Origin: Vicinamibacterales bacterium
Lineage (GTDB): Bacteria > Acidobacteriota > Vicinamibacteria > Vicinamibacterales > CAVVIG01
Reading direction: 5' to 3'
NCBI GenBank assembly: GCA_036004865.1
Contig: DASYQZ010000166.1
Span: forward strand, 10,921 to 74,920
Length of the DNA stretch: 64,000 bases
In this document: one piece after another, positions 1-64,000 of the stretch
How the letters are laid out: every line of letters starts with the position of its first letter
Position numbering within the stretch: position 1 is the stretch's first letter
The notes under the pieces: model-generated
Database searches by the model: none
Seen by the model: the letters and a program-made list of their open reading frames with translations, nothing else
What the model was told of the DNA's origin: nothing
Translations under genes and position numbers: made by a program

Positions 1-635
1 TGGCCGAACAGGTCCGCGCGGGCGGCGGGCGACCGATTCCGTGCCCGGCCGAGATCACTGCCCCGGAGGCCGCCTCCAGGATCGTTCAGACCGCGATCGA
101 TCAGTCGGGCGCCCTCGACGTCCTCGTCAACGCCGCCGGTGTGATCGCCAGCGGCACGCTCGACAAGACAACCGACGAGACGTGGGACCTGATGATGGCG
201 GTCAACGTGACGGCGCCATTCCGGTTGATGCGCGCCGCCGCGCCGCACCTGACGGCACGGAAAGGCGCGGTGGTGAACGTGTCGAGCGTCAACGGTCTGC
301 GATCGTTTGCCGGCGTGCTTGCGTACTGCGTCAGCAAGGCGGCCGTGGATCAGCTCACACGCTGCGCGGCGATCGAGATGGCGCCGATCGGTGTACGCGT
401 CAACGCGGTCAATCCGGGCGTCACTGTCACGAACCTTCACCGGCGCTCGGGGATGGGCGAGACGCAGTACGCCGCATTCCTCGAGCGATCGAAAGAGACG
501 CATCCGCTCGGCCGTCCCGGCCGCCCCGAAGAAATCGCGGACTTGATCCTGTTCCTCGCGTCGGATCGTGCGGGATGGATGACGGGGGAGACGATTCCGA
601 TCGACGGCGGACGGCACCTGACGTGCGCTAGGTAA
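1..635 (+). CDS. SDR family NAD(P)-dependent oxidoreductase (5' end outside window)
   Basis: Frame open from position 3 (…GALDVLVNAAGV…), NVSS and YCVSK (YxxxK) motifs, 'VRVNAVNPG', C-terminal 'TGETIPIDGG'. Confidence 0.9.
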   Translation, partial: AEQVRAGGGRPIPCPAEITAPEAASRIVQTAIDQSGALDVLVNAAGVIASGTLDKTTDETWDLMMAVNVTAPFRLMRAAAPHLTARKGAVVNVSSVNGLRSFAGVLAYCVSKAAVDQLTRCAAIEMAPIGVRVNAVNPGVTVTNLHRRSGMGETQYAAFLERSKETHPLGRPGRPEEIADLILFLASDRAGWMTGETIPIDGGRHLTCAR

Positions 636-654
636 CTCGCCACCACACCGGTAA

Positions 655-739
655 CTCTCCACCACGGAGGACACTGAGGACACGGAGGTTCCCAAACCGG
701 TTTTATCCTCCGTGTCCTTCTTTCCTCTGTGGTGGAGAG
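655..739. repeat. Palindromic element with 9-mer (ACACGGAGG-like) arms, between convergent genes
   Basis: CTCTCCACCACGGAGGACACTGAGGACACGGAGG … CCTCCGTGTCCTTCTTTCCTCTGTGGTGGAGAG is an imperfect inverted repeat. Related copies at 32658-32731 and 52683-52773. Confidence 0.85.
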
Positions 740-742
740 GTT

Positions 743-1303
743 TTAGCGTGGCTTGATCCCTTCCACAAACACGAGACCTTCGCGTTCGGCGAGCGTCCGC
801 ACGGACTTGAATCCGTCCGCTTGAAGCGCAGTGACGGCCTCGCCCGACGCGGCGAACGGTGGTCCGCCCGGCGCGCGTGAGAGCAGCGCGCCGAGACCGG
901 CGCGTGGCAGCGCGCCGATGATTATCACCCGGCCGCCAGGCCGCAGCGTGCGCGCGAGCTCGCGAAGCGACGCCGCGCGCTCTTGCGGCTGCATGCTGCC
1001 GATGACGCCGCCAGTGTCGTCGACGACGACGAGATCGAAGCCGTCGGTCTCGATGGGAAGCGTCATCGGCGACGCGACCTCGATTTCGACGAGCGCGCCT
1101 GCGTCGGCTGCACCCTTGCGCGCACGCGATGCCGACGCTTCGTCCGGCACGACGGCGACCGCGCGTCCTGACAATCCGACTTTCGCGGCAACCGCGCCGA
1201 GCCGGCCGGCGTGTGCGCAGCCGACCTGCGCCACACGGTCGCCCATCTTCACGCCAGTCATGCCGACCACGAGCGCGTATGGATCGTCGCGTTTGAGAAA
1301 CAT
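743..1303 (-). CDS. Class I SAM-dependent methyltransferase-like protein
   Basis: 'GDRVAQVGCAHAG' (degenerate motif I), 'FDLVV', 'RTLRPGGRVII'. Confidence 0.7.
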   Translation of the reverse strand: MFLKRDDPYALVVGMTGVKMGDRVAQVGCAHAGRLGAVAAKVGLSGRAVAVVPDEASASRARKGAADAGALVEIEVASPMTLPIETDGFDLVVVDDTGGVIGSMQPQERAASLRELARTLRPGGRVIIIGALPRAGLGALLSRAPGGPPFAASGEAVTALQADGFKSVRTLAEREGLVFVEGIKPR

Positions 1304-1317
1304 CGAGTTCTTATCGT

Positions 1318-1349
1318 AGCTGAGAGCTGACAGCCGAGAGCTGAAAGCT
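1318..1349. repeat. Heptamer tandem repeat (AGCTGAG-type)
   Basis: AGCTGAG AGCTGAC AGCCGAG AGCTGAA AGCT. The same units occur on the minus strand at 39025-39048. Confidence 0.75.
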
Positions 1350-1365
1350 ATATAGTTCGTCGTTC

Positions 1366-2662
<1,297 letters not shown>

Positions 2663-2679
<17 letters not shown>

Positions 2680-3247
2680 TCCGTACGGGCAGCCGGCGCT
2701 CATCGGCGGTCTCGTGATGGGCGTCCTGACCGCGCTGCCGCTCATCGCGGTCGGCAACGTCTGTTGCTGCTTGTGGGTCGTCAGCGGAGGCCTGGTCGCG
2801 GCGTACGTGTTTCAGCAGAATCAGACGGCGCCGATCACGCCGGGCGACGGTGCGCTGGTCGGTCTTCTGGCCGGCCTCATCGGCGCAGTCGTGTACTCAG
2901 TGGTCTCGATTCCGATCTCGATCATCGTCGGACCGATGGAGCGCGCGGTCATGCAGCGCGCGATCGAAATGATCGGTACGATGCCGCCCGAAATACAGGA
3001 CGCGCTCGAACGATACGGACGCGGCGAGCAGTCGGGCCTGCTCCTGATTCTCAGCCGCGTCTTCGCCCTGATCTTCTGGCTCTTCATCGGCGCGATCTTC
3101 TCGACGCTCGGCGGACTGCTCGGCGCCGCCGTCTTTCGTAAATCGCCGCCGCCTGCCGGCGGCGGCGGTGAGCCGCCGCTGCCCGGCGTCGTCGACATAC
3201 CGCCTCCGTCGCCCGGCGTGGTCGACAGACCGCCTCCGCCCAGCTAG
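2663..3247 (+). CDS. Integral membrane protein (about 4 TM) with CCC motif and Pro-rich duplicated tail
   Basis: Four hydrophobic segments; GTG start overlaps the ino1 3' end; 30-nt tandem duplication at 3181-3240. Confidence 0.75.
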
Positions 3248-3322
3248 CACGCTTTTGCCCACGATTGCACAGACGACGATTACATCTATCGTCCGGCGTG
3301 TTCCGATCCGAAACTCAGTGAC

Positions 3323-4594
3323 GTGGACTCTGTGTCTGCGCAGGGTGCCGGGTGCCGCGTGCTTGGTGCCTCGTGCTCGGTGCTGAGTGCCTGGTGCCGG
3401 GTGCTGGGTACGTGGTGCCTGGTGCCGGGTGCCTCGTGCCTCGTTCTGGCGCAGACGCCGCAGCGCCCCGGCCAGATGCCGACGCTGCCGCTGACGCAGC
3501 TCGACGAGCGCGCGCTCGCCGCCGATCTCGATAACCGCACGTTCACGTTGACGTTCGCGCAGCCGGTGCCGGTCAAGGATCTGCTGCTGCTGCTCGTGCG
3601 CGGCACGAACCTCAGCGTCGTGCCCGATCCGGCGATCGGCGGCTCGTTCATCGGCGAGCTGAAGAACGTCACGGTCCGCCAGGCGCTCGGCTTGATCCTG
3701 ACCCCGCTCGGGCTCGACTACTCGGTCGACGGCAACATCATTCGCGTGTTCAGGCGCGAGCCGAGCACGCGCATCTTCGACGTCAACTACATCGCCTCGG
3801 AGCGCAGCGGCGCGGCAATGATCGGCGGGGTTGGCGCGGCCGGCGGCGACCCGGCGGCGCCCAGCTTCGCCAACGTCTCGACGGCAACGAAGGCCGATCT
3901 CTTCGTCGACCTGACGAGAGGCGTGCAGACGCTGCTCTCCGAGCGCGCGGCATTCAACGTCGATCGCAAAGCCGGACTCCTGCAGGTCACCGATTTTCCC
4001 GAGCGTCTCGACCGGGTCGCGCTGTATCTCGAGACGGTGCACGATCGCGTTCATCGTCAGGTGCAAATCGACGCCCGCGTCGTCGAGGTCGAGCTCAACG
4101 ACGAGAAGGCGCCGTCGCTCGACTGGGCCGGGCTCGCGGCGCAATTGATGGCCGATCAGTCGCCGGCCGAGCGCGCCGCCGCGCGGCCGACGCTCACGGG
4201 CATGCGCGTGATCGACGTGCAGAAGCTCCTCGGTCTGATGGCGGCGCAAGGCAAGCTGCTGGTCATGGCCAGCCCCCGTCTCGTGACGCTGAACAACGAG
4301 CCGGCGATCGTGCGCACCGATGCGATCACCATCAGCGTGACGCCGCAGATCGCGCCCGATTCGGCGGTCATGCTGAGCGTCAGCCCGATCGTGAAGGCGC
4401 CGGTCGTTGCAGAGTCCGACATGCTCGCGCGCGTCGCGGACGGCGAGACGCTCGTCATTCCGGGCTTCACACGCGATCGCGAAGTCCGCGAGCGCCGGAA
4501 CCTGGGAATTTCGGGCGGGTGGTTCGGCCGCGGCACGGTCGTCACGCGCAAGCGCGTCGAGGTCGTGATTCTCCTGACGCCGAAGATTCTGTAG
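3323..4594 (+). CDS. Secretin family protein (MshL/GspD/PilQ-like, reduced)
   Basis: STN/N0-like 'LKNVTVRQALGLIL', N3-like domain, 'RQVQIDARVVEVEL', 'SPRLVTLNNEPA', 'VTPQI', 'DGETLVIPG', 'EVVILLTPKIL'. Start codon uncertain. Confidence 0.85.
   Translation: MDSVSAQGAGCRVLGASCSVLSAWCRVLGTWCLVPGASCLVLAQTPQRPGQMPTLPLTQLDERALAADLDNRTFTLTFAQPVPVKDLLLLLVRGTNLSVVPDPAIGGSFIGELKNVTVRQALGLILTPLGLDYSVDGNIIRVFRREPSTRIFDVNYIASERSGAAMIGGVGAAGGDPAAPSFANVSTATKADLFVDLTRGVQTLLSERAAFNVDRKAGLLQVTDFPERLDRVALYLETVHDRVHRQVQIDARVVEVELNDEKAPSLDWAGLAAQLMADQSPAERAAARPTLTGMRVIDVQKLLGLMAAQGKLLVMASPRLVTLNNEPAIVRTDAITISVTPQIAPDSAVMLSVSPIVKAPVVAESDMLARVADGETLVIPGFTRDREVRERRNLGISGGWFGRGTVVTRKRVEVVILLTPKIL
3344..3448 (+). repeat. 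15 x 7-nt tandem repeat (GGTGCCK consensus) within secretin N-terminus
   Basis: GGTGCCG GGTGCCG CGTGCTT GGTGCCT CGTGCTC GGTGCTG AGTGCCT GGTGCCG …; translates as five 7-aa repeats. Confidence 0.85.
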
Positions 4595-4596
4595 CC

Positions 4597-5550
4597 ATGT
4601 ACGAAAACTATTACGGGTTCGCGGAAAAGCCGTTCAGCCTGACGCCGGATCCGAAGTATCTCTATCGCAGCCAGTCGCACGCCAGCGCGTTCGATCTCCT
4701 GCAATACGCCATCCGGCGGCGCGAAGGATTCGTGGTCGTCACCGGCGACATCGGCACTGGCAAGACGACGCTGTGCCGCGCGCTGCTCGAAGAGATCGAT
4801 CGCACGACGTTCACGGCCCTCGTGCTGAATCCCTTCCTGTCAGAAGAGGATCTGCTCAAGCGGATCCTGCAGGACTTCGGCGTCGTCTCGCGCGACGAGA
4901 TGAAGACGGGACGGCTGGCGACCGTCACCAAGCAGGAGCTGATCGACACGCTCTACGACTTCCTGCTGTCGTTGATTCCGCTCAAGGCGAGCGCCGTGCT
5001 CATCATCGACGAGGCGCAGCATCTGCCGCTGCCGGTGCTCGAACAAATTCGCATCCTGTCGAACCTCGAGACCGACAAAGAGAAGCTGCTCCAGATCATT
5101 CTCGTCGGCCAGTTGAACCTGCAGCCGCTGCTGCGCTCGCCGCACCTGCGCCAGCTCGATCAGCGCGTGTCGATTCGCTATCAGCTCGAGCCGCTCGATC
5201 GCGACACCGTCTCGGCATACATCGCGCATCGTTTGACGATTGCCGGCGGCTCGGCGGCTGTCACGTTCACGCCGAAGGCCATCGACGAGGTGCACCGGCT
5301 GTCGGGCGGCATTCCGCGTCTGATCAATCTGATCTGCGATCGCGCGCTGCTCGCCGGCTATTCGCTGCAGACGAATCGCATCACGGACGAGATGGTCGTC
5401 CACGCTGCCAACAGTTTGGACATGGTGCCGCCGCTGAAACAGCGGCTCAGCCAGCGCGCGTCCCTCGTCACAGCGGCCGCAGTCGTATTGCTGGCGTCGG
5501 CGTTCGCCGTGAGCGCGATGACCTACTTGCTGACGCGATTCGCGCCGTGA
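4597..5550 (+). CDS. ExeA/GspA/MshM-like AAA ATPase
   Basis: 'MYENYYGFAEKPFSLTPDP', Walker A GDIGTGKT, Walker B LIIDEAQ, 'GGIPRLINLICDRALL', C-terminal TM helix. ATG lies 2 nt after the secretin stop. Confidence 0.9.
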   Translation: MYENYYGFAEKPFSLTPDPKYLYRSQSHASAFDLLQYAIRRREGFVVVTGDIGTGKTTLCRALLEEIDRTTFTALVLNPFLSEEDLLKRILQDFGVVSRDEMKTGRLATVTKQELIDTLYDFLLSLIPLKASAVLIIDEAQHLPLPVLEQIRILSNLETDKEKLLQIILVGQLNLQPLLRSPHLRQLDQRVSIRYQLEPLDRDTVSAYIAHRLTIAGGSAAVTFTPKAIDEVHRLSGGIPRLINLICDRALLAGYSLQTNRITDEMVVHAANSLDMVPPLKQRLSQRASLVTAAAVVLLASAFAVSAMTYLLTRFAP

Positions 5551-5557
5551 GATTCTC

Positions 5558-6859
5558 GTGAGCGTGATTCTGGATGCGCTGCGCCGCAACAAGTCGGCGG
5601 AGCCCAAGGAAAAAACAGCAGGCGGACGCACGGCGCGCACCGATGCCGTGCTCGCGACGCTTGGCTATCCGCGTCCGCAGCCGTCGCGCGCCGGCGGACT
5701 GTCGCCCGGCAAGATGCTGGTGTACGGCGGCGCCGCGATGGCCATCGGCTTCGTCGGGTTGTCGGCGCTGATTCTGTTCCTCACACCTTCGTCGCCAAGG
5801 CCGTCGAGTGCGCCGCCGCGTCCCGCGCAAACAGCGCGAGGCAGCGCGCCGCTTCCGTCGCGACCGGCTGCGCCGGACGCGCCCATCATGGCGCCGCGGC
5901 TGAGCACGCCGCCTCAACCGCCACCAGTCGCGCCGCGGACCGCGCCGGCGCCAGCGCCCGCGACGCCGACTCCCACGACACCGGCGCCCGCGGCGCAACC
6001 GCAGTCCGCACGAGCGTCGCAGCCGGCCGCCCCTCAGCCCACGACGCCACCGCAGGCGACTTCGACGCCGCCGCCGGCCGCCGCGCGCACGGCGCCTGTC
6101 GCGCCGCGGCCTCCGGCCGCCGAGCGCACGGCGCCTGTCGCGCCGCGGCCTCCGGCCGCCGAGCCGCGACGCGCCGCGACCGAACCGGCACGGCCGCGTC
6201 CATCGGAGTCCGCGACGCCGGCGCCCCGGCGCGCAGCCGTTCCAGCGCGAGAACCCGTGCCGCCTCCTGCGCCGCCGCCGGCCCCGACGCCGCCGCCTGA
6301 AAATCACTTTGCTCTGGCGCTGTACTACCAGCGCGTCGGCGACTACGACAAAGCGCTCGCGCAGTATCGTCAACTGCTCGAACAGAACGACCTGAGCGCC
6401 GAGGTCCACAACAATCTCGGTCTGCTGTACCAGGATCGCGGGCAGATCGACGAAGGCATCAGACAGTTCGAGCGCGCGCTGGCGATCGATCCGACGTATG
6501 TCAAGGCGCACAACAACCTCGGCGTTGCGCTGATGCGATCGAATCGTCTCGACATGGCCGCCGCCGAGTTTCGCGTCGCGCTCGCCGCCGATTCGCGCAA
6601 CGTCGAGTCGCTCGTGAACCTCGCGCTCATTCAGCGGGCCGGCGGTCATGTCGCCGAGGCGCGCGATCTCCTTCGCCGCGCGCTGGCGATCGACCCGCGG
6701 AGTGCCGGCTCGCACTACAACCTGGCGGTGGTCGCCGACGAAAGCGGCGACACGTCGACGGCCATCGAGCATTACCGCGCGTTTCTGCGGTATGGCGCCG
6801 TCACCAACGGGGATCTGGCCGCGCAAGTTCGTGCGCGGCTCGCCTCGCTGGGCTCCTGA
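5558..6859 (+). CDS. TPR protein with N-terminal TM anchor and Pro-rich linker (MshN-like architecture)
   Basis: 'MSVILDALRR' start typical of MshN/GspB-like proteins, TM helix, Pro/Ala linker, several TPRs ('HNNLG' twice, 'HYNLA'). Confidence 0.8.
   Translation: MSVILDALRRNKSAEPKEKTAGGRTARTDAVLATLGYPRPQPSRAGGLSPGKMLVYGGAAMAIGFVGLSALILFLTPSSPRPSSAPPRPAQTARGSAPLPSRPAAPDAPIMAPRLSTPPQPPPVAPRTAPAPAPATPTPTTPAPAAQPQSARASQPAAPQPTTPPQATSTPPPAAARTAPVAPRPPAAERTAPVAPRPPAAEPRRAATEPARPRPSESATPAPRRAAVPAREPVPPPAPPPAPTPPPENHFALALYYQRVGDYDKALAQYRQLLEQNDLSAEVHNNLGLLYQDRGQIDEGIRQFERALAIDPTYVKAHNNLGVALMRSNRLDMAAAEFRVALAADSRNVESLVNLALIQRAGGHVAEARDLLRRALAIDPRSAGSHYNLAVVADESGDTSTAIEHYRAFLRYGAVTNGDLAAQVRARLASLGS
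6085..6164 (+). repeat. Perfect 39-bp tandem duplication in TPR-protein linker
   Basis: GCGCACGGCGCCTGTCGCGCCGCGGCCTCCGGCCGCCGA x2 (RTAPVAPRPPAAE x2). Confidence 0.85.
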
Positions 6860-6889
6860 CGTAGAATCCGCAATGACAGGGGGCAATAG

Positions 6890-8850
6890 ATGGCCGACCA
6901 GCAACACGCCGAGATCGACGATCTGCTCCGCGAAGACCGGACGTATTCACCGCCGCCCGAGTTTCAGGCGCGCGCGCACGTTCGCGACGAGAGTCTGTAC
7001 GCGGAGGCGCATCGCGATCCCGAAGGTTTCTGGGCGAAGTTCGCGGGCGAGCTCGAATGGTCGCGCCCGTGGGATCAGGTGCTGGACTGGCAGCCGCCGC
7101 ACGCGAAATGGTTCGTCGGCGGACGGATCAACGTCAGCGTCAACTGCCTGGACCGCCACGTCCGCGGACCGCGCCGCAACAAAGCGGCGCTCATCTGGGA
7201 AGGCGAGCCGGGCGATCGCCGCACGCTGACCTACTTCGACCTGCACCGCCAGGTCTCGAAATTCGCCAACGTCCTGAAGTCGCTCGGCGTGAAGAAGGGC
7301 GATCGCGTCGCGCTATACCTGCCGCTCATCCCCGAGCTGGCGATTGCGATGCTCGCCTGCGCGCGCATCGGCGCCATCCACAGCGTCGTCTTCGGCGGCT
7401 TCAGCGCCGAGTCGCTGCGCGATCGCATCAACGATTCGCAATGCCGTCTGCTCGTCACCGCCGACGGCGGCTACCGGCGCGGGCAGATCGTCGGCCTGAA
7501 AAAAGTCGCCGACGAGGCCGTCGCCGACACGCCGTCGATCGAGCACGTGGTCGTCGTGCAGCGCATCGGCGACAAGATCGCGGCGAACATGCAGAGCGGC
7601 CGCGACCACTGGTACCACGACCTGATGAAGGACGCGCCGTTCAAGTCCGAGCCCGAGCCGATGGATGCCGAGGACATGCTCTACATCCTCTACACGTCGG
7701 GCACGACCGGAAAACCGAAGGGCATCGTGCACACGACCGCGGGATATCTGGTCGGTGTGTACGCAACGACGAAGCTCGTCTTCGATCTCAAAGACGATGA
7801 CGTCTTCTGGTGCACGGCGGACATCGGCTGGGTCACCGGCCACAGCTACGTTGTCTACGGGCCGCTGGCCAACGGCGCGACGGTCCTGATGTACGAGGGC
7901 GCGCCGGACTGGCCGCAGAAAGATCGCTTCTGGTCGTTGATCGAGCAGTACGGCGTGACGGTGTTCTACACCGCGCCGACGGCGATTCGCGCGTTCATGC
8001 GCTGGGGGACCGACTGGCCGTCGAAGCGCGACCTGTCGTCGCTCCGCCTGATCGGATCGGTCGGCGAGCCGATCAATCCGGAAGCGTGGATCTGGTACCA
8101 CCGGCATATCGGCGGCGAGCGTTGTCCGGTCGTCGACACGTGGTGGCAAACCGAGACCGGCGCGATCATGATCACACCGCTGCCGGGCGTCACGACGCTG
8201 AAGCCCGGGTCGGCGACGAAGCCGTTTCCCGGCATCGCGGCGGAGATTCGCAACGAGCGCGGCGACATCATAGAGGTCGGCGGCGGCTTTCTCGCGCTCA
8301 CGCGTCCGTGGCCATCGATGCTGCGCGGCATCTACGGCGATCCCGAGCGCTACGCCCGCCAGTACTGGAACAAGTGGGGCAACGCCGTCTACGTCACCGG
8401 CGACGGCGCGAAGCGCGACCCGACGGCTATTTCTGGCTGCTCGGCCGCGTGGACGACGTGATCAACGTGGCGGGACATCGCATCGGCACGATGGAAGTCG
8501 AGAGCGCCCTCGTCGATCATCCGAGCGTCGCCGAAGCGGCCGTCGTCGGCCGCGCGCACGACATCAAAGGTCAGGCGATTGCGGCGTTCGTCACGTTGAA
8601 GGAAGGCGCGCCGGCCGACGCGCACATCGCCGACGCGCTGAAGGATCACGTGGTGAAGAAAATCGGCGCGATCGCGCGACCCGACGACATCCTGTTCGCG
8701 GCCGATCTCCCGAAGACGCGATCGGGGAAGATCATGCGGCGGCTGCTGCGCGACATCGCCGAAGGCAAGGCGCTCGGCGACACCACAACGCTCGCCGATC
8801 CGAACGTGGTCGCGCGGCTGAAGTCGGAGTACGAGGAGCGGGAGGTGTAG
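6890..8850 (+). pseudogene. acs: Acetate--CoA ligase with a single-base frameshift near 8419-8422 (pseudogene or sequence error)
   Basis: Frame 1 gives [11 protein letters not shown], '[11 protein letters not shown]', 'TGDGAKRDP'. The continuation '[20 protein letters not shown]…[11 protein letters not shown]' is in another frame, ending at 8850. Confidence 0.85.
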
Positions 8851-9864
8851 TCACACGGATCCCGCGGTCCGATCCACCGAATAGCCGTCGACGCGCTCGA
8901 CGCGGTTGCGTCCCTGCTGCTTGGCGCGCTCGACCGCGGCCTCGGCATCGGCCATGAGCCGCTCCGGATCGATCACGTCGCCGGTGGCGATTTCGAGGTT
9001 CACGACGGCGGCGCTGACGGTAACCTTCACGGGCTGATCGTTGCGATGATCCTTGAAACCCAGCCGCTCTTCGACCGTCGCGCGCACGCGCTCGGCGAGC
9101 TCGCTCGCGTTGTCCGCCTCGGTCCGCGGCAGCAGGACCACGATGGCATCTTCGGAATAGCGCGCCACCCAATCGTGTTGGCGGAAGTACTTGCGAATCA
9201 GGATGCCGAGGCGCTCGAGAATCCTGTCGCCGACGCCGTAGCCGTGCTCTTTGTTGATCGTCGAGAGGTGATCGACGTCGAAGAGAATCAGCGAGATGGG
9301 ATGGCCGAAGCGTCCGGCACCCTCGAGCTCTTTTGCGAGCACCGCTTCGAGCATGACGCGGGTGTACAGCGTCGTCAGCCGATCGACGATGGCGGCTTCG
9401 ACCGGCTCCTGCTGAAGACGATCGGTGTAGGCCGCGAGCAGATCGAACGACGCGCGCCGGACGACCTGCGCGACGACCGGCCAGTGTTCGCTGGTCGCGC
9501 CGATCGTGTCGCTCAACGCCAATTCGTCCATGACGGTGCGCTCGAGAAGGTAGACGAACGCGAACACCCGCTCGGCGGACAGCGCCCGCTCCAGCGCGAC
9601 GCGATGCAGGTCGGCGACGAAGCCGCTGCGGCTGTCGATCTTCCCCTCGCGCACCGCCACGGCCGTGAGCTGCACGAGAAGATGGCCGACGCGATTACAG
9701 TACTCGGGCTCGAGCATCTCGGTGCCGGTGAACGGAAAGACGGCGACGGTGTCCCACGTCAGCAGGGCGGCGCGATCGAGGATGAGCCCCGAAATCTGCT
9801 GCCGGAGATCGTCCTGCATGGGGGCACCGTCTTCGGCGGCGAAGACGGGGTCGTTGGAATCCAT
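8851..9864 (-). CDS. Degenerate GGDEF-domain protein with helical N-terminal domain
   Basis: 'DRLTTLYTR', 'FDVDHLSTINKEHGYGVGDRIL', 'AKQQGRNRV'. A-site reads RYSEDAI instead of RYGG(D/E)EF. Confidence 0.85.
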   Translation of the reverse strand: MDSNDPVFAAEDGAPMQDDLRQQISGLILDRAALLTWDTVAVFPFTGTEMLEPEYCNRVGHLLVQLTAVAVREGKIDSRSGFVADLHRVALERALSAERVFAFVYLLERTVMDELALSDTIGATSEHWPVVAQVVRRASFDLLAAYTDRLQQEPVEAAIVDRLTTLYTRVMLEAVLAKELEGAGRFGHPISLILFDVDHLSTINKEHGYGVGDRILERLGILIRKYFRQHDWVARYSEDAIVVLLPRTEADNASELAERVRATVEERLGFKDHRNDQPVKVTVSAAVVNLEIATGDVIDPERLMADAEAAVERAKQQGRNRVERVDGYSVDRTAGSV

Positions 9865-9990
9865 GGACGGAATAGAGCATGTTCACAGAATGCCGCCGCT
9901 GACGCAAGCCGCCGGCAGCCTACGGCTCACGCACTCTCGAACCGACACAAGACGGGATTGGTGACCGACGACCGATGACTGGAGACTGCC

Positions 9991-12303
9991 GTGGCCACGC
10001 GCGTCGGGATTGAGCTGTCGCCGGCGGCCTGCCGCGTCATCGAGATCGAGGGCGGACTGCCGTGGGTTCGGCGGGCACCCGAGACGACAGTTCTGTCATT
10101 CGATGTGCTGCCGCCGGCGGGACCCGAGACGAGGGCGAAGCTCGAGACGCTGCGGAAACGGTCGGCCGCGGTTGTCGTCTGGGGCGTGCCGAGCGATCAC
10201 CGCCAGGTGATCGTGACCAACCGATCGTACGAAGCGATGCGGCGCGAGGCGCTGGTGGCGCTGACGGGCGCCGGCATCGAGACGCGCGGCGTGCTCGCGG
10301 ACATCGCGCCGGCCGGCGACGGAAAAGATCGCTCCCCGCGGCGGCCCGTGGTCGTCGCGCTGGCCGCGGCCGCTCCGATGACCGCGGCGCTCGAGCCGCT
10401 CACGAACGCCGGCATCCATGTCCGGTCTGTTCTGACGCCGGCCGCCGCGCTCACGTCATTGGCGCGCACACGGTGCGAGTTCGCCGTGCCGGGGTCGATC
10501 GAAGCGTACGTGGCGCTCGACAAAACCGCGACGTGTATCGCGCTCGTTCGGGACGGCGCGTTGATTACCGCACGCGAGCTGTCGTGGGGTTACGTCGACG
10601 ACGTCGGCCACACCGAGCCGCGGCGAGTCGACGACATCACGAGGCGGCTCGCCGACGAGCTGTCGGAATTCTTCGGGGCCATTGGCGCGTCGCCGTCGGC
10701 GGTCGGTCAGATTTGCGTGTGCGGTCCGCTGCCCGAGCTGCGCAGCATGACCGCACGGCTCACGCAGCAACTCGACGTCGAAGTCGAGCCACTGGATTCG
10801 CAGTACGCCATCGATTCCGAGGAGCTGTTCGAGCACTCCGTTGACTTTCGCGAGCGCAGCGCCGAGATGCGTCTCGCATGGGCGGCGGCCACCGACTGGC
10901 CGCCGGCGATCAATCTGCTGCGCGCGCGCAAGCGTCAGTCGACGAAGACGGCGCTCGCGCGCGCCGCGCTGGTCGCGGGCGCAGTCGCAGGATTGGCAAT
11001 CGGCTGGCAGGTGCAGCAGAGTGCGTGGTGGCGATCGCGCGCGGCGGTGCTGATTGCGCGCGTGACGCCGCGCGCCAGGCCGGCCGCGCCTGCCACGCGC
11101 GCGCCGCAACCTACGGTCTCGCCGAAGCCGCCGCCGTCGCCGGGGTCGCCGGGGCCGAGCCCGGCAACGACGGCGACGAAAACGGTTCCGCCCGCGACGC
11201 CGCCCTCAGCAGCCGCGACGAAACCGCCGACGCCGGTGTCACCGCCGGTCGTGGCGACGAAACCGCCGACGCCGGCAACGACAGCGCCGACAACGCCTCC
11301 CGTGTCGGCCACGAAACCGCTGCCACCGCCGGTGACGACGATGAAACCGTCGCCGCCAGTGTCACCGCCGATCGCGGCAACGAAGACGCCAGTCCCGACA
11401 ACGCCGGCGCCGACAACGCCGCCGGTGGCAGCCGCGAAGCCGTCTGCACCACCGGCGACGACGACGCAACCGGCGGCGCCTGTGTCCCCGCCGATCGCGG
11501 CGACGAAGACACAGACGCAAACGCCGCCCTCGCCATCCGTGGCGGCCACGAAACCGGCGCAGCCGCCGGTGACGACGACGAAACCATCGGCGCCAGTCTC
11601 ACCGCCAATCGCGGCGACGAAGACGCCAGCGCCGGCAACGCCGCCTGTGACGGCCGCGAAGCCGTCTCCACCACCGGTGACGACGACGAAACCGACGCCG
11701 CCCGTCTCACCGCCGATCGCGGCGACGAAACCAACGGCGCCCGTCTCACCGCCGATCGCCGCGACGAAACCGGCGCCGCCATCACTACCGCCGTCGACGC
11801 CGCGATCATCTCCGGCTGTACCGCCGGGCAGAGAAGTCGCGACGCCGCCGCCCACGAGCGCACCACCGGCGGCACGTCGAGAGCCGGAACGTGCGCCGAC
11901 CACGCGTACTGAACCGAAGCCGACGCCGACAGTGCTGGCGCCGGCTGCGACGCCGCCTCGCGCCGCGCCGAGCGTTGCGCCGCCGCCGCCCGCGGCGCCA
12001 AGCGCCGCACCGCCGGTTCGACCTCAGCCGCCGGTCGAACCCTCGCCGCCGGCTCGACGAGACGAGCCCGCACCTGAGCCGGCGCCGCGACGCGTTGCAC
12101 CCGCGCGGCCGCCGGAAGTCGCGACGCCGTTCGACGCTTCTCTCGCGACGATTCTGTATTCGCCGGATCGAAAGCTCGCGATCATCGACGGCCGGATCGT
12201 TGGGGTAGGTGACGAAGTACGCGGCGCTCGCGTGACCGACATCACGCCAAACGCTGTGTTTCTTCGAGATGCCCAAGGTAGGCTGCGTCGGCTCAGTCGT
12301 TGA
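9991..12303 (+). CDS. PilM-like/PilN-N-terminus fusion with Pro/Thr stalk and C-terminal MshK/GspB-like domain
   Basis: 'RVGIELSPAACRVIE' PilM-like start, 'INLL'+basic+TM segment, about 350 aa Pro/Thr repeats, C-terminal 'ILYSPDRKLAIIDGRIVGVGDEVRGARVTDITPNAV'. Confidence 0.65.
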   Translation: MATRVGIELSPAACRVIEIEGGLPWVRRAPETTVLSFDVLPPAGPETRAKLETLRKRSAAVVVWGVPSDHRQVIVTNRSYEAMRREALVALTGAGIETRGVLADIAPAGDGKDRSPRRPVVVALAAAAPMTAALEPLTNAGIHVRSVLTPAAALTSLARTRCEFAVPGSIEAYVALDKTATCIALVRDGALITARELSWGYVDDVGHTEPRRVDDITRRLADELSEFFGAIGASPSAVGQICVCGPLPELRSMTARLTQQLDVEVEPLDSQYAIDSEELFEHSVDFRERSAEMRLAWAAATDWPPAINLLRARKRQSTKTALARAALVAGAVAGLAIGWQVQQSAWWRSRAAVLIARVTPRARPAAPATRAPQPTVSPKPPPSPGSPGPSPATTATKTVPPATPPSAAATKPPTPVSPPVVATKPPTPATTAPTTPPVSATKPLPPPVTTMKPSPPVSPPIAATKTPVPTTPAPTTPPVAAAKPSAPPATTTQPAAPVSPPIAATKTQTQTPPSPSVAATKPAQPPVTTTKPSAPVSPPIAATKTPAPATPPVTAAKPSPPPVTTTKPTPPVSPPIAATKPTAPVSPPIAATKPAPPSLPPSTPRSSPAVPPGREVATPPPTSAPPAARREPERAPTTRTEPKPTPTVLAPAATPPRAAPSVAPPPPAAPSAAPPVRPQPPVEPSPPARRDEPAPEPAPRRVAPARPPEVATPFDASLATILYSPDRKLAIIDGRIVGVGDEVRGARVTDITPNAVFLRDAQGRLRRLSR
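11070..12120 (+). repeat. Coding Pro/Thr-rich repeat tract (PVSPPIAATK)
   Basis: Five PVSPPIAATK copies plus variants (PVSPPVVATK, PPVTTTKP). Boundaries approximate. Confidence 0.8.
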
Positions 12304-12379
12304 TGTGGGGTACGTGCGGTCGTCAGGCCCAACAAATGGTGGTGTCGATCACGTTTTCGAAATTGCACAACCATTTACG

Positions 12380-12408
12380 TTGATCGACTCGTAACGCGTT
12401 CTTACAAT
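12380..12408 (+). promoter_or_regulatory. Putative sigma70 promoter for the PilB-like ATPase
   Basis: TTGATC-17 nt-TACAAT in an AT-rich intergenic segment. Confidence 0.55.
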
Positions 12409-12453
12409 GGAGTTTTTGAACTCCGAGACTTTCTGTTACGTTGAGGGCCCGTA

Positions 12454-14487
<2,034 letters not shown>

Positions 14488-15303
14488 GTGGCGCTCAAGA
14501 ACTATTACGAGCTGCTCGAGCTCCCGCCGACGGCGACGGCAGACGAAATCAAGCGAGCGTTCCGCGCGCAAATCGCCCGCTACCATCCCGATAAAGTCCA
14601 GCACCTCGGCAAGGAATTCCAGGACATGGCGGCCGACCGCGCCGCCGAGCTGACCGAGGCGTACCGAATCCTCTCCGACGAAGGGCGGCGTGCGGAGTAC
14701 GACCGCGCATCGGCGGCTGCGGGGACCGACACCGCCGGGAGCGCGGCCGCGAGCGCGGCGCCGCGGCCCGATGCCGGCGCCGGGCACGCCGCTCCGCCTC
14801 CACCGCCCCCACCGCCGGACACCGAGCCTCACGTCTCGAAGGGGCCGCAGTTCTCGCAGGAGCGCGCGACGCGCGATCAGTTCGTCCGGAAGGCGCTGAT
14901 CGGTCGGCTGCGGCAGGCGCTCGACGTCATCGGCGGCTACGACGAGTCGGAGGCGCGCAGCTTCGATCTGGCCTGGACACCCAAGAGAAAGATGTTCGCG
15001 AGCGGCAAAGGACCGCGTCTGCTGGCGCGGTTCGTGTCGCGCGTCGACGGCGAAGCGATCGCGGATGCGTGGATGCAGGCGATGAAGTGGGCCGGGAGCG
15101 AGGAAGTCTCCGTGCTGCTCATCGGCTCGACGATGGCGCCGGCGGGCGAGCTGGCAAAGGCGATCGCGGAGCAGCGGAGGAAATCGCGCGGCGCCAGGGC
15201 GACGCTGATTCCGGTCGACGCGAACAGTTGGGATGCGCACCTGCCGACCGATGCTCCGCCAATCGCAAAGACGCTGCTCTCACGCGTCAAGAGCGGCGCA
15301 TAA
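14488..15303 (+). CDS. J-domain (DnaJ-like) protein with unknown C-terminal alpha/beta domain
   Basis: 'NYYELLEL…EIKRAFR…YHPDK…EAYRILSD…RAEYD'. Starts immediately after the ATPase stop. Confidence 0.85.
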
Positions 15304-15349
15304 TGAACTCGAATCCCGCTCGCGGCGTCTGAATCCTAGGACTATTCCT

Positions 15350-16036
15350 ATGGCACTCATCGAAACCGTTGATCTCTGGAAGACCTACGTGATGGGCACG
15401 GAGGAAATCCACGCGCTGCGCGGCGTCTCCATCCAGATCGAGCGGGGCGAATACGTCGCGATCATGGGGCCGTCGGGCTCGGGCAAGTCGACGCTGATGA
15501 ATCTCATCGGGTGCCTCGACACGCCGTCGAAAGGCTCGTACCTGCTCAACGGGAAGCAGGTGAGCCAGATGAACGACAACGAGCTCGCGCGCATCCGCAA
15601 CGAAGAGATCGGCTTCGTCTTCCAGACGTTCAATCTGTTGCCCCGCGCGACCGCGCTCCACAACGTCGAGCTCCCGCTCGTCTACGCCGGCGTGGCGGCG
15701 AAGGATCGGCAGGAGCGCGCGAAAGGCGCGCTTCACAAGGTAGAGCTCGGCGATCGCATCACGCATCGGCCGAACGAGCTTTCCGGCGGTCAGCGCCAGC
15801 GTGTCGCCATCGCGCGCGCGCTCGTGAACAACCCGTCGATCCTGCTGGCCGACGAGCCGACCGGCAACCTGGACTCCAAGACCGGCGCCGAGATCATGAC
15901 GTTGTTCGATCGCCTGCACAAAGCCGGCAACACGATCGTCCTGGTGACGCACGAAGCCGACGTCGCCGCGTTTGCCTACCGCACGATTCACATTCGTGAC
16001 GGACAGGTCGAAGACGACGTGCGGCGAGCGGCGTAA
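15350..16036 (+). CDS. ABC transporter ATP-binding protein (LolD/MacB-like)
   Basis: GPSGSGKS, '[10 protein letters not shown]', LSGGQRQR, '[10 protein letters not shown]'. Confidence 0.9.
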
Positions 16037-16055
16037 ATCAGTCGACGTCCCGCGA

Positions 16056-16920
16056 TCAGACCGCCGCGAAGTGTCCTGCTGAAACCTCTCTAAGCGCCGC
16101 GTCGCGGTTCACCGACGCCGGATCGAGAACGATTCGCTGGCGGCGCGCGTCCGGGTCGGGCACCGGAATCGCCGACAGCAAGGCGCGCGTGTACGGATGC
16201 TGCGGCGACGCGAAGAGTGCCGCAGCGGGCCCCATCTCGACGATCTTCCCCAGGTACATGACCGCGACGCGCGTGCAGATGTGCTCCACCAGGCGCAGGT
16301 CGTGCGCGATGAACAGGTACGTGAGCTTCAACCGCTCCTGCAGATCCATCAGCAGATTGACGACCTGTGCCTGCACGGAGACGTCCAGGGCCGACACCGG
16401 TTCGTCGAGGATGACGAACGACGGATTCAGCGCGAGCGCGCGCGCCAGCCCGATGCGCTGCCGCTGGCCGCCGCTGAATTGGTGCGGATACCGTTCGAGA
16501 TGCGCCGGGTTGAGGCCGACGACGCGGAACAGCTCGGCGACGCGATCGCGGCGGCGGGCGCGGTCGCCCATCTTGTGAATGACGAGCGGTTCCTCCACGA
16601 TCTGCCGCGCGCGCATCCGGGGATTCAGCGACGAGTACGGATCCTGAAAGACGATCTGCATGTCGCGGCGCGCCTCGCGCATGCGGCGTGACGGAAACTC
16701 CAGCACGTTCTCGCCGCGGAAGCGCACTTCGCCCGACGACGGCTCGATCAGCCGCAGGATGCAGCGGCCGGTGGTCGTCTTGCCGCTGCCCGATTCACCG
16801 ACCAGGCCGAACGTCTCGCCCTCGTCGATCGTGAAGCTCACGTCGTCGACGGCGGCCACACGCGTCCCTTTGCGCAGCAGCCCGGCGTCGCGGACGAAGT
16901 GCTTGACGAGGTGAGAGACC

Positions 16921-16940
<20 letters not shown>
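16056..16940 (-). CDS. oppF: Oligopeptide/dipeptide ABC transporter ATP-binding protein (OppF-like)
   Basis: GESGSGKT, '[11 protein letters not shown]', '[13 protein letters not shown]', '[14 protein letters not shown]', '[10 protein letters not shown]'. Confidence 0.85.
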
Positions 16941-17976
<1,036 letters not shown>

Positions 17977-17997
17977 ACGTTGCGCCAGGCACCCGTT

Positions 17998-19551
17998 TCA
18001 TATCGTCGAGGACTCATCGTATTCGCCAAAGACCGCGCGCATCGCGTCGGCGATTTCGCCGACCGTCGCTTTTGCTTCGACGGCGGCGATGATTCGCGGT
18101 ACGAGGTTGCTGCCGTCGCGCGCCGCATCGGACACGGCCTCGAGCGCGGAGCGCACAGTGTCGGCGCCGCGGCTCGCCCGAACGGCTCGCACGCGCTCAA
18201 TCTGCTTGCGTTCGACGTCCGGGTCGATCCGCAACGTGTTGATCGCGCTCACGCCTTCTTCGTCGGTGAACCGGTTCACGCCGACGACCACCGACTCGGC
18301 GGCGTCGATGGCCACCTGCGCCCGATACGCGGATTCCTGAATCTCGCGCTGAATCAGGCCGGCTTCAATGGCGGCGAGGGTGCCGCCGGCCCGTTCGATT
18401 CGCGCGAGCAGATCCTCGGCGCCTTGCTCGATGGCGTCGGTCAGCGACTCGATCGCGTACGAGCCGGCGACCGGATCGACTGTGTTCGCGACGCCGCTCT
18501 CGGCCGCGATGATCTGCTGCGTGCGCAACGCGATCCGCGCCGATTCCTCGGTCGGCAACGCCAGCGCCTCGTCGCGGCCGTTGCAGTGCAGCGACTGCGT
18601 GCCGCCCAGGATCGCCGCCAGCGCCTGCAGCGCCACGCGGACGATGTTGTTGTCGGGCTGCTGCGCCGTCAGCGTACTGCCGGCGGTCTGCGTATGGAAG
18701 CGAAGCTGCTGCGCGCGCGGATTCGCGGCGTGGAATCGATCGCGCATGATCCGCGCCCAGAGGCGGCGTGCCGCGCGGTACTTGGCGATTTCCTCGAGAA
18801 AATCGTTGTGGGCGTTGAAGAAGAACGACACCCGCGGACCGAAGCGATCGACGTCCAGTCCCCGGTCGATCGCCGCCTGCACGTACGCGAGCGCGTTCGC
18901 GAACGTGAACGCGACTTCCTGCACCGCCGTCGATCCCGCTTCGCGGATGTGATAGCCGCTGATGGAAATCGTGTTCCATTGGGGCATCTCGCGCTCGCAG
19001 AACGCGAAGATCTCGGTCACGATTCGCAGCGACTGCCGCGGCGGATAGATGTAGGTGCCGCGCGCGACGTACTCTTTGAGGATGTCGTTCTGGACGGTAC
19101 CCGACAGCATCTGAATCGGCACGCCCTGGCGTTTCGCCACCGCGACGTAGAGCGACAGCAGAACGATCGCCGTCGCGTTGATCGTCATCGAAGTCGACAC
19201 GCGGTCGAGCGGAATGCCGTCGAACAGCGCCGCCATGTCTTCGATCGAATCGATGGCGACGCCGACGCGGCCGACCTCGCCGGCGGCGAGCGGATGGTCC
19301 GAGTCGTAGCCCATTTGCGTCGGCAGATCGAACGCGACGCTCAGGCCGTTGACGCCATGCGCGAGCAGATAGCGATAGCGCCGGTTCGACTCTTCGGCCG
19401 TGGCGAAGCCGGCGTATTGCCGCATCGTCCACAGCCGGCCGCGATACATCGTCGGCTGAATGCCGCGGGTAAATGGGAACTCGCCCGGAAATCCGACCGC
19501 CGCCGACGCATCCCGGCCGGCAAGCTCGTCGGGCGTCCGCGCCTCATGCAC
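17998..19551 (-). CDS. Methylmalonyl-CoA mutase family, substrate-binding large subunit (no B12-binding domain)
   Basis: 'PGEFPFTRG', 'WTMRQYAGF', '[15 protein letters not shown]', '[14 protein letters not shown]', '[11 protein letters not shown]'. No DxHxxG. Confidence 0.9.
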
Positions 19552-19597
19552 GGACGCGATTGTACTCGACTGGCACTGAAGAGCTCGCCGTAAGTGC

Positions 19598-19627
19598 TTG
19601 ACAGACCGGCCTCTTGGGCTTTAAACT
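19598..19627 (+). promoter_or_regulatory. Putative sigma70 promoter
   Basis: TTGACA-18 nt-TAAACT upstream of the ORF at 19762. Confidence 0.5.
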
Positions 19628-19761
19628 CCTCCTTACTTACAAAGGTCAACTCGACGCAATGGACGCAGGTCCCCGTTCCTGTTCACCGCCTTGGTGTAGG
19701 CAGGATGCGTTCGGGAAGCGCCCCCGGTAACCCGGCCCGGCGGCGTAGGAGGGCAGTACAC

Positions 19762-20073
19762 ATGGACGACGTCGTCAACCGGTTTGCTCGTGAGCTGGCC
19801 GATGCGATTGCCGCCGCGGTCGCGGAGAATCAACAGGTAGAAGCGTGCCGCGAGAAGGCACGCGCGGCGGGGTTCGAAATGAAAGTCACGCTCGAAGCCG
19901 TGGTCGGGTTCGTGAGCCGCTCGCAGTCGGCGGCGCTCGCGAAAGTCACCGCGCCGGCGCGCGCGGGTCGGGAGGTTCAGCCGAAGCGGAGCTTTGAGGT
20001 CACCGCGAACGATCGCCGCTTCCTTCGATCGCTGCGGATTGCCGCGGACGAGACGGCCGAACCCGTAGAGTAG
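19762..20073 (+). CDS. Small hypothetical protein (103 aa)
   Basis: AGGAGG RBS at 19747-19752, ATG at 19762, own promoter and terminator. Confidence 0.75.
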   Translation: MDDVVNRFARELADAIAAAVAENQQVEACREKARAAGFEMKVTLEAVVGFVSRSQSAALAKVTAPARAGREVQPKRSFEVTANDRRFLRSLRIAADETAEPVE

Positions 20074-20094
20074 TCAGTATCTGAAAGAAGATCG

Positions 20095-20128
20095 TGAGGC
20101 CGGCGCGCTTCGGCGCGCCGGCCTCATT

Positions 20129-20136
<8 letters not shown>
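20095..20136 (+). terminator. Intrinsic terminator
   Basis: TGAGGCCGGCGCGC-TTCG-GCGCGCCGGCCTCA perfect 14-bp stem followed by TTTTATTTTT; lies between convergent genes. Confidence 0.85.
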
Positions 20137-23535
<3,399 letters not shown>

Positions 23536-23551
23536 CGCCGCTACTCCGCGC

Positions 23552-24178
23552 TCAATTCCTACGCAAGATGACGCGTGCCGGCGCGCCGTCGGATCCGACG
23601 ACGCGCAGCGGCAGGCAGTACATCTCGTAGGCGCCCGGCTCGACGTCGCGGAGGTTCAACCCTTCGATGACGATCGTGCCGGCGCCGAGCAGGACGTGAT
23701 GGGCCGGCGCCCCGGGCCGCTTGAACTCTTCGACCGACAGGTAGTCGACGCCGACGACCTTGATGCCATGGTCGACGAGATGACGCGCGCCCGATTCGGT
23801 GACACCCACATAGTCTGTGTGGAATTCGGGCGATCCCCAGAGGCGCGAGTTGTGTGTCTTGATCAGCACGCGGACATCTTCAGACAGGTCCAGGTGTGCC
23901 AGGTCCTCGGCCGCAATTCCTTTCCTTGACGTGACTTCGATGACACGCGTCCGCCCCACGAGCATTTCAAGGGGGAGCGCATCGGTGCCGAAGCCGTCAT
24001 CGAAGAAATGGCGAGGCGCGTCGACATGCGTGCCGGCGTGGGCGCTCATGTGAAGGGTCGAAACGTTCGAGCTGTCGCCCCGGGCGATGCGCTTGATGGC
24101 CTCGAGGCTGAACGGGGTATTCCCCGGGTAATTCGGAAGATTTTCGTCGAGGCGCACGGAGACGTCGATAAGCTTCAT
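23552..24178 (-). CDS. Cyclase family metal-dependent hydrolase (KynB-like)
   Basis: HAGTHVDAPRH motif, 'GVDYLSVE', 'DGAPARVIL'. Confidence 0.88.
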   Translation of the reverse strand: MKLIDVSVRLDENLPNYPGNTPFSLEAIKRIARGDSSNVSTLHMSAHAGTHVDAPRHFFDDGFGTDALPLEMLVGRTRVIEVTSRKGIAAEDLAHLDLSEDVRVLIKTHNSRLWGSPEFHTDYVGVTESGARHLVDHGIKVVGVDYLSVEEFKRPGAPAHHVLLGAGTIVIEGLNLRDVEPGAYEMYCLPLRVVGSDGAPARVILRRN

Positions 24179-24240
24179 GGGCGGGCGAAACGGGAATATA
24201 GCACAGCGCTATCGGGCTGAAGTTCTGGCGGCAGAAGGGT

Positions 24241-24270
24241 TTGACTTGCTCGGGAGGGGCCGCCTATCAT
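24241..24270 (+). promoter_or_regulatory. Putative sigma70 promoter
   Basis: TTGACT-18 nt-TATCAT upstream of 24314. Confidence 0.4.
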
Positions 24271-24313
24271 GGGCTGTTCTGCTGAAGCCTTAGATGCTGG
24301 GAGAGTCGCTCTT

Positions 24314-25420
24314 ATGATGCTGCGTCGTCGGGCATTCACGCTCGTGCTCACGCTTGCACTCGCGTTCACCGCGAGCCTCGTCGCGCAACAAGCGCAACAA
24401 AAGGACAAGAAACAAGAAGAGGCGCAGAAGAAAGAAATCCAGGGCATCGTGAGCACCGTCGACGCCGTGGCTGCCGGTCAGCCCGCGCCGAACGATTTGT
24501 CGCTCTCGTGGGTCCGCGAGGACGTGCTGAAGGCACAGGGCAACAAAGAGTACGTGCCGTTCACCGTCTCGATCGACCCATCGAAGGTGCCCGGCGGCAC
24601 GGTGGCGTTCTACTGGCGCGTCGTCTCGAAGGACATGACGGCCGAAGCGCCGCCGCCGGCTGCTGCCCAGAAGAAGGACGACAAGAAGGACAAGGACAAG
24701 GACAAGAAGAAGCCCGAGTACGCGTACGAGGACATCAGCTTCATTCCGGTCGGCGGAACGGGCCCCGCACGCATCTCCCGATCGTTCACCGTCACCGCCG
24801 GCACCTACGAGGTGTTCCTCGTCGCAAAAGAGCCGTCGCCGGAGAAGCCGCCGAAGAACGCGCCGCCGCCGAAGATGTCGGTGCTGAAGCAGTCGGTCGT
24901 GATTCCGGACTTCTGGAACAACGAGCTGAACACGAGCTCCGTCATCATCGCGCAGCGCATCGATCCGCTGCCGGCGCCACTGACGCCGCAGCAGCAGGCC
25001 GATCGTCCGTACGCGATGGGCTCGATGGAAATCGTTCCGGCGCTCGACACGAAGTTCACGAAGAAGGCCGAGCTGTCGACCTTCATGTTGATTTACAACC
25101 CGAAGACCGACACGAACAACAAGCCGGACGTCGTCATCGAGTACAACTTCTGCCAGGTGGCCGCGGGCAGCGAGCCGAAGGCGGGCGAGCCGTGCAAGGC
25201 GGGCGAGAAGTTCTTCAACAAGACGAACCCGCAAAATCTCAACGCGCAGACGCTGCCGCCGCAGTTCGATCTCGCGGCCGGCCATCAGCTCCAGAGCGGG
25301 CAGGCCGTACCGCTGGCGTCGTTCCCCGAAGGGCAGTATCGGCTCGAGATCAAAGTCACCGACAAGATCGCGAACAAGACGCTCGTTCGCGACGTGAGCT
25401 TCAGCGTCAGCCCGTCGTAG
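24314..25420 (+). CDS. Exported protein of unknown function, probably two beta-sandwich domains
   Basis: Sec signal 'MLRRRAFTLVLTLALAFTASLVAQ'; C-terminal 'VPLASFPEGQYRLEIKVTDKIA'; strong GC3 codon bias. Confidence 0.8.
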   Translation: MMLRRRAFTLVLTLALAFTASLVAQQAQQKDKKQEEAQKKEIQGIVSTVDAVAAGQPAPNDLSLSWVREDVLKAQGNKEYVPFTVSIDPSKVPGGTVAFYWRVVSKDMTAEAPPPAAAQKKDDKKDKDKDKKKPEYAYEDISFIPVGGTGPARISRSFTVTAGTYEVFLVAKEPSPEKPPKNAPPPKMSVLKQSVVIPDFWNNELNTSSVIIAQRIDPLPAPLTPQQQADRPYAMGSMEIVPALDTKFTKKAELSTFMLIYNPKTDTNNKPDVVIEYNFCQVAAGSEPKAGEPCKAGEKFFNKTNPQNLNAQTLPPQFDLAAGHQLQSGQAVPLASFPEGQYRLEIKVTDKIANKTLVRDVSFSVSPS

Positions 25421-25460
25421 CGCAAGGACCGGGCGCGATATGGCGCCCGGAGTGAAAACT

Positions 25461-27410
25461 ATGCAGAGCGGTTCCAGAGTGATCGCGGCGGCGGTCGACG
25501 TTCTGGTACTGCTGTGTGTCCTGCCGGTCGTCGCGCACGCGCAGAGCGCGCCTCGGGTGCAAGCCGTCACACATGTCGCGTCGCTCGCGCCCGGCGCGAT
25601 TCACGGCGTCGTTCAGGACGAGCGCGGCGCGCCGGTCGCAGGCGCGACGGTCTCGGCGCTCGGGACGTCGCTCGCCGTGGCCGTGACGGATCGCGGCGGA
25701 CGGTTCGAGCTGACGACGCTGACGCCGGGACCATATCTGGTCCGCGCGCACTCGAGCGGTTTCGTCGCTTCGCGCGGGCAGCTCGTCGAAGTTCGTCCGA
25801 GCACGCGCGTCTCCTCGTCGATTGCGCTGCGCCGCGTTGGCAGCATCACCACGTCATCATCCTCGTATCCGGTGCTGGCGGCCGGCGTGAACAGCGGCTC
25901 GTCCGATCCCGGCACGCCGGCGGCCGATCCCGCCGACGCCGGCAGCACGACGGTCGACGACGATCACGGCGAGGTGGCGTGGCGGCTGCGCCACGCGCGG
26001 CGCGGGATTCTGAAGGACGTCGTCGTCCCCGACGAAATCATCGCCGGCGACACGCCGCCCGACACCAACGTGTTCGGCGATCCCGGATTCCTGGGACGCG
26101 GCGCGTCGGCCGCGCGCGCGACGGTGGGAAGCCTGTTCGCGGCGCCGTTCTCCGGTCAGCTGAATCTCCTGACGACCGGATCGTTCGACACGCCGCAGCA
26201 GCTCTTCACGACGAACAACTTCGAGCGGAGCGTGGCGTACCTCGCGCTGAGCGCGCCGGTCGGCGAACACGCGGACTGGACGGCTCGCGCGGCGCTCACG
26301 CAGGGCGACCTCGCCTCGTGGATCGTGGCCGGTGAGTACACCACGCGTGCGCCGGCGCGGCATCGCTACGATCTCGGCCTCTCGTACAGCACGCAGCGCT
26401 ACGACGGCGGCAACTTCGCGGCGCGGCGCGGCGTCACCGACGGCAGCCGGAACGCCGGCGCCATTTACGGCTTCGACACGTTCTCGATCACGCCGGCCGT
26501 GACGCTCAGTTATGGCGGACGTTACGCCCGCTACGACTACCTCGCGGACCGCAGCCTCTTCAGTCCGCGCGTGGCGCTCACGCTCCAGCCCGCCGAGCAC
26601 TTCCGCGTCAGCACGATGATCTCCCACCGGGAAGTCGCACCTGGCGCGGAGGAATTCATGCCGCGGATGGAGAGCGGCATCTGGATCCCGCCGCAGCGCA
26701 CGTTCTCGTCTCTCCTCTACGGGCAATCAATGGAGGCCGAGCGCACGAATCACGTCGAGGTGGAAATCGAGCGCGACATCGCCTCGTCGACGGTGTCGAT
26801 GCGCGCGTTCCGGCAGCAGGTGAGCGATCAGCTCGTGACGCTGTTCGGCGTCGACATGCCGGGCGCGCCGGCGGCGCACCTCGGTCACTACTTCGTTCAC
26901 AACAGCGGCGACGTCCAGGCCTCGGGACTGAGCGCCAGTCTGCGAACCGCGATCGCGAGCCGCGTGCACGGCGCGATCGAGTACTCAATTACGCAGGCGC
27001 GGTGGGAGCCATCCACGGATGTCGCGTACATGGTGCTGTTTGCGCCATCGGCGGTCCGCGCGGCTTCCGAACGCATTCACGATGTGTCGACGTCGGTTGA
27101 AACCGCCGTCCCTGAAACGTCCACGCGCGTGCTCGTGCTCTATCGCCTGAGCAACGGGTTTGCGCATCCCAGCAACACAGCGGCGCACGGCGCCCCGGCG
27201 GCGGGAGATCATCCGCAGTTCGATGCGCGGTTCGACGTGCAAGTGCGTCAGTCGCTGCCGTTCATGGACTTCAGTTCGGCGAAGTGGGAAATGCTGATCG
27301 CCGTGCGAAATTTCTTCCGCGACGCCGCGGCGGATCAGTCGGTGTACGACGAACTGTTGGTCGTTCGCCCGCCAAAGCGCATCGTCGGCGGACTCACGCT
27401 GAAGTTCTAA
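25461..27410 (+). CDS. TonB-dependent-receptor-like outer-membrane protein with carboxypeptidase-regulatory-like domain
   Basis: Signal peptide, 'GAIHGVVQDERGAPVAGATV…TDRGGRF…PGPYLVRA', amphipathic beta strands, 'SPRVAL', terminal Phe. Confidence 0.7.
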   Translation: MQSGSRVIAAAVDVLVLLCVLPVVAHAQSAPRVQAVTHVASLAPGAIHGVVQDERGAPVAGATVSALGTSLAVAVTDRGGRFELTTLTPGPYLVRAHSSGFVASRGQLVEVRPSTRVSSSIALRRVGSITTSSSSYPVLAAGVNSGSSDPGTPAADPADAGSTTVDDDHGEVAWRLRHARRGILKDVVVPDEIIAGDTPPDTNVFGDPGFLGRGASAARATVGSLFAAPFSGQLNLLTTGSFDTPQQLFTTNNFERSVAYLALSAPVGEHADWTARAALTQGDLASWIVAGEYTTRAPARHRYDLGLSYSTQRYDGGNFAARRGVTDGSRNAGAIYGFDTFSITPAVTLSYGGRYARYDYLADRSLFSPRVALTLQPAEHFRVSTMISHREVAPGAEEFMPRMESGIWIPPQRTFSSLLYGQSMEAERTNHVEVEIERDIASSTVSMRAFRQQVSDQLVTLFGVDMPGAPAAHLGHYFVHNSGDVQASGLSASLRTAIASRVHGAIEYSITQARWEPSTDVAYMVLFAPSAVRAASERIHDVSTSVETAVPETSTRVLVLYRLSNGFAHPSNTAAHGAPAAGDHPQFDARFDVQVRQSLPFMDFSSAKWEMLIAVRNFFRDAAADQSVYDELLVVRPPKRIVGGLTLKF

Positions 27411-27634
27411 AGGATCCACCCTCCCGCGACGTCGCGCAGGCCAGTTAGATCCATAATATTGAAAACGCGCTTCGAACGTTTGGAGCGTCGCCGTGTTCTT
27501 CAGTCGACGATTGTCGCGAACCATTAGGTTTTTCAACAACTTAGGTCATGACATCACCACCGATCCCAGGGTATGAGCTTTGCTACCTCGACGGCCGGCG
27601 AAGTGTCGTTAGCGGCTCTCCGCGCCACGATTCC

Positions 27635-30538
27635 ATGTCCGACTCCCTCGTTCCTCCCGCGCCGTCCACCGAGAGCCCCTGGCTCGTCTGGGGCCGATCC
27701 GTCTTCGCGTCGACCGTTGTTGCGATTCTGATCGCGCTCGGCGTCGCGAACATCGGGATGCGCGCGCGCTGGCACGAGGTCGAAGACGGCGTGCTGTGGG
27801 CTGCGAGAGCCGAGGGCGTCATGGCCCTCGAGGTCGCGCGCGGCTCCGCTGCGGAGAGCGCCGGCATCCATCGCGGCGACGTACTGATCGCGGTGAATGG
27901 ATCGCCGGTGCAGACGGCGGCGGACGTCGTCGAATTCCAGCATCGCGGCCACGAAGGCACGCGACTCGCGTACACGGTCCTCAGGCTCGGCACGCAAGAG
28001 GCGCTCACGGTTTCGCTCGCGCCGGCGCCGCGGGGCAGCTCGATGTACTTCGTGCTCGCGGCCGTCGGTCTCTTCACGCTGATCGTCGGCGCGTCGGTGC
28101 GCCTCCGCCGGCCGCGCGACCAGGCGACGCTGCACTTTTTCTGGCTCTGCGTGGCGTTCTTCGGCGCATTCACGTTCTCGTTCAACGGCCCGTTCGATCG
28201 CCTCGACTGGATCTTCTATTGGGGCGACGTCGTGGCGATGGCGCTGCTGCCGCCGCTCCTGCTGCATTTCACGATCGTGTTTCCTGAGCGGCCGAGGCGG
28301 CGGACGACGCATCAGGACTCCAGAACCGACTGGCGGCTGCCGCTGATTTACGTGCCGGCGCTCCTGCTGGGCGCGGCGCGCGTGGTGGCGGTCGCGCGCG
28401 GTTCCGCGCAGGGCGAGCTGCTCTCGAGCGCCATCAACATCCTCGATCGGGCGGAGCAGCTGTATCTGTTCGCGTGCGCGGTCGCGGCGTTCTTCGTGCT
28501 GATCGGCGCGTTCCAGCGGATCACGACGTTGACCGCGCGGCGCCAGCTCCGCTGGATTTTCTGGGGCACCGCGCTTGGCGCCGGCCCCTTCGCGTTCTTC
28601 TACGCGCTGCCGTGGGCGCTCGGCATCGATCCGCCGCTCGCGCTGAAGTTGACCGCGGTTCCACTCGGCCTGCTCCCGCTGACGTTTGCGTCGGCCATCG
28701 TGCGCTACCGGCTGCGCGACGTCGAGGTCATCGTCAAGCGCGGGCTCGCCTACACGGCGTTTCTCGCCGCGAGCGTCGCGCTGTACTTCGCGATGCTGAA
28801 GCTGACCGGGTTCCTCGTCGGCAGCGATACCGACCAGCACAATTGGATCATCGCGCTCCTGGCGACGATGGTCGTCGTTCTGCTCGCGCAGCCAGTGAAA
28901 GACGCAGTCCAGAACGCGCTCGATCGTGCGTTCTATCGAGACCGTTACGACTATCGCCGCGCGCTCGTCGCGTTTGCGCGCGACTTGAACAGCGATCTGG
29001 ACGTCGTCCGTCTGAGCCAGCGCCTGGTCGCGCGCATCGTCGAGACGCTCGTGATCGATCGCATGGCGTTGATGTTGTCGGAGGAGCGGTCCGACGATTT
29101 CACGTCGATTGGCGACTACGGGTTCTCCCAGAGCGTTCCGCGGCTGTCGCGCGCCTCGTCGCTGATGCCGCGCCTCGACGCCGGCTACACCGTCGCGCTC
29201 GACGATCCCAGCGCCGCGACGCGCTTCGTGGCCGAGGAGGTCGAGTTCTGGCGCGACGCCGGCACCTACTACTTCGTGCCGTGCGTCTTCGAAGGCCGCG
29301 CGATCGCCGTGCTGGCCCTCGGACGGAAGGAATCGGACGAGCCGTTCAACAGCGAGGATCTCGCACTGCTCACCGCCGTCGCCGGGCAGGTGGCCACGGC
29401 CATCGAAAACGGACGCCTGTATCGCGAGCTGCGCTTGAAGGCGGAGGAGCTCGGGCGGATGCGCGAGTTCAACGAGAACATTCTCGAGTCGCTCGACGAT
29501 GGGCTCGTGGTGTTCGACGTCGACGAGCGCATCGTGCGATGGAACCGCGCGCTCGAGAGCTTCTACGGCCTCAGTCAGGAGGCGGCCATCGGCCGTACGC
29601 TTGGCGAGGTGTTCGACGGCCCGTTCGTCGACGCGCTCCGCGGGGCGCGCCACGAGCATCCTCACGGGGCGACGCTCTACCGGGTGCCGATATCGTCCCG
29701 GCAGCCGCAGCAGTCGAAGCTACTGGTCAACGCCACCGAAGTGCCGCTCCAGAATCCGGCCGGCGATGTCGTTGTCGGGCACATCCTGCTCATCGAGGAC
29801 ATCACCGATCACGTCCGGCTCGAAGAGCAGCTGCAGATTTCCGAGAAGATGGCGTCGATCGGTCTGCTCGCCGCCGGCGTCGCGCACGAGGTGAACACGC
29901 CGTTGACCGGAATCTCGAGCTTCACCCAGATGCTGCTCGACGGCGCGGATCCCGACGATCCGCGGACGGTGCTGCTGGAGAAGATCGAGCGGCAGACGTT
30001 CCGGGCCGCGAAGATCGTCAACGGCCTGCTGAACCTGTCGCGGCCCGGCCTGTCCTCGAACGAGCGGATCGACGTCGACGTGAACGCGATCATCACCGAC
30101 GTCTTCTCCCTGCTCGAGCACCAGTTCGAGGTCGCGAAGATCAAGGTGCGGCGCGAGCTCGCGTCGGCCCCGCTGCCCGTTCCCGGCATCGAGCATCAGC
30201 TCCAGCAGGTCTTCCTGAATCTGTTCCTGAACGCCCGCGACGCGATGCCCCGCGGCGGCTGGCTGACGGTGACCACGCGGCTCGAGCGCGACCGCGTGAT
30301 TGCCGAGATCGCCGACACGGGATCGGGCATCCCCGCCGAGCACCTGGCGCGCATCTACGATCCGTTCTTCACGACCAAGGCCATCGGCCGCGGCACCGGT
30401 CTCGGTCTCTCGATCACCTACGGCATCGTCCGCGAACACGATGGCACGATCAACTGCGACAGCGCGGTAGGCCAGGGCACGCGCTTCACGCTGTCGCTCC
30501 CGCTCGCGGCGGCGAGCGTACGGACCGCAACACGGTAG
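27635..30538 (+). CDS. Multi-TM sensor histidine kinase (PDZ, membrane domain, GAF, PAS, HisKA, HATPase)
   Basis: PDZ 'GSAAESAGIHRGDVLIAVNG', about 8 TM, GAF 'FNSEDLALLTAVAGQVATAIEN', H-box 'AHEVNTPL', 'DTGSGI', 'PFFTTK', 'GTGLGL'. Confidence 0.92.
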   Translation: MSDSLVPPAPSTESPWLVWGRSVFASTVVAILIALGVANIGMRARWHEVEDGVLWAARAEGVMALEVARGSAAESAGIHRGDVLIAVNGSPVQTAADVVEFQHRGHEGTRLAYTVLRLGTQEALTVSLAPAPRGSSMYFVLAAVGLFTLIVGASVRLRRPRDQATLHFFWLCVAFFGAFTFSFNGPFDRLDWIFYWGDVVAMALLPPLLLHFTIVFPERPRRRTTHQDSRTDWRLPLIYVPALLLGAARVVAVARGSAQGELLSSAINILDRAEQLYLFACAVAAFFVLIGAFQRITTLTARRQLRWIFWGTALGAGPFAFFYALPWALGIDPPLALKLTAVPLGLLPLTFASAIVRYRLRDVEVIVKRGLAYTAFLAASVALYFAMLKLTGFLVGSDTDQHNWIIALLATMVVVLLAQPVKDAVQNALDRAFYRDRYDYRRALVAFARDLNSDLDVVRLSQRLVARIVETLVIDRMALMLSEERSDDFTSIGDYGFSQSVPRLSRASSLMPRLDAGYTVALDDPSAATRFVAEEVEFWRDAGTYYFVPCVFEGRAIAVLALGRKESDEPFNSEDLALLTAVAGQVATAIENGRLYRELRLKAEELGRMREFNENILESLDDGLVVFDVDERIVRWNRALESFYGLSQEAAIGRTLGEVFDGPFVDALRGARHEHPHGATLYRVPISSRQPQQSKLLVNATEVPLQNPAGDVVVGHILLIEDITDHVRLEEQLQISEKMASIGLLAAGVAHEVNTPLTGISSFTQMLLDGADPDDPRTVLLEKIERQTFRAAKIVNGLLNLSRPGLSSNERIDVDVNAIITDVFSLLEHQFEVAKIKVRRELASAPLPVPGIEHQLQQVFLNLFLNARDAMPRGGWLTVTTRLERDRVIAEIADTGSGIPAEHLARIYDPFFTTKAIGRGTGLGLSITYGIVREHDGTINCDSAVGQGTRFTLSLPLAAASVRTATR

Positions 30539-30542
30539 GACT

Positions 30543-32054
30543 ATGGCTACATCACGACACGGCACCATTCTCGTCGTCGACGACGAAGAGATCATGCGCG
30601 AGATTCTCGAGACGCTGCTGACGCGCGAGGGCTACGACGTGCGCGTCGCTTCGTCGGGCGCGGAGGGGCTGGAGCTCGCCCGCGCGTTGCCGTTCGACGC
30701 CGCGATCGTCGACATCATGATGCCCGGCATGAACGGCATCGAGACGCTCGACGAGCTGAAGCGGATCGACGAGGACCTGGCCGTCATCATCATCACCGCC
30801 TATGCGTCGGTCGAGAGCGCGATCTCGGCGATGAAAGCCGGGGCGTTCGACTACATCACCAAGCCCTTCAAGAACGACGAAGTGATCGTCGTCGTCCGCA
30901 ACGCGATGGAGCGGCGGCGGCTCGTGCACGAGAACCGCAACCTGCGGCAGAACATCCAGGAGCGGTATCACAAGTTCGCGAACATCATCGGCAAGAGCCC
31001 GCGCATGCGGCAGGTCTTCGACCTGATCATCCAGGCGGCGCCGAGCCGGTCGACGATCCTCATTCAGGGCGAGAGCGGCACCGGCAAAGAGCTCGTCGCG
31101 CGCGCGATCCATGCGAACTCGTCGCGCTCGGAGCGATCGTTCGTCACCGTCAACTCGGGCAACCTGCCGCCCGATCTGCTCGAATCGACGCTCTTCGGCC
31201 ACGTGAAGGGCGCGTTCACCGGTGCGGTCTACCCCAAAAAGGGGATGTTCGATCTCGCCGACAAGGGCAGCATCTTCTTCGACGAGATCGGAAATGTCCC
31301 GCTCGAAACGCAAGCCAAGCTGCTGCGCGTCATCCAGGAGCGCGACTTCATGCGCCTCGGCGGCATGGAGACGATCAAGGTCGACGTTCGCATCATCGCC
31401 GCGACCAACGTCGATCTGCGGCAGATGATGGAAGAAGGGAAGTTCCGCGAGGATCTCTTCTATCGCCTCCACGTCATCTCGATTCAGCTTCCGCCGCTGC
31501 GCGATCGCAAGGACGACATCACGCTGCTCGTGCACCACTTCCTCGAAAAGTACGGCGAGGAGAACCGCAAGCGCGATCTCGAGCTGATGCCCGACGCGCT
31601 CGACCTGCTCACCGAGTACGACTGGCCGGGGAACGTGCGCGAGCTCGAGAACGTCATCGAGCGGGCGGTCGTGCTGACGGCCGGTCCGCGCATCGGTGTC
31701 GAGTTGATCCCGGATCACGTCCGCAAGGCGCCCAACTTCCAGATGCCCCAGTTCGTCGTGCCGCCCGAGGGCATCTCGTTCAAGGACGTCATCACCGATT
31801 TCGAAAAGAAGCTCATCGAGTCGACGCTGGAGGCCGCGGGCGGCGTCCAGAAGCGCGCCGCCGAGCTGCTGCACATCAAGCCGACCACGCTGAACGAGAT
31901 GATCAAACGGTACGAGATTCGCCCGCGCCGCAAGCGGAACGTCAACGGCGCGAACGGAAACGGCGTCGACTCCCCGGCGCCGCCGCGGGACCAGACGCCG
32001 GCGCCGAACGTCGCCGGTCCCCTCGCGCCCACGGGAACATTCGACGAGAAGTGA
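30543..32054 (+). CDS. Sigma54-dependent response regulator (NtrC/PilR family)
   Basis: REC 'ILVVDDE…DIMMPG', 'GESGTGKE', intact GAFTGA, 'WPGNVREL', C-terminal HTH. Confidence 0.93.
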   Translation: MATSRHGTILVVDDEEIMREILETLLTREGYDVRVASSGAEGLELARALPFDAAIVDIMMPGMNGIETLDELKRIDEDLAVIIITAYASVESAISAMKAGAFDYITKPFKNDEVIVVVRNAMERRRLVHENRNLRQNIQERYHKFANIIGKSPRMRQVFDLIIQAAPSRSTILIQGESGTGKELVARAIHANSSRSERSFVTVNSGNLPPDLLESTLFGHVKGAFTGAVYPKKGMFDLADKGSIFFDEIGNVPLETQAKLLRVIQERDFMRLGGMETIKVDVRIIAATNVDLRQMMEEGKFREDLFYRLHVISIQLPPLRDRKDDITLLVHHFLEKYGEENRKRDLELMPDALDLLTEYDWPGNVRELENVIERAVVLTAGPRIGVELIPDHVRKAPNFQMPQFVVPPEGISFKDVITDFEKKLIESTLEAAGGVQKRAAELLHIKPTTLNEMIKRYEIRPRRKRNVNGANGNGVDSPAPPRDQTPAPNVAGPLAPTGTFDEK

Positions 32055-32653
32055 TCGTCCTCGGGGTATTGCTTCAGCGACTTCGGTCATCGCTTCTGCG
32101 CCTCACGGGGCGCCGCGCCTCCCCTGAGTCGCCCTGGGAACGTGTGACGATGCGGGTCCCGACGACCGCGTTCGGTCCGGGATCGCGGCGCGACTTCGCG
32201 CTCTACTTCGAGGGCGAGAGCTCGGTCCGCGTGGAATCGATCGACGACATCGTGACGTGGCTTCTCGAGTGCGAGTACGCGACCGACGTCGACCTCTTCG
32301 ACCGACGGGATTTCTGGCAGCATCCGAGCGTGTTCGAGCAGTGGCGCCGCGGCGACTGCGAGGATTTCGCGTTGTGGGCGTGGCGGAAGCTCGCCGAGAT
32401 TGGCGTCGAGGCCGAGTTCTACGTCGGGCGCGTCGTCTCGCCCGAAGATTCCACGGCCGATCGCCAGCATGCGTGGGTCGTCTATCGGACCGATCGCACC
32501 GATTTTCTCTTCGAGCCGGCCGCGCGAAGCCCGGAGCACATGATTCGGCTGCTGGCGGACGCGAAGCACGAGTACGTCCCGCATTTTGCGGTGAACCGGC
32601 GTTTCGACACCTCGGCATTTGTGGGGTGCCTCGCGTCGATGAATCGGCGCTGA
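32051..32653 (+). CDS. Transglutaminase-like cysteine peptidase
   Basis: 'GDCEDFA', 'HAWV', 'FEP' (Cys-His-acid triad); GTGA overlap with the regulator stop. Confidence 0.7.
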   Translation: MIVLGVLLQRLRSSLLRLTGRRASPESPWERVTMRVPTTAFGPGSRRDFALYFEGESSVRVESIDDIVTWLLECEYATDVDLFDRRDFWQHPSVFEQWRRGDCEDFALWAWRKLAEIGVEAEFYVGRVVSPEDSTADRQHAWVVYRTDRTDFLFEPAARSPEHMIRLLADAKHEYVPHFAVNRRFDTSAFVGCLASMNRR

Positions 32654-32657
32654 ATCA

Positions 32658-32731
32658 ACACAAAGGACACAAAGGACACGAAGGAAATCTCTTGTGTAGG
32701 TTTACCTGTGTGTCCTTGGTGTCCTTTGTGT
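32658..32731. repeat. Palindromic element with 9-mer (ACACAAAGG) arms, between convergent genes
   Basis: ACACAAAGG ACACAAAGG ACACGAAGG … CCTGTGTGT CCTTGGTGT CCTTTGTGT. Confidence 0.85.
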
Positions 32732-32758
32732 CCGAGCAGTGTCGCAAATCCAGCGGAT

Positions 32759-34147
32759 TCAGCGAGCATTTCTGATTTTCGCGAAGATGCGCTCGTACTT
32801 GCCGAGCACGACGTCCCAGCGGTAGCTCCTGCGGACGTATTCGCGGCCGTTCCTGCCGAGCGCCGCGCGCAGCCGTTCGTCGCCGACGAGCAGCTTCAGA
32901 CATTCCACGAACTCGTCGCGATCGGCGTAGTACAGGCCGCCGTTGCTGCGAACGCAGTGCTCGACCAGCACCGCGCTGCGCGCGTTGACGAGAATCGGCG
33001 TGCCGACGGCGAGCGATTCGAGCGCGAGGAGCGACAGGCTCTCGTAAGGCGACGGACAGACGACGACCGTGGCGGCTTCGAGCGCCTGCAGCCGCTCGCG
33101 ATCGGAAAGCAGTCCCGCGAAGCGGATGAACGGTTCTTCCGGCAGCGACATCAGCTTGACGCCCATCAGCGCGAGCGTCGCATCGCCGCCTTCCTTTACG
33201 TACTCGCTGAAATACTGAATCAGCTCCTCGCAGCCTTTTCCGGGATCGATGCGCCCGCCGTAGAGGACCATCGGACCGTACATCCGGTGGCGGCGCCGGA
33301 AGACCGCGCCGCGGGCGAGGAGGTGCGACGGGAATGCGCCCGACTCCGGGCGCGGGCCATCACCGCGCGGGCCGTCATCGGCGCGCGCCGCCGTCGCGCC
33401 GGTGGCGCTTCGGCGAGCCTGGCCGTCGCTCGCTTCTTCATCGGGCGAGCGAAGGCCGGAGGCCTCAGCCGCGCGATCGCCCTCCGTCGCGGATTCTTCT
33501 TCCACGATCGCCGGCATTCGCGGATACGGCTGCGACGGTGGAATCTCGACGCCCACGCCGATCACGTCTTCGAGCAGGGGCCGTTCGGAGAACTGCTGAT
33601 GGACGAAGTCGCGCTCGCTTTCCGTCAGGTAACACAGCGCGGCCGGCTTCCGGAACACGTCCGTGAAGATTTCGAGGCGAATCGCCGGTTCGTCGTGCGC
33701 CGTCGGGACGAGCACGCTGCGAGCCGGCACGACCTCGAGGCCGGCGACCGTCGGCGCGTAGAGGTAGGTGAAAAACACCACGACGTCGTACTGCTGCTGG
33801 TGCTTGCGCAGGTAATCGATGAGGCCCGGCGTCCATGGCCCCTGCTGCTTCAGCCATTCCATCTCGTCGTCGCGCGTGTGCGGGTTGTTGTAGATCCAGT
33901 CGGAGTACTTGTTGAACGCCTCGATGTCGCGCGTGCGCGCGTTCGCGAAGCGCCGCACGGTGACACCGCGGACTCGATCCGTGCCCTCGGGATAGTCGTT
34001 CTTCCACGTGATGTAGTCCTGCGCGCAAGTCGTCAGGACCTCGACGTCGTGCGTGGCGGCGAGGCGCTCGGCGACGAGCCGGCACAAGTGCTCGGAGCCG
34101 CCGAGCACTTCGGTGCCGTATCGCTGAACGATTAAACCTAGTTTCAT
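32759..34147 (-). CDS. Glycosyltransferase family 4 (GT-B)
   Basis: 'VQRYGTEVLGGSE', 'YGGRIDPGKG', 'PSPYESLSLLALES' (EX7E). Confidence 0.9.
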   Translation of the reverse strand: MKLGLIVQRYGTEVLGGSEHLCRLVAERLAATHDVEVLTTCAQDYITWKNDYPEGTDRVRGVTVRRFANARTRDIEAFNKYSDWIYNNPHTRDDEMEWLKQQGPWTPGLIDYLRKHQQQYDVVVFFTYLYAPTVAGLEVVPARSVLVPTAHDEPAIRLEIFTDVFRKPAALCYLTESERDFVHQQFSERPLLEDVIGVGVEIPPSQPYPRMPAIVEEESATEGDRAAEASGLRSPDEEASDGQARRSATGATAARADDGPRGDGPRPESGAFPSHLLARGAVFRRRHRMYGPMVLYGGRIDPGKGCEELIQYFSEYVKEGGDATLALMGVKLMSLPEEPFIRFAGLLSDRERLQALEAATVVVCPSPYESLSLLALESLAVGTPILVNARSAVLVEHCVRSNGGLYYADRDEFVECLKLLVGDERLRAALGRNGREYVRRSYRWDVVLGKYERIFAKIRNAR

Positions 34148-34151
34148 TTTT

Positions 34152-34330
34152 ACTCCGGGGGCCCATACCCCCGGACGCGCTCCGCGGGGACCCCTACGCC
34201 CCGCACGTTGTTCACTCCGGGGGCCCCCGCCCCCCGGACGCGCTCCGCGGGGACCCCTACGCCCCGCACGTTGTTCACTCCGGGGGCCGCTGCCCCCCGG
34301 ACGCGCTCCGCGGGGACCCCTACGCCCCGC
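34152..34330. repeat. Three tandem 62-63-bp hairpin-containing units
   Basis: Units start at 34152, 34214, 34277: ACTCCGGGGGC-[variable loop]-CCCCCGGACGCGCTCCGCGGGGACCCCTACGCCCCGC. Confidence 0.9.
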
Positions 34331-35393
34331 TCCGCACCGTGTCGATTAAGGTGGTCAGCTCGCGTGTGATGCGCGCGTCGCCGAAATCAGCGAGCCGGCG
34401 GCGCTGGCCGGCCAGCACGCGGTCACGCAGCTCGTCGTCGAACGCGAGCGCGCCGAGCAGTTCCGCGGCGTATTCGAAATCCTTGGGCGCAAACTGGACG
34501 CCGGCGCCCCCGAGCGTGTCCGGCACTGCCGCCGCGGCATACGCGAGGACCGGTACATCGGCTGCCATCGCTTCGATGAGCGGGACGCAAAAGCCTTCGT
34601 GCTCGCTCAAGGAGATGTACACAGCCGCCTGTCGATAGTAGACGGCGAGCTCTTCGTCGGGAACGGGACCGGTGAACACAAAGCGGTCATTGAGCAGCCG
34701 GTACTCGGCCATCAGCGCGCGAATCATCGAATAATAGCGCGGCACCACGTCATACCGGCCGACGAAGATGAACCGGTAGTAGGCGTCGATGTACCGCTTG
34801 TACACTTCGGCCAGCTTGATGACGTCCTCGATCTTCTTGTTCGGCGCGATGCGGCCCACGAACAGAAAGTTCACGAGGCCGTCGTCGAGAATTTCCTGGA
34901 GCGACGGCCGGGGCGCCGCCTGCGTGATGCGGGCGGTGTTCACCGCGATCGGAAAGACGGCTGTCCGCGCGAAGCCGAGCGATTCCAACTCCTGCCGGTT
35001 GTACTCCGAGTCGCCGAGCGCGAGGTCGACGCGCCCGGGCAGCGTGGCGAGCTCCTGACGGCCCAGCGTCGCCAGCCGGAACAGCGCCGGATCGAAGGGC
35101 GCGAAGTATTCCGCCGGGGTGACGTTGTGGTACTGCAGCACGCGACCGGCGTCGAGCGACGCGAATGCCGCCGTCATCGGCGAGGGCAGCGCGTAGTGGA
35201 AGATGGTGATGTCGCCTCGCCGTGCCGCGGCGTGGGTGAACGGGCGCACGTCGCGTTTCAGCTCGTTGTCGATCGTCAGGGCGTACAGATCGGAGTCATG
35301 CCCCAGGCCGCGGAGCAAGTCCCGCACGCGCCGCGCGCTGTCGCCGATCGCGTCTCCCTTGTGCGCCGCCGGCACCCACTGATTGATGAGCAT
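34320..35393 (-). CDS. Glycosyltransferase family 4
   Basis: 'GDAIG', 'YHNVTP', 'FVGRIAPNK', 'SEHEGFCVPLIEAM'. Confidence 0.9.
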   Translation of the reverse strand: MLINQWVPAAHKGDAIGDSARRVRDLLRGLGHDSDLYALTIDNELKRDVRPFTHAAARRGDITIFHYALPSPMTAAFASLDAGRVLQYHNVTPAEYFAPFDPALFRLATLGRQELATLPGRVDLALGDSEYNRQELESLGFARTAVFPIAVNTARITQAAPRPSLQEILDDGLVNFLFVGRIAPNKKIEDVIKLAEVYKRYIDAYYRFIFVGRYDVVPRYYSMIRALMAEYRLLNDRFVFTGPVPDEELAVYYRQAAVYISLSEHEGFCVPLIEAMAADVPVLAYAAAAVPDTLGGAGVQFAPKDFEYAAELLGALAFDDELRDRVLAGQRRRLADFGDARITRELTTLIDTVRSGA

Positions 35394-35401
35394 CCCAGAC
35401 T

Positions 35402-36598
35402 TCAGACTTGCTCGGACTCCGGCAACGCCTTGTAGATCGCCGGCCGGTACAAGCGGAGCTCTTCCAGCTCCTGAGCCGCGTCGAACTGGTTCCAGAAATC
35501 GAAGGTGACGTGCGGCGCCGGCGCGCGCGGACACGCGAGGATCTGGTCGACGAGCCGCAGCAGCGTGCCGGGAAAATCTTTCGCGCGCAGCCGATCGACC
35601 GCCGCAAACTGCCCGTCGACGATCGCGTCCTGCAGCGTTGCATTCGAAATGATGGCGTCCATCAACGACGCGACGTGCATCGGATCCTTGTCGTCGAACA
35701 ACACGCCCGCGCCGTCCATCGTCGACGGCACCGCCGTCGCGGCGTAGGCCAGCACCGGCACCTGCTCGTAAAACGCCTCGACGATGGGGACGCAGAAGCC
35801 TTCGTGCTCGCTCGCGCAGAGGAAGAGATCGGCGACTTCGTAAAAAGCGACGAGCTCTTCGTCCGTCACGTGGCCGGCGAAGTGAACATGTTCGACGCCG
35901 AGCGCGGCCACCAACTGATGGAGCGAAGCGAGATAGCGCTCGAATCCGCTCTGCGCACCGACGATCAGCAGCCGCGACCGCGGATTGAAAAACGTCTGAT
36001 ACGCGTGGAAGAAGCGGATGACGTCCTCGATCTTCTTGTTGGCGATCACCCGGCCGACGAACATCACGTTGGTCCAGTCGTCGTCGAAGTCGCGCACGAC
36101 CATCCGGTTCGGACAGCGATCGAGATGCGAGAAGTCGGGCACGACCGGCAGCACAGCCGTCCGCGGAAAGCCGAGTGCTTCGAGGTCCTGCCGGTTGAAT
36201 TCCGAGTCGCCCATCGCGAGGTCGCACCGATCGGCGTAGGCCTGGAGCTCGCGGCGTCCTCGAAAGCACTGGCGCGCGAGCGTCCGGTGCACGCCGACGA
36301 AGTATTCCGGCGGCGTGATGTTGTGATAGATGAGCGCCATGCGATCGGGCAGCGCGAAGGCCGTTCGAGACGCCTTCGAGCCGAGCGAGAAGTGATGCAG
36401 CAGCAGATTGTCGCGGCGGCTGAAGTCGACCAGCTCGCGATAATCGCGCGTCAGCGGCTCGAGGCGGTAATCGGCGGTCTCGACGAAAATTTCGGATTCA
36501 TATCCGGCGCCTCTGAGCACACGCTGAATCCCGAGCACCTCGTGGCCGATCGCGTCGCCGTACCCCAGCGTCGCGAGGACCTGGTGAATCCTGATCAA
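35402..36598 (-). CDS. Glycosyltransferase family 4
   Basis: TTG start overlapping the upstream TGA, GGAGG RBS; 'GDAIG', 'YHNITP', 'FVGRVIANK', 'SEHEGFCVPIVEA'. Confidence 0.88.
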   Translation of the reverse strand: MIRIHQVLATLGYGDAIGHEVLGIQRVLRGAGYESEIFVETADYRLEPLTRDYRELVDFSRRDNLLLHHFSLGSKASRTAFALPDRMALIYHNITPPEYFVGVHRTLARQCFRGRRELQAYADRCDLAMGDSEFNRQDLEALGFPRTAVLPVVPDFSHLDRCPNRMVVRDFDDDWTNVMFVGRVIANKKIEDVIRFFHAYQTFFNPRSRLLIVGAQSGFERYLASLHQLVAALGVEHVHFAGHVTDEELVAFYEVADLFLCASEHEGFCVPIVEAFYEQVPVLAYAATAVPSTMDGAGVLFDDKDPMHVASLMDAIISNATLQDAIVDGQFAAVDRLRAKDFPGTLLRLVDQILACPRAPAPHVTFDFWNQFDAAQELEELRLYRPAIYKALPESEQV

Positions 36599-38022
36599 GC
36601 CCGCCTCCGGCCCCGCCCTGAGCTTGTCGAAGGGCCCGGCCCTGAGCGTGCCGAAGGGCCCCGCGCTGAGCTCGAGCTCGTCGGGCCCTGCCCCGAGCTC
36701 GTCGACGGACCTCCCGGTTCGGCAGGGACCGGCCTTGTTCCGGCGAGCGCCGGCCCGCCCGGTAGCTTCCCGAGCACGTCCTCGGCAGCCGGCAAATCCT
36801 GGCGTCGTCTGTCGAACCAGCCAGGCAGCGGATCCACCGGACGCGGCGGCGGGTCGCGTTTCAACCGGTCGAACATGTCGAGGTACTTCCGTTCGATCAC
36901 GGGCCAGTCGTAATGCTCGCGGAAGAACTGGCGGCCGTTGCGGCCGAGCGCGCCCATCAGCCACCGGTTCTGCTCGATCGCATGGAGCGTCTCGTGGAAC
37001 TCTGCGTAGCTCTCGTAGTAGAGGCCGGCGTTGCTGCGGATGCACTGCCCCTTCAGTACGTCGCACTTGCCGTTGGCGAGCACCGGCTTGCCGAGCGCCC
37101 ACGCTTCGAGCGTCACCATCGACAAGCTCTCGAAGTACGACGGCATGATCAGCAGATCCGCGGCGGCCATCGCGTCGAATTTGTCGGCGTCGTCCACGAA
37201 TCCGAGATGGCGAATGCGGAGATGATCCGGAATCGGCAGCAGCTCCTTGCCGATGAGGACGAGCGTCAGCTTGCCGGACGGATCGCGCAGGTAACCCTTG
37301 AAGAACTCGAACAGTTCCTTGCAGCCCTTGTTCTGATCGATCCGCCCGACGTAGACCGCGAACGGTCCGCGGACGTTGTACTTCTGACGGAAGCGGACAG
37401 GCTGAGGATTCTGCGGCACTTCCGATCCGATGCCGACGACGACGCCGGGGACGTTCTGGTTGGCGGAGACCGCGTTGATCATCGCGCGTTCTTCGGGCGA
37501 GTTGTACATGAGCGCGCGAACGGACCGGAACAGCGGAGGAAAAATCGAGAGCCCGATCGCCGCATCCCGCTCGGCCGTCGGCACCAGAATCGCGCGCGCG
37601 GCGGCCGCGCGCGCGCCGTGGTACGCGTGGTAGTACCGGTAGCTGAAAAACAGACAGAAGTCGTACTCGGCGGCGTGGTTGCCGACGTAGTCCACGAGGG
37701 CCGGACAGGTCGGGCCCTCGGCATCCAGCCAGTCCAGCTCGTCGCCGAGCGAATGCCGATGCTCGAACACGCGATGCGATCGGCGGCCGAAGACGCGCTC
37801 GTCGCGCTCGCGTTTGACGCGGAACCGGCGTACCGGAACGCCGTTCACCTGCTCGACGCCCGCCTCGAGCTCGTTCCGCCATGTCACGTAGTCGGTGGCG
37901 CAGGTGGTCAGCACCTCCACCTGCCCATGTCTGGCGAGATGCTCGGCGATGTAGCGCGCGTGCAACTCCGCGCCACCGTTGATCGCCTGGCCGTACCGCT
38001 GTACGACGACCGCGATCTTCAC
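36595..38022 (-). CDS. Glycosyltransferase family 4 with repeat-derived C-terminal tail
   Basis: 'VQRYGQAINGGAE', 'YVGRIDQNKG', 'PSYFESLSMVTLEA'. Confidence 0.9.
   Translation of the reverse strand: MKIAVVVQRYGQAINGGAELHARYIAEHLARHGQVEVLTTCATDYVTWRNELEAGVEQVNGVPVRRFRVKRERDERVFGRRSHRVFEHRHSLGDELDWLDAEGPTCPALVDYVGNHAAEYDFCLFFSYRYYHAYHGARAAAARAILVPTAERDAAIGLSIFPPLFRSVRALMYNSPEERAMINAVSANQNVPGVVVGIGSEVPQNPQPVRFRQKYNVRGPFAVYVGRIDQNKGCKELFEFFKGYLRDPSGKLTLVLIGKELLPIPDHLRIRHLGFVDDADKFDAMAAADLLIMPSYFESLSMVTLEAWALGKPVLANGKCDVLKGQCIRSNAGLYYESYAEFHETLHAIEQNRWLMGALGRNGRQFFREHYDWPVIERKYLDMFDRLKRDPPPRPVDPLPGWFDRRRQDLPAAEDVLGKLPGGPALAGTRPVPAEPGGPSTSSGQGPTSSSSARGPSARSGPGPSTSSGRGRRRA
36615..36708. repeat. Cluster of four REP-like GCCCTGAGCTTGTCGAAGGG units
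   Basis: GCCCTGAGCTTGTCGAAGGG (36615), GCCCTGAGCGTGCCGAAGGG (36639), degenerate copies at 36663 and 36690. Confidence 0.85.
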
Positions 38023-39020
38023 TGCGTGTCGGGGTCGGTCTTGGACGGACCTTGCCCTGTGTCTCCGTCGGACGGATGAGCGACCGGCTCGGACGGATGC
38101 GCGGCGGCGCCGCTGAACTGCGCGAGATCTTCGGTCGCGGTGCCGTTCGTGTCCGGGCTTTCGTCGGCGGTGTCGCGATCGTCGGATCCGGATTCGTCGG
38201 GCGCGCCGGGCTGCGGCTGCGCGGTCGAGGGCTGGCCGCCCATGATCGCCGCCGCCGGGCCGCCGCTGCGCCGGCCGCGGCGTCTGCGACGGCGCCGGCT
38301 TCGCTGACCGGGACCTTCCTGAGTCTGCGCTCCCGCCGTCGGCCCTTGCGGCGGCGGTGGTGCCGGCGCCGGTCGCGCTGCAGGAATCGAAACCGGTGTC
38401 GGCGCCGGACGTGGAGATACCGGCGCCTCACGCTCGTCCGCCTTGTAGACGACGACGCTTTCCAGCGCGCGCGCGCGGCGTTCGTTGAATTCCAGGCGGC
38501 TCGCCAGCGACTCGGCGCGCATCTTCAGGTTCTTTGCTTCGATGCCGAGCCTGGTCGTTTCGACCACGAGGTTGTGAATGAGCTCGTACGTCAACTGATC
38601 GCTGGCGCGCCGTGCTGCTTCACGGCGCGCTTCCCGTTCCGCGTACATCGTGTTCAGCCGCGCTTGAATGTGCAGCGCCTGAACGAGCTTGTTCGGATTG
38701 AAGAACAGCTTCAACAGCGGGTTGAGCAGCTTGCGGATGAAGCGCAGCAGTCCGCGATGCGTTTCGTAGAGCGTCCCTTCCTCGAACTCGTAGTTGGGCA
38801 GCTCCGGCGGCTCGTACGCTGGTTGGACTTTTCGATACTGTTCGAGCAGATCGGAGCGCACGCCTTTCGGATCGAGGAACTTCTCGAGCTTCACGGCGGC
38901 GAGGTCGCGAATCTGCTGTTCGGTGTAGTCGACGCCGCGTTTCTCACGGATGCGGGCGCGGATCTGCTCCATGATCTGCTCGACGTTCACCGAATCGGAG
39001 CGGACGTTGAAATCGGGCAT
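38019..39020 (-). CDS. Hypothetical coiled-coil protein with Arg-rich and acidic disordered tail
   Basis: 'VNVEQIMEQIRARIREK', amphipathic 'GLLRFIRKLLNPLLK', heptad region, RRRRRRRGRR; ATGA-coupled to the next GT gene. Confidence 0.75.
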   Translation of the reverse strand: MPDFNVRSDSVNVEQIMEQIRARIREKRGVDYTEQQIRDLAAVKLEKFLDPKGVRSDLLEQYRKVQPAYEPPELPNYEFEEGTLYETHRGLLRFIRKLLNPLLKLFFNPNKLVQALHIQARLNTMYAEREARREAARRASDQLTYELIHNLVVETTRLGIEAKNLKMRAESLASRLEFNERRARALESVVVYKADEREAPVSPRPAPTPVSIPAARPAPAPPPPQGPTAGAQTQEGPGQRSRRRRRRRGRRSGGPAAAIMGGQPSTAQPQPGAPDESGSDDRDTADESPDTNGTATEDLAQFSGAAAHPSEPVAHPSDGDTGQGPSKTDPDTQ

Positions 39021-39046
39021 AAACGCTGTCAGCTCTCGGCTCTCAG

Positions 39047-39991
39047 CTATCTGGGCCAGTAGATAATCACCGCGACCGCGAGCGCCCACAGCGCCACGCA
39101 GACGAGCAGCGGGCGATCGCCGAGCAGCAAGTCGGAGGGGTTGCCGCCGCCCTCGCGCCGGTGCACGAGGTACAGATAGCGAAAGATGCCATACAACGGA
39201 AAGGGAATGGTCAGCTCGAGCCAGGGCGTGCCGAATTTCGCCTGAGTCTCGGGACTGATCGTGTAGAACACGTACGAAATCAGCGTCGATGCCGTGGCGA
39301 CTGCGATCATCTGGTCGAGCAGATACGGGCTGTACTCGCCGAGGATCCGCCGATGGCTTGCCGCGTTGCTCGCGAGCAGTGTGAGCTCGTGCCGGCGTTT
39401 GTTGAGGACGATGAACAGCGCCAGCAGAATCGTGCAGACGAGCAACCAGTGGCTCGATTCGACGTCGACGGCGACGGCGCCCGCCACGGCGCGCAGCACG
39501 AACCCGATCGCCACCGTCAGCACGTCGACGATCACGATGTGCTTCAACACGCTCGAATAGAGCGCCTGAAGTCCGAGGTACGAGGCGGCGACGATCGCGA
39601 ATCCGCGGCCAAGCGCGAGCGATCCCGCGATGCCGGCCGCGCCGATGACGATGGCCGACACCGTGGCGGCGTGAACGCTGAGCGCCCCCGAGGCAATAGG
39701 CCGCGTCGCCTTGAGCGGATGCCGCCGATCGCTCTCGCGATCCAGGATGTCGTTCACGAGATAGACGGCGCCGGACAACGCGCAGAAGATCACGAACGCG
39801 GCAAGCGCGCGGAGAACGGCCCATGACTCGAACAACCGCAAGCCGAACAGCAGTCCGTGGAAGACCATGAGATTCTTGGTCCATTGGACCGGCCGCAGCG
39901 CGTTGATGAGGTTGAGAGCAAAGGGCCTTCCCGACACTCCGCTGACCGGAGTATCGGGAACCGCCACAGAGGAAGAAGTACTGCGCGCCAT
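39047..39991 (-). CDS. UbiA family decaprenyl-phosphate phosphoribosyltransferase-like protein
   Basis: 'RPVQWTKNL', 'YLVNDILDRESDRRHPLK..RPIASG', 'KRRHEL', 'YGIFRYLY', multiple TM. Confidence 0.85.
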   Translation of the reverse strand: MARSTSSSVAVPDTPVSGVSGRPFALNLINALRPVQWTKNLMVFHGLLFGLRLFESWAVLRALAAFVIFCALSGAVYLVNDILDRESDRRHPLKATRPIASGALSVHAATVSAIVIGAAGIAGSLALGRGFAIVAASYLGLQALYSSVLKHIVIVDVLTVAIGFVLRAVAGAVAVDVESSHWLLVCTILLALFIVLNKRRHELTLLASNAASHRRILGEYSPYLLDQMIAVATASTLISYVFYTISPETQAKFGTPWLELTIPFPLYGIFRYLYLVHRREGGGNPSDLLLGDRPLLVCVALWALAVAVIIYWPR

Positions 39992-40008
39992 CGAGCGCGG
40001 AAGACGAG

Positions 40009-40362
40009 CTAGACCTTGGCCGATGTTGCGAAGCTCCGGACCGCCTCGTTCTCAGCGTCGTAGGTTTCGAACACGGTCAGCAGCTTCGTAATCGAGAGCA
40101 GGTCCGTGATGCGTTTGGTCAGGTTCAACAATTTGAGACTGCCGCCCTGGCGGCTCACGGTCGTATACGTCCGAACGATTTCACCGAGGCCGGCGCTGTC
40201 GATGTACGGCACGTCGGCGAGATTGAGGACGATCTTTTTCTGCCCCTGATTGATCAGGCTGTTGACCTTGTCCTTGAGCAGTTCGTCCCCTTCCCCCAGC
40301 GTGATCTTGCCTTTGAGGTCAAGAACCATGACGTCACCGACCGACCGTTCCTCGATCTGCAT
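40009..40362 (-). CDS. STAS-domain anti-sigma factor antagonist
   Basis: 'LNLADVPYIDSAGLG' phosphoserine motif. Confidence 0.9.
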   Translation of the reverse strand: MQIEERSVGDVMVLDLKGKITLGEGDELLKDKVNSLINQGQKKIVLNLADVPYIDSAGLGEIVRTYTTVSRQGGSLKLLNLTKRITDLLSITKLLTVFETYDAENEAVRSFATSAKV

Positions 40363-40408
40363 GGAAACGCTCCAGATAAATGCGATGCGACGGGTGTGAG
40401 CTTAGCAC

Positions 40409-40478
40409 CCGCCTCCGCCGAGATGCAACGCAAACAGCTTCGGCGCGGCTCGCCGAAGCGCCTCCGGCGCGAAGGCGG
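40409..40478. repeat. Intergenic palindromic element (GCTTCGGCG…CGCCGAAGC…GAAGGCGG family)
   Basis: Nested inverted repeats; a related copy lies in frame at 33407-33459. Confidence 0.6.
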
Positions 40479-40549
40479 CACCCGGCGCACGACCGATGAG
40501 ACCACGCGGAGTGTGATCCTTGAATCGACCGAGAGCGAGATTCGGCTGG

Positions 40550-40858
40550 CTAGACGCCGCCGGCCCCGGCGAATTTCCGGGACTGGAAGCATTCCTTGCA
40601 GAACACGGGGCGCCCCTGGGTCGGCTTGAAGGGCACCGTCGTCTCCTTGCCGCAGGCCGAACACGTGGTCACGGTTTCCACCCGTTCACGGGCGACGCCG
40701 GCGCCTGCGGGGCGCGCCGCCCGCTTACTCTTGCAGGCCTTGCACCGTTTGGGCTCGTTCTTGAAGTTCTTGTCGGCGAAGAATTGCTGTTCTCCGGCCG
40801 TCCAGATGAACTCCGTGCTGCAATCCACGCACCTGAGGATCCTGTCTTGGAACTCCAT
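40550..40858 (-). CDS. Zinc-ribbon / CxxC-x17-CxxC domain protein
   Basis: 'DRILRCVDC..EF.WTAGEQ.FF..K.F.NEPKRCKAC' and 'CSACG….VPFKP..GRPVFCKEC'. Confidence 0.88.
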   Translation of the reverse strand: MEFQDRILRCVDCSTEFIWTAGEQQFFADKNFKNEPKRCKACKSKRAARPAGAGVARERVETVTTCSACGKETTVPFKPTQGRPVFCKECFQSRKFAGAGGV

Positions 40859-40904
40859 CGGTCGCCACCTCGTCGGGGTCGCTCTGTCCTTAACTTCCGG
40901 GGGA

Positions 40905-41102
40905 TTACTCCAACTCGCGCCGGAGCTTCTTGCGATTGCGCTTTCGCGCGAGTGCTTGCTTGGCCCGTCGTTTGTCACCCGGCTTCAGATAGAAGGAGTG
41001 TTTCTTGATGTCTTTGATGATGTCTTCCTGCTGAACCTTACGCTTGAACCGCCGGAGGGCACTTTCAATCGATTCGCCCTCCTGGATCTTGACTTCAGCC
41101 AC
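40905..41102 (-). CDS. rpsU: 30S ribosomal protein S21
   Basis: 'EGESIESALRRFKRKV…FYLKPG'. Confidence 0.93.
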   Translation of the reverse strand: MAEVKIQEGESIESALRRFKRKVQQEDIIKDIKKHSFYLKPGDKRRAKQALARKRNRKKLRRELE

Positions 41103-41159
41103 GCCCTAACACCCCCTTATTGGCGACGACAAATATGCTAGGCTATCACGGCAGCGCGG

Positions 41160-41189
41160 ATTCTAGGCGCATTCTCAATTCAAGGTCAA
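41160..41189 (-). promoter_or_regulatory. Putative sigma70 promoter for rpsU
   Basis: Minus strand TTGACC-18 nt-TAGAAT. Confidence 0.55.
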
Positions 41190-41253
41190 CGAAATAGTCC
41201 CGATCGCGCTGTAAGCTGTGCAGCCCGGTCCCACGCCCTAAGTCACTCTCATA

Positions 41254-42552
41254 ATGCGGGTTCTTGTCATCGGGTCCGGCGCGCGCGAGCACGCGCTTGT
41301 CGCCCGTTTGACGACAGAGCGCGACGTCGGCGAGGTGCTGTGCGCGCCCGGAAATCCGGGGATCGGGCGCATCGCCAGGAGAGTCGCTCTCGATGCGACG
41401 AACATCGATGCGTTGCTTGCGCTCGCCGAGCGCGAGGCGATCGATCTCACCGTCGTGGGCCCGGAACTTCCGTTGAGCCTCGGGATTGCCGATCGGTTCA
41501 CGGCCGAGGGCCGCCTGCTGGTTGGACCAAGCGCGGCCGCCGCACGGCTCGAGACGAGCAAGGCCTTTGCGAAGGCCTTCATGGCGCGCCATCACGTGCC
41601 GACGGCGCGCTTCCGCACGTGCGAATCCGAAGACGAAGCGCTTGCTGTCGTGCGATCGCAGGAGTTCGGCTTCCCGGTCGTGCTCAAAGCCGACGGCCTC
41701 GCCGCCGGCAAGGGCGTCGTCGTCGCCGGGAACCTTGCGGATGCGGAGTCGGCGGTCGTCGCCGCCATGCGCGAGCGGAGATTTGGCGGCGCGGGCGATC
41801 GGCTGGTCATCGAAGAACGTCTCGTTGGCCCTGAAGTGTCGTGCTTCGCGATCAGCGATGGCACCAACGTGGTACCCATCGGGACAGCGCAAGATCACAA
41901 ACGAATCTTCGATGACGATCGCGGACCGAACACCGGCGGGATGGGGGCGTTCGCGCCGAGCCCGCTCGTCGACGACATGCTCGGTGCGCGCATCATGCGG
42001 GAGATCGTCGAACCGGTCATTCAAGGGATTGCCGCCGAAGGCCAACCCTTTTGCGGATTCCTTTATGTGGGCCTGATGCTGACGACCGACGGTCCCAAGG
42101 TCATCGAGTTCAACGTGCGGCTCGGCGATCCCGAAGCGCAGGTCGTTCTGCCGCTCATCGACGAACCGCTGCTCCCGATTCTGTTTGCGGCGGCGACCGG
42201 CTCGCTCGCGAGATCGTCCATACGCATCGGGTCCGATCGCCTCAGCGGCCTCGTCATGGCGTCGCGCGGTTATCCGGAGTCGTCCGAGCCGGGACAGCCA
42301 ATCGACGGCATCGATCGGGCGGAAGCGATTCCGGGCGTCGCGGTCTATCACGCCGGCACGGCGATGCGCGACGGACGGCTCGTCACGGCGGGCGGCCGCG
42401 TGCTCACGGTCGTCGGCCGGGGGCACGGCTTCGCCGAGGCGATCGTGCGTTCGTATGTGGCCGCGATGCAGATCTTCTTCGACGGGGTGCAGTACCGGAG
42501 TGATATCGGGAGAAAGGCGCTCGTTGCCGAAAGCGGGGCCGCCACCTCGTGA
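41254..42552 (+). CDS. purD: Phosphoribosylamine--glycine ligase
   Basis: 'GSGAREHAL', 'KADGLAAGKGV', 'QDHKR..D.D.GPNTGGMG', 'EFNVRLGDPE'. Confidence 0.95.
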   Translation: MRVLVIGSGAREHALVARLTTERDVGEVLCAPGNPGIGRIARRVALDATNIDALLALAEREAIDLTVVGPELPLSLGIADRFTAEGRLLVGPSAAAARLETSKAFAKAFMARHHVPTARFRTCESEDEALAVVRSQEFGFPVVLKADGLAAGKGVVVAGNLADAESAVVAAMRERRFGGAGDRLVIEERLVGPEVSCFAISDGTNVVPIGTAQDHKRIFDDDRGPNTGGMGAFAPSPLVDDMLGARIMREIVEPVIQGIAAEGQPFCGFLYVGLMLTTDGPKVIEFNVRLGDPEAQVVLPLIDEPLLPILFAAATGSLARSSIRIGSDRLSGLVMASRGYPESSEPGQPIDGIDRAEAIPGVAVYHAGTAMRDGRLVTAGGRVLTVVGRGHGFAEAIVRSYVAAMQIFFDGVQYRSDIGRKALVAESGAATS

Positions 42553-43766
42553 AATACTCCGTGATCACGTTCGGCTGTCGCGTCAATCAAGCCGACTCGC
42601 TCGGCTTCGAGGAAGAGCTGCGAGCGGCAGGCGCCATCGCCGCGCCGCCGGAGTCCGCCGATCTCGTCGTCGTCAACACCTGCTCGGTGACGGCGACGTC
42701 CGATCAGGGGGCGCGCCAGACCATCCGGCGCGTCGCGCGCGACAATCCGTCCGCACGCATCGTCGTCACTGGCTGCTACGCGACGCGGCGGCCCTTCGAA
42801 GTCGAGAGCCTGCCCAACGTCGTCCGCGTCGTGGCGAACGACGACAAGCCGCGTTTGATCCCTCTCGTGCGGCCGCACCTCACGACGGCCGAGCGCTTTG
42901 GCGATGGGGATGGCGTATGCGGGGCTCGACTCGAGCCGGGCGTCGCGGGACGAACGGCCTTCACGCTTCGCGTGCAGACCGGCTGCGCCGAACCTTGTTC
43001 CTACTGCATCATCCCGAGCACTCGGGGCGCGCCGCGGAGCGTGCCGCCGGGAGAGGTCCTTCGCGAGGTCGAACGCGTGGCCGCGGCCGGATTCAAGGAA
43101 ATCGCACTCACCGGCGTCCACCTCGGCTCCTACGGCCGCGACTTGTCGCCGCGCGTGACGCTCGTCGATCTGCTGAACGCGCTCGACACAGGCGATCGTT
43201 TCTTCCGCATCAGCTCGCTCGAACCGATGGACTGCTCGCGCGACATCGTCGATCTCGTCGGGGTCTCCGATCGGTTCGCGCCGCACTTTCATCTGCCGCT
43301 GCAACACGCGAGCAACCGTGTGCTCGCGGCGATGCGACGGCCCTATACGATCGAGTACTACGACTCGCTCGTCGCCGACATCCGTGCGCGCGTGCCGCAC
43401 GCGTCGATCGGCAGCGACATCATCGTCGGGTTTCCCGGTGAAACCGGCGATGACTTCGACCAATTGGCCGCGTATCTCGAGCGCTCGCCGCTGACGCACA
43501 TTCACGTCTTCCCGTATTCCGACCGGCCAGGCACCGTGGCTTCGTCGATGACTGGAAGGGCGCCTGGACCGGTTGTGCGCGAGCGCGCGCGCCGCGTGCG
43601 GGAAATCGGTCAGACGCTGACCAATCGTTTCCGCGATGCTCAGATCGGCACGGTCCACCGGGCGCTGACGCTCGAAGACGGTTCACTGGTGGTGACGGGG
43701 AACTATCTGAAGCTGCGCGTGCCGCCGGTCTATCCGCGCAATCAGTGGGTGCGCGTGCGCGTCACG

Positions 43767-44855
<1,089 letters not shown>

Positions 44856-44914
44856 GGTATCTCTCTCGTTCCCCAGCGCTTAGCGGACCTTCAATGGTAA
44901 CATGATGGTTCATC

Positions 44915-46186
44915 TTGTCGAATGCACCCATCGTCCGAGACGTTCTCGACAACGGTCTCCGCATTCTCAGCGAGCGGATGAATCAAGTCCGCTCGATCAG
45001 TATCGGCGTGTGGCTCACGCGCGGGTCGCGCCACGAAACGGCCGAGCGCGGCGGCATCGCGCACTTCGTCGAGCACATGCTGTTCAAGGGGACCGCCACG
45101 CGCAGCGCCGAGGACATCGCGCAGGCGATCGATTCGATCGGCGGGCAGCTCGACGCGTTCACGGCGAAAGAGTACGCCAGCTATTACATCAAGGTCCTCG
45201 ACGAGCATTTGCCGCTCGCCATCGACATCCTGGCCGACATCGTCCGCAACCCGGCGTTCGGCGTCGAGGACATCGAGCGCGAGAAGAAGGTCGTCGTCGA
45301 AGAGATCAAGATGGTCGAGGACACGCCCGACGACCTCGTCCACGAGCTCTTCACCCAGGGCTTCTGGGAGAACCATCCGCTCGGCCGCCCGATTCTCGGC
45401 ACCAAGGAGACCGTCGAGTCGTTCAACGCCGGCTCGCTTCGCGACTATTTCAGAAATGCCTACACCGCTCGGAACCTCATCGTGTCGGCCGTAGGCAATC
45501 TCGAACACGATCGGGTCGGGGAGCTCGTCGCTGAGAAGTTCGGATCGCTCGAGGCGTCGGGGGAAACCGTCGGCGAAGAGGCGCCGCGAGTCGTGCCGAA
45601 AATTCAGATTCGCAACAAGGAGCTCGAACAGAGCCACCTGTGCCTCGGCGTCGGCAGCTACCCGCAGAATCACGACGATCGGTATTCGAGCTACGTGTTG
45701 AACACGCTGCTCGGCGGCTCCATGAGCTCGCGCCTGTTTCAGAACGTCCGCGAGAAGCGCGGCCTCGCGTATGCGGTCTTCAGCGGGCTGAGCGCCTATC
45801 GCGACGCCGGGTCGTTCACGATCTACGCCGGCTGCGCGAACGAGGCTGTCGGCGAGGTCGTCGACCTGGTCGTCGAGGAATTGCGCGGCGTCAAGAATGC
45901 GCTCGTCCCCGACGCCGAGCTGCAGCGGGCGAAGGATCACCTGAAGGGCAGCCTGATGCTGAGCCTCGAGAACACCGCGAGCCGCATGTCGCACATCGCC
46001 CGGCAGGAAATTTACTTCGACCGGCAGTTCGGGCTGGACGAGACGCTGCTGGGCATCGAGCGCGTGACGTCGGCCGACGTGCAGCGCGTGGCGGCGGATC
46101 TGTTTCAGAACGGCTCGCTCGCGGCGACGGTGCTCGGCAACGTGAACGGATTGCAGATTCCGCGAGAACGTCTCGATCTCGATTAG
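44915..46186 (+). CDS. M16 family (pitrilysin-like) zinc peptidase
   Basis: HFVEH inverted zincin motif, 'SSRLFQNVREKRGLAY'. Confidence 0.92.
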   Translation: MSNAPIVRDVLDNGLRILSERMNQVRSISIGVWLTRGSRHETAERGGIAHFVEHMLFKGTATRSAEDIAQAIDSIGGQLDAFTAKEYASYYIKVLDEHLPLAIDILADIVRNPAFGVEDIEREKKVVVEEIKMVEDTPDDLVHELFTQGFWENHPLGRPILGTKETVESFNAGSLRDYFRNAYTARNLIVSAVGNLEHDRVGELVAEKFGSLEASGETVGEEAPRVVPKIQIRNKELEQSHLCLGVGSYPQNHDDRYSSYVLNTLLGGSMSSRLFQNVREKRGLAYAVFSGLSAYRDAGSFTIYAGCANEAVGEVVDLVVEELRGVKNALVPDAELQRAKDHLKGSLMLSLENTASRMSHIARQEIYFDRQFGLDETLLGIERVTSADVQRVAADLFQNGSLAATVLGNVNGLQIPRERLDLD

Positions 46187-47497
46187 ATGATTCCTCGGTA
46201 CACCCACCCCGAGATGGGGCGGATCTGGAGCGACCAGCGTCGGTACGAGACCTGGCTGCTCGTCGAGACCGCCGCCGCCGAGGCGATGGCGGCCGCCGGG
46301 ATCGTTCCGCCCGAGGCGGCGCGCGACATCCGCGAGCGCGGCGGCTTCGACGTCGCGCGCATCGAGGAAATCGAGCAGACCACCCAACACGACGTCATCG
46401 CGTTCACGACCGCCGTGGCCGAAAAAGTCGGACCCTCGGCCCGCTGGCTGCACTTCGGGATGACTTCGTCCGACGTCATCGACACCGCGCAGGCGCTGCA
46501 GATGCGTGAGGCGTGTGACGTCATCCTGGGGAATCTTGTCGCGCTGTCCGACGCCATTCGCGACCGCGCCCTCGAGCACCGCCGGACGCCGATGATCGGC
46601 CGCACGCACGGCGTGCACGCCGAGCCGATGACCTTCGGTCTGAAGCTGGCGCTCTGGTACGCCGAGGTGCAGCGCGACATCGAGCGCGTGCGGCGCGCGC
46701 GAGCGGGCATCAACGTCGGAAAGCTCTCAGGTGCCGTCGGGACGTTCGCCCATCTGCCGCCTTCAATCGAAGAAGAGGTCTGCCGCCGCCTCCAGTTGGA
46801 GCCCGCGAAGGTATCGTCGCAGGTCATTCAGCGCGATCGGCATGCAGCGCTGATCTCGACGCTGGCGATCGCGGCCGCGTCCCTCGAAACGTTCGCGCTC
46901 GAGATTCGGGGCCTGCAAAAGACGGAGATCGGCGAAGTCGAGGAGCCGTTCGCCAAGGGGCAGAAGGGCTCGTCAGCGATGCCGCACAAGCGCAACCCGA
47001 TCGGCTGCGAGCAGATTTGCGGTCTCGCGCGCCTGCTGCGGGCGAACGCGCACGCGTCGCTCGAAAACGTCGCGCTCTGGCACGAGCGGGACATCTCGCA
47101 CTCATCGGTCGAGCGCGTGATTCTGCCCGACAGCTTCATCGCGCTGGATCACATGCTCCGGCGGTTCACGAAGATCGTTCGTGGGATGATCGTCCACCCC
47201 GAGCGCATGCGCGAGAACCTGAATCATTCGCGCGGCGTGGTGTTTTCGGGGACCGTGCTGCTCGAACTGGCCAGAAAAGGTGTGTCCCGCGAACAGGCGT
47301 ACGAGTGGGTGCAGCGAAACGCCTTGCGCGCGTTCGACGAAGGCCGTGACTTCAAGACGTTGCTGCTCGCCGATCCGGACGTCGGCCGCGTCCTGACGCC
47401 GGCCGAAATCGAGCGCGCGTTCGATGTCGACGAGCAGTTGAAGTACGTCGACCAGATTTTCGATCGCGTCTTTCAAACCGTCTCCGCGAGGGTCTAA
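46187..47497 (+). CDS. purB: Adenylosuccinate lyase
   Basis: 'GRTHGVHAEP', 'GSSAMPHKRNP', 'WHERDISHSS'. Confidence 0.95.
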   Translation: MIPRYTHPEMGRIWSDQRRYETWLLVETAAAEAMAAAGIVPPEAARDIRERGGFDVARIEEIEQTTQHDVIAFTTAVAEKVGPSARWLHFGMTSSDVIDTAQALQMREACDVILGNLVALSDAIRDRALEHRRTPMIGRTHGVHAEPMTFGLKLALWYAEVQRDIERVRRARAGINVGKLSGAVGTFAHLPPSIEEEVCRRLQLEPAKVSSQVIQRDRHAALISTLAIAAASLETFALEIRGLQKTEIGEVEEPFAKGQKGSSAMPHKRNPIGCEQICGLARLLRANAHASLENVALWHERDISHSSVERVILPDSFIALDHMLRRFTKIVRGMIVHPERMRENLNHSRGVVFSGTVLLELARKGVSREQAYEWVQRNALRAFDEGRDFKTLLLADPDVGRVLTPAEIERAFDVDEQLKYVDQIFDRVFQTVSARV

Positions 47498-47502
47498 CGA
47501 AC

Positions 47503-47742
47503 ATGCGTGCGCGCGTTTTCGTCACGTTGAAGCCATCCGTGTTCGATCCGCAAGGCAAGACGATCGCCGACGCGCTGCATTCGCTCGGCTACGGGACGGT
47601 GGAGGACGTGCGGCAGGGCAAGTACTTCGAGCTCGATCTCGCGACCACCGAGGCCGCTCAGGCGCGCGCGCTGGCCGCCGAAGTCGCCGACAAGGTCCTT
47701 GCCAATCCGGTCATCGAAAGCTATCGCATCGAGGTCGACTGA
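47503..47742 (+). CDS. purS: FGAM synthase subunit PurS
   Basis: 'DPQG', 'VRQGK', 'LANPVIE'. Confidence 0.95.
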   Translation: MRARVFVTLKPSVFDPQGKTIADALHSLGYGTVEDVRQGKYFELDLATTEAAQARALAAEVADKVLANPVIESYRIEVD

Positions 47743-47743
47743 C

Positions 47744-48295
47744 ATGCGAACGATCATGTTCGCCACGGCGTGTCTCGCCATCGCGATCCCGGCCGCGGCG
47801 CAGAACAAGGCCGATCCCATGGCCGAGACCGTCGCGCAGTATTTCACGATGGTCGAGCGCCAGTTCGTCAGCCTCGCCGATGCGATGCCCGCCGACCGCT
47901 GGACCTTTGCGCCGAAGGACGGCGAATTCACGGGCGTGCGCACGTTCGCCGAGCAGGTCAAGCACGTCGCCTGCGCGAACTTTGGGTTCTTCAACCAGGT
48001 CGAGCACAAAACGCCGCCGCCCGGATGCGAGACCGGCGGTCCAAGTCCGGCGAAGACGAAGGCCGAGCTGATGCAGTACCTGCGCGAGTCGTTCGCGTAT
48101 GCGAATCAGGTCATGCGACGCCTCACGCCCGCCAACGCCATGGATCCCGTCGAAGGGCCCTATGGCGGCAAGACGACGAGGCTGGGGATTTCGACGCTCG
48201 CGGTGTGGCACGCGACGGATCACTACGGGCAGCTCGTGGTCTATCTGCGGATGAACGGGATCGTCCCGCCCGCGACGGCGGGCACTACACGGTAG
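47744..48295 (+). CDS. DinB family protein with signal peptide
   Basis: Signal peptide '…AIAIPAAAQ', 'RTFAEQVKHVA', 'HATDHYGQLVVYLRMNGIVPP'. Confidence 0.85.
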   Translation: MRTIMFATACLAIAIPAAAQNKADPMAETVAQYFTMVERQFVSLADAMPADRWTFAPKDGEFTGVRTFAEQVKHVACANFGFFNQVEHKTPPPGCETGGPSPAKTKAELMQYLRESFAYANQVMRRLTPANAMDPVEGPYGGKTTRLGISTLAVWHATDHYGQLVVYLRMNGIVPPATAGTTR

Positions 48296-48304
48296 GGGTC
48301 AACA

Positions 48305-49000
48305 ATGCGGTTCGGCATTGTCGTATTCCCGGGCAGCAACTGCGACGAGGACGCATATCACGCCGCCAAGGACGTGTTCGGCCAGGACGCCGAGTACATC
48401 TGGCACAAGGACACGGACCTGAAGAACGCCGACGTCGTGATTCTGCCCGGCGGCTTCGCGCACGGCGACTACCTGCGAACCGGCGCGATGGCGCGCTTCT
48501 CGCCCATCATGGGTCCGGTGCGCGCGTTCGCCGAGCGTGGCGGTCCGGTGCTTGGCATCTGCAACGGCTTCCAGATCCTGCTCGAATCGGGTCTGCTGCC
48601 CGGCGCGATGCTGCGTAATCGCACCCTGAAATACCGCTGTGAGCACGTGTACCTGCGCGTCGAACAGACCGACACGCCATTCACGAGCGCGGCGACGGTC
48701 GGGCAGGTCCTGCGCATTCCGATCGGTCACGGCGAAGGCAACTACTTCGCGCCGCCCGACATGCTGGAGAGGCTGGAAGCGAACCGGCAGGTCATTCTTC
48801 GCTACACCGATCCGAGCGGACAGCTCGCCGACGAGTCGAATCCCAACGGATCGGTGCATGCGATCGCCGCGATCTGCAGCGAGTCGCGCAACGTGGTCGG
48901 CATGATGCCGCATCCCGAGCGCGCGTGTGAATCACTTTTGGGCGGCGAAGACGGCCGCATGATTTTCGAGTCGATTGTGAACGCGATGGCGATCCGATGA
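48305..49000 (+). CDS. purQ: FGAM synthase glutaminase subunit
   Basis: 'FPGSNC', 'GICNGFQ', 'NPNGS', 'MMPHPER'. Confidence 0.95.
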
Positions 49001-51228
49001 TGGATGCGCACGTTGTCGAGCGTCACGGGCTGAAGCCCGACGAGTACGAACGGATCAAGGAGTTCCTTGGCCGCGAGCCGAACCTCACCGAGCTCGGGAT
49101 CTTCTCGGTGATGTGGTCCGAGCACTGCAGCTACAAGAGCTCGCGCGTGCACCTGAAAACCCTGCCGACCAAAGGCCCGCAGGTGTTGCAGGGACCCGGC
49201 GAGAACGCCGGCGCCGTCGATATCGGCGAAGGCCTTGCGGCGGTCTTCAAGATCGAATCGCACAATCATCCGTCGTTCATCGAGCCGTATCAGGGCGCGG
49301 CAACCGGCGTGGGCGGTATCATCCGCGACATCTTCACCATGGGCGCGCGGCCAATCGCGCTGCTGAACTCTTTGCGATTCGGATCGCTCGACGCGGCGGG
49401 CACCCGGCAGCTGCTCGAAGGCGTTGTCGCCGGCATCGCCGGTTATGGGAACAGCATCGGCATTCCGACCGTCGGCGGCGAGATTGCGTTCGAGCCGTCG
49501 TACGCGGGCAATCCGCTGGTGAACGTCTTCTGCCTCGGCATCGCCAACGCGTCGGACATTATTAAAGGTATCGCCTCGGGCGTGGGCAATGCCGTCTACT
49601 ACGTCGGCGCGAAGACGGGCCGCGACGGCATTCACGGCGCGACGATGGCGTCGGCGGAGTTCGACGAGAAATCGGCCGAGAAACGGCCGGCGGTGCAGGT
49701 CGGCGATCCGTTCATGGAAAAGCTGCTCCTCGAAGCGTGCCTCGAGGTGATGCAGACCGACGCGCTCGTCGGCATCCAGGACATGGGAGCGGCCGGATTG
49801 ACGTGCTCGACGACCGAGATGGGATCGCGGGGCGGCGCCGGCGTCGAAATCGACGTCGCGCACGTCCCGCAGCGCGAGAGCGGCATGACGCCGTACGAAA
49901 TCATGCTGTCCGAGTCGCAGGAGCGGATGCTGCTGGTCGTCAAGCGCGGCCGGGAATCCGAGGTCGAGCGCATTTTCGACAAATGGGACCTCCACGCGGT
50001 CCACATCGGCGAAGTGACTGCCGACGGCATGCTGCGCGTGAAGGAGAAGGGCGCAGTGGTCGCCGAGATTCCGAATCGCGCGCTGACCGACGAAGCGCCG
50101 CTGTATCGCCGGCCGATGACGGAGCCCGAGTATCTTGCCGAGGTGCGAACGCTCGATCTCGACGCGCTCGCGCGGGACGGCCTGAAGGCCGTCCCCAACG
50201 ATCAGAATGGTGTCCTGCTCGCACTCCTCGGCTCGCCGACCATCGGCAGCAAGAAATGGGTGTACCGGCAGTACGATCACATGGTCCGGACCAACACCAT
50301 CAACTATCCAGGGTTTGGCGCCGGCGTCGTGCGCATCAAGGGCACCAATCGTGCGCTCGCGTTGTCGGTCGACGGCAACGGACGTTACTGCTATCTCGAT
50401 CCGCATCGGGGCGCCATGCTCGCGGTGGCCGAAGCGGCGCGCAATGTCGCGTGTGCGGGGGCGCGGCCGCTCGGCGCGACCAACTGCCTCAACTTCGGCA
50501 ATCCCGAGCGCCCGGCCATCATGTGGCAGTTCGCGAAGGCGGTCGAAGGGATGGGCGAGGCCTGCCGGGCGCTCGACGTGCCGATCACCGGCGGCAACGT
50601 CAGCCTCTACAACGAAACGGACGGCAAGGCGATTTACCCGACGCCAGTCATCGGCGTCGTCGGTCTCCTCGAGCACGCGGATCGGGTCGTCAGCCGCCGG
50701 TTCCAGCGTGCGGGTGACGCGATCGTGCTCCTCGGCGAAGGACGCGACGAGCTTGGCGGCAGCGAGTACTTGAAAGTGGTTCACGATTTGGTCCGCGGCG
50801 AGCCGCCGTCGCTCGATCTGCGGGCCGAGAAGGCGCTCCAGGAACTCCTCGTCGCGCTGGCGAGCGATCGACTCATTCGTTCGGCGCACGATGGCTCGGA
50901 CGGCGGAATCGCGGTGACGCTCGCCGAATGTTGTTTCGATACGGGCGGAATGGGGGCCGATGTGTCGATCGTCGGCGGCAACATCGCGGCGGCGCTGTTC
51001 GGCGAGTCGGCATCCCGCGCCGTCGTGTCTGTCGTTCCGGAGGATGTCGACAAGGTGCTGGACCGCGCGTCGGCGGCGAACGTGCCGGCGTGCGTCATCG
51101 GTCGAACTGGCGGCAACCTGCTGAGGATTGCCGTGGCCGGAGAGCCGGCCATCGAGCTTTCGATTCACGACGCGGAGCGGGTCTGGAGCTCTGCGATTGA
51201 ACGATTCTTTGCCAAACGTGTGGCGTGA
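48997..51228 (+). CDS. purL: FGAM synthase subunit PurL (small form)
   Basis: 'WSEHCSYK', 'KIESHNHPS', 'SESQERM', 'GGNVSLYN'. Confidence 0.95.
50174..50199. repeat. REP-like palindrome in frame inside purL
   Basis: GGGACGGCC-TGAA-GGCCGTCCC-CAAC (perfect 9-bp stem); encodes RDGLKAVPN. Confidence 0.65.
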
Positions 51229-52673
51229 TGCTTGACAAGTTCAAGGATGAATGCGGTGTCTTCGGGATCTTTGGTCATCCCGAAGCCGCCAACATGACCT
51301 ATCTCGGCCTGTATGCCCTGCAGCATCGCGGACAGGAGAGCGCCGGCATCGCGGCGTCCGATCGCGAGCAGGTGCGCATCTCGCGGGCGATGGGTTATGT
51401 CGCCGACACGTTCGACGCTCAGTCGCTGGCGCAACTGCCGGGACCGCTGGCAATCGGGCACGTGCGTTACTCCACGGCCGGCGAGAGCAAGCTGTCGAAC
51501 GCGCAGCCGATCCTGATCGATTGTGCGCACGGACAGATCGCGCTGTGCCACAACGGGAATCTCGTGAACGCGCGCGAGCTGCGCGACGAGCTCGTGCTCC
51601 AGGGATCGATCTTCCAGTCGAGCAGCGACACCGAAGTCATCCTGCATCTCTACGCGCGGTCGAAGGCGCCGATCGTCGAAGACGCGATTGTCGAATCGGT
51701 GTCGCAGGTGCAGGGCGCCTTCTCGCTCGTGATGCTCACCGCGGACCGCCTCGTCGCCGTCCGCGATCCACACGGGTTCCGCCCGCTCGCGCTCGGTCGC
51801 CTGGGCGACGCCTACGTCGTCTGCTCGGAGACGTGCGCGATGGATCTCATCGGCGCCACCTACGAGCGCGATGTCGAGCCGGGCGAAGTGCTCGTGATCT
51901 CGGACCGCGGCATCCGGTCGATCAAGCCGTTCGCACCGGCGCCGGTGAACCAGTGCATCTTCGAGCATGTGTACTTCGCGCGGCCCGACAGCTACGTGTT
52001 CGGCCGGAGCGTGAACGAAGTCCGGACCGAGCTCGGCCGCGTGCTCGCGCGCGAGCAGCCGGTGGACGCCGATGTCGTCGTACCCGTGCCCGATTCGGGC
52101 GTGTGCGCGGCGATGGGATACGCCGAGGAAGCGGAGATCCCGCTCCGCATGGGCCTCATCCGCAATCACTACGTCGGGCGCACGTTCATCCAGCCGCAGG
52201 CGTCGATTCGCCACTTCGGCGTCAAGGTGAAGCTGAATCCGGTGCGCAGCATCCTCGAAGGGAAGCGCGTCGTGCTCGTCGACGATTCGATCGTCCGCGG
52301 GACGACGAGCCGCAAGATCGTCCGGATGGTGCGCGCGGCGGGCGCCAGGGAAGTCCACGTCCGCATCAGTTGTCCGCCGACGATTTCGCCGTGCTATTAC
52401 GGCATCGACACGCCGAGCAAATCCGAGCTGATTGCCGCGACGCACACGATCGACGAAATCCGAGAGTTTCTGGAAGCGGACAGCGTCGCGTACCTGAGTC
52501 TCGAAGGGCTCCTCAGCGCCGTCGACAAGGACCGCGGGTCGTACTGCAGCTCCTGCTACACGGGTCGATATCCAGTAGAATTCCCGCGCGACGAGGCGAG
52601 TTACCTGCAGCTCGCGCTGAAGCTCGACAAGGATAAGGACCTCAACAAGGAAAAGGAACCGGTCACGAAGTGA
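51228..52673 (+). CDS. purF: Amidophosphoribosyltransferase
   Basis: Propeptide + 'ECGVFG', 'QHRGQE', '[10 protein letters not shown]', Fe-S cysteines. Confidence 0.95.
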
Positions 52674-52677
52674 TCCG

Positions 52678-53940
52678 ATGAAAAACGCTCCACCACGGAG
52701 GACACGGAGGACGCCGAGGATCAAAAGCTTTTCTGTCCTCTGTGTCCTCGGTGTCCTCTGTGGTGGAGCGTTTGCGAAGGGTGGGGACCTTTCAAGGGTG
52801 CAGGAACCAAGCGCCCCGCAAGCCGTCTCCGCCGCGCAGTTGAAAGCCGCGATCGACAAGCTTGGCGACCTCGATTACGCCACCCGCACCAATGCCTCGC
52901 GGACGATCCGGCGCACGGCGAACGCGCAGGCGGTGCCGGCGCTGCTGCAGGCGATCACCGAGCACATCGACGGCTACGTTCGCTATCGCGCGCTGGTCCT
53001 GTTGACCGGCTTCAACGATCCGCGGACCAGGGACGCGATGCGTGAGTCGCTCGCCAGCCCGAACGATCGCCTGCGCACGGTCGCGTACAGCTTCTTCGAG
53101 CACAATCCCGATCGCGCGATGACGGCGACCTTCCTCACGGCACTCGAGAAGGAGCAGGCCGAGTTCGTGCGTCCCGCGCTCGTCCGCGCGCTGGCAGCCT
53201 CGGGTCGCCTGCCGTCGACTCCCGCCGCCGATGCCACGCGCGTGCAGCAGGCGCTCGTCCGCGAGGTGAGCCGCGGCGAAGACTTCTTCCGCAGCGCCGT
53301 CATCGAAGCGCTCGGCGACTACAAGGCGGCCTACGCGTTCGATGCGCTCACGGCGGTCGCGAAAATCGAGGGCCCGCTGCAGGACGACGCGGCGCTGGCG
53401 CTCGGCAAAATCGGCGACAAGCGTGCGCTCGAAACGCTGGCCGCGATGCAGCGCAGCGCGCCGCGCCGGACGCAGCCGTCGATTGCGACGGCCATCTGTC
53501 TGCTCGGCGTCAACTGCGCGTCGCACGAGAACTATCTCGTCGAGACGCTCAAGTTCGCCAACAGGAACCCCGGTTTCCAGGAGCTGCTGCGCGGCGCGGC
53601 CGCCGGACTCGGGGCACTGGCCGTGGCCGGACGTGACGAGGCGGTCAGCGCGCTGTTCGACATCGGCATTCCGGCGCGAGACGACTCGACGCGCGCGCCG
53701 GTCGCGCTCGCCGCCGCCACCGTCGCGCTCCGCAATACGCCGCTGCTGATGCCGATTCTGGAGAAGCGGACCGATCGGGATCAGGCGATGCTGCTCCTGG
53801 CCGAAGGCTTCGACATGCTCGAAGAGGATCTGGACAAGGAACGCTTTTTCGCCTTCGCGAGACGCACGTACTGGGATTCGCCGGAAAGCTCGCCGCGCCG
53901 CACGCTGATGCAAACGCTCATCGGAAAGCTCGATTTCTAA
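52678..53940 (+). CDS. Exported HEAT-repeat protein
   Basis: Basic + hydrophobic N-terminus, repeated helical pairs ('AALALGKIGDKRAL', 'AVIEALGD'). Confidence 0.75.
   Translation: MKNAPPRRTRRTPRIKSFSVLCVLGVLCGGAFAKGGDLSRVQEPSAPQAVSAAQLKAAIDKLGDLDYATRTNASRTIRRTANAQAVPALLQAITEHIDGYVRYRALVLLTGFNDPRTRDAMRESLASPNDRLRTVAYSFFEHNPDRAMTATFLTALEKEQAEFVRPALVRALAASGRLPSTPAADATRVQQALVREVSRGEDFFRSAVIEALGDYKAAYAFDALTAVAKIEGPLQDDAALALGKIGDKRALETLAAMQRSAPRRTQPSIATAICLLGVNCASHENYLVETLKFANRNPGFQELLRGAAAGLGALAVAGRDEAVSALFDIGIPARDDSTRAPVALAAATVALRNTPLLMPILEKRTDRDQAMLLLAEGFDMLEEDLDKERFFAFARRTYWDSPESSPRRTLMQTLIGKLDF
52683..52773. repeat. 9-mer-arm palindromic element encoding the N-terminus of the HEAT protein
   Basis: AAACGCTCCACCACGGAGGACACGGAGGACGCCGAGG … CCTCTGTGTCCTCGGTGTCCTCTGTGGTGGAGCGTTT. 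Confidence 0.88.
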
Positions 53941-54962
53941 TGGACTACAAATCCGCCGGCGTCGACATCGACGCCGGCAACGAGACAGTCAAACGAATCA
54001 GGTCCCTCGCCCGCCGGACCTTCACGCCCGGCGTGCTGTCCGACATCGGATCGTTCGGCGGTCTGTTCCGGCTCGGCGATCGCTATAAGGATCCGGTGCT
54101 GGTTTCGAGTACCGACGGCGTCGGCACGAAGCTCAGGATCGCGTTCATCACCGGCCGTCACGACACGATTGGCGCAGATCTCGTCAACCACTGCGTGAAC
54201 GACATCCTGGTGCAGGGCGCGGAGCCGCTCTTTTTCCTCGACTACCTCTCGACCGGCCGGCTGGCGCCCGACGTCGCCGAGCAGGTCATCACCGGCGTCG
54301 CGCGCGCGTGCACGGAGAACGGCTGCGCGCTGATCGGCGGCGAGACAGCCGAGATGCCCGGCTTCTACGCCGACGGCGAGTACGACCTGGCCGGCTTCAT
54401 CGTCGGCGCGGTCGAGAAGACGAAGATCGTCGACGGCCGGACGATTGTGCCCGGCGACGTGCTCATCGGCCTGCCGTCGAGTGGTCTGCACACCAACGGG
54501 TACTCGCTCGCGAGGCGCGTGTTCTTCGAGCTGGCGCAGTGGAAGGTGGACAAGTTCGTACGCGATCTGGGCGTCACGCTCGGCGAGGCCCTCCTGGCGC
54601 CGCATCGATCGTATCTGCCGTTCGTGCGGCCGCTCCTCGAGCGAAACTATGCGCGGGGTCTGGCGCACATCACCGGCGGCGGCATCACGGAAAACCTTCC
54701 CCGCGTGCTGCCCGGAGGATGCGCCGCCGAGATCGATCGGCGCGCGTGGTCGGTGCCGCCGATCTTCCGCGTGCTGCAGCAGCACGGCCGGATTCCGGAC
54801 GACGAGATGTTCCGCACCTTCAACATGGGCATCGGCCTGATTGTCGTCTGTGCGCCCCGCTACGCCGAACGCGTGATCAACACCGTCTCGCTCGCCGGCG
54901 AGCCGAAGGCGGTGCGCATCGGGTTCGTCGTGGGCGGAGACCGAACCGTCCGCTACGTCTGA
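53940..54962 (+). CDS. purM: Phosphoribosylformylglycinamidine cyclo-ligase
   Basis: 'YKSAGVDI', 'TDGVGTK', 'GGETAEMP', 'HITGGG', 'TFNMGIG'. Confidence 0.95.
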   Translation: MDYKSAGVDIDAGNETVKRIRSLARRTFTPGVLSDIGSFGGLFRLGDRYKDPVLVSSTDGVGTKLRIAFITGRHDTIGADLVNHCVNDILVQGAEPLFFLDYLSTGRLAPDVAEQVITGVARACTENGCALIGGETAEMPGFYADGEYDLAGFIVGAVEKTKIVDGRTIVPGDVLIGLPSSGLHTNGYSLARRVFFELAQWKVDKFVRDLGVTLGEALLAPHRSYLPFVRPLLERNYARGLAHITGGGITENLPRVLPGGCAAEIDRRAWSVPPIFRVLQQHGRIPDDEMFRTFNMGIGLIVVCAPRYAERVINTVSLAGEPKAVRIGFVVGGDRTVRYV

Positions 54963-55040
54963 TCCCGGCGCGCCTCTTGGTGACCGTCGCACACGATCAG
55001 GACGAGTAACCCTTCGGTCGGGGCATGGCACAATGAGCGC

Positions 55041-55685
55041 GTGAGCCACGCCCCGATTTCCTCGCGGCGCATCGCCGTTCTCATCTCGGGCCGCGGCAGC
55101 AATCTCCAATCGATCATCGACGCGTGCGCCGCGGGCCGGCTCGATGCTGTTGTCGCGATCGTCATCTCGAATCGCGCGGACGCGCCCGGACTGTTCCGCG
55201 CGCGTGAGGCGGGGATCGAAGCGCTGCACCTCGGCGCGCGCGACTATCCGGACCGCGACGCCTACGACCGCGCGATCGTCGACGTGCTCACTGCACGGGA
55301 CGTGGACGTCGTCTGTCTCGCCGGCTTCATGCGGTTGGTCGGGAAGCCGCTGCTCGAGGCATTTCCGAACCGCATCCTCAACATCCATCCCTCGCTGCTG
55401 CCCGCATTTCCTGGAGTCGACGCGCAGCGTCAGGCGCTCGAGCACGGGGTCCGGATCAGCGGCGCGACCGTTCATCTCGTCAACGACGAGCTCGACGGCG
55501 GGCCCATCGTGCTTCAAGCCGCGGTCCCCGTCCTGCCGGATGACTCGGTCGATACGTTGTCGGCCCGGATTCTCGTCGAGGAACACCGCATCTATCCCGA
55601 GGCCGTCGCGCAGGTTCTCGCCGGCGGCTGGTCGCTCGACGGGCGCCGATTCGTGCCGGCCGACGTCCGCCCCTCCGGGCCATGA
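55041..55685 (+). CDS. purN: Phosphoribosylglycinamide formyltransferase
   Basis: 'SGRGSNLQ', 'LAGFMR', 'NIHPSLLP', 'LDGGPI'. Confidence 0.95.
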   Translation: MSHAPISSRRIAVLISGRGSNLQSIIDACAAGRLDAVVAIVISNRADAPGLFRAREAGIEALHLGARDYPDRDAYDRAIVDVLTARDVDVVCLAGFMRLVGKPLLEAFPNRILNIHPSLLPAFPGVDAQRQALEHGVRISGATVHLVNDELDGGPIVLQAAVPVLPDDSVDTLSARILVEEHRIYPEAVAQVLAGGWSLDGRRFVPADVRPSGP

Positions 55686-56926
55686 CCACCAGCGACGCGC
55701 TCGCGGTCCTCTTGCTCCAGATCACTGTCATTCTGGTGGTCGCCAAGTTGACGGCGGCGGCAGTCAACCGTGCGGGCCAGCCGGCGGTCGTTGGCGAGAT
55801 GCTCGGCGGCATTCTGCTCGGACCGTCATTCTTCGGCTGGCTGTTTCCCGCGGCGCATCGCGCGATCTTTCCGGAAGACGCGATCGGCGCGCTGCAGCTG
55901 CTCAGTCAGATCGGCGTCATCCTGTTCATGTTTCTCGTGGGATGCGAGCTGGATTTGGCGCGTGTCACGCGGAACGCGCGGACCGCGGTCGTGGTGAGTT
56001 ACACGGGCATTGCGGTGCCGATGCTGCTCGGCATCGCGCTGGCGTGGCTCATCTTCCGCGACTTCGCGCCGGCCGGCGTGCGATTCCTGCCCTTCGGGCT
56101 GTTTGTCGGGACGGCGATGAGCATCACCGCGTTCCCAGTCCTCGCGAGGATTCTCGCCGAGCGGCGTTTGACACACACTGTTCTCGGCGCCACGGCAATC
56201 GCGTGTGCCGCTGTGGACGACGTCAGCGCGTGGTGCATTTTGAGCGTCGTGGTCGCCGTAGCCAAGGCGAGCGGGGTGAGCGGCGCCGCGGTGACGATCG
56301 TCATGGTCGTGATCTTTGCAGTGGTGATGTTGGCGATGATCCGCCCACTCGTCGGCCGTGCGGCAGGCAACGAGCGATGGTCTGGCGACGGTGCCTTCGC
56401 CGCGGCGCTCATCTTTGCCTTCGTGAGTGCGTTCGTCACCGAGGCCATCGGCGTCCACGCGATCTTCGGCGCGTTTCTCGCCGGCGTCGTCGTGTCGGCG
56501 AACACCTCCGTTCGAGCCCTTGTCGAAGACCGCGTCCACGCGCTCGCCTCTGCCATGCTCGTGCCCCTGTTCTTTGCGTCGGCCGGCCTGCGTACGGAGC
56601 TGTCGCTGGTGGCCGGCCCGCGAAGCTGGCTGGTGTGTGCGGCGATCCTGCTGGTGGCGATTGCCGGCAAGCTTGGCGGCGGTTCGCTCGCCGCACGGTG
56701 GACCGGCATGAGCTGGCGCGATTCGCTCGCGCTCGGCGCGCTGATGAACACGCGCGGTCTGATGGAGCTGATCGTGCTGAACGTCGGGTACGACCTCGGC
56801 ATCCTCTCGCCGGCGCTGTTTTCGATGATGGTCCTCATGGCTCTCGTCACCACAGGCATGACCGCGCCGATGTTGGGCGCCCTGCGGGGCACCATGACGA
56901 CGGCTGAAGTCCGAAGCGCGACATGA
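55682..56926 (+). CDS. Cation:proton antiporter (CPA2 family)
   Basis: 'GQPAVVGEMLGGILLGP', 'SITAFPVLARIL', 'VDD', 'MNTRG'; about 12 TM. Confidence 0.9.
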   Translation: MTTSDALAVLLLQITVILVVAKLTAAAVNRAGQPAVVGEMLGGILLGPSFFGWLFPAAHRAIFPEDAIGALQLLSQIGVILFMFLVGCELDLARVTRNARTAVVVSYTGIAVPMLLGIALAWLIFRDFAPAGVRFLPFGLFVGTAMSITAFPVLARILAERRLTHTVLGATAIACAAVDDVSAWCILSVVVAVAKASGVSGAAVTIVMVVIFAVVMLAMIRPLVGRAAGNERWSGDGAFAAALIFAFVSAFVTEAIGVHAIFGAFLAGVVVSANTSVRALVEDRVHALASAMLVPLFFASAGLRTELSLVAGPRSWLVCAAILLVAIAGKLGGGSLAARWTGMSWRDSLALGALMNTRGLMELIVLNVGYDLGILSPALFSMMVLMALVTTGMTAPMLGALRGTMTTAEVRSAT

Positions 56927-57672
56927 GTGAGTGGAGCGAAACCGATTCGTCCGTCTACCGCGAGATCGCCGGCATCGCCGTGCCGCGGCGCGACGAGATG
57001 ATGCGGATGGTGGTCGCGGCCGTTCCGTTCACTCGCGAGGAATCGATTCGCTTCGTCGAGCTCGGCTCGGGGGACGGTGAACTGGCCGTTCTGCTCCTCG
57101 AGGCGTTTCCCGCGTCAACCATTGTCGCCCTCGATGGATCGGAATCCATGCGCGAGCGGACCAGCGCGCGGCTCGCGCCGTTCGGCAGCCGCGCGCGCGT
57201 CCGAGGGTTCGACGTCGCGTCGCTCGACTGGTGGGATCAGATGTTCGGCGCTGACGTGGTCGTGTCGTCGTTGTGCCTCCATCATCTCAAGGACGCAAAA
57301 AAACAGTACCTGTACAAAGCTGTTGCCGATCGCGTCTCGTCCCGCGGCGCGCTGCTGATTGCCGATCTGATCGAGCCGATGGCGGCCTCGGCGCGGACCG
57401 TTGCGGCCGACGAGTGGGACACGAACGCCAGGGTGCAGGCCGAGTCGCGCGGCCGTCCGGAGCTCGCGACGCGCTTTACTGAGGCGCAGTGGAACCACTT
57501 CCGCTTCCCCGACCCGGCGGACCGGCCGTCGGCGCTGTTCCATCATCTGGTCTGGCTGCGCCACGCGGGGTTCGCGGCAGTTGATTGCTTCTGGATGTAC
57601 GCGGGTCACGCCGTGTTCGGCGGGTTCAAGCAGCCTGCAGCGTCAGAATCGCGACCTCCGGCGGGCAGTTGA
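56923..57672 (+). CDS. Class I SAM-dependent methyltransferase
   Basis: 'VELGSGDG', 'ALDGSESM', 'SSLCLHHL'. Confidence 0.85.
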   Translation: MSEWSETDSSVYREIAGIAVPRRDEMMRMVVAAVPFTREESIRFVELGSGDGELAVLLLEAFPASTIVALDGSESMRERTSARLAPFGSRARVRGFDVASLDWWDQMFGADVVVSSLCLHHLKDAKKQYLYKAVADRVSSRGALLIADLIEPMAASARTVAADEWDTNARVQAESRGRPELATRFTEAQWNHFRFPDPADRPSALFHHLVWLRHAGFAAVDCFWMYAGHAVFGGFKQPAASESRPPAGS

Positions 57673-58441
57673 CGCGCACAGGTACATACACAGTCCCCAC
57701 CCCTCGGCTCACGAACATCGTGGTCTGCTCGCGACGTCCGATGCCTGCGACGACCGGGAATTTTTGCGCGGCGACCGCGCCGAGAATCGGCAGGACCACC
57801 TGGCCGCCGTGCGTATGGCCGGACAACACGAGCGGAATGCCGAATCCGGCAGCCTCGGCCAGCCGGCGGGGATCGTGCGCGAGCAGGATCGTCGGCGTGG
57901 TCGCCCCGCGCATGAGCGGCGCGATGTCGGAGGCGCGCTTCGTCCAGAAGCGGATGCCGATCAGGTCAACGGCGTCGTTCTTGATCTTCAGACGCGTGCG
58001 TGCGTCCTTCAACATCTGCACGCCGTTCTTCGCGAGCGCGGCCGGCATGTCGTGGTCGTCGTCGTGGTTGCCGAGAATGCCGAAGACGCCGTTCGGCGCC
58101 GTCAGCGGCGCCAGCGCTTCGGCGGCGGGGCCGACGAAGCGACGATCTCCCCATGTCACATAATCGCCGCCGAGCACGATGACGTCGGGCCGCTCGCCCA
58201 TCAGAGCGGCGACCGCCGCGGCCACATCCTCGTGCGACACCCATTGACTGCGATGCACGTCGGTCAGCAATCCGACTCTCAATCCGGCCAACGCCGGCGG
58301 CAGTCCGCTGACGAGAACGGACGTGTGTGTGATCTCCAGTTCGTGACGGCCGTAGAGATAGCCGTACGCGCCGGTTCCGCCGATGGCGCCGACGCTGGCG
58401 GCGGCGAGCGTCTTCAGCGCGGCGCGACGAGTCATCGGCAT
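57626..58441 (-). CDS. Metallophosphoesterase with Tat-like signal
   Basis: 'TRRAALK', DVH, GD, GNHD, GHTHGGQ. Confidence 0.9.
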   Translation of the reverse strand: MPMTRRAALKTLAAASVGAIGGTGAYGYLYGRHELEITHTSVLVSGLPPALAGLRVGLLTDVHRSQWVSHEDVAAAVAALMGERPDVIVLGGDYVTWGDRRFVGPAAEALAPLTAPNGVFGILGNHDDDHDMPAALAKNGVQMLKDARTRLKIKNDAVDLIGIRFWTKRASDIAPLMRGATTPTILLAHDPRRLAEAAGFGIPLVLSGHTHGGQVVLPILGAVAAQKFPVVAGIGRREQTTMFVSRGVGTVYVPVRVNCPPEVAILTLQAA

Positions 58442-58468
58442 CGACTGTTATAGTAATCGGATTGCGAC

Positions 58469-59746
58469 ATGACCAATCTCTACGATGAACTGCAGTGGCG
58501 CGGCATGGTGTACGACGCCACCGAAGGGCTTTCGGACGTCCTCGCGAAAGAGCGCGTCACCGGGTACATCGGATTCGATCCGACGGCGTCCAGTCTTCAC
58601 GTCGGGAATCTGCTGGTGATGATGGCGCTCGCGCGCTTTCAGCGCTTCGGCCATTCTCCGATCGCGATCGCGGGCGGCGGCACCGGGATGATCGGCGATC
58701 CGAGCGGCAAGACACAGGAGCGAGTGCTGCTCTCGCCCGAACAGATCCACGAGAACCTCGCCGGCATCAAGCAGCAGCTCGCGCGGTTTCTCGACTTCGA
58801 TCGGCCTGGCAACGCCGCCCGCATCGTCAACAACGCCGAATGGCTCGCCGCGTTCGATCTGCTCGGGTTCCTTCGCGACACGGGCAAGCACTTCACCGTG
58901 AATTACATGCTGCAGAAGGAGGCGGTGAATCGCCGCCTCGAGAGCGAGGAGGGCATTTCCTATACCGAGTTCAGCTACCTGCTGCTCCAGGCCCGCGACT
59001 TTCTCGAACTGTTCGATCGGTATGGCTGCACGCTGCAGCTCGGCGGCAGCGATCAGTGGGGCAACATCACCGCCGGGATCGATCTGATTCGAAAGCTCCG
59101 CGGGAAGAAGGCGCATGGACTCGTGATGCCGCTCGTCACGACGGCGTCGGGCGCCAAGTTCGGGAAAACCGAAAAGGGCAACGTCTGGCTCGATCCCGAA
59201 AGGACTTCGCCGTTCCGCTTCTATCAATTCTGGTTGAACACCAGCGATGCCGACGTCGAGAAGTATCTGTGCTACTTCACGTTCATGACTCGCGATCAGA
59301 TCGCCGAGCTCGCCCGGCTGACACGCGAGGCGCCTGAGAAACGCGAGGCGCAGCGCGAGCTCGCGCGCGAAGTCACCGCGCTCGTGCACGGCCGCGACCA
59401 GGTCGCTCGCGCGGAGCATGCGTCGAGCGTCCTGTTCGGCGAAGACATCGCCACGCTCGGTGCAGACGAGGTCCTCGCAGTGTTCGACGACGTGCCTTCG
59501 ACCGACCTGCCCGCCGATGCGCTCGCCGACGGCGGCATCGGCGTCGTCGATCTCGTCGCGCGCGTGCAGCTCGCGCCGTCAAAAGGCGAGGCGCGCCGAC
59601 TGGTGCAGTCGGGCGGCATCTACGTCAACAATCGCCGCGTGTCGGATCCGCAGGCGCGGCTCGTGCGCGATCAGGCGATTGGCGGGCGGCTGTTCGTGCT
59701 TCGCCGCGGCGCCAGACAACTTCATCTCGTAATGGTTGTACCGTAA
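58469..59746 (+). CDS. tyrS: Tyrosine--tRNA ligase
   Basis: 'GFDPTASSLHVGN', 'QLGGSDQWGNI', 'KFGKT', C-terminal S4-like domain. Confidence 0.95.
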   Translation: MTNLYDELQWRGMVYDATEGLSDVLAKERVTGYIGFDPTASSLHVGNLLVMMALARFQRFGHSPIAIAGGGTGMIGDPSGKTQERVLLSPEQIHENLAGIKQQLARFLDFDRPGNAARIVNNAEWLAAFDLLGFLRDTGKHFTVNYMLQKEAVNRRLESEEGISYTEFSYLLLQARDFLELFDRYGCTLQLGGSDQWGNITAGIDLIRKLRGKKAHGLVMPLVTTASGAKFGKTEKGNVWLDPERTSPFRFYQFWLNTSDADVEKYLCYFTFMTRDQIAELARLTREAPEKREAQRELAREVTALVHGRDQVARAEHASSVLFGEDIATLGADEVLAVFDDVPSTDLPADALADGGIGVVDLVARVQLAPSKGEARRLVQSGGIYVNNRRVSDPQARLVRDQAIGGRLFVLRRGARQLHLVMVVP

Positions 59747-59990
59747 TTGGCCACGGCGACGTGCGCCATTCCGTCCCAGCCCGTGCAATACCGGGTAGGC
59801 ATCTCCACTGCAACGACCAGTTCATGACGGGATGATGGCTCCGCGCGAAGCCCGGCGCTCGTGCCGAACTCAGGCTTCCCCAGGCCGGCGTACCGTCGCG
59901 CGGACCTCACATCGATCGCAGGCATAGCAGTTGGCCGACGCGCATCGGCATGCCCGATTTGCGCGTCGGGCCAAATGATAGGAGAACTCT

Positions 59991-62900
59991 GTGTTGAGTG
60001 CCGTGTCTCCAGCCTTCACGCGCGGCGGGCGAATCGCCCGTGCGTTTCTGACCTTCAGTTCACATCGCCATGCGGTCCGGATCGCCGGCTATGCCATCGT
60101 CGTCGCCTCAGCAGCGGCCGCAGCCGGCGGACCGATCGCGCTCGACGCGATGCAGGCTTCCGAGCCCGCGCGCCAGGGCGCGACGGCGACAGCGCTGGCG
60201 GATGGCCGCGTGTTGATCGCAGGCGGCGATGCGCAGGGATCCGCGGAGATCAATGATCCGTCGACGGGACAAACCAGTCCGCTCGACGCGCGAATGAGCA
60301 CGCCGCGCGCGTATCACGGCGCGGTGCTGCTGGCCGATGGCAACGTGCTGATCGTCGGCGGCTACGCAGCCGGGACGCAGTCGATTGAAGCGTCGGCGGA
60401 GATCTTTGTCACAGGCGAAGGGATTTTCACCAAAACGTCCGGTCCCCTGCAGTCGGCGCGCGTACAGCCGACGCTGACACGCAGGACCGATGGCGTCGTT
60501 GTCGTGAGCGGCGGCGCCGGCTCGGGTCTCATCGAATTCTACGATCCGGCCACTCAGACATTCGGCCCGGATCCCGCAGCCGCGTCGGTCGTCACCGACC
60601 GGGGCGATTACGCGCCGGGAGAAACAGTCACGTTCATCGGCCGCCGCTGGTTCCCGGGCGAAACCGTGCGCATCACGCTTCACGAGGTACAAGCGCTGCA
60701 CAGCGACCGGGAGCTCTTCGCGACCGCGAACGATGCCGGCGAATTCGTCAATACGGATTTCGCGCCGGAGCCGCATCACCTCGGAGTGACTTTCGATGTC
60801 ACCGCCGCCGGCGCGACCTCCGGACGGCAGGCGCTCTGGACGTTCACCGACGGTGCGCCGCCATCCACGTCGTACACGATTTCAGAAGGTACCGGGACCA
60901 TCTTCACAGGCGGTTCTCCGACCAGCATCCTCAGTGGTTGTGACGACTGCACGGTTCACGTCCCACTGCCTTTCGCGGTGACGCTGTACGACCGGACGTA
61001 TACCAGCGCAAAGGTCAGCTCGAACGGCAACGTGCAGTTCTCGAGCGATTCGACGGCATTCGGCAACACGGCGCTTCCCACCAACGCCTTCGGCGCGACC
61101 ATCCTCCCGTACTGGGACGATCTCGATACGCGAGGCGCCGGATACGCCGTCCAGACGCAGACGACCGGCAGCTCGCCGGATCGCGTGTTTCATGTATGGT
61201 GGCACGTCAAGCACGTGGCCGGTGCAACACCGGCCGATTTCGAGCTGCTGGTGTACGAGAGCCTCGCGCAGTTCGACGTTGTCTACGCGGGCGGCGGCGC
61301 AGGCACCGCGACGATCGGCATTCAACGATCGGGAGGCGGTCCATTTACGATGTATGCGTCGAGCCCTGGTGCAAGCATTGCGAAGCTCGCCGGCAAGAAG
61401 CTGAGCTTCGTCGGGAATGGCGCCGGCACGTCGACTTCTGTCACGTCGTCCGCCAATCCATCGTTGTTCGGCCAGTCAGCCACGGTGACCGCGGCCGTCG
61501 TCTCGGCCGGCTCGCCGGTCACGAGCGGCACGGTCACGTTCACCGAGGGTTCGAGAACGCTGGCCGGTCCGACGACGCTCGACGCGTCGGGCAGAGCGAC
61601 TTTTTCCGCCGCCGGCCTCTCCGCCGGCACGCACGTCATCACCGCGACGTTCAACGGCAATTCGACGCAGACGTCCAGCAGCGGCACGGTAACTCAGACC
61701 GTCAACAGCGCATCGACGACAACCGCGGTGTCTTCGTCGGCGAATCCGAGCGTGTTCGGCCGATTGCTGACGGTGCGTGCGAACGTGTCCGTCAACCCGC
61801 CAGGCAACGGGACCGCGACGGGAAGCGTGCAGTTCCAGGCCGACGGTGTGAACATCGGCGTCCCGATGACGCTTTTTGGAGGCTCCGCGACAACATCGAT
61901 TTCGATGCTCTCCGAGGGCACCCACACGATCAGCGCGATTTACGAGGGCGACCGAAACTTCAACGCGAGCTCGGGAACGCTGTCGCAGATCGTCAATCGG
62001 GCGAGTTCGGTCACCACTGTGGCAGTCAGCGAGAATCCCACCGTCTTCGGTCAGCCAGTCACGTTCACGGCGACAGTTGCTGCCGCTCAGCCCGGTTCGG
62101 GAATCCCATCGGGCACAGTGCAGTTCAAAGATGGCGAGGCGGATTTGGGTCCGGCCGCTTCGTTGTCCGGCGGCACGGCGACGTTCACGACATCGAATCT
62201 GTCCGGCGGATCACACGCCATTACCGCTGCGTACGCCGGCGATTCCGGCTTCGTCGGCTCGAACGGCGCCATCGATCATGTCGTGAACAAGGCGACGCCT
62301 TCGCTCTCGGCGACTGGCGGCACATTCGTCTACGACGGTCAACCACATGCGGCGACGGCGACGGCCACCGGCGTGCGGGATGAGTCGCTGCGTCCGGTGA
62401 CGCTGACCTATAGCGGCGCCGGCGAGTCTCAGACGGCGCCGATCCACGCGGGCACGTACACCGTGGTGGCGTCTTACGACGGCAACGGCAATTACACCGC
62501 CATGAGCGCTCGAACGACCCTGACGATTATGCCTGCGCGCCTGACCGTGAAGGCCGACGACCGCACGAAGGTGTACGGCTCATCGAATCCGCCGTTCACC
62601 GCGACGATTGTCGGCTACGTCGCCGACGAGAATGCATCGAGTCTCGACGGCACGTTGTCGTTCACGACTCCGGCGACCGAGCGCTCTGCCGTCGGCGGGT
62701 ACGCGATCACGCCGAGTGGGTTGACGTCGATCGACTACGCGATCGAGTTCGTCAACGGCACGCTGACCGTGACCAAGGCCGCCGCCATCGTGACGCCGCA
62801 TGGCGCGAGCAAGGTTTACGGATCGCCCGACCCGGCGCTGACCGGCACGCTGAGCGGCTTCGTGGCCGGCGATGGCGTGACCGCGATGTACCACCGGATC

Positions 62901-63581
62901 AGCGGCGAGTCGGTCGGGACGTATCCGATCAGCGCCACACTGAGCCCGGCGAGCGCGCTGGCGAACTACGACGTCACCTACGGAGCGGCGTCGTTCGCGG
63001 TGACGCCCGCCGCGTTGACCGTTCGTGCGATCGACCAGACCAAGCTGTATGGAAGCCCGGACCAACCGCTCACGTACGAAGTGAACGGCCTTCAGTTCAA
63101 CGACACCGCCGTGACGACGCTGACTGGCTCACTGGTTCGGGACGCCGGTGAGAGTGTTGGCCGATACGCGATTCGTCAGGGCACGCTGGCGCCGAATGGC
63201 AACTACATCGTCAATTTCACGAACGGAACGCTGACGATCAGCTACAACACGTGTCTGCTCTATGACCCGATGAAAGCCGTGAAGAGCGGCGCGACGATTC
63301 CGATCAAGATTCAGCTGTGCTCGGCGAGCGCCGCGAATGCCTCGTCGCCCGCGATCGTCGTGTCGGCGGACGAACTGACGCTCGTCTCACTCTCGACGAC
63401 CGCGATTCTGGAGGATGCCGGAAACGCGAATCCCGACGACAATTTCCGCTTCGAGTACGGGCTTGGACCGGGGTACATCTTCAATCTGAAGACCACCGGT
63501 CTTGGCGCGGGTACGTATCACCTGCGCTTCATGGCGACAAACGATCCGGAGCCGCACATCGTGTCGTTCCAGGTGCGATAG
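59991..63581 (+). CDS. Large secreted/surface protein (Kelch-like blades, Ig-like Big_3 x3, MBG-like repeats)
   Basis: AGGAGA RBS; 'LADGRVLIAGG' blades; 'SSANPS.FGQ…G.H.ITA.Y.GD' repeats; 'LTV.A.D.TK.YG' repeats. Confidence 0.85.
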   Translation: MLSAVSPAFTRGGRIARAFLTFSSHRHAVRIAGYAIVVASAAAAAGGPIALDAMQASEPARQGATATALADGRVLIAGGDAQGSAEINDPSTGQTSPLDARMSTPRAYHGAVLLADGNVLIVGGYAAGTQSIEASAEIFVTGEGIFTKTSGPLQSARVQPTLTRRTDGVVVVSGGAGSGLIEFYDPATQTFGPDPAAASVVTDRGDYAPGETVTFIGRRWFPGETVRITLHEVQALHSDRELFATANDAGEFVNTDFAPEPHHLGVTFDVTAAGATSGRQALWTFTDGAPPSTSYTISEGTGTIFTGGSPTSILSGCDDCTVHVPLPFAVTLYDRTYTSAKVSSNGNVQFSSDSTAFGNTALPTNAFGATILPYWDDLDTRGAGYAVQTQTTGSSPDRVFHVWWHVKHVAGATPADFELLVYESLAQFDVVYAGGGAGTATIGIQRSGGGPFTMYASSPGASIAKLAGKKLSFVGNGAGTSTSVTSSANPSLFGQSATVTAAVVSAGSPVTSGTVTFTEGSRTLAGPTTLDASGRATFSAAGLSAGTHVITATFNGNSTQTSSSGTVTQTVNSASTTTAVSSSANPSVFGRLLTVRANVSVNPPGNGTATGSVQFQADGVNIGVPMTLFGGSATTSISMLSEGTHTISAIYEGDRNFNASSGTLSQIVNRASSVTTVAVSENPTVFGQPVTFTATVAAAQPGSGIPSGTVQFKDGEADLGPAASLSGGTATFTTSNLSGGSHAITAAYAGDSGFVGSNGAIDHVVNKATPSLSATGGTFVYDGQPHAATATATGVRDESLRPVTLTYSGAGESQTAPIHAGTYTVVASYDGNGNYTAMSARTTLTIMPARLTVKADDRTKVYGSSNPPFTATIVGYVADENASSLDGTLSFTTPATERSAVGGYAITPSGLTSIDYAIEFVNGTLTVTKAAAIVTPHGASKVYGSPDPALTGTLSGFVAGDGVTAMYHRISGESVGTYPISATLSPASALANYDVTYGAASFAVTPAALTVRAIDQTKLYGSPDQPLTYEVNGLQFNDTAVTTLTGSLVRDAGESVGRYAIRQGTLAPNGNYIVNFTNGTLTISYNTCLLYDPMKAVKSGATIPIKIQLCSASAANASSPAIVVSADELTLVSLSTTAILEDAGNANPDDNFRFEYGLGPGYIFNLKTTGLGAGTYHLRFMATNDPEPHIVSFQVR

Positions 63582-63597
63582 CGGCGATTCCATTGGC

Positions 63598-63625
63598 GCG
63601 ACCGGTTCTGAAAAGGACCGGTCGC
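63598..63625 (+). terminator. Hairpin after the surface-protein gene
   Basis: GCGACCGGTTCT-GAAA-AGGACCGGTCGC 12-bp stem; no U tract. Confidence 0.45.
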
Positions 63626-63691
63626 GGCCGGTTGCAGGTCGGCTGTTCATCCGGCGAACAGTCGAGACGATGTGATTCGAGGACGGCTGAC

Positions 63692-63720
63692 TTGACGGTC
63701 GCCGGCGCGTACGCGATACT
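63692..63720 (+). promoter_or_regulatory. Putative sigma70 promoter (P1-like)
   Basis: TTGACG-17 nt-GATACT. Confidence 0.45.
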
Positions 63721-63846
63721 CGTCGAACGTTCGGCGCGAGTCAGTTCGGACAGACTGCCCGGCTTCTTCAGCAGCAGCGTTCCTACGGTCGAGCGATTTC
63801 CAAACCTCAGCAGTCGGAAACTAGGCGGACGAGCTGAAAATTCTGG

Positions 63847-63875
63847 TTGACACGGTTGGGGCGTTCTAGTAACCT
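63847..63875 (+). promoter_or_regulatory. Putative sigma70 promoter (P2-like)
   Basis: TTGACA-17 nt-TAACCT with upstream GAAAATT tract. Confidence 0.6.
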
Positions 63876-64000
63876 CGCAAGGTTCCCCTAAACGCGCCGC
63901 AACCGACATGCGGCGTGGCCTCCCCGGCAAGTCCGAGGGCGGTGGGACCGGCAAAAGCGCGGCCGATAAGGACGCGCGACAAACAAAGCCCGGATACCCC

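Follow-up and report, generated by a model that had tools for sequence, protein, structure and literature searches.

Deletion of the central gate from a conserved secretin of soil-type Acidobacteria

Damage to the central gate opens a breach in the outer membrane, which is why the gate has been regarded as a fixed feature of secretins. Published work calls the central gate conserved and makes the top gate alone optional (PMC10550240), and pIV is made leaky by gate point mutations as well as by a 10-residue gate deletion (bioRxiv 10.1101/2021.07.20.453082). The stretch of DNA analysed here, 64,000 nucleotides from the genome of a Vicinamibacterales bacterium and hereafter called the window, carries a secretin gene from which this gate is cleanly deleted, as it is in related genes of the same family, and the gene has been kept.

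Domain layout and deleted segments

The gene at 3323..4594 (+ strand) encodes an MshL-type secretin of 423 aa with a GTG start and matches to PF00263 and PF07660. Its PF00263 score (32.7 bits, cut-off 27.5) indicates that the C-terminal secretin domain is present, and its top NCBIfam model is TIGR02519 (MshL), at 86 bits and below the 250 cut-off. The protein consists of a signal peptide, an N0/STN domain, an N3 domain and a gateless secretin domain, with the C-terminal tail absent. The likely Sec signal peptide (3323..3451, +) ends before a conserved Ala-Gln in alignment A1, at an inferred cleavage site, and the N0/STN domain (3536..3760, +) is the likely docking site for an HR domain. A beta-hairpin insertion of 37 aa in N3 (3785..3895, +) occupies the position of the BfpB N3 barrel and falls in the predicted subunit interface, while the secretin (C) domain (4058..4591, +) retains its barrel strands. 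An AlphaFold2 model built from 117 sequences (pLDDT 75.2) contains N0, N3 and the secretin domain, and both the model and structural alignments place the ring-building N3 domain before the barrel. Structure searches with this model returned secretins, with BfpB first in Foldseek (E 1.8e-14) and second in VIA.

We also observed a short-period DNA repeat at window positions 3345-3445 that is translated in frame within the signal peptide, which it lengthens. The length of this repeat differs among close homologues, and similar repeats, likewise translated, occur on contig C63.

Gates were placed by the hinge residues of f1 pIV, G267/G297 and D321/N335 (bioRxiv 10.1101/2021.07.20.453082), which we verified on the pIV sequence, and their lengths were counted from hinge to hinge. 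By this measure the Gate 1 remnant (4319..4324, +) has 2 residues, with both pivot glycines lost, against a range of 28-33 elsewhere: 28 in E. coli K-12 GspD, 31 in pIV, and 33 in both the window genome's GspD and the gated orthologues. The Gate 2 remnant (4394..4405, +) has 4 residues against 15-19, comprising 15 in pIV, 16 in GspD and 19 in gated orthologues. A central gate formed by Gate 1 between its pivot glycines and buttressed by Gate 2 is thus missing from the window secretin. The first-pass annotation had noticed that only a few residues separate conserved strands in two peptides; both lie, with the reduced loop that it also quoted, in the 3' part of the + strand ORF 3323-4594. Hairpins of normal length, which would have spoken against that reading, did not appear on structural comparison either, as short turns link the strands flanking the deleted gates in the AlphaFold2 model.

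The same annotation had also read a shortened P-x-L-x-x-I-P loop as part of the gate. The shortening is real, but the segment is the amphipathic helical loop (AHL), which has been tied to outer-membrane insertion and not to the gate (PMC6155069, PMC6140923, bioRxiv 10.1101/2020.03.03.975896). In the window secretin this loop (4496..4528, +) has lost its first half, leaving an interval of 45 residues where an intact AHL has 50. Its Trp-Phe remains and, like the lip strands of the secretin, is highly conserved.

Two other secretin-like proteins of the window genome deserve mention. One, at G000:C173:8797-9432 on the - strand (locus L002), is a protein of about 190 aa that consists of a likely signal peptide and a secretin-like domain (PF00263, 31.6 bits) alone; it has no N domains, lies downstream of an apparent ECF sigma factor/anti-sigma pair, and represents a second kind of minimal secretin-like protein. 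The other, at G000:C43:8873-10726, is a gated GspD-like secretin of canonical type whose N-terminus is extended by a long segment; it stands alone between a LolA-like gene and murA (neighbours named by inspection).

Conservation, selection and graded reduction

A homologue search with the window secretin gave 1703 matches among 7995 scored candidates, the best 120 of which were taken further and yielded the 117 rows of alignment A2, four query-identical copies being left out. In these rows from the best 120 of 1703 matches, the Gate 1 interval is 17 residues in 117/117, the Gate 2 interval is 33 in 113 rows and 32 in 4, and the AHL interval is 45 in 114 and 46 in 3. The AHL Trp is invariant across the same set (117/117) and the Phe nearly so (114/117). 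Orthologues therefore share the deletions, a check that the first-pass annotation had proposed, and the window genome is not unique in this respect. One 86%-identical protein among the matches listed comes from an Acidobacteria genome bin, and the Atlas clusters of homologues are mostly Acidobacteriota. The secretin is present in 48/118 genomes of the window's family and in 92/401 sampled genomes of the order.

The gateless secretins are under purifying selection. Estimates by the Nei-Gojobori method (custom script) gave dN/dS of 0.15-0.33 for gateless pairs (n=10, pooled 0.20), including 0.18 between the window genome and its closest relative, compared with a pooled 0.19 for gated, pilus-bearing pairs (n=6) and 0.30 for reduced pairs of family f10 (n=6). 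Relative to MshM, the C-domain rate was 2.3 in gateless pairs, 1.45 in gated pairs and 4.7 in family f10, which points to modest relaxation on top of that selection. Because the deletions are shared by all aligned close homologues and dN/dS is about 0.2, the gene is neither an artefact nor a pseudogene: identical intervals in homologues rule out an assembly error or private deletion, and dN/dS rules out a pseudogene in the window's family. The proposal of an ungated minimal secretin, and not a decaying one-off, holds up on the same grounds, as does the earlier expectation of a dN/dS below 1.

Decay could also be slow, with the C-domain eroding since the pilus was lost and the gene persisting for its N0-N3 part, or because it stabilises MshM and MshN, while heading to loss. 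The patchy distribution across the family and order would fit such a course, as would the higher dN/dS in f10, a graded erosion that proceeds down to loss of outer-barrel segments in G436, G454 and G108, and the finding that 11/113 copies extracted from loci are broken or frameshifted, though possibly through assembly errors. However, dN/dS in the window's family equals that of the intact system (0.20 vs 0.19), the C-domain is conserved about as well as N3, many genera share the same indel lengths, and the AHL, though remodelled, contains invariant residues, so we regard slow decay as rather improbable.

After the 11 broken or frameshifted copies and 1 unalignable copy were dropped, 101 of the 113 orthologues could be measured, and they form a graded series. 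A full AHL interval with long gates was found in 31, an altered AHL with a Gate 1 interval >28 in 26, and both AHL and Gate 1 cut in 44, while a short Gate 1 with a full AHL was found in 0 of the 101. Some members of the window's family have Gate 1 intervals of 22-37 with variable sequence, which may be a remnant or a re-expansion. A profile search extended the comparison to 150 representatives, 96 with all anchors; Gate 1 is short in 35 of them, and 3/35 (P0250, P0175 and P0229) have a full AHL, so the gate can be lost while the AHL stays intact. In P0250 the Gate 1 interval is 17 residues, as in the window secretin; this protein comes from one 1.4 kb contig and is one small cluster among 58 mostly full-length relatives.

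On the phylogenies, gate shortening has arisen more than once. On a quick tree of 97 rows built from the secretin N-part and MshM with gate columns excluded, the short gate changed state 7-8 times and the AHL 3 times. In a tree of 44 rows that was built more carefully, and from which two long rows had been omitted, a single clade of short-gate rows was rejected (p-AU 1.8e-5), whereas a single clade of AHL-cut rows was not clearly rejected (p-AU 0.055), so the AHL cut may be a single event.

The conserved lip strands and the few full AHLs bear directly on whether the gateless secretin is a constitutively open outer-membrane pore. Under this explanation the half AHL would still insert, the wide channel would pass large molecules such as polysaccharide, and MshM and MshN would act as assembly factors; the protein, with its ATPase, TPR and HR tethers, would then be a filament-less offshoot of the type IV filament systems that several Acidobacteria lineages have repurposed as a permanently open, multi-nanometre channel, and it would be the first secretin from nature to lack a central gate. 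In favour of this, the barrel and lip strands persist and the Trp is invariant, secretins have been reported as slime nozzles (PMC12475490), and truncated mitochondrial GspD still forms stable pores (PMC8134430). If any of these proteins forms a truly open pore, the three short-gated representatives with an intact AHL are the foremost candidates. Set against this, the leakiness of pIV gate mutants (bioRxiv 10.1101/2021.07.20.453082) implies that an opening of several nm should be costly, the combination of short gate and full AHL never occurs among the 101 genome orthologues, its best case (P0250) is sporadic among mostly full-length relatives, and polysaccharide genes are not part of the conserved locus. 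We consider an open pore unlikely, but it is the main rival to the explanation developed below, because the Trp-Phe and lip strands are (nearly) invariant and a few gateless proteins do have a full AHL.

Lost pilus genes and retained partners

The window gene order is secretin, ExeA/MshM-like ATPase, TPR/MshN-like gene, acs, a GGDEF gene, a gene for a 770-aa PilM-like protein and a PilB-type ATPase, and it recurs in other genomes across the order. The cognate filament genes are missing from this locus. Many fully gated orthologues lie instead in a larger MSHA-like cluster with an ABC transporter, secretin, MshM, MshN and pilins (one to many), together with PilMN, PilO-like, PilP-like, ATPase and PilC genes. 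Another Acidobacteria lineage (one gp5 record) likewise combines an ATPase, PilC, pilins, MshM and MshN with a long-gated secretin, which makes the complete state the likely ancestral one.

We searched for the cognate PilC in 80 of the 101 orthologue genomes, picked mainly for completeness. It was found in 18/80 (57-68% identity besides the query), all 18 with a fully gated secretin, whereas the 62/80 without it comprise 51 with a cut AHL or gate and 11 that are still fully gated. No cognate MshG/PilC was found in the window genome (74% complete) or among the matches of the 51 reduced carriers, where the sole PilC-like match (36% identity) lies on another contig of G256. Pilin profile A3, built partly from the same genomes that were searched, found no pilin in the window genome at that completeness, and nothing in reduced carriers beyond three weak partial matches and an array in G256 that stands separately; with these exceptions and one copy in G366, it agrees with the PilC table. 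On the tree, pilus presence changes 2 times and provides 1 independent pair, so the link between pilus and gate has no statistical power and the PilC/gate table overstates the evidence. Reduced carriers own other pilus and secretion systems, as seen in the three such relatives examined, and each of 42 genomes tested has 3-8 PF00263 matches, so other secretins are available for those systems.

Among the MSHA-like Acidobacteria clusters, those at L155, L156, L158, L151 and L154 (f8 and others) carry a Gld-like ABC transporter immediately upstream of the secretin. Their pilins form arrays of as many as ~16 related members, have an uncommon N-terminal motif and are mostly missed by Pfam. The pilin array of G282 includes a PEP-CTERM protein.

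Two partners are retained with the secretin. The MshM/ExeA-like AAA ATPase (4597..5550, +) has a C-terminal hydrophobic segment and is co-retained with the secretin: among 46 family genomes, an orthologue of at least 77% identity was present in 23/23 secretin carriers and 0/23 non-carriers. A domain scan found no SPOR or peptidoglycan-binding domain in the window MshM, and SPOR occurred in 2/3 of the relatives scanned. The MshN-like protein (5558..6859, +) combines a conserved N-terminal motif, a hydrophobic segment, a Pro-rich linker and a TPR domain; this TPR gene comes next after the secretin-MshM pair in nearly all sufficiently long loci, and also adjoins fully gated secretins. Gate deletion occurs in many soil-type Acidobacteria in which the secretin is still conserved together with two partner proteins.

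A third candidate partner is the PilM-like protein (9991..12303, +), in which a hydrophobic segment and a Pro-rich linker lead to an HR-like domain at 12109-12300. In intact clusters the HR-like domain belongs to a separate PilP-like gene, and in reduced loci a single gene carries both it and the PilM-like domain; this gene likely arose when the intact cluster's PilMN and PilP genes became joined. The domain is modelled with a pLDDT of 92, and the structures that it matches best are HR domains from GspC, GspB and PilP (TM 0.76, rmsd 2.0, E 0.028), with no match at E 0.001 in the structure search and, in an alignment search of PDB by sequence, a best hit of only E 0.19 to Legionella GspC. HR domains of GspB and GspC bind secretin N0 (PMC9239104). 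The HR-like domain was found in 15/23 carriers (8/23 not found) and 3/23 non-carriers.

The PilB/MshE-type ATPase (12454..14487, +) has an MshEN c-di-GMP motif and 39% identity to the cluster's own ATPase. Its co-retention is weak (14/23 carriers vs 5/23 non-carriers), and we rejected it as the module's dedicated motor. Where found, this ATPase is highly conserved (77-93%); in the window region 12454-15303 it has a C-terminal double zinc ribbon and is directly followed by a DnaJ-domain gene, with the GGDEF gene near. The acetyl-CoA synthetase gene at window 6890-8850 is frameshifted near 8420, with its C-terminus in another frame; since relatives encode it as one frame of ~650 aa, the frameshift may be an assembly error. 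Elsewhere in the window we noted a run of adjacent genes, four for group 1 glycosyltransferases and one of the UbiA family (32762-39868), and a large MBG/Ig-repeat surface protein (60150-63578).

A candidate periplasmic ring and its relation to known systems

Structure prediction suggests that the gateless secretin can still assemble. Three copies of N3 plus the secretin domain gave a homotrimer score of 0.55 against 0.00 for the best control; the pass mark was reached by 20/30 solved pairs and 1/23 single chains in a calibration set that this job does not resemble. The runs agreed in at least 89% of contacts with pLDDT of at least 73. The score supports ring formation, with the reservation that the pass may reflect likeness to solved secretins. 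In the predicted interface, subunits meet at the N3 hairpin and at the strands on either side of the deleted gates, with the hairpin packing on inner-barrel strands at the sites where the gates were cut.

This packing would fit another possibility, namely that the pore inserts and is sealed otherwise, whether by loops of the N3 hairpin, by the TPR domain of MshN or by gated paralogue subunits in a mixed ring; the first-pass annotation, too, had named a plug and a hetero-oligomer beside an open pore. The hairpin lies where BfpB has its N3 barrel, its counterpart (PMC12531336), a TPR gene follows the pair almost throughout, and other secretins exist in every genome tested. However, the N3 insertion is shorter where the gate is short (37 aa in the window, median 31 in short-gate proteins, 68 in pilus-bearing orthologues), which is the opposite of compensation and speaks against a longer N3 loop standing in for the gate; MshN also accompanies gates that are complete; the remaining secretins are only very remotely related, since phmmer with the window secretin missed the GspD of its own genome; and the predicted homo-oligomer is supported without a partner. 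A pore sealed in this way seems to us very improbable.

We tentatively favour, while holding it short of probable, a different explanation in which an MSHA-like pilus secretin has been kept as a filament-less, envelope-spanning periplasmic anchor ring rather than a full outer-membrane pore. This option of a ring that has ceased to open a full outer-membrane pore goes beyond the first-pass annotation. It arises from the context that best accounts for the gate loss, in which cognate pilins, PilC, PilO and ATPase are absent and the AHL is cut in lineages that are still long-gated. The order of events would have been loss of the pilus genes, then shortening of the AHL and C-terminal tail, then erosion of the gates in several lineages; with no filament to pass, the membrane-facing parts of the secretin would have been released first. 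Subunits would be exported by Sec, form a pre-pore-like ring by contacts of N3 and the barrel strands, and touch the outer membrane through the leftover Trp-Phe. On its lower side, MshM, MshN and the PilM::HR fusion may dock on N0 and keep the ring in place, much as GspD is held by GspA/GspB, making it a periplasmic hub tied by these partners to the inner membrane and cell wall. Such a ring would not breach the outer membrane and would have nothing to seal, so the gate would be dispensable.

In the anchor-ring explanation the protein would work like a secretin ring on a GspAB-type scaffold, without coinciding with any known system. Vibrio MSHA has the same order of secretin, ExeA-like ATPase and TPR protein in MshL/MshM/MshN (Table 1, PMC4624765), and the window secretin resembles Vibrio MshL in its best model, TIGR02519, and its N0-N3-secretin layout, but it falls short of that model (86 vs 250 bits), is gateless and has half an AHL, and MshA-, MshG- and cognate MshE-like genes were not found. 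The genes reported as mandatory for the MSH pilus are mshA, mshE and mshG together with mshL and mshM (PMC6668835). Because the secretin has neither the gate nor the intact AHL of its class and the locus has neither the PilC nor the pilins of MSH pili, we class it as a secretin-derived variant that is a member of neither. The type IVb secretin BfpB (PDB 9U5S) shares the N0-N3-secretin layout, the N3 beta-hairpin and the absence of an S domain, but is a lipoprotein whose central gate is sealed and which serves a pilus, whereas the window secretin has no gate or lipobox. Likeness to GspA/GspB (ExeA/ExeB) lies in the ExeA-like ATPase beside the secretin, SPOR in some relatives and, by analogy, a membrane-anchored HR-like domain of the N0-binding kind (PMC9239104); GspAB serve a working T2SS, while the window HR domain sits on a PilM-like fusion and is not linked to a secretion platform.

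Reduced secretins are known in other forms. The leaky gate mutants of pIV, XcpD and GspD carry changes at the same hinges, but these are laboratory point mutants or small deletions (bioRxiv 10.1101/2021.07.20.453082, PMC10550240), and Klebsiella-type secretins lack only the optional top gate, whereas the window secretin lacks the central one (PMC10550240). Mitochondrial GspD/GspDL is, like the window protein, a naturally reduced secretin in a minimal system, but it is the reverse case, having lost the N domains and kept the AHL, with gates not mentioned in the main text (PMC8134430). In the accessible portions of the literature searched, which lie largely outside subscription journals, we found no natural secretin without a central gate, nor any mention of an Acidobacteria secretin locus of the window type.

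Should the ring insert, its minimal wide pore would be attractive as a nanopore scaffold. For the biology of the family, the locus bears on MshM and MshN, two proteins with an unclear role in MSHA pili: Vibrio can make its pilus without mshM and mshN (PMC4624765), and exactly these genes are kept in the reduced loci, where there is no pilus. The orthologues also form a natural series, from complete pilus and gated secretin, through pilus-less but gated, AHL cut and gate cut, to both cut. This series makes the roles of the gate and AHL in assembly, insertion and leakage testable, along with the idea that a pre-pore may be a stable end state.

Follow-up and report, generated by a model that had tools for sequence, protein, structure and literature searches.

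Proteins that resemble parts of the chain described here are known from type II secretion (T2SS) and type IV pilus systems. GspL is given as the orthologue of PilMN (PMC4471445), and MshI is listed as GspL/PilN-like (PMC4624765). The HR domains of GspC, PilP and GspB bind the secretin's N0 domain (PMC4471445, PMC9239104), and GspAB fusions, as well as GspB proteins with added cytoplasmic domains, are known (PMC9239104). In the MSH system the mandatory genes are mshA, E, G, L and M (PMC6668835). It is debated whether the role of PilMNOP-type complexes is confined to joining the two membranes or extends to driving the assembly of pilins (PMC4471445), and Helicobacter pylori retains PilMNO in the absence of pili (10.1101/2023.04.27.537399).

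The window, a stretch of 64,000 nucleotides from a Vicinamibacterales bacterium, carries a gene in which domains of these kinds are joined in one polypeptide, hereafter the connector. Its layout is a PilM-fold domain, an INLL peptide, a predicted transmembrane (TM) helix, a stalk rich in Pro, Ala and Thr, and an HR tip. All of these parts were already known; what is new is the joining of a PilMN-type start to an HR tip. The gene, its parts and its neighbours are as follows.

3323..4594, + strand: MshL-like secretin, shortened; N0 conserved (3485-3769), gate hairpins reduced to turns (4292-4351, 4373-4432)
4597..5550, + strand: ExeA/MshM-like AAA protein (AAA_22) with a predicted C-terminal TM helix and no periplasmic domain
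5558..6859, + strand: MshN-like protein with a predicted TM helix, a Pro-rich linker and TPRs
8851..9864, - strand: degenerate GGDEF protein that retains RxxD but has a substituted active-site motif
9991..12303, + strand: single-chain connector gene, GTG start, open frame of 770 aa
9991..10905, + strand: PilM-fold cytoplasmic domain, aa 1-305 (profile against PDB, AF2, Foldseek)
10909..10920, + strand: INLL, PilN-type peptide in cis, aa 307-310 (0.0004 expected by composition)
10921..11007, + strand: basic run and predicted TM helix, aa 311-339 (hydropathy; predicted N-in/C-out)
11008..12126, + strand: Pro/Ala/Thr stalk, aa 340-712, 373 aa (composition, tandem repeats)
12127..12300, + strand: HR beta domain of the GspC-HR/PilP/GspB type, aa 713-770, 58 aa (AF2, VIA, Foldseek, Pfam)
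12454..14487, + strand: PilB-like ATPase with a c-di-GMP-binding MshEN motif and a C-terminal double zinc ribbon (NF053729 over cut-off)
14488..15303, + strand: J-domain protein, which accompanies the ATPase across loci

An acetyl-CoA synthetase gene also lies upstream of the connector, beside the secretin, AAA, TPR and GGDEF genes. The degenerate GGDEF protein is likely, from its motifs, to be a c-di-GMP receptor.

Like GspL, MshI or PilM plus PilN, the connector carries a cytoplasmic domain of PilM fold, an NLL peptide and a TM helix in one chain; unlike GspL and MshI, it has a disordered stalk and an HR domain in place of the ferredoxin-like periplasmic PilN domain, and the locus holds no PilO/GspM partner. 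With GspB, OutB and ExeB it shares a single predicted TM helix, a linker of variable length and a C-terminal HR domain, which in GspB anchors the secretin N0 (PMC9239104), and a position near an ExeA-like (gspA-like) ATPase gene. It differs from GspB in its PilM-fold domain, in a tip that scores below the T2SSB cut-off, and in its descent, which is from the cluster gene that stands where PilP or GspC would. The best structural matches of the tip are GspC-HR and PilP, which likewise combine a disordered arm with an HR domain, but the connector is no lipoprotein, lacks a PDZ domain and any PilN/PilO partner, and has its HR domain fused to the cytoplasmic component. At the level of the locus the likeness is to Vibrio MSHA, with a secretin whose best match is MshL, although under the cut-off, an ExeA/MshM-like protein, a TPR protein like MshN and an MshEN ATPase, joined in the relatives that keep three genes by PilMN, PilO, PilC and pilins; the same gene types occur in the Vibrio MSHA cluster (PMC4624765, Table 1). 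The connector locus differs in having neither pilin nor PilC, with no MshG platform or MshA pilin of its own, so that on pilin and platform it falls outside the MSH system, and in the loss of the secretin gates, and the pilins of its relatives are GspG-like. As in H. pylori, parts of the alignment complex have outlived the pilus; there PilM, N and O are separate and have no link to a secretin, whereas the connector drops the PilN and PilO domains and keeps the putative secretin-binding end.

The connector is a real gene that is conserved in Vicinamibacterales. A search with aa 1-345 returned 318 proteins at E<=1e-3, of which 120 (the query and 119 others) were listed and surveyed for layout. 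Among these matches, labelled mainly Acidobacteria/Vicinamibacterales, 114 end in the common tip and the other six stop within stalk-like or off-frame sequence; in a genome scan, PilM and tip stood in a single frame at 55 of 80 loci. On these two counts an assembly chimera or frameshift artefact was rejected. N-domain matches were found in 67 of 251 genomes of the order, are missing from 21 of 30 f1 genomes in one sample, and occur in 10 of 301 genomes phylum-wide, where all seven weak matches outside the order are without the tip. The clusters nearest the connector in the ESM Atlas are labelled hypothetical Acidobacteriota proteins, and neither a PilM-HR single chain nor this locus was found described in the text of open-access papers.

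A preliminary description of this DNA had proposed the layout outlined above for the frame at 9991-12303, with a PilM/GspL-like actin fold at its start, and both proposals held. A profile of 15 N-domain sequences, compared with the PDB, matched Thermus PilM (2ych) at E 9e-13 and Myxococcus PilM at E 5e-5. When an AF2 model of the domain (pLDDT 90.6) was submitted to Foldseek, ranks 1-10 were all PilM chains, headed by 5eou (PilM:PilN1-12; E 5.5e-19, TM 0.73), with cyto-GspL below them at E 5e-8. Single-sequence scans of aa 1-345 gave no Pfam/NCBIfam PilM match (PF11104), and the PilM of a three-gene relative scored 24.2 against a cut-off of 27. In alignment to PilM, subdomain 1C of the actin-like fold is present, both phosphate motifs are substituted and PilM residues 238-284 have no counterpart; the four-subdomain PilM body with its ATP motifs is not found. 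The missing segment would be subdomain 2B. ATP binding by this domain is unlikely, given that both phosphate motifs are changed and residues 238-284 are missing.

The INLL peptide at 10909-10920, followed by basic residues and a predicted TM helix, likewise stood as proposed, but the motif continues as INLLR where PilN has INLLP. The N, L and L of the NLL core are kept in 115, 119 and 115, respectively, of the 120 listed homologues. The basic residues occupy aa 311-319 and lead into aa 320-339, the most hydrophobic segment, whose Kyte-Doolittle value of 1.7 over 19 aa is modest; medians are 1.6-1.7 in the connector family versus 2.15 in the f3 PilMN proteins from three-gene loci. All 11 of 11 f1 chains have subdomain 1C as well as NLL, and 19 of 19 f19 chains have lost the two, each set coming from related, not independent, genomes. 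NLL is absent from 7 of 15 f3 PilMN proteins although 1C is retained.

The stalk, which had been estimated at about 350 residues of Pro/Thr repeats, comprises 373 aa (32% P, 18.5% A and 15% T), part of it derived from degenerate tandem arrays of 39-123 bp at 11216-11780. The suggested survey of architecture and stalk length in relatives bore out the common layout in the 114 of 120 and gave stalks of 85-373 aa with a median of 188 (the 114 chains with a tip among the matches listed), the query having the longest. As polyproline it would reach about 115 nm. A molecular ruler was rejected because stalk length varies fourfold, from 85 to 373 aa.

The C-terminal domain, expected to be some 55 aa of the GspC-HR/PilP/GspB class, is indeed such a domain, of 58 aa. 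VIA alignment of its AF2 model (pLDDT 87.5) gave GspC-HR (3oss) at Z 9.8 with an rmsd of 1.3 over 58 aligned residues, PilP at Z 7.7 and GspB at Z 7.0, and the top nine rows were all of the HR family. This alignment settled the fold; Foldseek with the tip returned nothing at E<=1e-3 (top row 4wfw, GspB). Pfam T2SSB (PF16537) scored 16.1 bits on the query tip against a cut-off of 28.4, and weak T2SSB matches were obtained for 19 of 31 tips (best E 1.2e-5). A CdsD_C match to the tip (E 5e-6) was set aside as a resemblance among small beta domains, there being no SctD context. The tip profile matched the GspC-like T2SS protein of its own genome weakly (probability 25%).

To place the connector among its relatives, we annotated 76 loci (the window and 75 stretches around N-domain matches) with profiles built from those loci. 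A full, three-gene form occurs at 18, some of them cut by contig ends: pilins, a PilMN fusion, PilO, a protein of about 168 aa with TM helix, stalk and HR domain, a sensor/regulator pair, ATPase, PilC and a pilin. PilMN with a PilO-HR fusion is found at 11 loci, which have no PilC and, in one genome, one pilin. The in-frame single chain occupies the position of the trio of PilMN, PilO and small HR protein at 35 loci (families f1, f11, f14 and f19 and one f6 genome). The remainder consists of one deletion fragment, which was dropped, and 11 broken or partial loci; in f5 genomes only a PilM fragment is left. With five canonical PilM sequences as outgroup, a tree of 38 rows, picked from 73 for spread, placed the three-gene forms at the base and rejected a single origin of all single chains (AU p 2e-5). 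The gene trees thus indicate that the single chain is derived and arose at least twice. Without the f6 genome the single chains form one group with weak support (76/78), and a 73-row tree made in quick mode without outgroup suggested more origins than the rooted tree, on which we rely here. From the rooted tree, PilM, NLL and TM helix were already fused in the ancestor; this fusion was inherited from a GspL/MshI-like ancestor, and the novelty lies solely in its connection to the HR tip. A profile from the PilN domains of relatives found no match in the connector after the TM helix, where the sequence is Pro-rich and of low complexity, and the periplasmic domains of PilN and PilO occur neither in the chain nor in the locus.

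The reading we prefer, to which we give about an even chance, builds on these folds and this layout, on the gene series, on the absence of cognate PilC and pilins and on purifying selection: the connector is a slack, one-chain tether of the GspB/GspC kind that links a secretin N0 to the inner membrane, and not a working equivalent of PilMNOP. An in-frame fusion would have brought the start of a GspL/MshI-like pilMN gene together with the stalk and HR domain of the small downstream gene and would have deleted the periplasmic domains of PilN and PilO. The PilM-like domain may clasp the NLL peptide of its own chain without binding ATP and offer a docking site in the cytoplasm; the likely partner there would be the neighbouring c-di-GMP-sensing PilB-like ATPase, in genomes that retain it. 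One TM helix would then lead into a disordered stalk far longer than needed, with the HR tip on the secretin N0; by analogy with other HR domains, the N0 of the neighbouring MshL-like secretin is the most likely partner. The role would be to anchor or assemble the secretin from the inner membrane, as GspB or GspC do, beside the ExeA-like and TPR proteins. No part of the PilN/PilO ring's role in pilin handling or force transmission would remain, and the module served would build no pilus of its own. The shared retention of 1C and NLL in f1 chains and their shared loss in f19 chains speak for this tether, from related genomes; the moderately hydrophobic TM helix and the f3 PilMN proteins that lack NLL while keeping 1C count against it.

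The preliminary description had gone further and suggested that one polypeptide replaces PilM-N-O-P. The position of the trio and both end domains agree with it; full replacement was an overstatement, since PilN and PilO domains and cognate PilC and pilins are missing, canonical sets are kept elsewhere in near-complete carriers, and the PilMN fusion is ancestral. Cognate PilC, searched in 64 genomes, was present at >=54% identity in 12, all with the three-gene form; the other 52 gave only matches of 26-35%. It is missing from 34 of 35 single-chain carriers, and the cognate pilin profile found nothing in 33 of the 35 (up to 44 candidates scored per genome; G189 has nine pilins, G255 one fragment). 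G189, the exception for PilC, has three-gene and single-chain forms together with one secretin of the clade. Canonical PilM was found in all five near-complete genomes, pilM-N-O-P-Q was intact at the three loci examined (two from carriers), and the carriers examined also had a complete set of the L/M/C-like genes of T2SS. The genome from which the window comes has PilB, PilT and PilC elsewhere, and no canonical PilM or PilO was found in it, an absence that is uninformative as the genome is 74% complete. Full replacement could still be rescued if PilC and pilins borrowed from elsewhere built a pilus through this secretin; MSH loci are believed to depend on other systems for a prepilin peptidase (PMC6668835), and the fibre might keep a gate-less secretin plugged. 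We regard this as improbable: the absent PilN/PilO domains are those that contact pilin (PMC4471445), a stalk that could reach some 115 nm as polyproline faces a periplasm of about 30 nm (PMC9239104), its fourfold variation in length is ill suited to force transmission, and the ATPase is missing at a strict threshold from 17 of 35 carriers.

The Vicinamibacterales loci thus amount to a natural deletion series of three genes, two genes and one chain. Loss of the PilN and PilO domains is confined to cases in which the cognate pilins and PilC are lost as well (one genome has both forms), while selection has maintained the PilM and HR ends; this separates a connecting role from an assembly role and makes the single chain a minimal connector for testing. 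As the hosts are abundant and mostly uncultured, its function will need heterologous tests.

Pairwise dN/dS against eight f1 relatives was 0.23-0.54 for the PilM domain, 0.07-0.24 for the tip and 0.38-0.78 for the stalk, compared with 0.07-0.13 for the ATPase and 0.09-0.31 for two housekeeping neighbours. These ratios indicate purifying selection on all parts, and values well below 1 argue against a plain relic. In that explanation an MSH-like cluster would be slowly decaying, and the fusion would be one of the deletions along the way, with little current function. Every module has indeed been lost independently across the order, down to the lone PilM fragment of f5; the match is missing from most of the sampled f1 genomes, and in several lineages the gates, the tail and subdomain 1C are wearing away. 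Yet in four families, with identities that fall to about 30%, the frame has stayed open and the tip has been preserved, and dN/dS is well below 1 for tip, PilM domain, N0 and shortened secretin barrel alike. We consider slow decay improbable.

The best NCBIfam match of the secretin is MshL, below the cut-off of 250 (86 here, 212 in the full form). In favour of the tether, a secretin of this clade is present in 26 of 35 single-chain carriers versus 3 of 15 non-carriers, and four of the misses among carriers are contig breaks or a frameshift. Against the tether, five near-complete f19 carriers (G270, G197, G236, G209 and G246) appear to be without it, in four with a contiguous locus (the contig of G209 is short), and in three genomes the secretin, ExeA and TPR genes are retained without any connector. 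The five have 6-9 other secretin matches, and tip dN/dS is 0.22-0.25 among three of them, so the partner there may be another secretin. An auxiliary arm of the canonical T4aP or T2SS is therefore to be weighed, with the tip on PilQ or GspD, the neighbouring secretin secondary, and the PilM-like domain recruiting a second, c-di-GMP-controlled PilB-like motor to act on canonical PilC. PilB-like motors act on a PilC-type platform, and one or two canonical PilC/GspF genes are present in all 64 genomes. The ATPase, which keeps its Walker motifs and has the low dN/dS given above, is 51% identical to the partial PilB of its own genome, 36% to GspE and 38-42% to the ATPase of the three-gene cluster. 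We hold such an arm to be possible if unlikely, because the canonical T4aP and T2SS sets are complete in the carriers examined and leave no gap to fill, the chain lies downstream of the MshL-like secretin at most loci, and the secretin-less genomes are without the ATPase too.

Those genomes also bear on whether the connector is simply an ExeB-like partner of the ExeA-like ATPase, a secretin-assembly factor of the GspAB type with the PilM domain as a passenger. GspB works together with GspA, and additional cytoplasmic domains are found in some GspBs (PMC9239104); here ExeA lies in the same cluster and is still beside the chain in G236 and G246 after loss of the secretin. The loci of G270, G197 and G209 have the chain but no ExeA, the PilM domain is under purifying selection, and the length of the ExeA tail shows no clear relation to that of the stalk, which together leave this a very slim prospect.

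At the cytoplasmic end of the proposed tether the evidence is weaker than the preliminary description supposed when it had the stalk link the ATPase to the secretin. At a strict threshold the clade of the adjacent ATPase occurs in 18 of 35 single-chain carriers, 2 of 15 f1 non-carriers and none of nine f3 genomes; it is retained without a connector in G003 and G008, and a promoter-like site directly precedes its gene, all of which speaks against the tether's ATPase end. It belongs to a clade separate from that of the three-gene cluster's ATPase, and both clades are present in two genomes of the ATPase tree. With the ATPase in 18 and the secretin in 26 of 35 carriers, and 1C and NLL lost in f19, the parts of the connector locus are loosely coupled; the genomes counted are related to one another and so give no independent observations.

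The secretins themselves differ in their gates, which we located by alignment to the gate hairpins of PilQ and GspD (gates as given in PMC7545093). The two gate segments measure 37 and 23 residues in nine of nine three-gene secretins and in seven of eight two-gene secretins, the eighth being frameshifted. Single-chain loci gave 20 intact secretins, of which G189's alone retains 37 and 23; in the others the first segment is 29-35 residues (eight) or at most 17 (eleven), both in f1 and in f19, and in the secretin at 3323..4594 the two are 6 and 8. Shrinkage of the gates to turns apparently occurred in the two families separately. Since two-gene loci without pilins retain full gates, pilin loss alone cannot explain it. 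Secretins without gates were not found described in the text of open-access papers, and their occurrence bears on how secretins are sealed. One could imagine a trans-envelope machine free of pilins and platform, descended from an MSH-like pilus, in which the chain couples a gate-less, open outer-membrane pore to a PilB-like motor under c-di-GMP control and which has been turned to another use, for instance polymer passage or the relay of surface signals; one preprint reports secretins used in slime export. We think this unlikely to be right. The shortened barrel has a dN/dS of 0.14 versus its closest relative and 0.24-0.58 versus ten others, and N0 identity within f1 is 73-87% while the gates erode.

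The window secretin, which is MshL-like, lacks both gate hairpins (4292-4432), and its hinge glycine is missing as well. Gate shortening in the secretin is found again in f1 and f19, two families within Vicinamibacterales, and the f19 shortening has apparently arisen separately from that of f1. Purifying selection still acts on the barrel of the gate-less secretin. Among single-chain loci, full-length secretin gates are present only in G189, a genome that carries both a three-gene cluster (PilMN, PilO and a small HR protein; L064) and a single chain (L065), together with one secretin of the window secretin's clade. The three-gene relatives L056, L058 and L064 have an MSH-like cluster, apparently undescribed, which includes a sensor/sigma-54 regulator pair and arrays of large GspG-like pilins, numbering as many as 14 in a single genome.

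The window TPR protein (5558-6859) bears a Pro-rich stalk of its own. The window ExeA-like protein stops after its predicted TM helix; many ExeA-like proteins of relatives carry a periplasmic tail of approximately 170-200 aa, with a SPOR match in the one relative scanned.

The degenerate GGDEF protein (8851-9864), the zinc-ribbon PilB-like ATPase and the J-domain protein (12454-15303) form one module, which persists without the connector in genomes G003, G008 and G268. This module looks like a separate motor unit under c-di-GMP control.

In the window, acetyl-CoA synthetase is encoded in two frames (6890-8461 and 8449-8850), a break that is probably an assembly error. In the majority of the reduced loci this gene (acs) still adjoins the one for the PilM-like protein, even where secretin and ATPase have been lost. 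It also adjoins the PilM-like remnants of family f5 (loci L069, L102 and L118), which stop directly after the domain, without TM helix, NLL peptide or subdomain 1C. Finally, one three-gene locus (L057, genome G116) and one library protein (P0226) encode a PilM-PilN-PilO triple fusion of 886-921 aa, which could be genuine or the product of a lost stop codon.

Follow-up and report, generated by a model that had tools for sequence, protein, structure and literature searches.

In Yersinia, the RU-2 repeat contributes a stretch of the signal peptide predicted for YPO1552, as outlined in a paper on this repeat and in a review (Delihas, 2007, PMC2759123; PMC2229807). In its passages on YPO1552, the former describes the RU-2/YPAL MITE in one or two small hypothetical open reading frames that are 100% conserved in close species, and those passages include no selection test (PMC2759123). 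In Rickettsia, the palindromic repeats called RPEs are tolerated in frame in conserved protein genes, as is the repeat described below, according to the section devoted to them in the same review (Ogata, 2000, via PMC2229807). Among Enterobacterales orthologues, signal peptides change by the insertion or deletion of whole blocks, as stated in the relevant passages of a survey (PMC5952966). The locus presented here lies in a window of 64,000 nucleotides, the whole stretch of DNA analyzed, from a Vicinamibacterales bacterium (contig DASYQZ010000166.1). It is highly probable that the leader of a HEAT-repeat gene in this window is a copy of a dispersed repeat that very likely acts as a Sec signal peptide, by prediction, and that likely replaced an ordinary ancestral one.

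The HEAT-repeat gene (52678..53940, plus strand) is an open reading frame encoding a predicted exported protein of 420 residues with its leader, with a HEAT_2 domain at residues 57-136. It is preceded by purF, the amidophosphoribosyltransferase gene (51225..52673, plus strand; GATase and Pribosyltran domains), and followed by purM, the AIR synthase gene (53940..54962, plus strand; AIRS and AIRS_C domains), and this place between purF and purM is conserved; the gene itself was found in 50 of 61 related genomes. A HEAT-repeat protein predicted to be exported is retained directly behind purF across an order, inside a purine operon. The end of purF itself (52625-52670) encodes an Asp-Lys repeat tail that varies among relatives and is longest in L026. 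The likely start codon of the HEAT gene is the ATG at 52678..52680 (plus strand), 4 nt past the purF stop, and the overlapping or nearly overlapping purF/HEAT starts of many orthologues suggest translational coupling between the two genes. In a structure model, the protein is folded only from about residue 46, with pLDDT below 50 over residues 1-45. The first invariant column among homologues is E43, conservation within the family beginning at QE, and a fold search matched only generic alpha-solenoids (alphaRep, importin).

The leader, namely the first 33 codons (52678-52776), is a copy of a dispersed palindrome built of 9-nt units. As delimited by folding and by alignment with the copy at 655-739, the element belongs to subfamily A and its whole hairpin, which has no strand assigned, spans 52683..52773; the stem thus begins at the third base of codon 2, as originally predicted. 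The hairpin has a stability of -83.3 kcal/mol (z -10.9), equaled by none of 200 shuffled sequences. Read from 52678, the frame gives MKNA-PPRRTRRTPR-IKSF-SVLCVLGVLCGG-AFA-KGGDLSRVQEP, which bears out the claim that a basic PPRRTRRTPR on the left arm and a hydrophobic stretch on the right arm are followed by AFA. The purine-rich left arm (52694..52718, plus strand; three 9-nt units) encodes the basic RRTRRTPR, the predicted n-region, and the pyrimidine-rich right arm (52738..52762, plus strand; also three 9-nt units, none with Arg) encodes LCVLGVLC, the predicted h-region, followed by GG-AFA. The A-F-A at 52768..52776 (plus strand) is the predicted signal peptidase I site, and its first Ala and its Phe are supplied by the end of the element. 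The arms are free of stop codons in all frames and differ by one to three mismatches from present-day dispersed copies, and the left arm (35 nt) recurs at 56 further sites of the genome with at most five mismatches. Beyond AFA, the GGDL tail (52780-52797) is similar to the way in which an older subfamily-A leader, such as that of P0007, ends on its right-hand side, which hints at layered insertion. The depth of contigs over 52679-52771, summed within each of four soil metagenome runs, reached tens to more than 100 times that of the flanking genes, which indicates that soil communities carry this repeat family in abundance.

Two intergenic copies lie in the same window, each between convergent genes and with no strand assigned: one at 655..739, between open reading frames ending at 635 and 743, and one at 32658..32731, between open reading frames ending at 32653 and 32759. 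Both form real hairpins (z -8.8 and -7.6). The original prediction had taken them for the same palindrome as the leader, which holds for the first, a subfamily-A copy with the CACGGAGGA units and CTCCACCAC ends of the leader, but not strictly for the second, which is of the sister subfamily B, with CACAAAGGA units. The genome-wide search that had been proposed, conducted on a genome that is 74% complete, found 261 arms, where a codon-shuffled control gave 8. These include 76 full palindromes (29 of subfamily A, 19 of B, 18 of C and 10 of D) and 110 single arms, the purine arm always coming first. Most copies are intergenic, and 54 of the 76 full ones lie between tandem genes; the median distance to a stop codon is 16 nt, and 75 of 86 copies fall within 40 nt of one. 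No Rfam family was found in the window at gathering score. The right-arm pattern was also seen, mostly outside genes, in at least 10 phyla (L187-L266), including Acidobacteriota, Planctomycetota, Verrucomicrobiota, Chloroflexota, Myxococcota, Cyanobacteriota, Pseudomonadota, Gemmatimonadota and others.

The leader of the HEAT protein very likely works as a Sec signal peptide, a prediction made from the sequence. Residues 1-16 carry seven Lys or Arg and no acidic residue, as a Sec n-region should. The h-region, VLCVLGVLC, is uncharged, with a mean hydropathy of 3.18 over its nine residues, a length within the 8-15 or so usual for such regions; the candidate cleavage site, A31-F32-A33, has its counterpart in the AxA or AxG that most homologues show ahead of QE; and the leader precedes the conserved folded domain in a protein whose orthologues are of exported type. 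A Tat signal peptide has in its place the motif S/T-R-R-x-F-L-K directly ahead of the h-region. That reading was rejected for this leader: the Arg pairs of RRTRRT precede T-P-R or T-R-R, which is not the motif, and many homologues read TQR, with no pair at all. A comparison with orthologues lacking the element had been proposed, and in all 15 readable ones from other families of the same order the leader is hydrophobic, of an ordinary type and free of tandem units, which indicates that the protein is of exported type and that its ancestral leader was ordinary.

The reading as a signal peptide requires that translation begin at the ATG, which has no clear Shine-Dalgarno sequence and is followed after 2 nt by the -83 kcal/mol hairpin, which should be an obstacle to initiation. 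Translation might instead begin at the GTG at 52798..52800 (Val41, plus strand), or the element might be untranslated, the hairpin being a REP-like RNA that stabilizes or punctuates the pur mRNA and the frame being incidental. Besides the very stable hairpin immediately past the ATG, this account can call on a GGGGA located 9-13 nt ahead of the GTG, on the mostly intergenic location of the copies, with 54 of 76 between tandem genes, and on arms that lack stops whichever way they are read. The GTG, however, is not conserved: homologues have Ala or Gly at this position before QE, a contig from a close strain reads GCG at 52798 (one contig, depth 5.6), and a 98%-identical contig with a different leader has no GTG there either. 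An independent run spans the whole purF-HEAT junction with a single difference, F32V (52771 T>G, in one contig), which turns the predicted site into A-V-A and so keeps A-x-A; none of the contigs aligned to the locus lacked just the element. A start at the GTG would also entail the loss of a leader common to all 15 readable outgroup orthologues, and the Arg avoidance and fixed phase described below need selection on the peptide. A downstream start, which the original prediction had named among the findings that would refute it, or an untranslated element is therefore largely refuted and very improbable. As Val replaces the usual Ala before QE in this genome and GGGGA precedes it, a second, leaderless product from the GTG is nevertheless possible.

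Leaders of the same type are frequent in the family to which the window belongs, where many read TQRTRRTQR...LCVLCVLC...AxA-QE, the homologue search favoring repeat-type leaders since its query included the leader. Their codons set them apart: TGT accounts for 30 of 38 Cys codons and CTT for 34 of 55 Leu codons, compared with 16% and 4% genome-wide and with 4 of 11 and 6 of 61 in ordinary leaders. This excess indicates that the leaders are repeat DNA rather than products of convergence. By a strict DNA rule, which overlooks three visibly degenerate cases, repeat-type HEAT leaders are present in 11 of the 24 genomes that have at least 10 arms and in 1 of the 24 that have fewer. The leader counts exclude L043, at a contig end, and L052, which is frameshifted; the repeat-rich genomes G005, G017 and G049 have ordinary HEAT leaders. 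Only the right arm is present in 51 of 103 repeat-type leaders. In the leader of L004 (G023), a 27-nt sequence repeated in tandem about three times follows the right arm and lengthens the c-region.

It could be held that ordinary signal peptides drifted by slippage toward Leu-Cys-Val repeats and merely resemble the element. Some leaders are indeed degenerate (L007, L015, L023, L029), and a few genome matches with one loose arm, such as that of the transporter on C7, may be due to chance. For the HEAT gene, this idea is refuted by the match of both arms, the spacer and the outer flanks to dispersed copies at the DNA level, by the predominance of the rare codons TGT and CTT, and by the switching of leaders among recognizable subfamilies. 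Convergence is accordingly regarded as extremely improbable there, and it may apply to some single-arm cases.

The HEAT leaders differ from dispersed copies in ways that point to selection on the encoded peptide. In the LCV frame, dispersed CTC-type arms mostly read Leu-Arg-Val, and units 1-2 are free of Arg in only 3 of 66, whereas they are so in every one of the 14 distinct HEAT leader strings of A type; where Arg is found in the latter, in 9 of the 14, it sits in the last unit, at the end of the h-region. Similarly, the phase between the two arms is evenly distributed in dispersed copies (29/24/23 of 76), whereas in the leaders of 106 homologues a left arm read in the basic frame was seen 49 times and one read in the acidic frame never. 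The counted rows share ancestry, so that such counts overstate the case and the contrast weighs more than any p-value. Judged from these sequences, only selection acting on the peptide explains both Arg avoidance and the fixed phase of the left arm. The view that the element naturally yields both an n-region and an h-region hence needs amending: the pyrimidine arm does read as hydrophobic, and two of its three frames, LCV and FAV/FVS, are used as h-regions, but with a random phase in dispersed copies the basic n-region must be selected and is not automatic.

The leaders also appear to turn over. The nearest homologues, P0001 and P0002, are identical to the HEAT protein at 371 and 368 of 379 positions of the mature part, and their leaders are of subfamily B, like that of G004; a mature part 98% identical next to a leader from another repeat subfamily indicates a recent swap. 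In run X10, one contig is identical at 196 of 200 positions to 52801-53000 and continues upstream into a B-type end, RAAGA, while a separate contig, identical at 98 of 100 positions to the end of purF, continues into a TAATG stop-start overlap; the forms of this run are thus represented by two contigs, not by one bridge. In a quick tree of 153 mature sequences, which leaves 64 of 145 inner branches open and omits L043, L052 and L053, at least 17 switches between A and B leaders were counted among 47 rows, typed roughly by their amino-acid ends. The swaps would have come about by new insertion, by conversion between copies, or by strain-to-strain recombination at the junction.

A different history would involve one ancient insertion in the ancestor of the family, followed by decay and horizontal exchange of the purF-HEAT junction with no fresh insertions. 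Such a course would fit the restriction of repeat-type leaders to one family, where they dominate one large clade, the resemblance of the GGDL tail in the window to the end of the P0007 leader, and a purF tail that also differs from those of close strains, as expected if a junction block had been exchanged. It fits less well with the presence at the site of two or more subfamilies and of many copies close to the consensus, with arms in the window only one to three mismatches from present-day dispersed copies, and with the recruitment of other subfamilies and frames by unrelated genes. A single insertion is considered unlikely on balance; the question concerns history only, and either answer is compatible with the leader as a signal peptide.

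By gene calls made in this analysis, 85 arm-strand rows, corresponding to 82 genes, have a gene beginning just downstream. In 18 of the 82, a crude signal-peptide rule places the h-region on the arm; since this rule over-calls, with 1020 of 3005 genes (34%) called, the figure is not enrichment by itself, and the identity of the genes carries the weight. The 18 leaders use the LCV frame in 10 cases, the HEAT gene included, the FAV/FVS frame in 8 and PLC in none. The phases of arms ahead of genes (LCV 35, SVS/FAV 31 and PLC 19 of 85 rows) are not counted as evidence, because stops in the flanks bias them. The genes with arm-built leaders code mostly for envelope proteins, including an amidase with an AMIN domain, a multiheme cytochrome, a protein with a TonB-receptor-type domain, CotH, PD40 and FG-GAP/ASPIC proteins, TPR and other lipoproteins, and M14 and M28 peptidases. 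The M24 and M20 peptidase candidates come from families whose members often reside in the cytoplasm, and candidate C184 is doubtful. With Pfam families sorted as cytoplasmic or envelope from general knowledge, none of the 39 genes of cytoplasmic families behind arms (lysS, hisG, trpA, dapF, truA and recJ among them) uses the arm, each having a start after it. Ten rows have no start after the arm, and they comprise nine exported-type proteins and one membrane transporter. Of all the proteins examined behind arms, 20 were picked by eye as signal-peptide-like, the other 61 being the remainder.

Two of the genes were checked against their orthologues. For the amidase, 20 of 25 readable orthologues have ordinary leaders, four have repeat-type leaders (a two-armed subfamily-D copy in G000 and G004, the right arm in G016 and G023) and one, in G002, is degenerate. 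For a HEAT-cyclophilin, clear LC(V/A)LC leaders are present in G000, G002, G004 and G023, and most others are ordinary. The pattern is thus not peculiar to the HEAT gene, a point on which the original prediction had staked itself. Its proposal that the repeat can create or replace Sec signal peptides holds as regards replacement, ordinary leaders being ancestral, but no cytoplasmic protein was found to have gained export. Elsewhere in the genome, a Peptidase_S58 protein has a full subfamily-A element in frame within its N-terminal linker, following its own ordinary signal peptide (L173; G000:C116, minus strand, arm near 21431).

Across phyla, a frame test with one pattern at 80 of more than 120 loci found Ala-Gln in frame with the preceding arm in 23 (p 0.84), with no enrichment, indicating that beyond the family recruitment is an exception among copies. 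The frame is open to the end of the locus in 12 of the 23 in-frame loci and in 10 of the 57 others, and six in-frame loci have an upstream ATG (four in Acidobacteriota, one in Planctomycetota and one in Lentisphaerota); such loci are leads only.

As to what might move the repeats, two of the three GxxExxY genes of the genome (PF13366, PD-(D/E)XK) have a left arm on one side and a right arm on the other, while the third has a right arm. As arms bracket these nuclease genes, the palindromes devoid of a gene are likely empty forms of the nuclease cassette. Among the 61 related genomes, which include kin that are not independent, the gene was found in 26 of the 28 that have at least 10 arms and in 8 of the 33 that have fewer. 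Position and co-occurrence lead to the guess that the GxxExxY nuclease is the mover. One of the genes, between subfamily-A arms (L032; G000:C33:15630-16090), is apparently frameshifted near its C-terminus, and the one on C133, with the right arm only, is apparently split near its start. G049 (86% complete) has 200 arm matches and an ordinary HEAT leader, and no PF13366 gene was found in it. At G000:C96:19701-19819 (L073), an M20 peptidase gene is preceded by a subfamily-B element in which a subfamily-A element is nested, and the leader of the peptidase uses the outer right arm; this suggests that existing copies act as targets for new ones.

These observations may be combined into a mechanism. 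Copies would land just behind stop codons, which in tightly packed operons is the 5' end of the next gene. Signal-peptide regions need only charge and hydrophobicity, and they are cut off. A copy could survive there because its arms are stop-free, its 9-nt units hold the frame and its pyrimidine arm is hydrophobic in two frames. The arm would then take over the h-region in its Leu-Cys-Val or Phe-Ala-Val reading, and selection would retain the copies with an arm in a hydrophobic frame, a core without Arg, and a left arm either in the basic frame or lost. Occasional overwriting of the leader by another copy would account for different subfamilies in near-identical genes. Translation of the HEAT gene probably begins by coupling to purF, possibly helping the ribosome into the hairpin. 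A bolder version, entertained as a tentative possibility, is that the GxxExxY-linked repeat is a self-renewing signal-peptide cassette, with arms shaped as an h-region in two frames and as an n-region. The nuclease would re-target existing copies, signal-peptide regions would provide a safe haven, a sizeable share of the secretome signals of the lineage would be repeatedly overwritten, and the hairpin would also set the translation level of exported proteins.

In the REP/REPIN systems, the repeats flank a HUH (Y1) tyrosine transposase, RAYT, and begin with a GTAG-type tetranucleotide. No GTAG-type end was found in the 76 full copies, and PF13366 is the only gene family between paired arms. The likeness to REP/REPIN-RAYT resides in hundreds of intergenic palindromic repeats associated with one repeat-flanked small nuclease gene. 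The Ssn nuclease and its NTS repeats are a similar pair (Chenal, 2025; PMC11893778). In contrast, the partner here is a putative nuclease of the GxxExxY/PDDEXK_3 type (PF13366), neither a HUH transposase like RAYT nor a GIY-YIG nuclease like Ssn. The 76 full copies have the traits of MITEs of the RU-2, ERIC and RPE type, being small, devoid of coding capacity, multi-copy and mostly intergenic, with a long stem-loop and inverted ends; no TA ends are apparent among the listed copies. The ends are shared with PF13366 cassettes (two of three genes), and PF13366 is not a known transposase.

In the literature covered, mostly articles outside subscription journals, neither this repeat nor its use as a signal peptide was found described. 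According to the review section cited above, RPEs are inserts in mature proteins for which no role has been shown, whereas the repeat described here provides a part that the protein needs and that, by prediction, is removed by cleavage (PMC2229807). The passages of the Enterobacterales survey on this point report no transposable elements near the affected N-termini, as searched with ISEScan, whereas in the present case a small repeat is the donor; it is a candidate donor for such whole-block changes, near which the survey saw no mobile element (PMC5952966). Repeat DNA thus appears to have become a working part of proteins on repeated occasions, a concrete and countable route from selfish repeat DNA to a needed part of bacterial proteins, and at one conserved gene the ancestral state can be seen together with a mark of selection and with recent swaps. 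With a candidate DNA target, the orphan GxxExxY nuclease family becomes testable, and Cys-rich LCVLC or FAVFA leaders in Vicinamibacterales may serve as markers of repeat-derived signal peptides and explain mis-called starts. Compared with RU-2 in YPO1552, the repeat is used in a conserved gene family and in about 17 more genes, its arms consist of tandem 9-nt units read in two frames, and its subfamilies have been swapped repeatedly under a signature of selection. This repeated turnover, together with the signal of selection, is what the HEAT locus adds to the Yersinia precedent.
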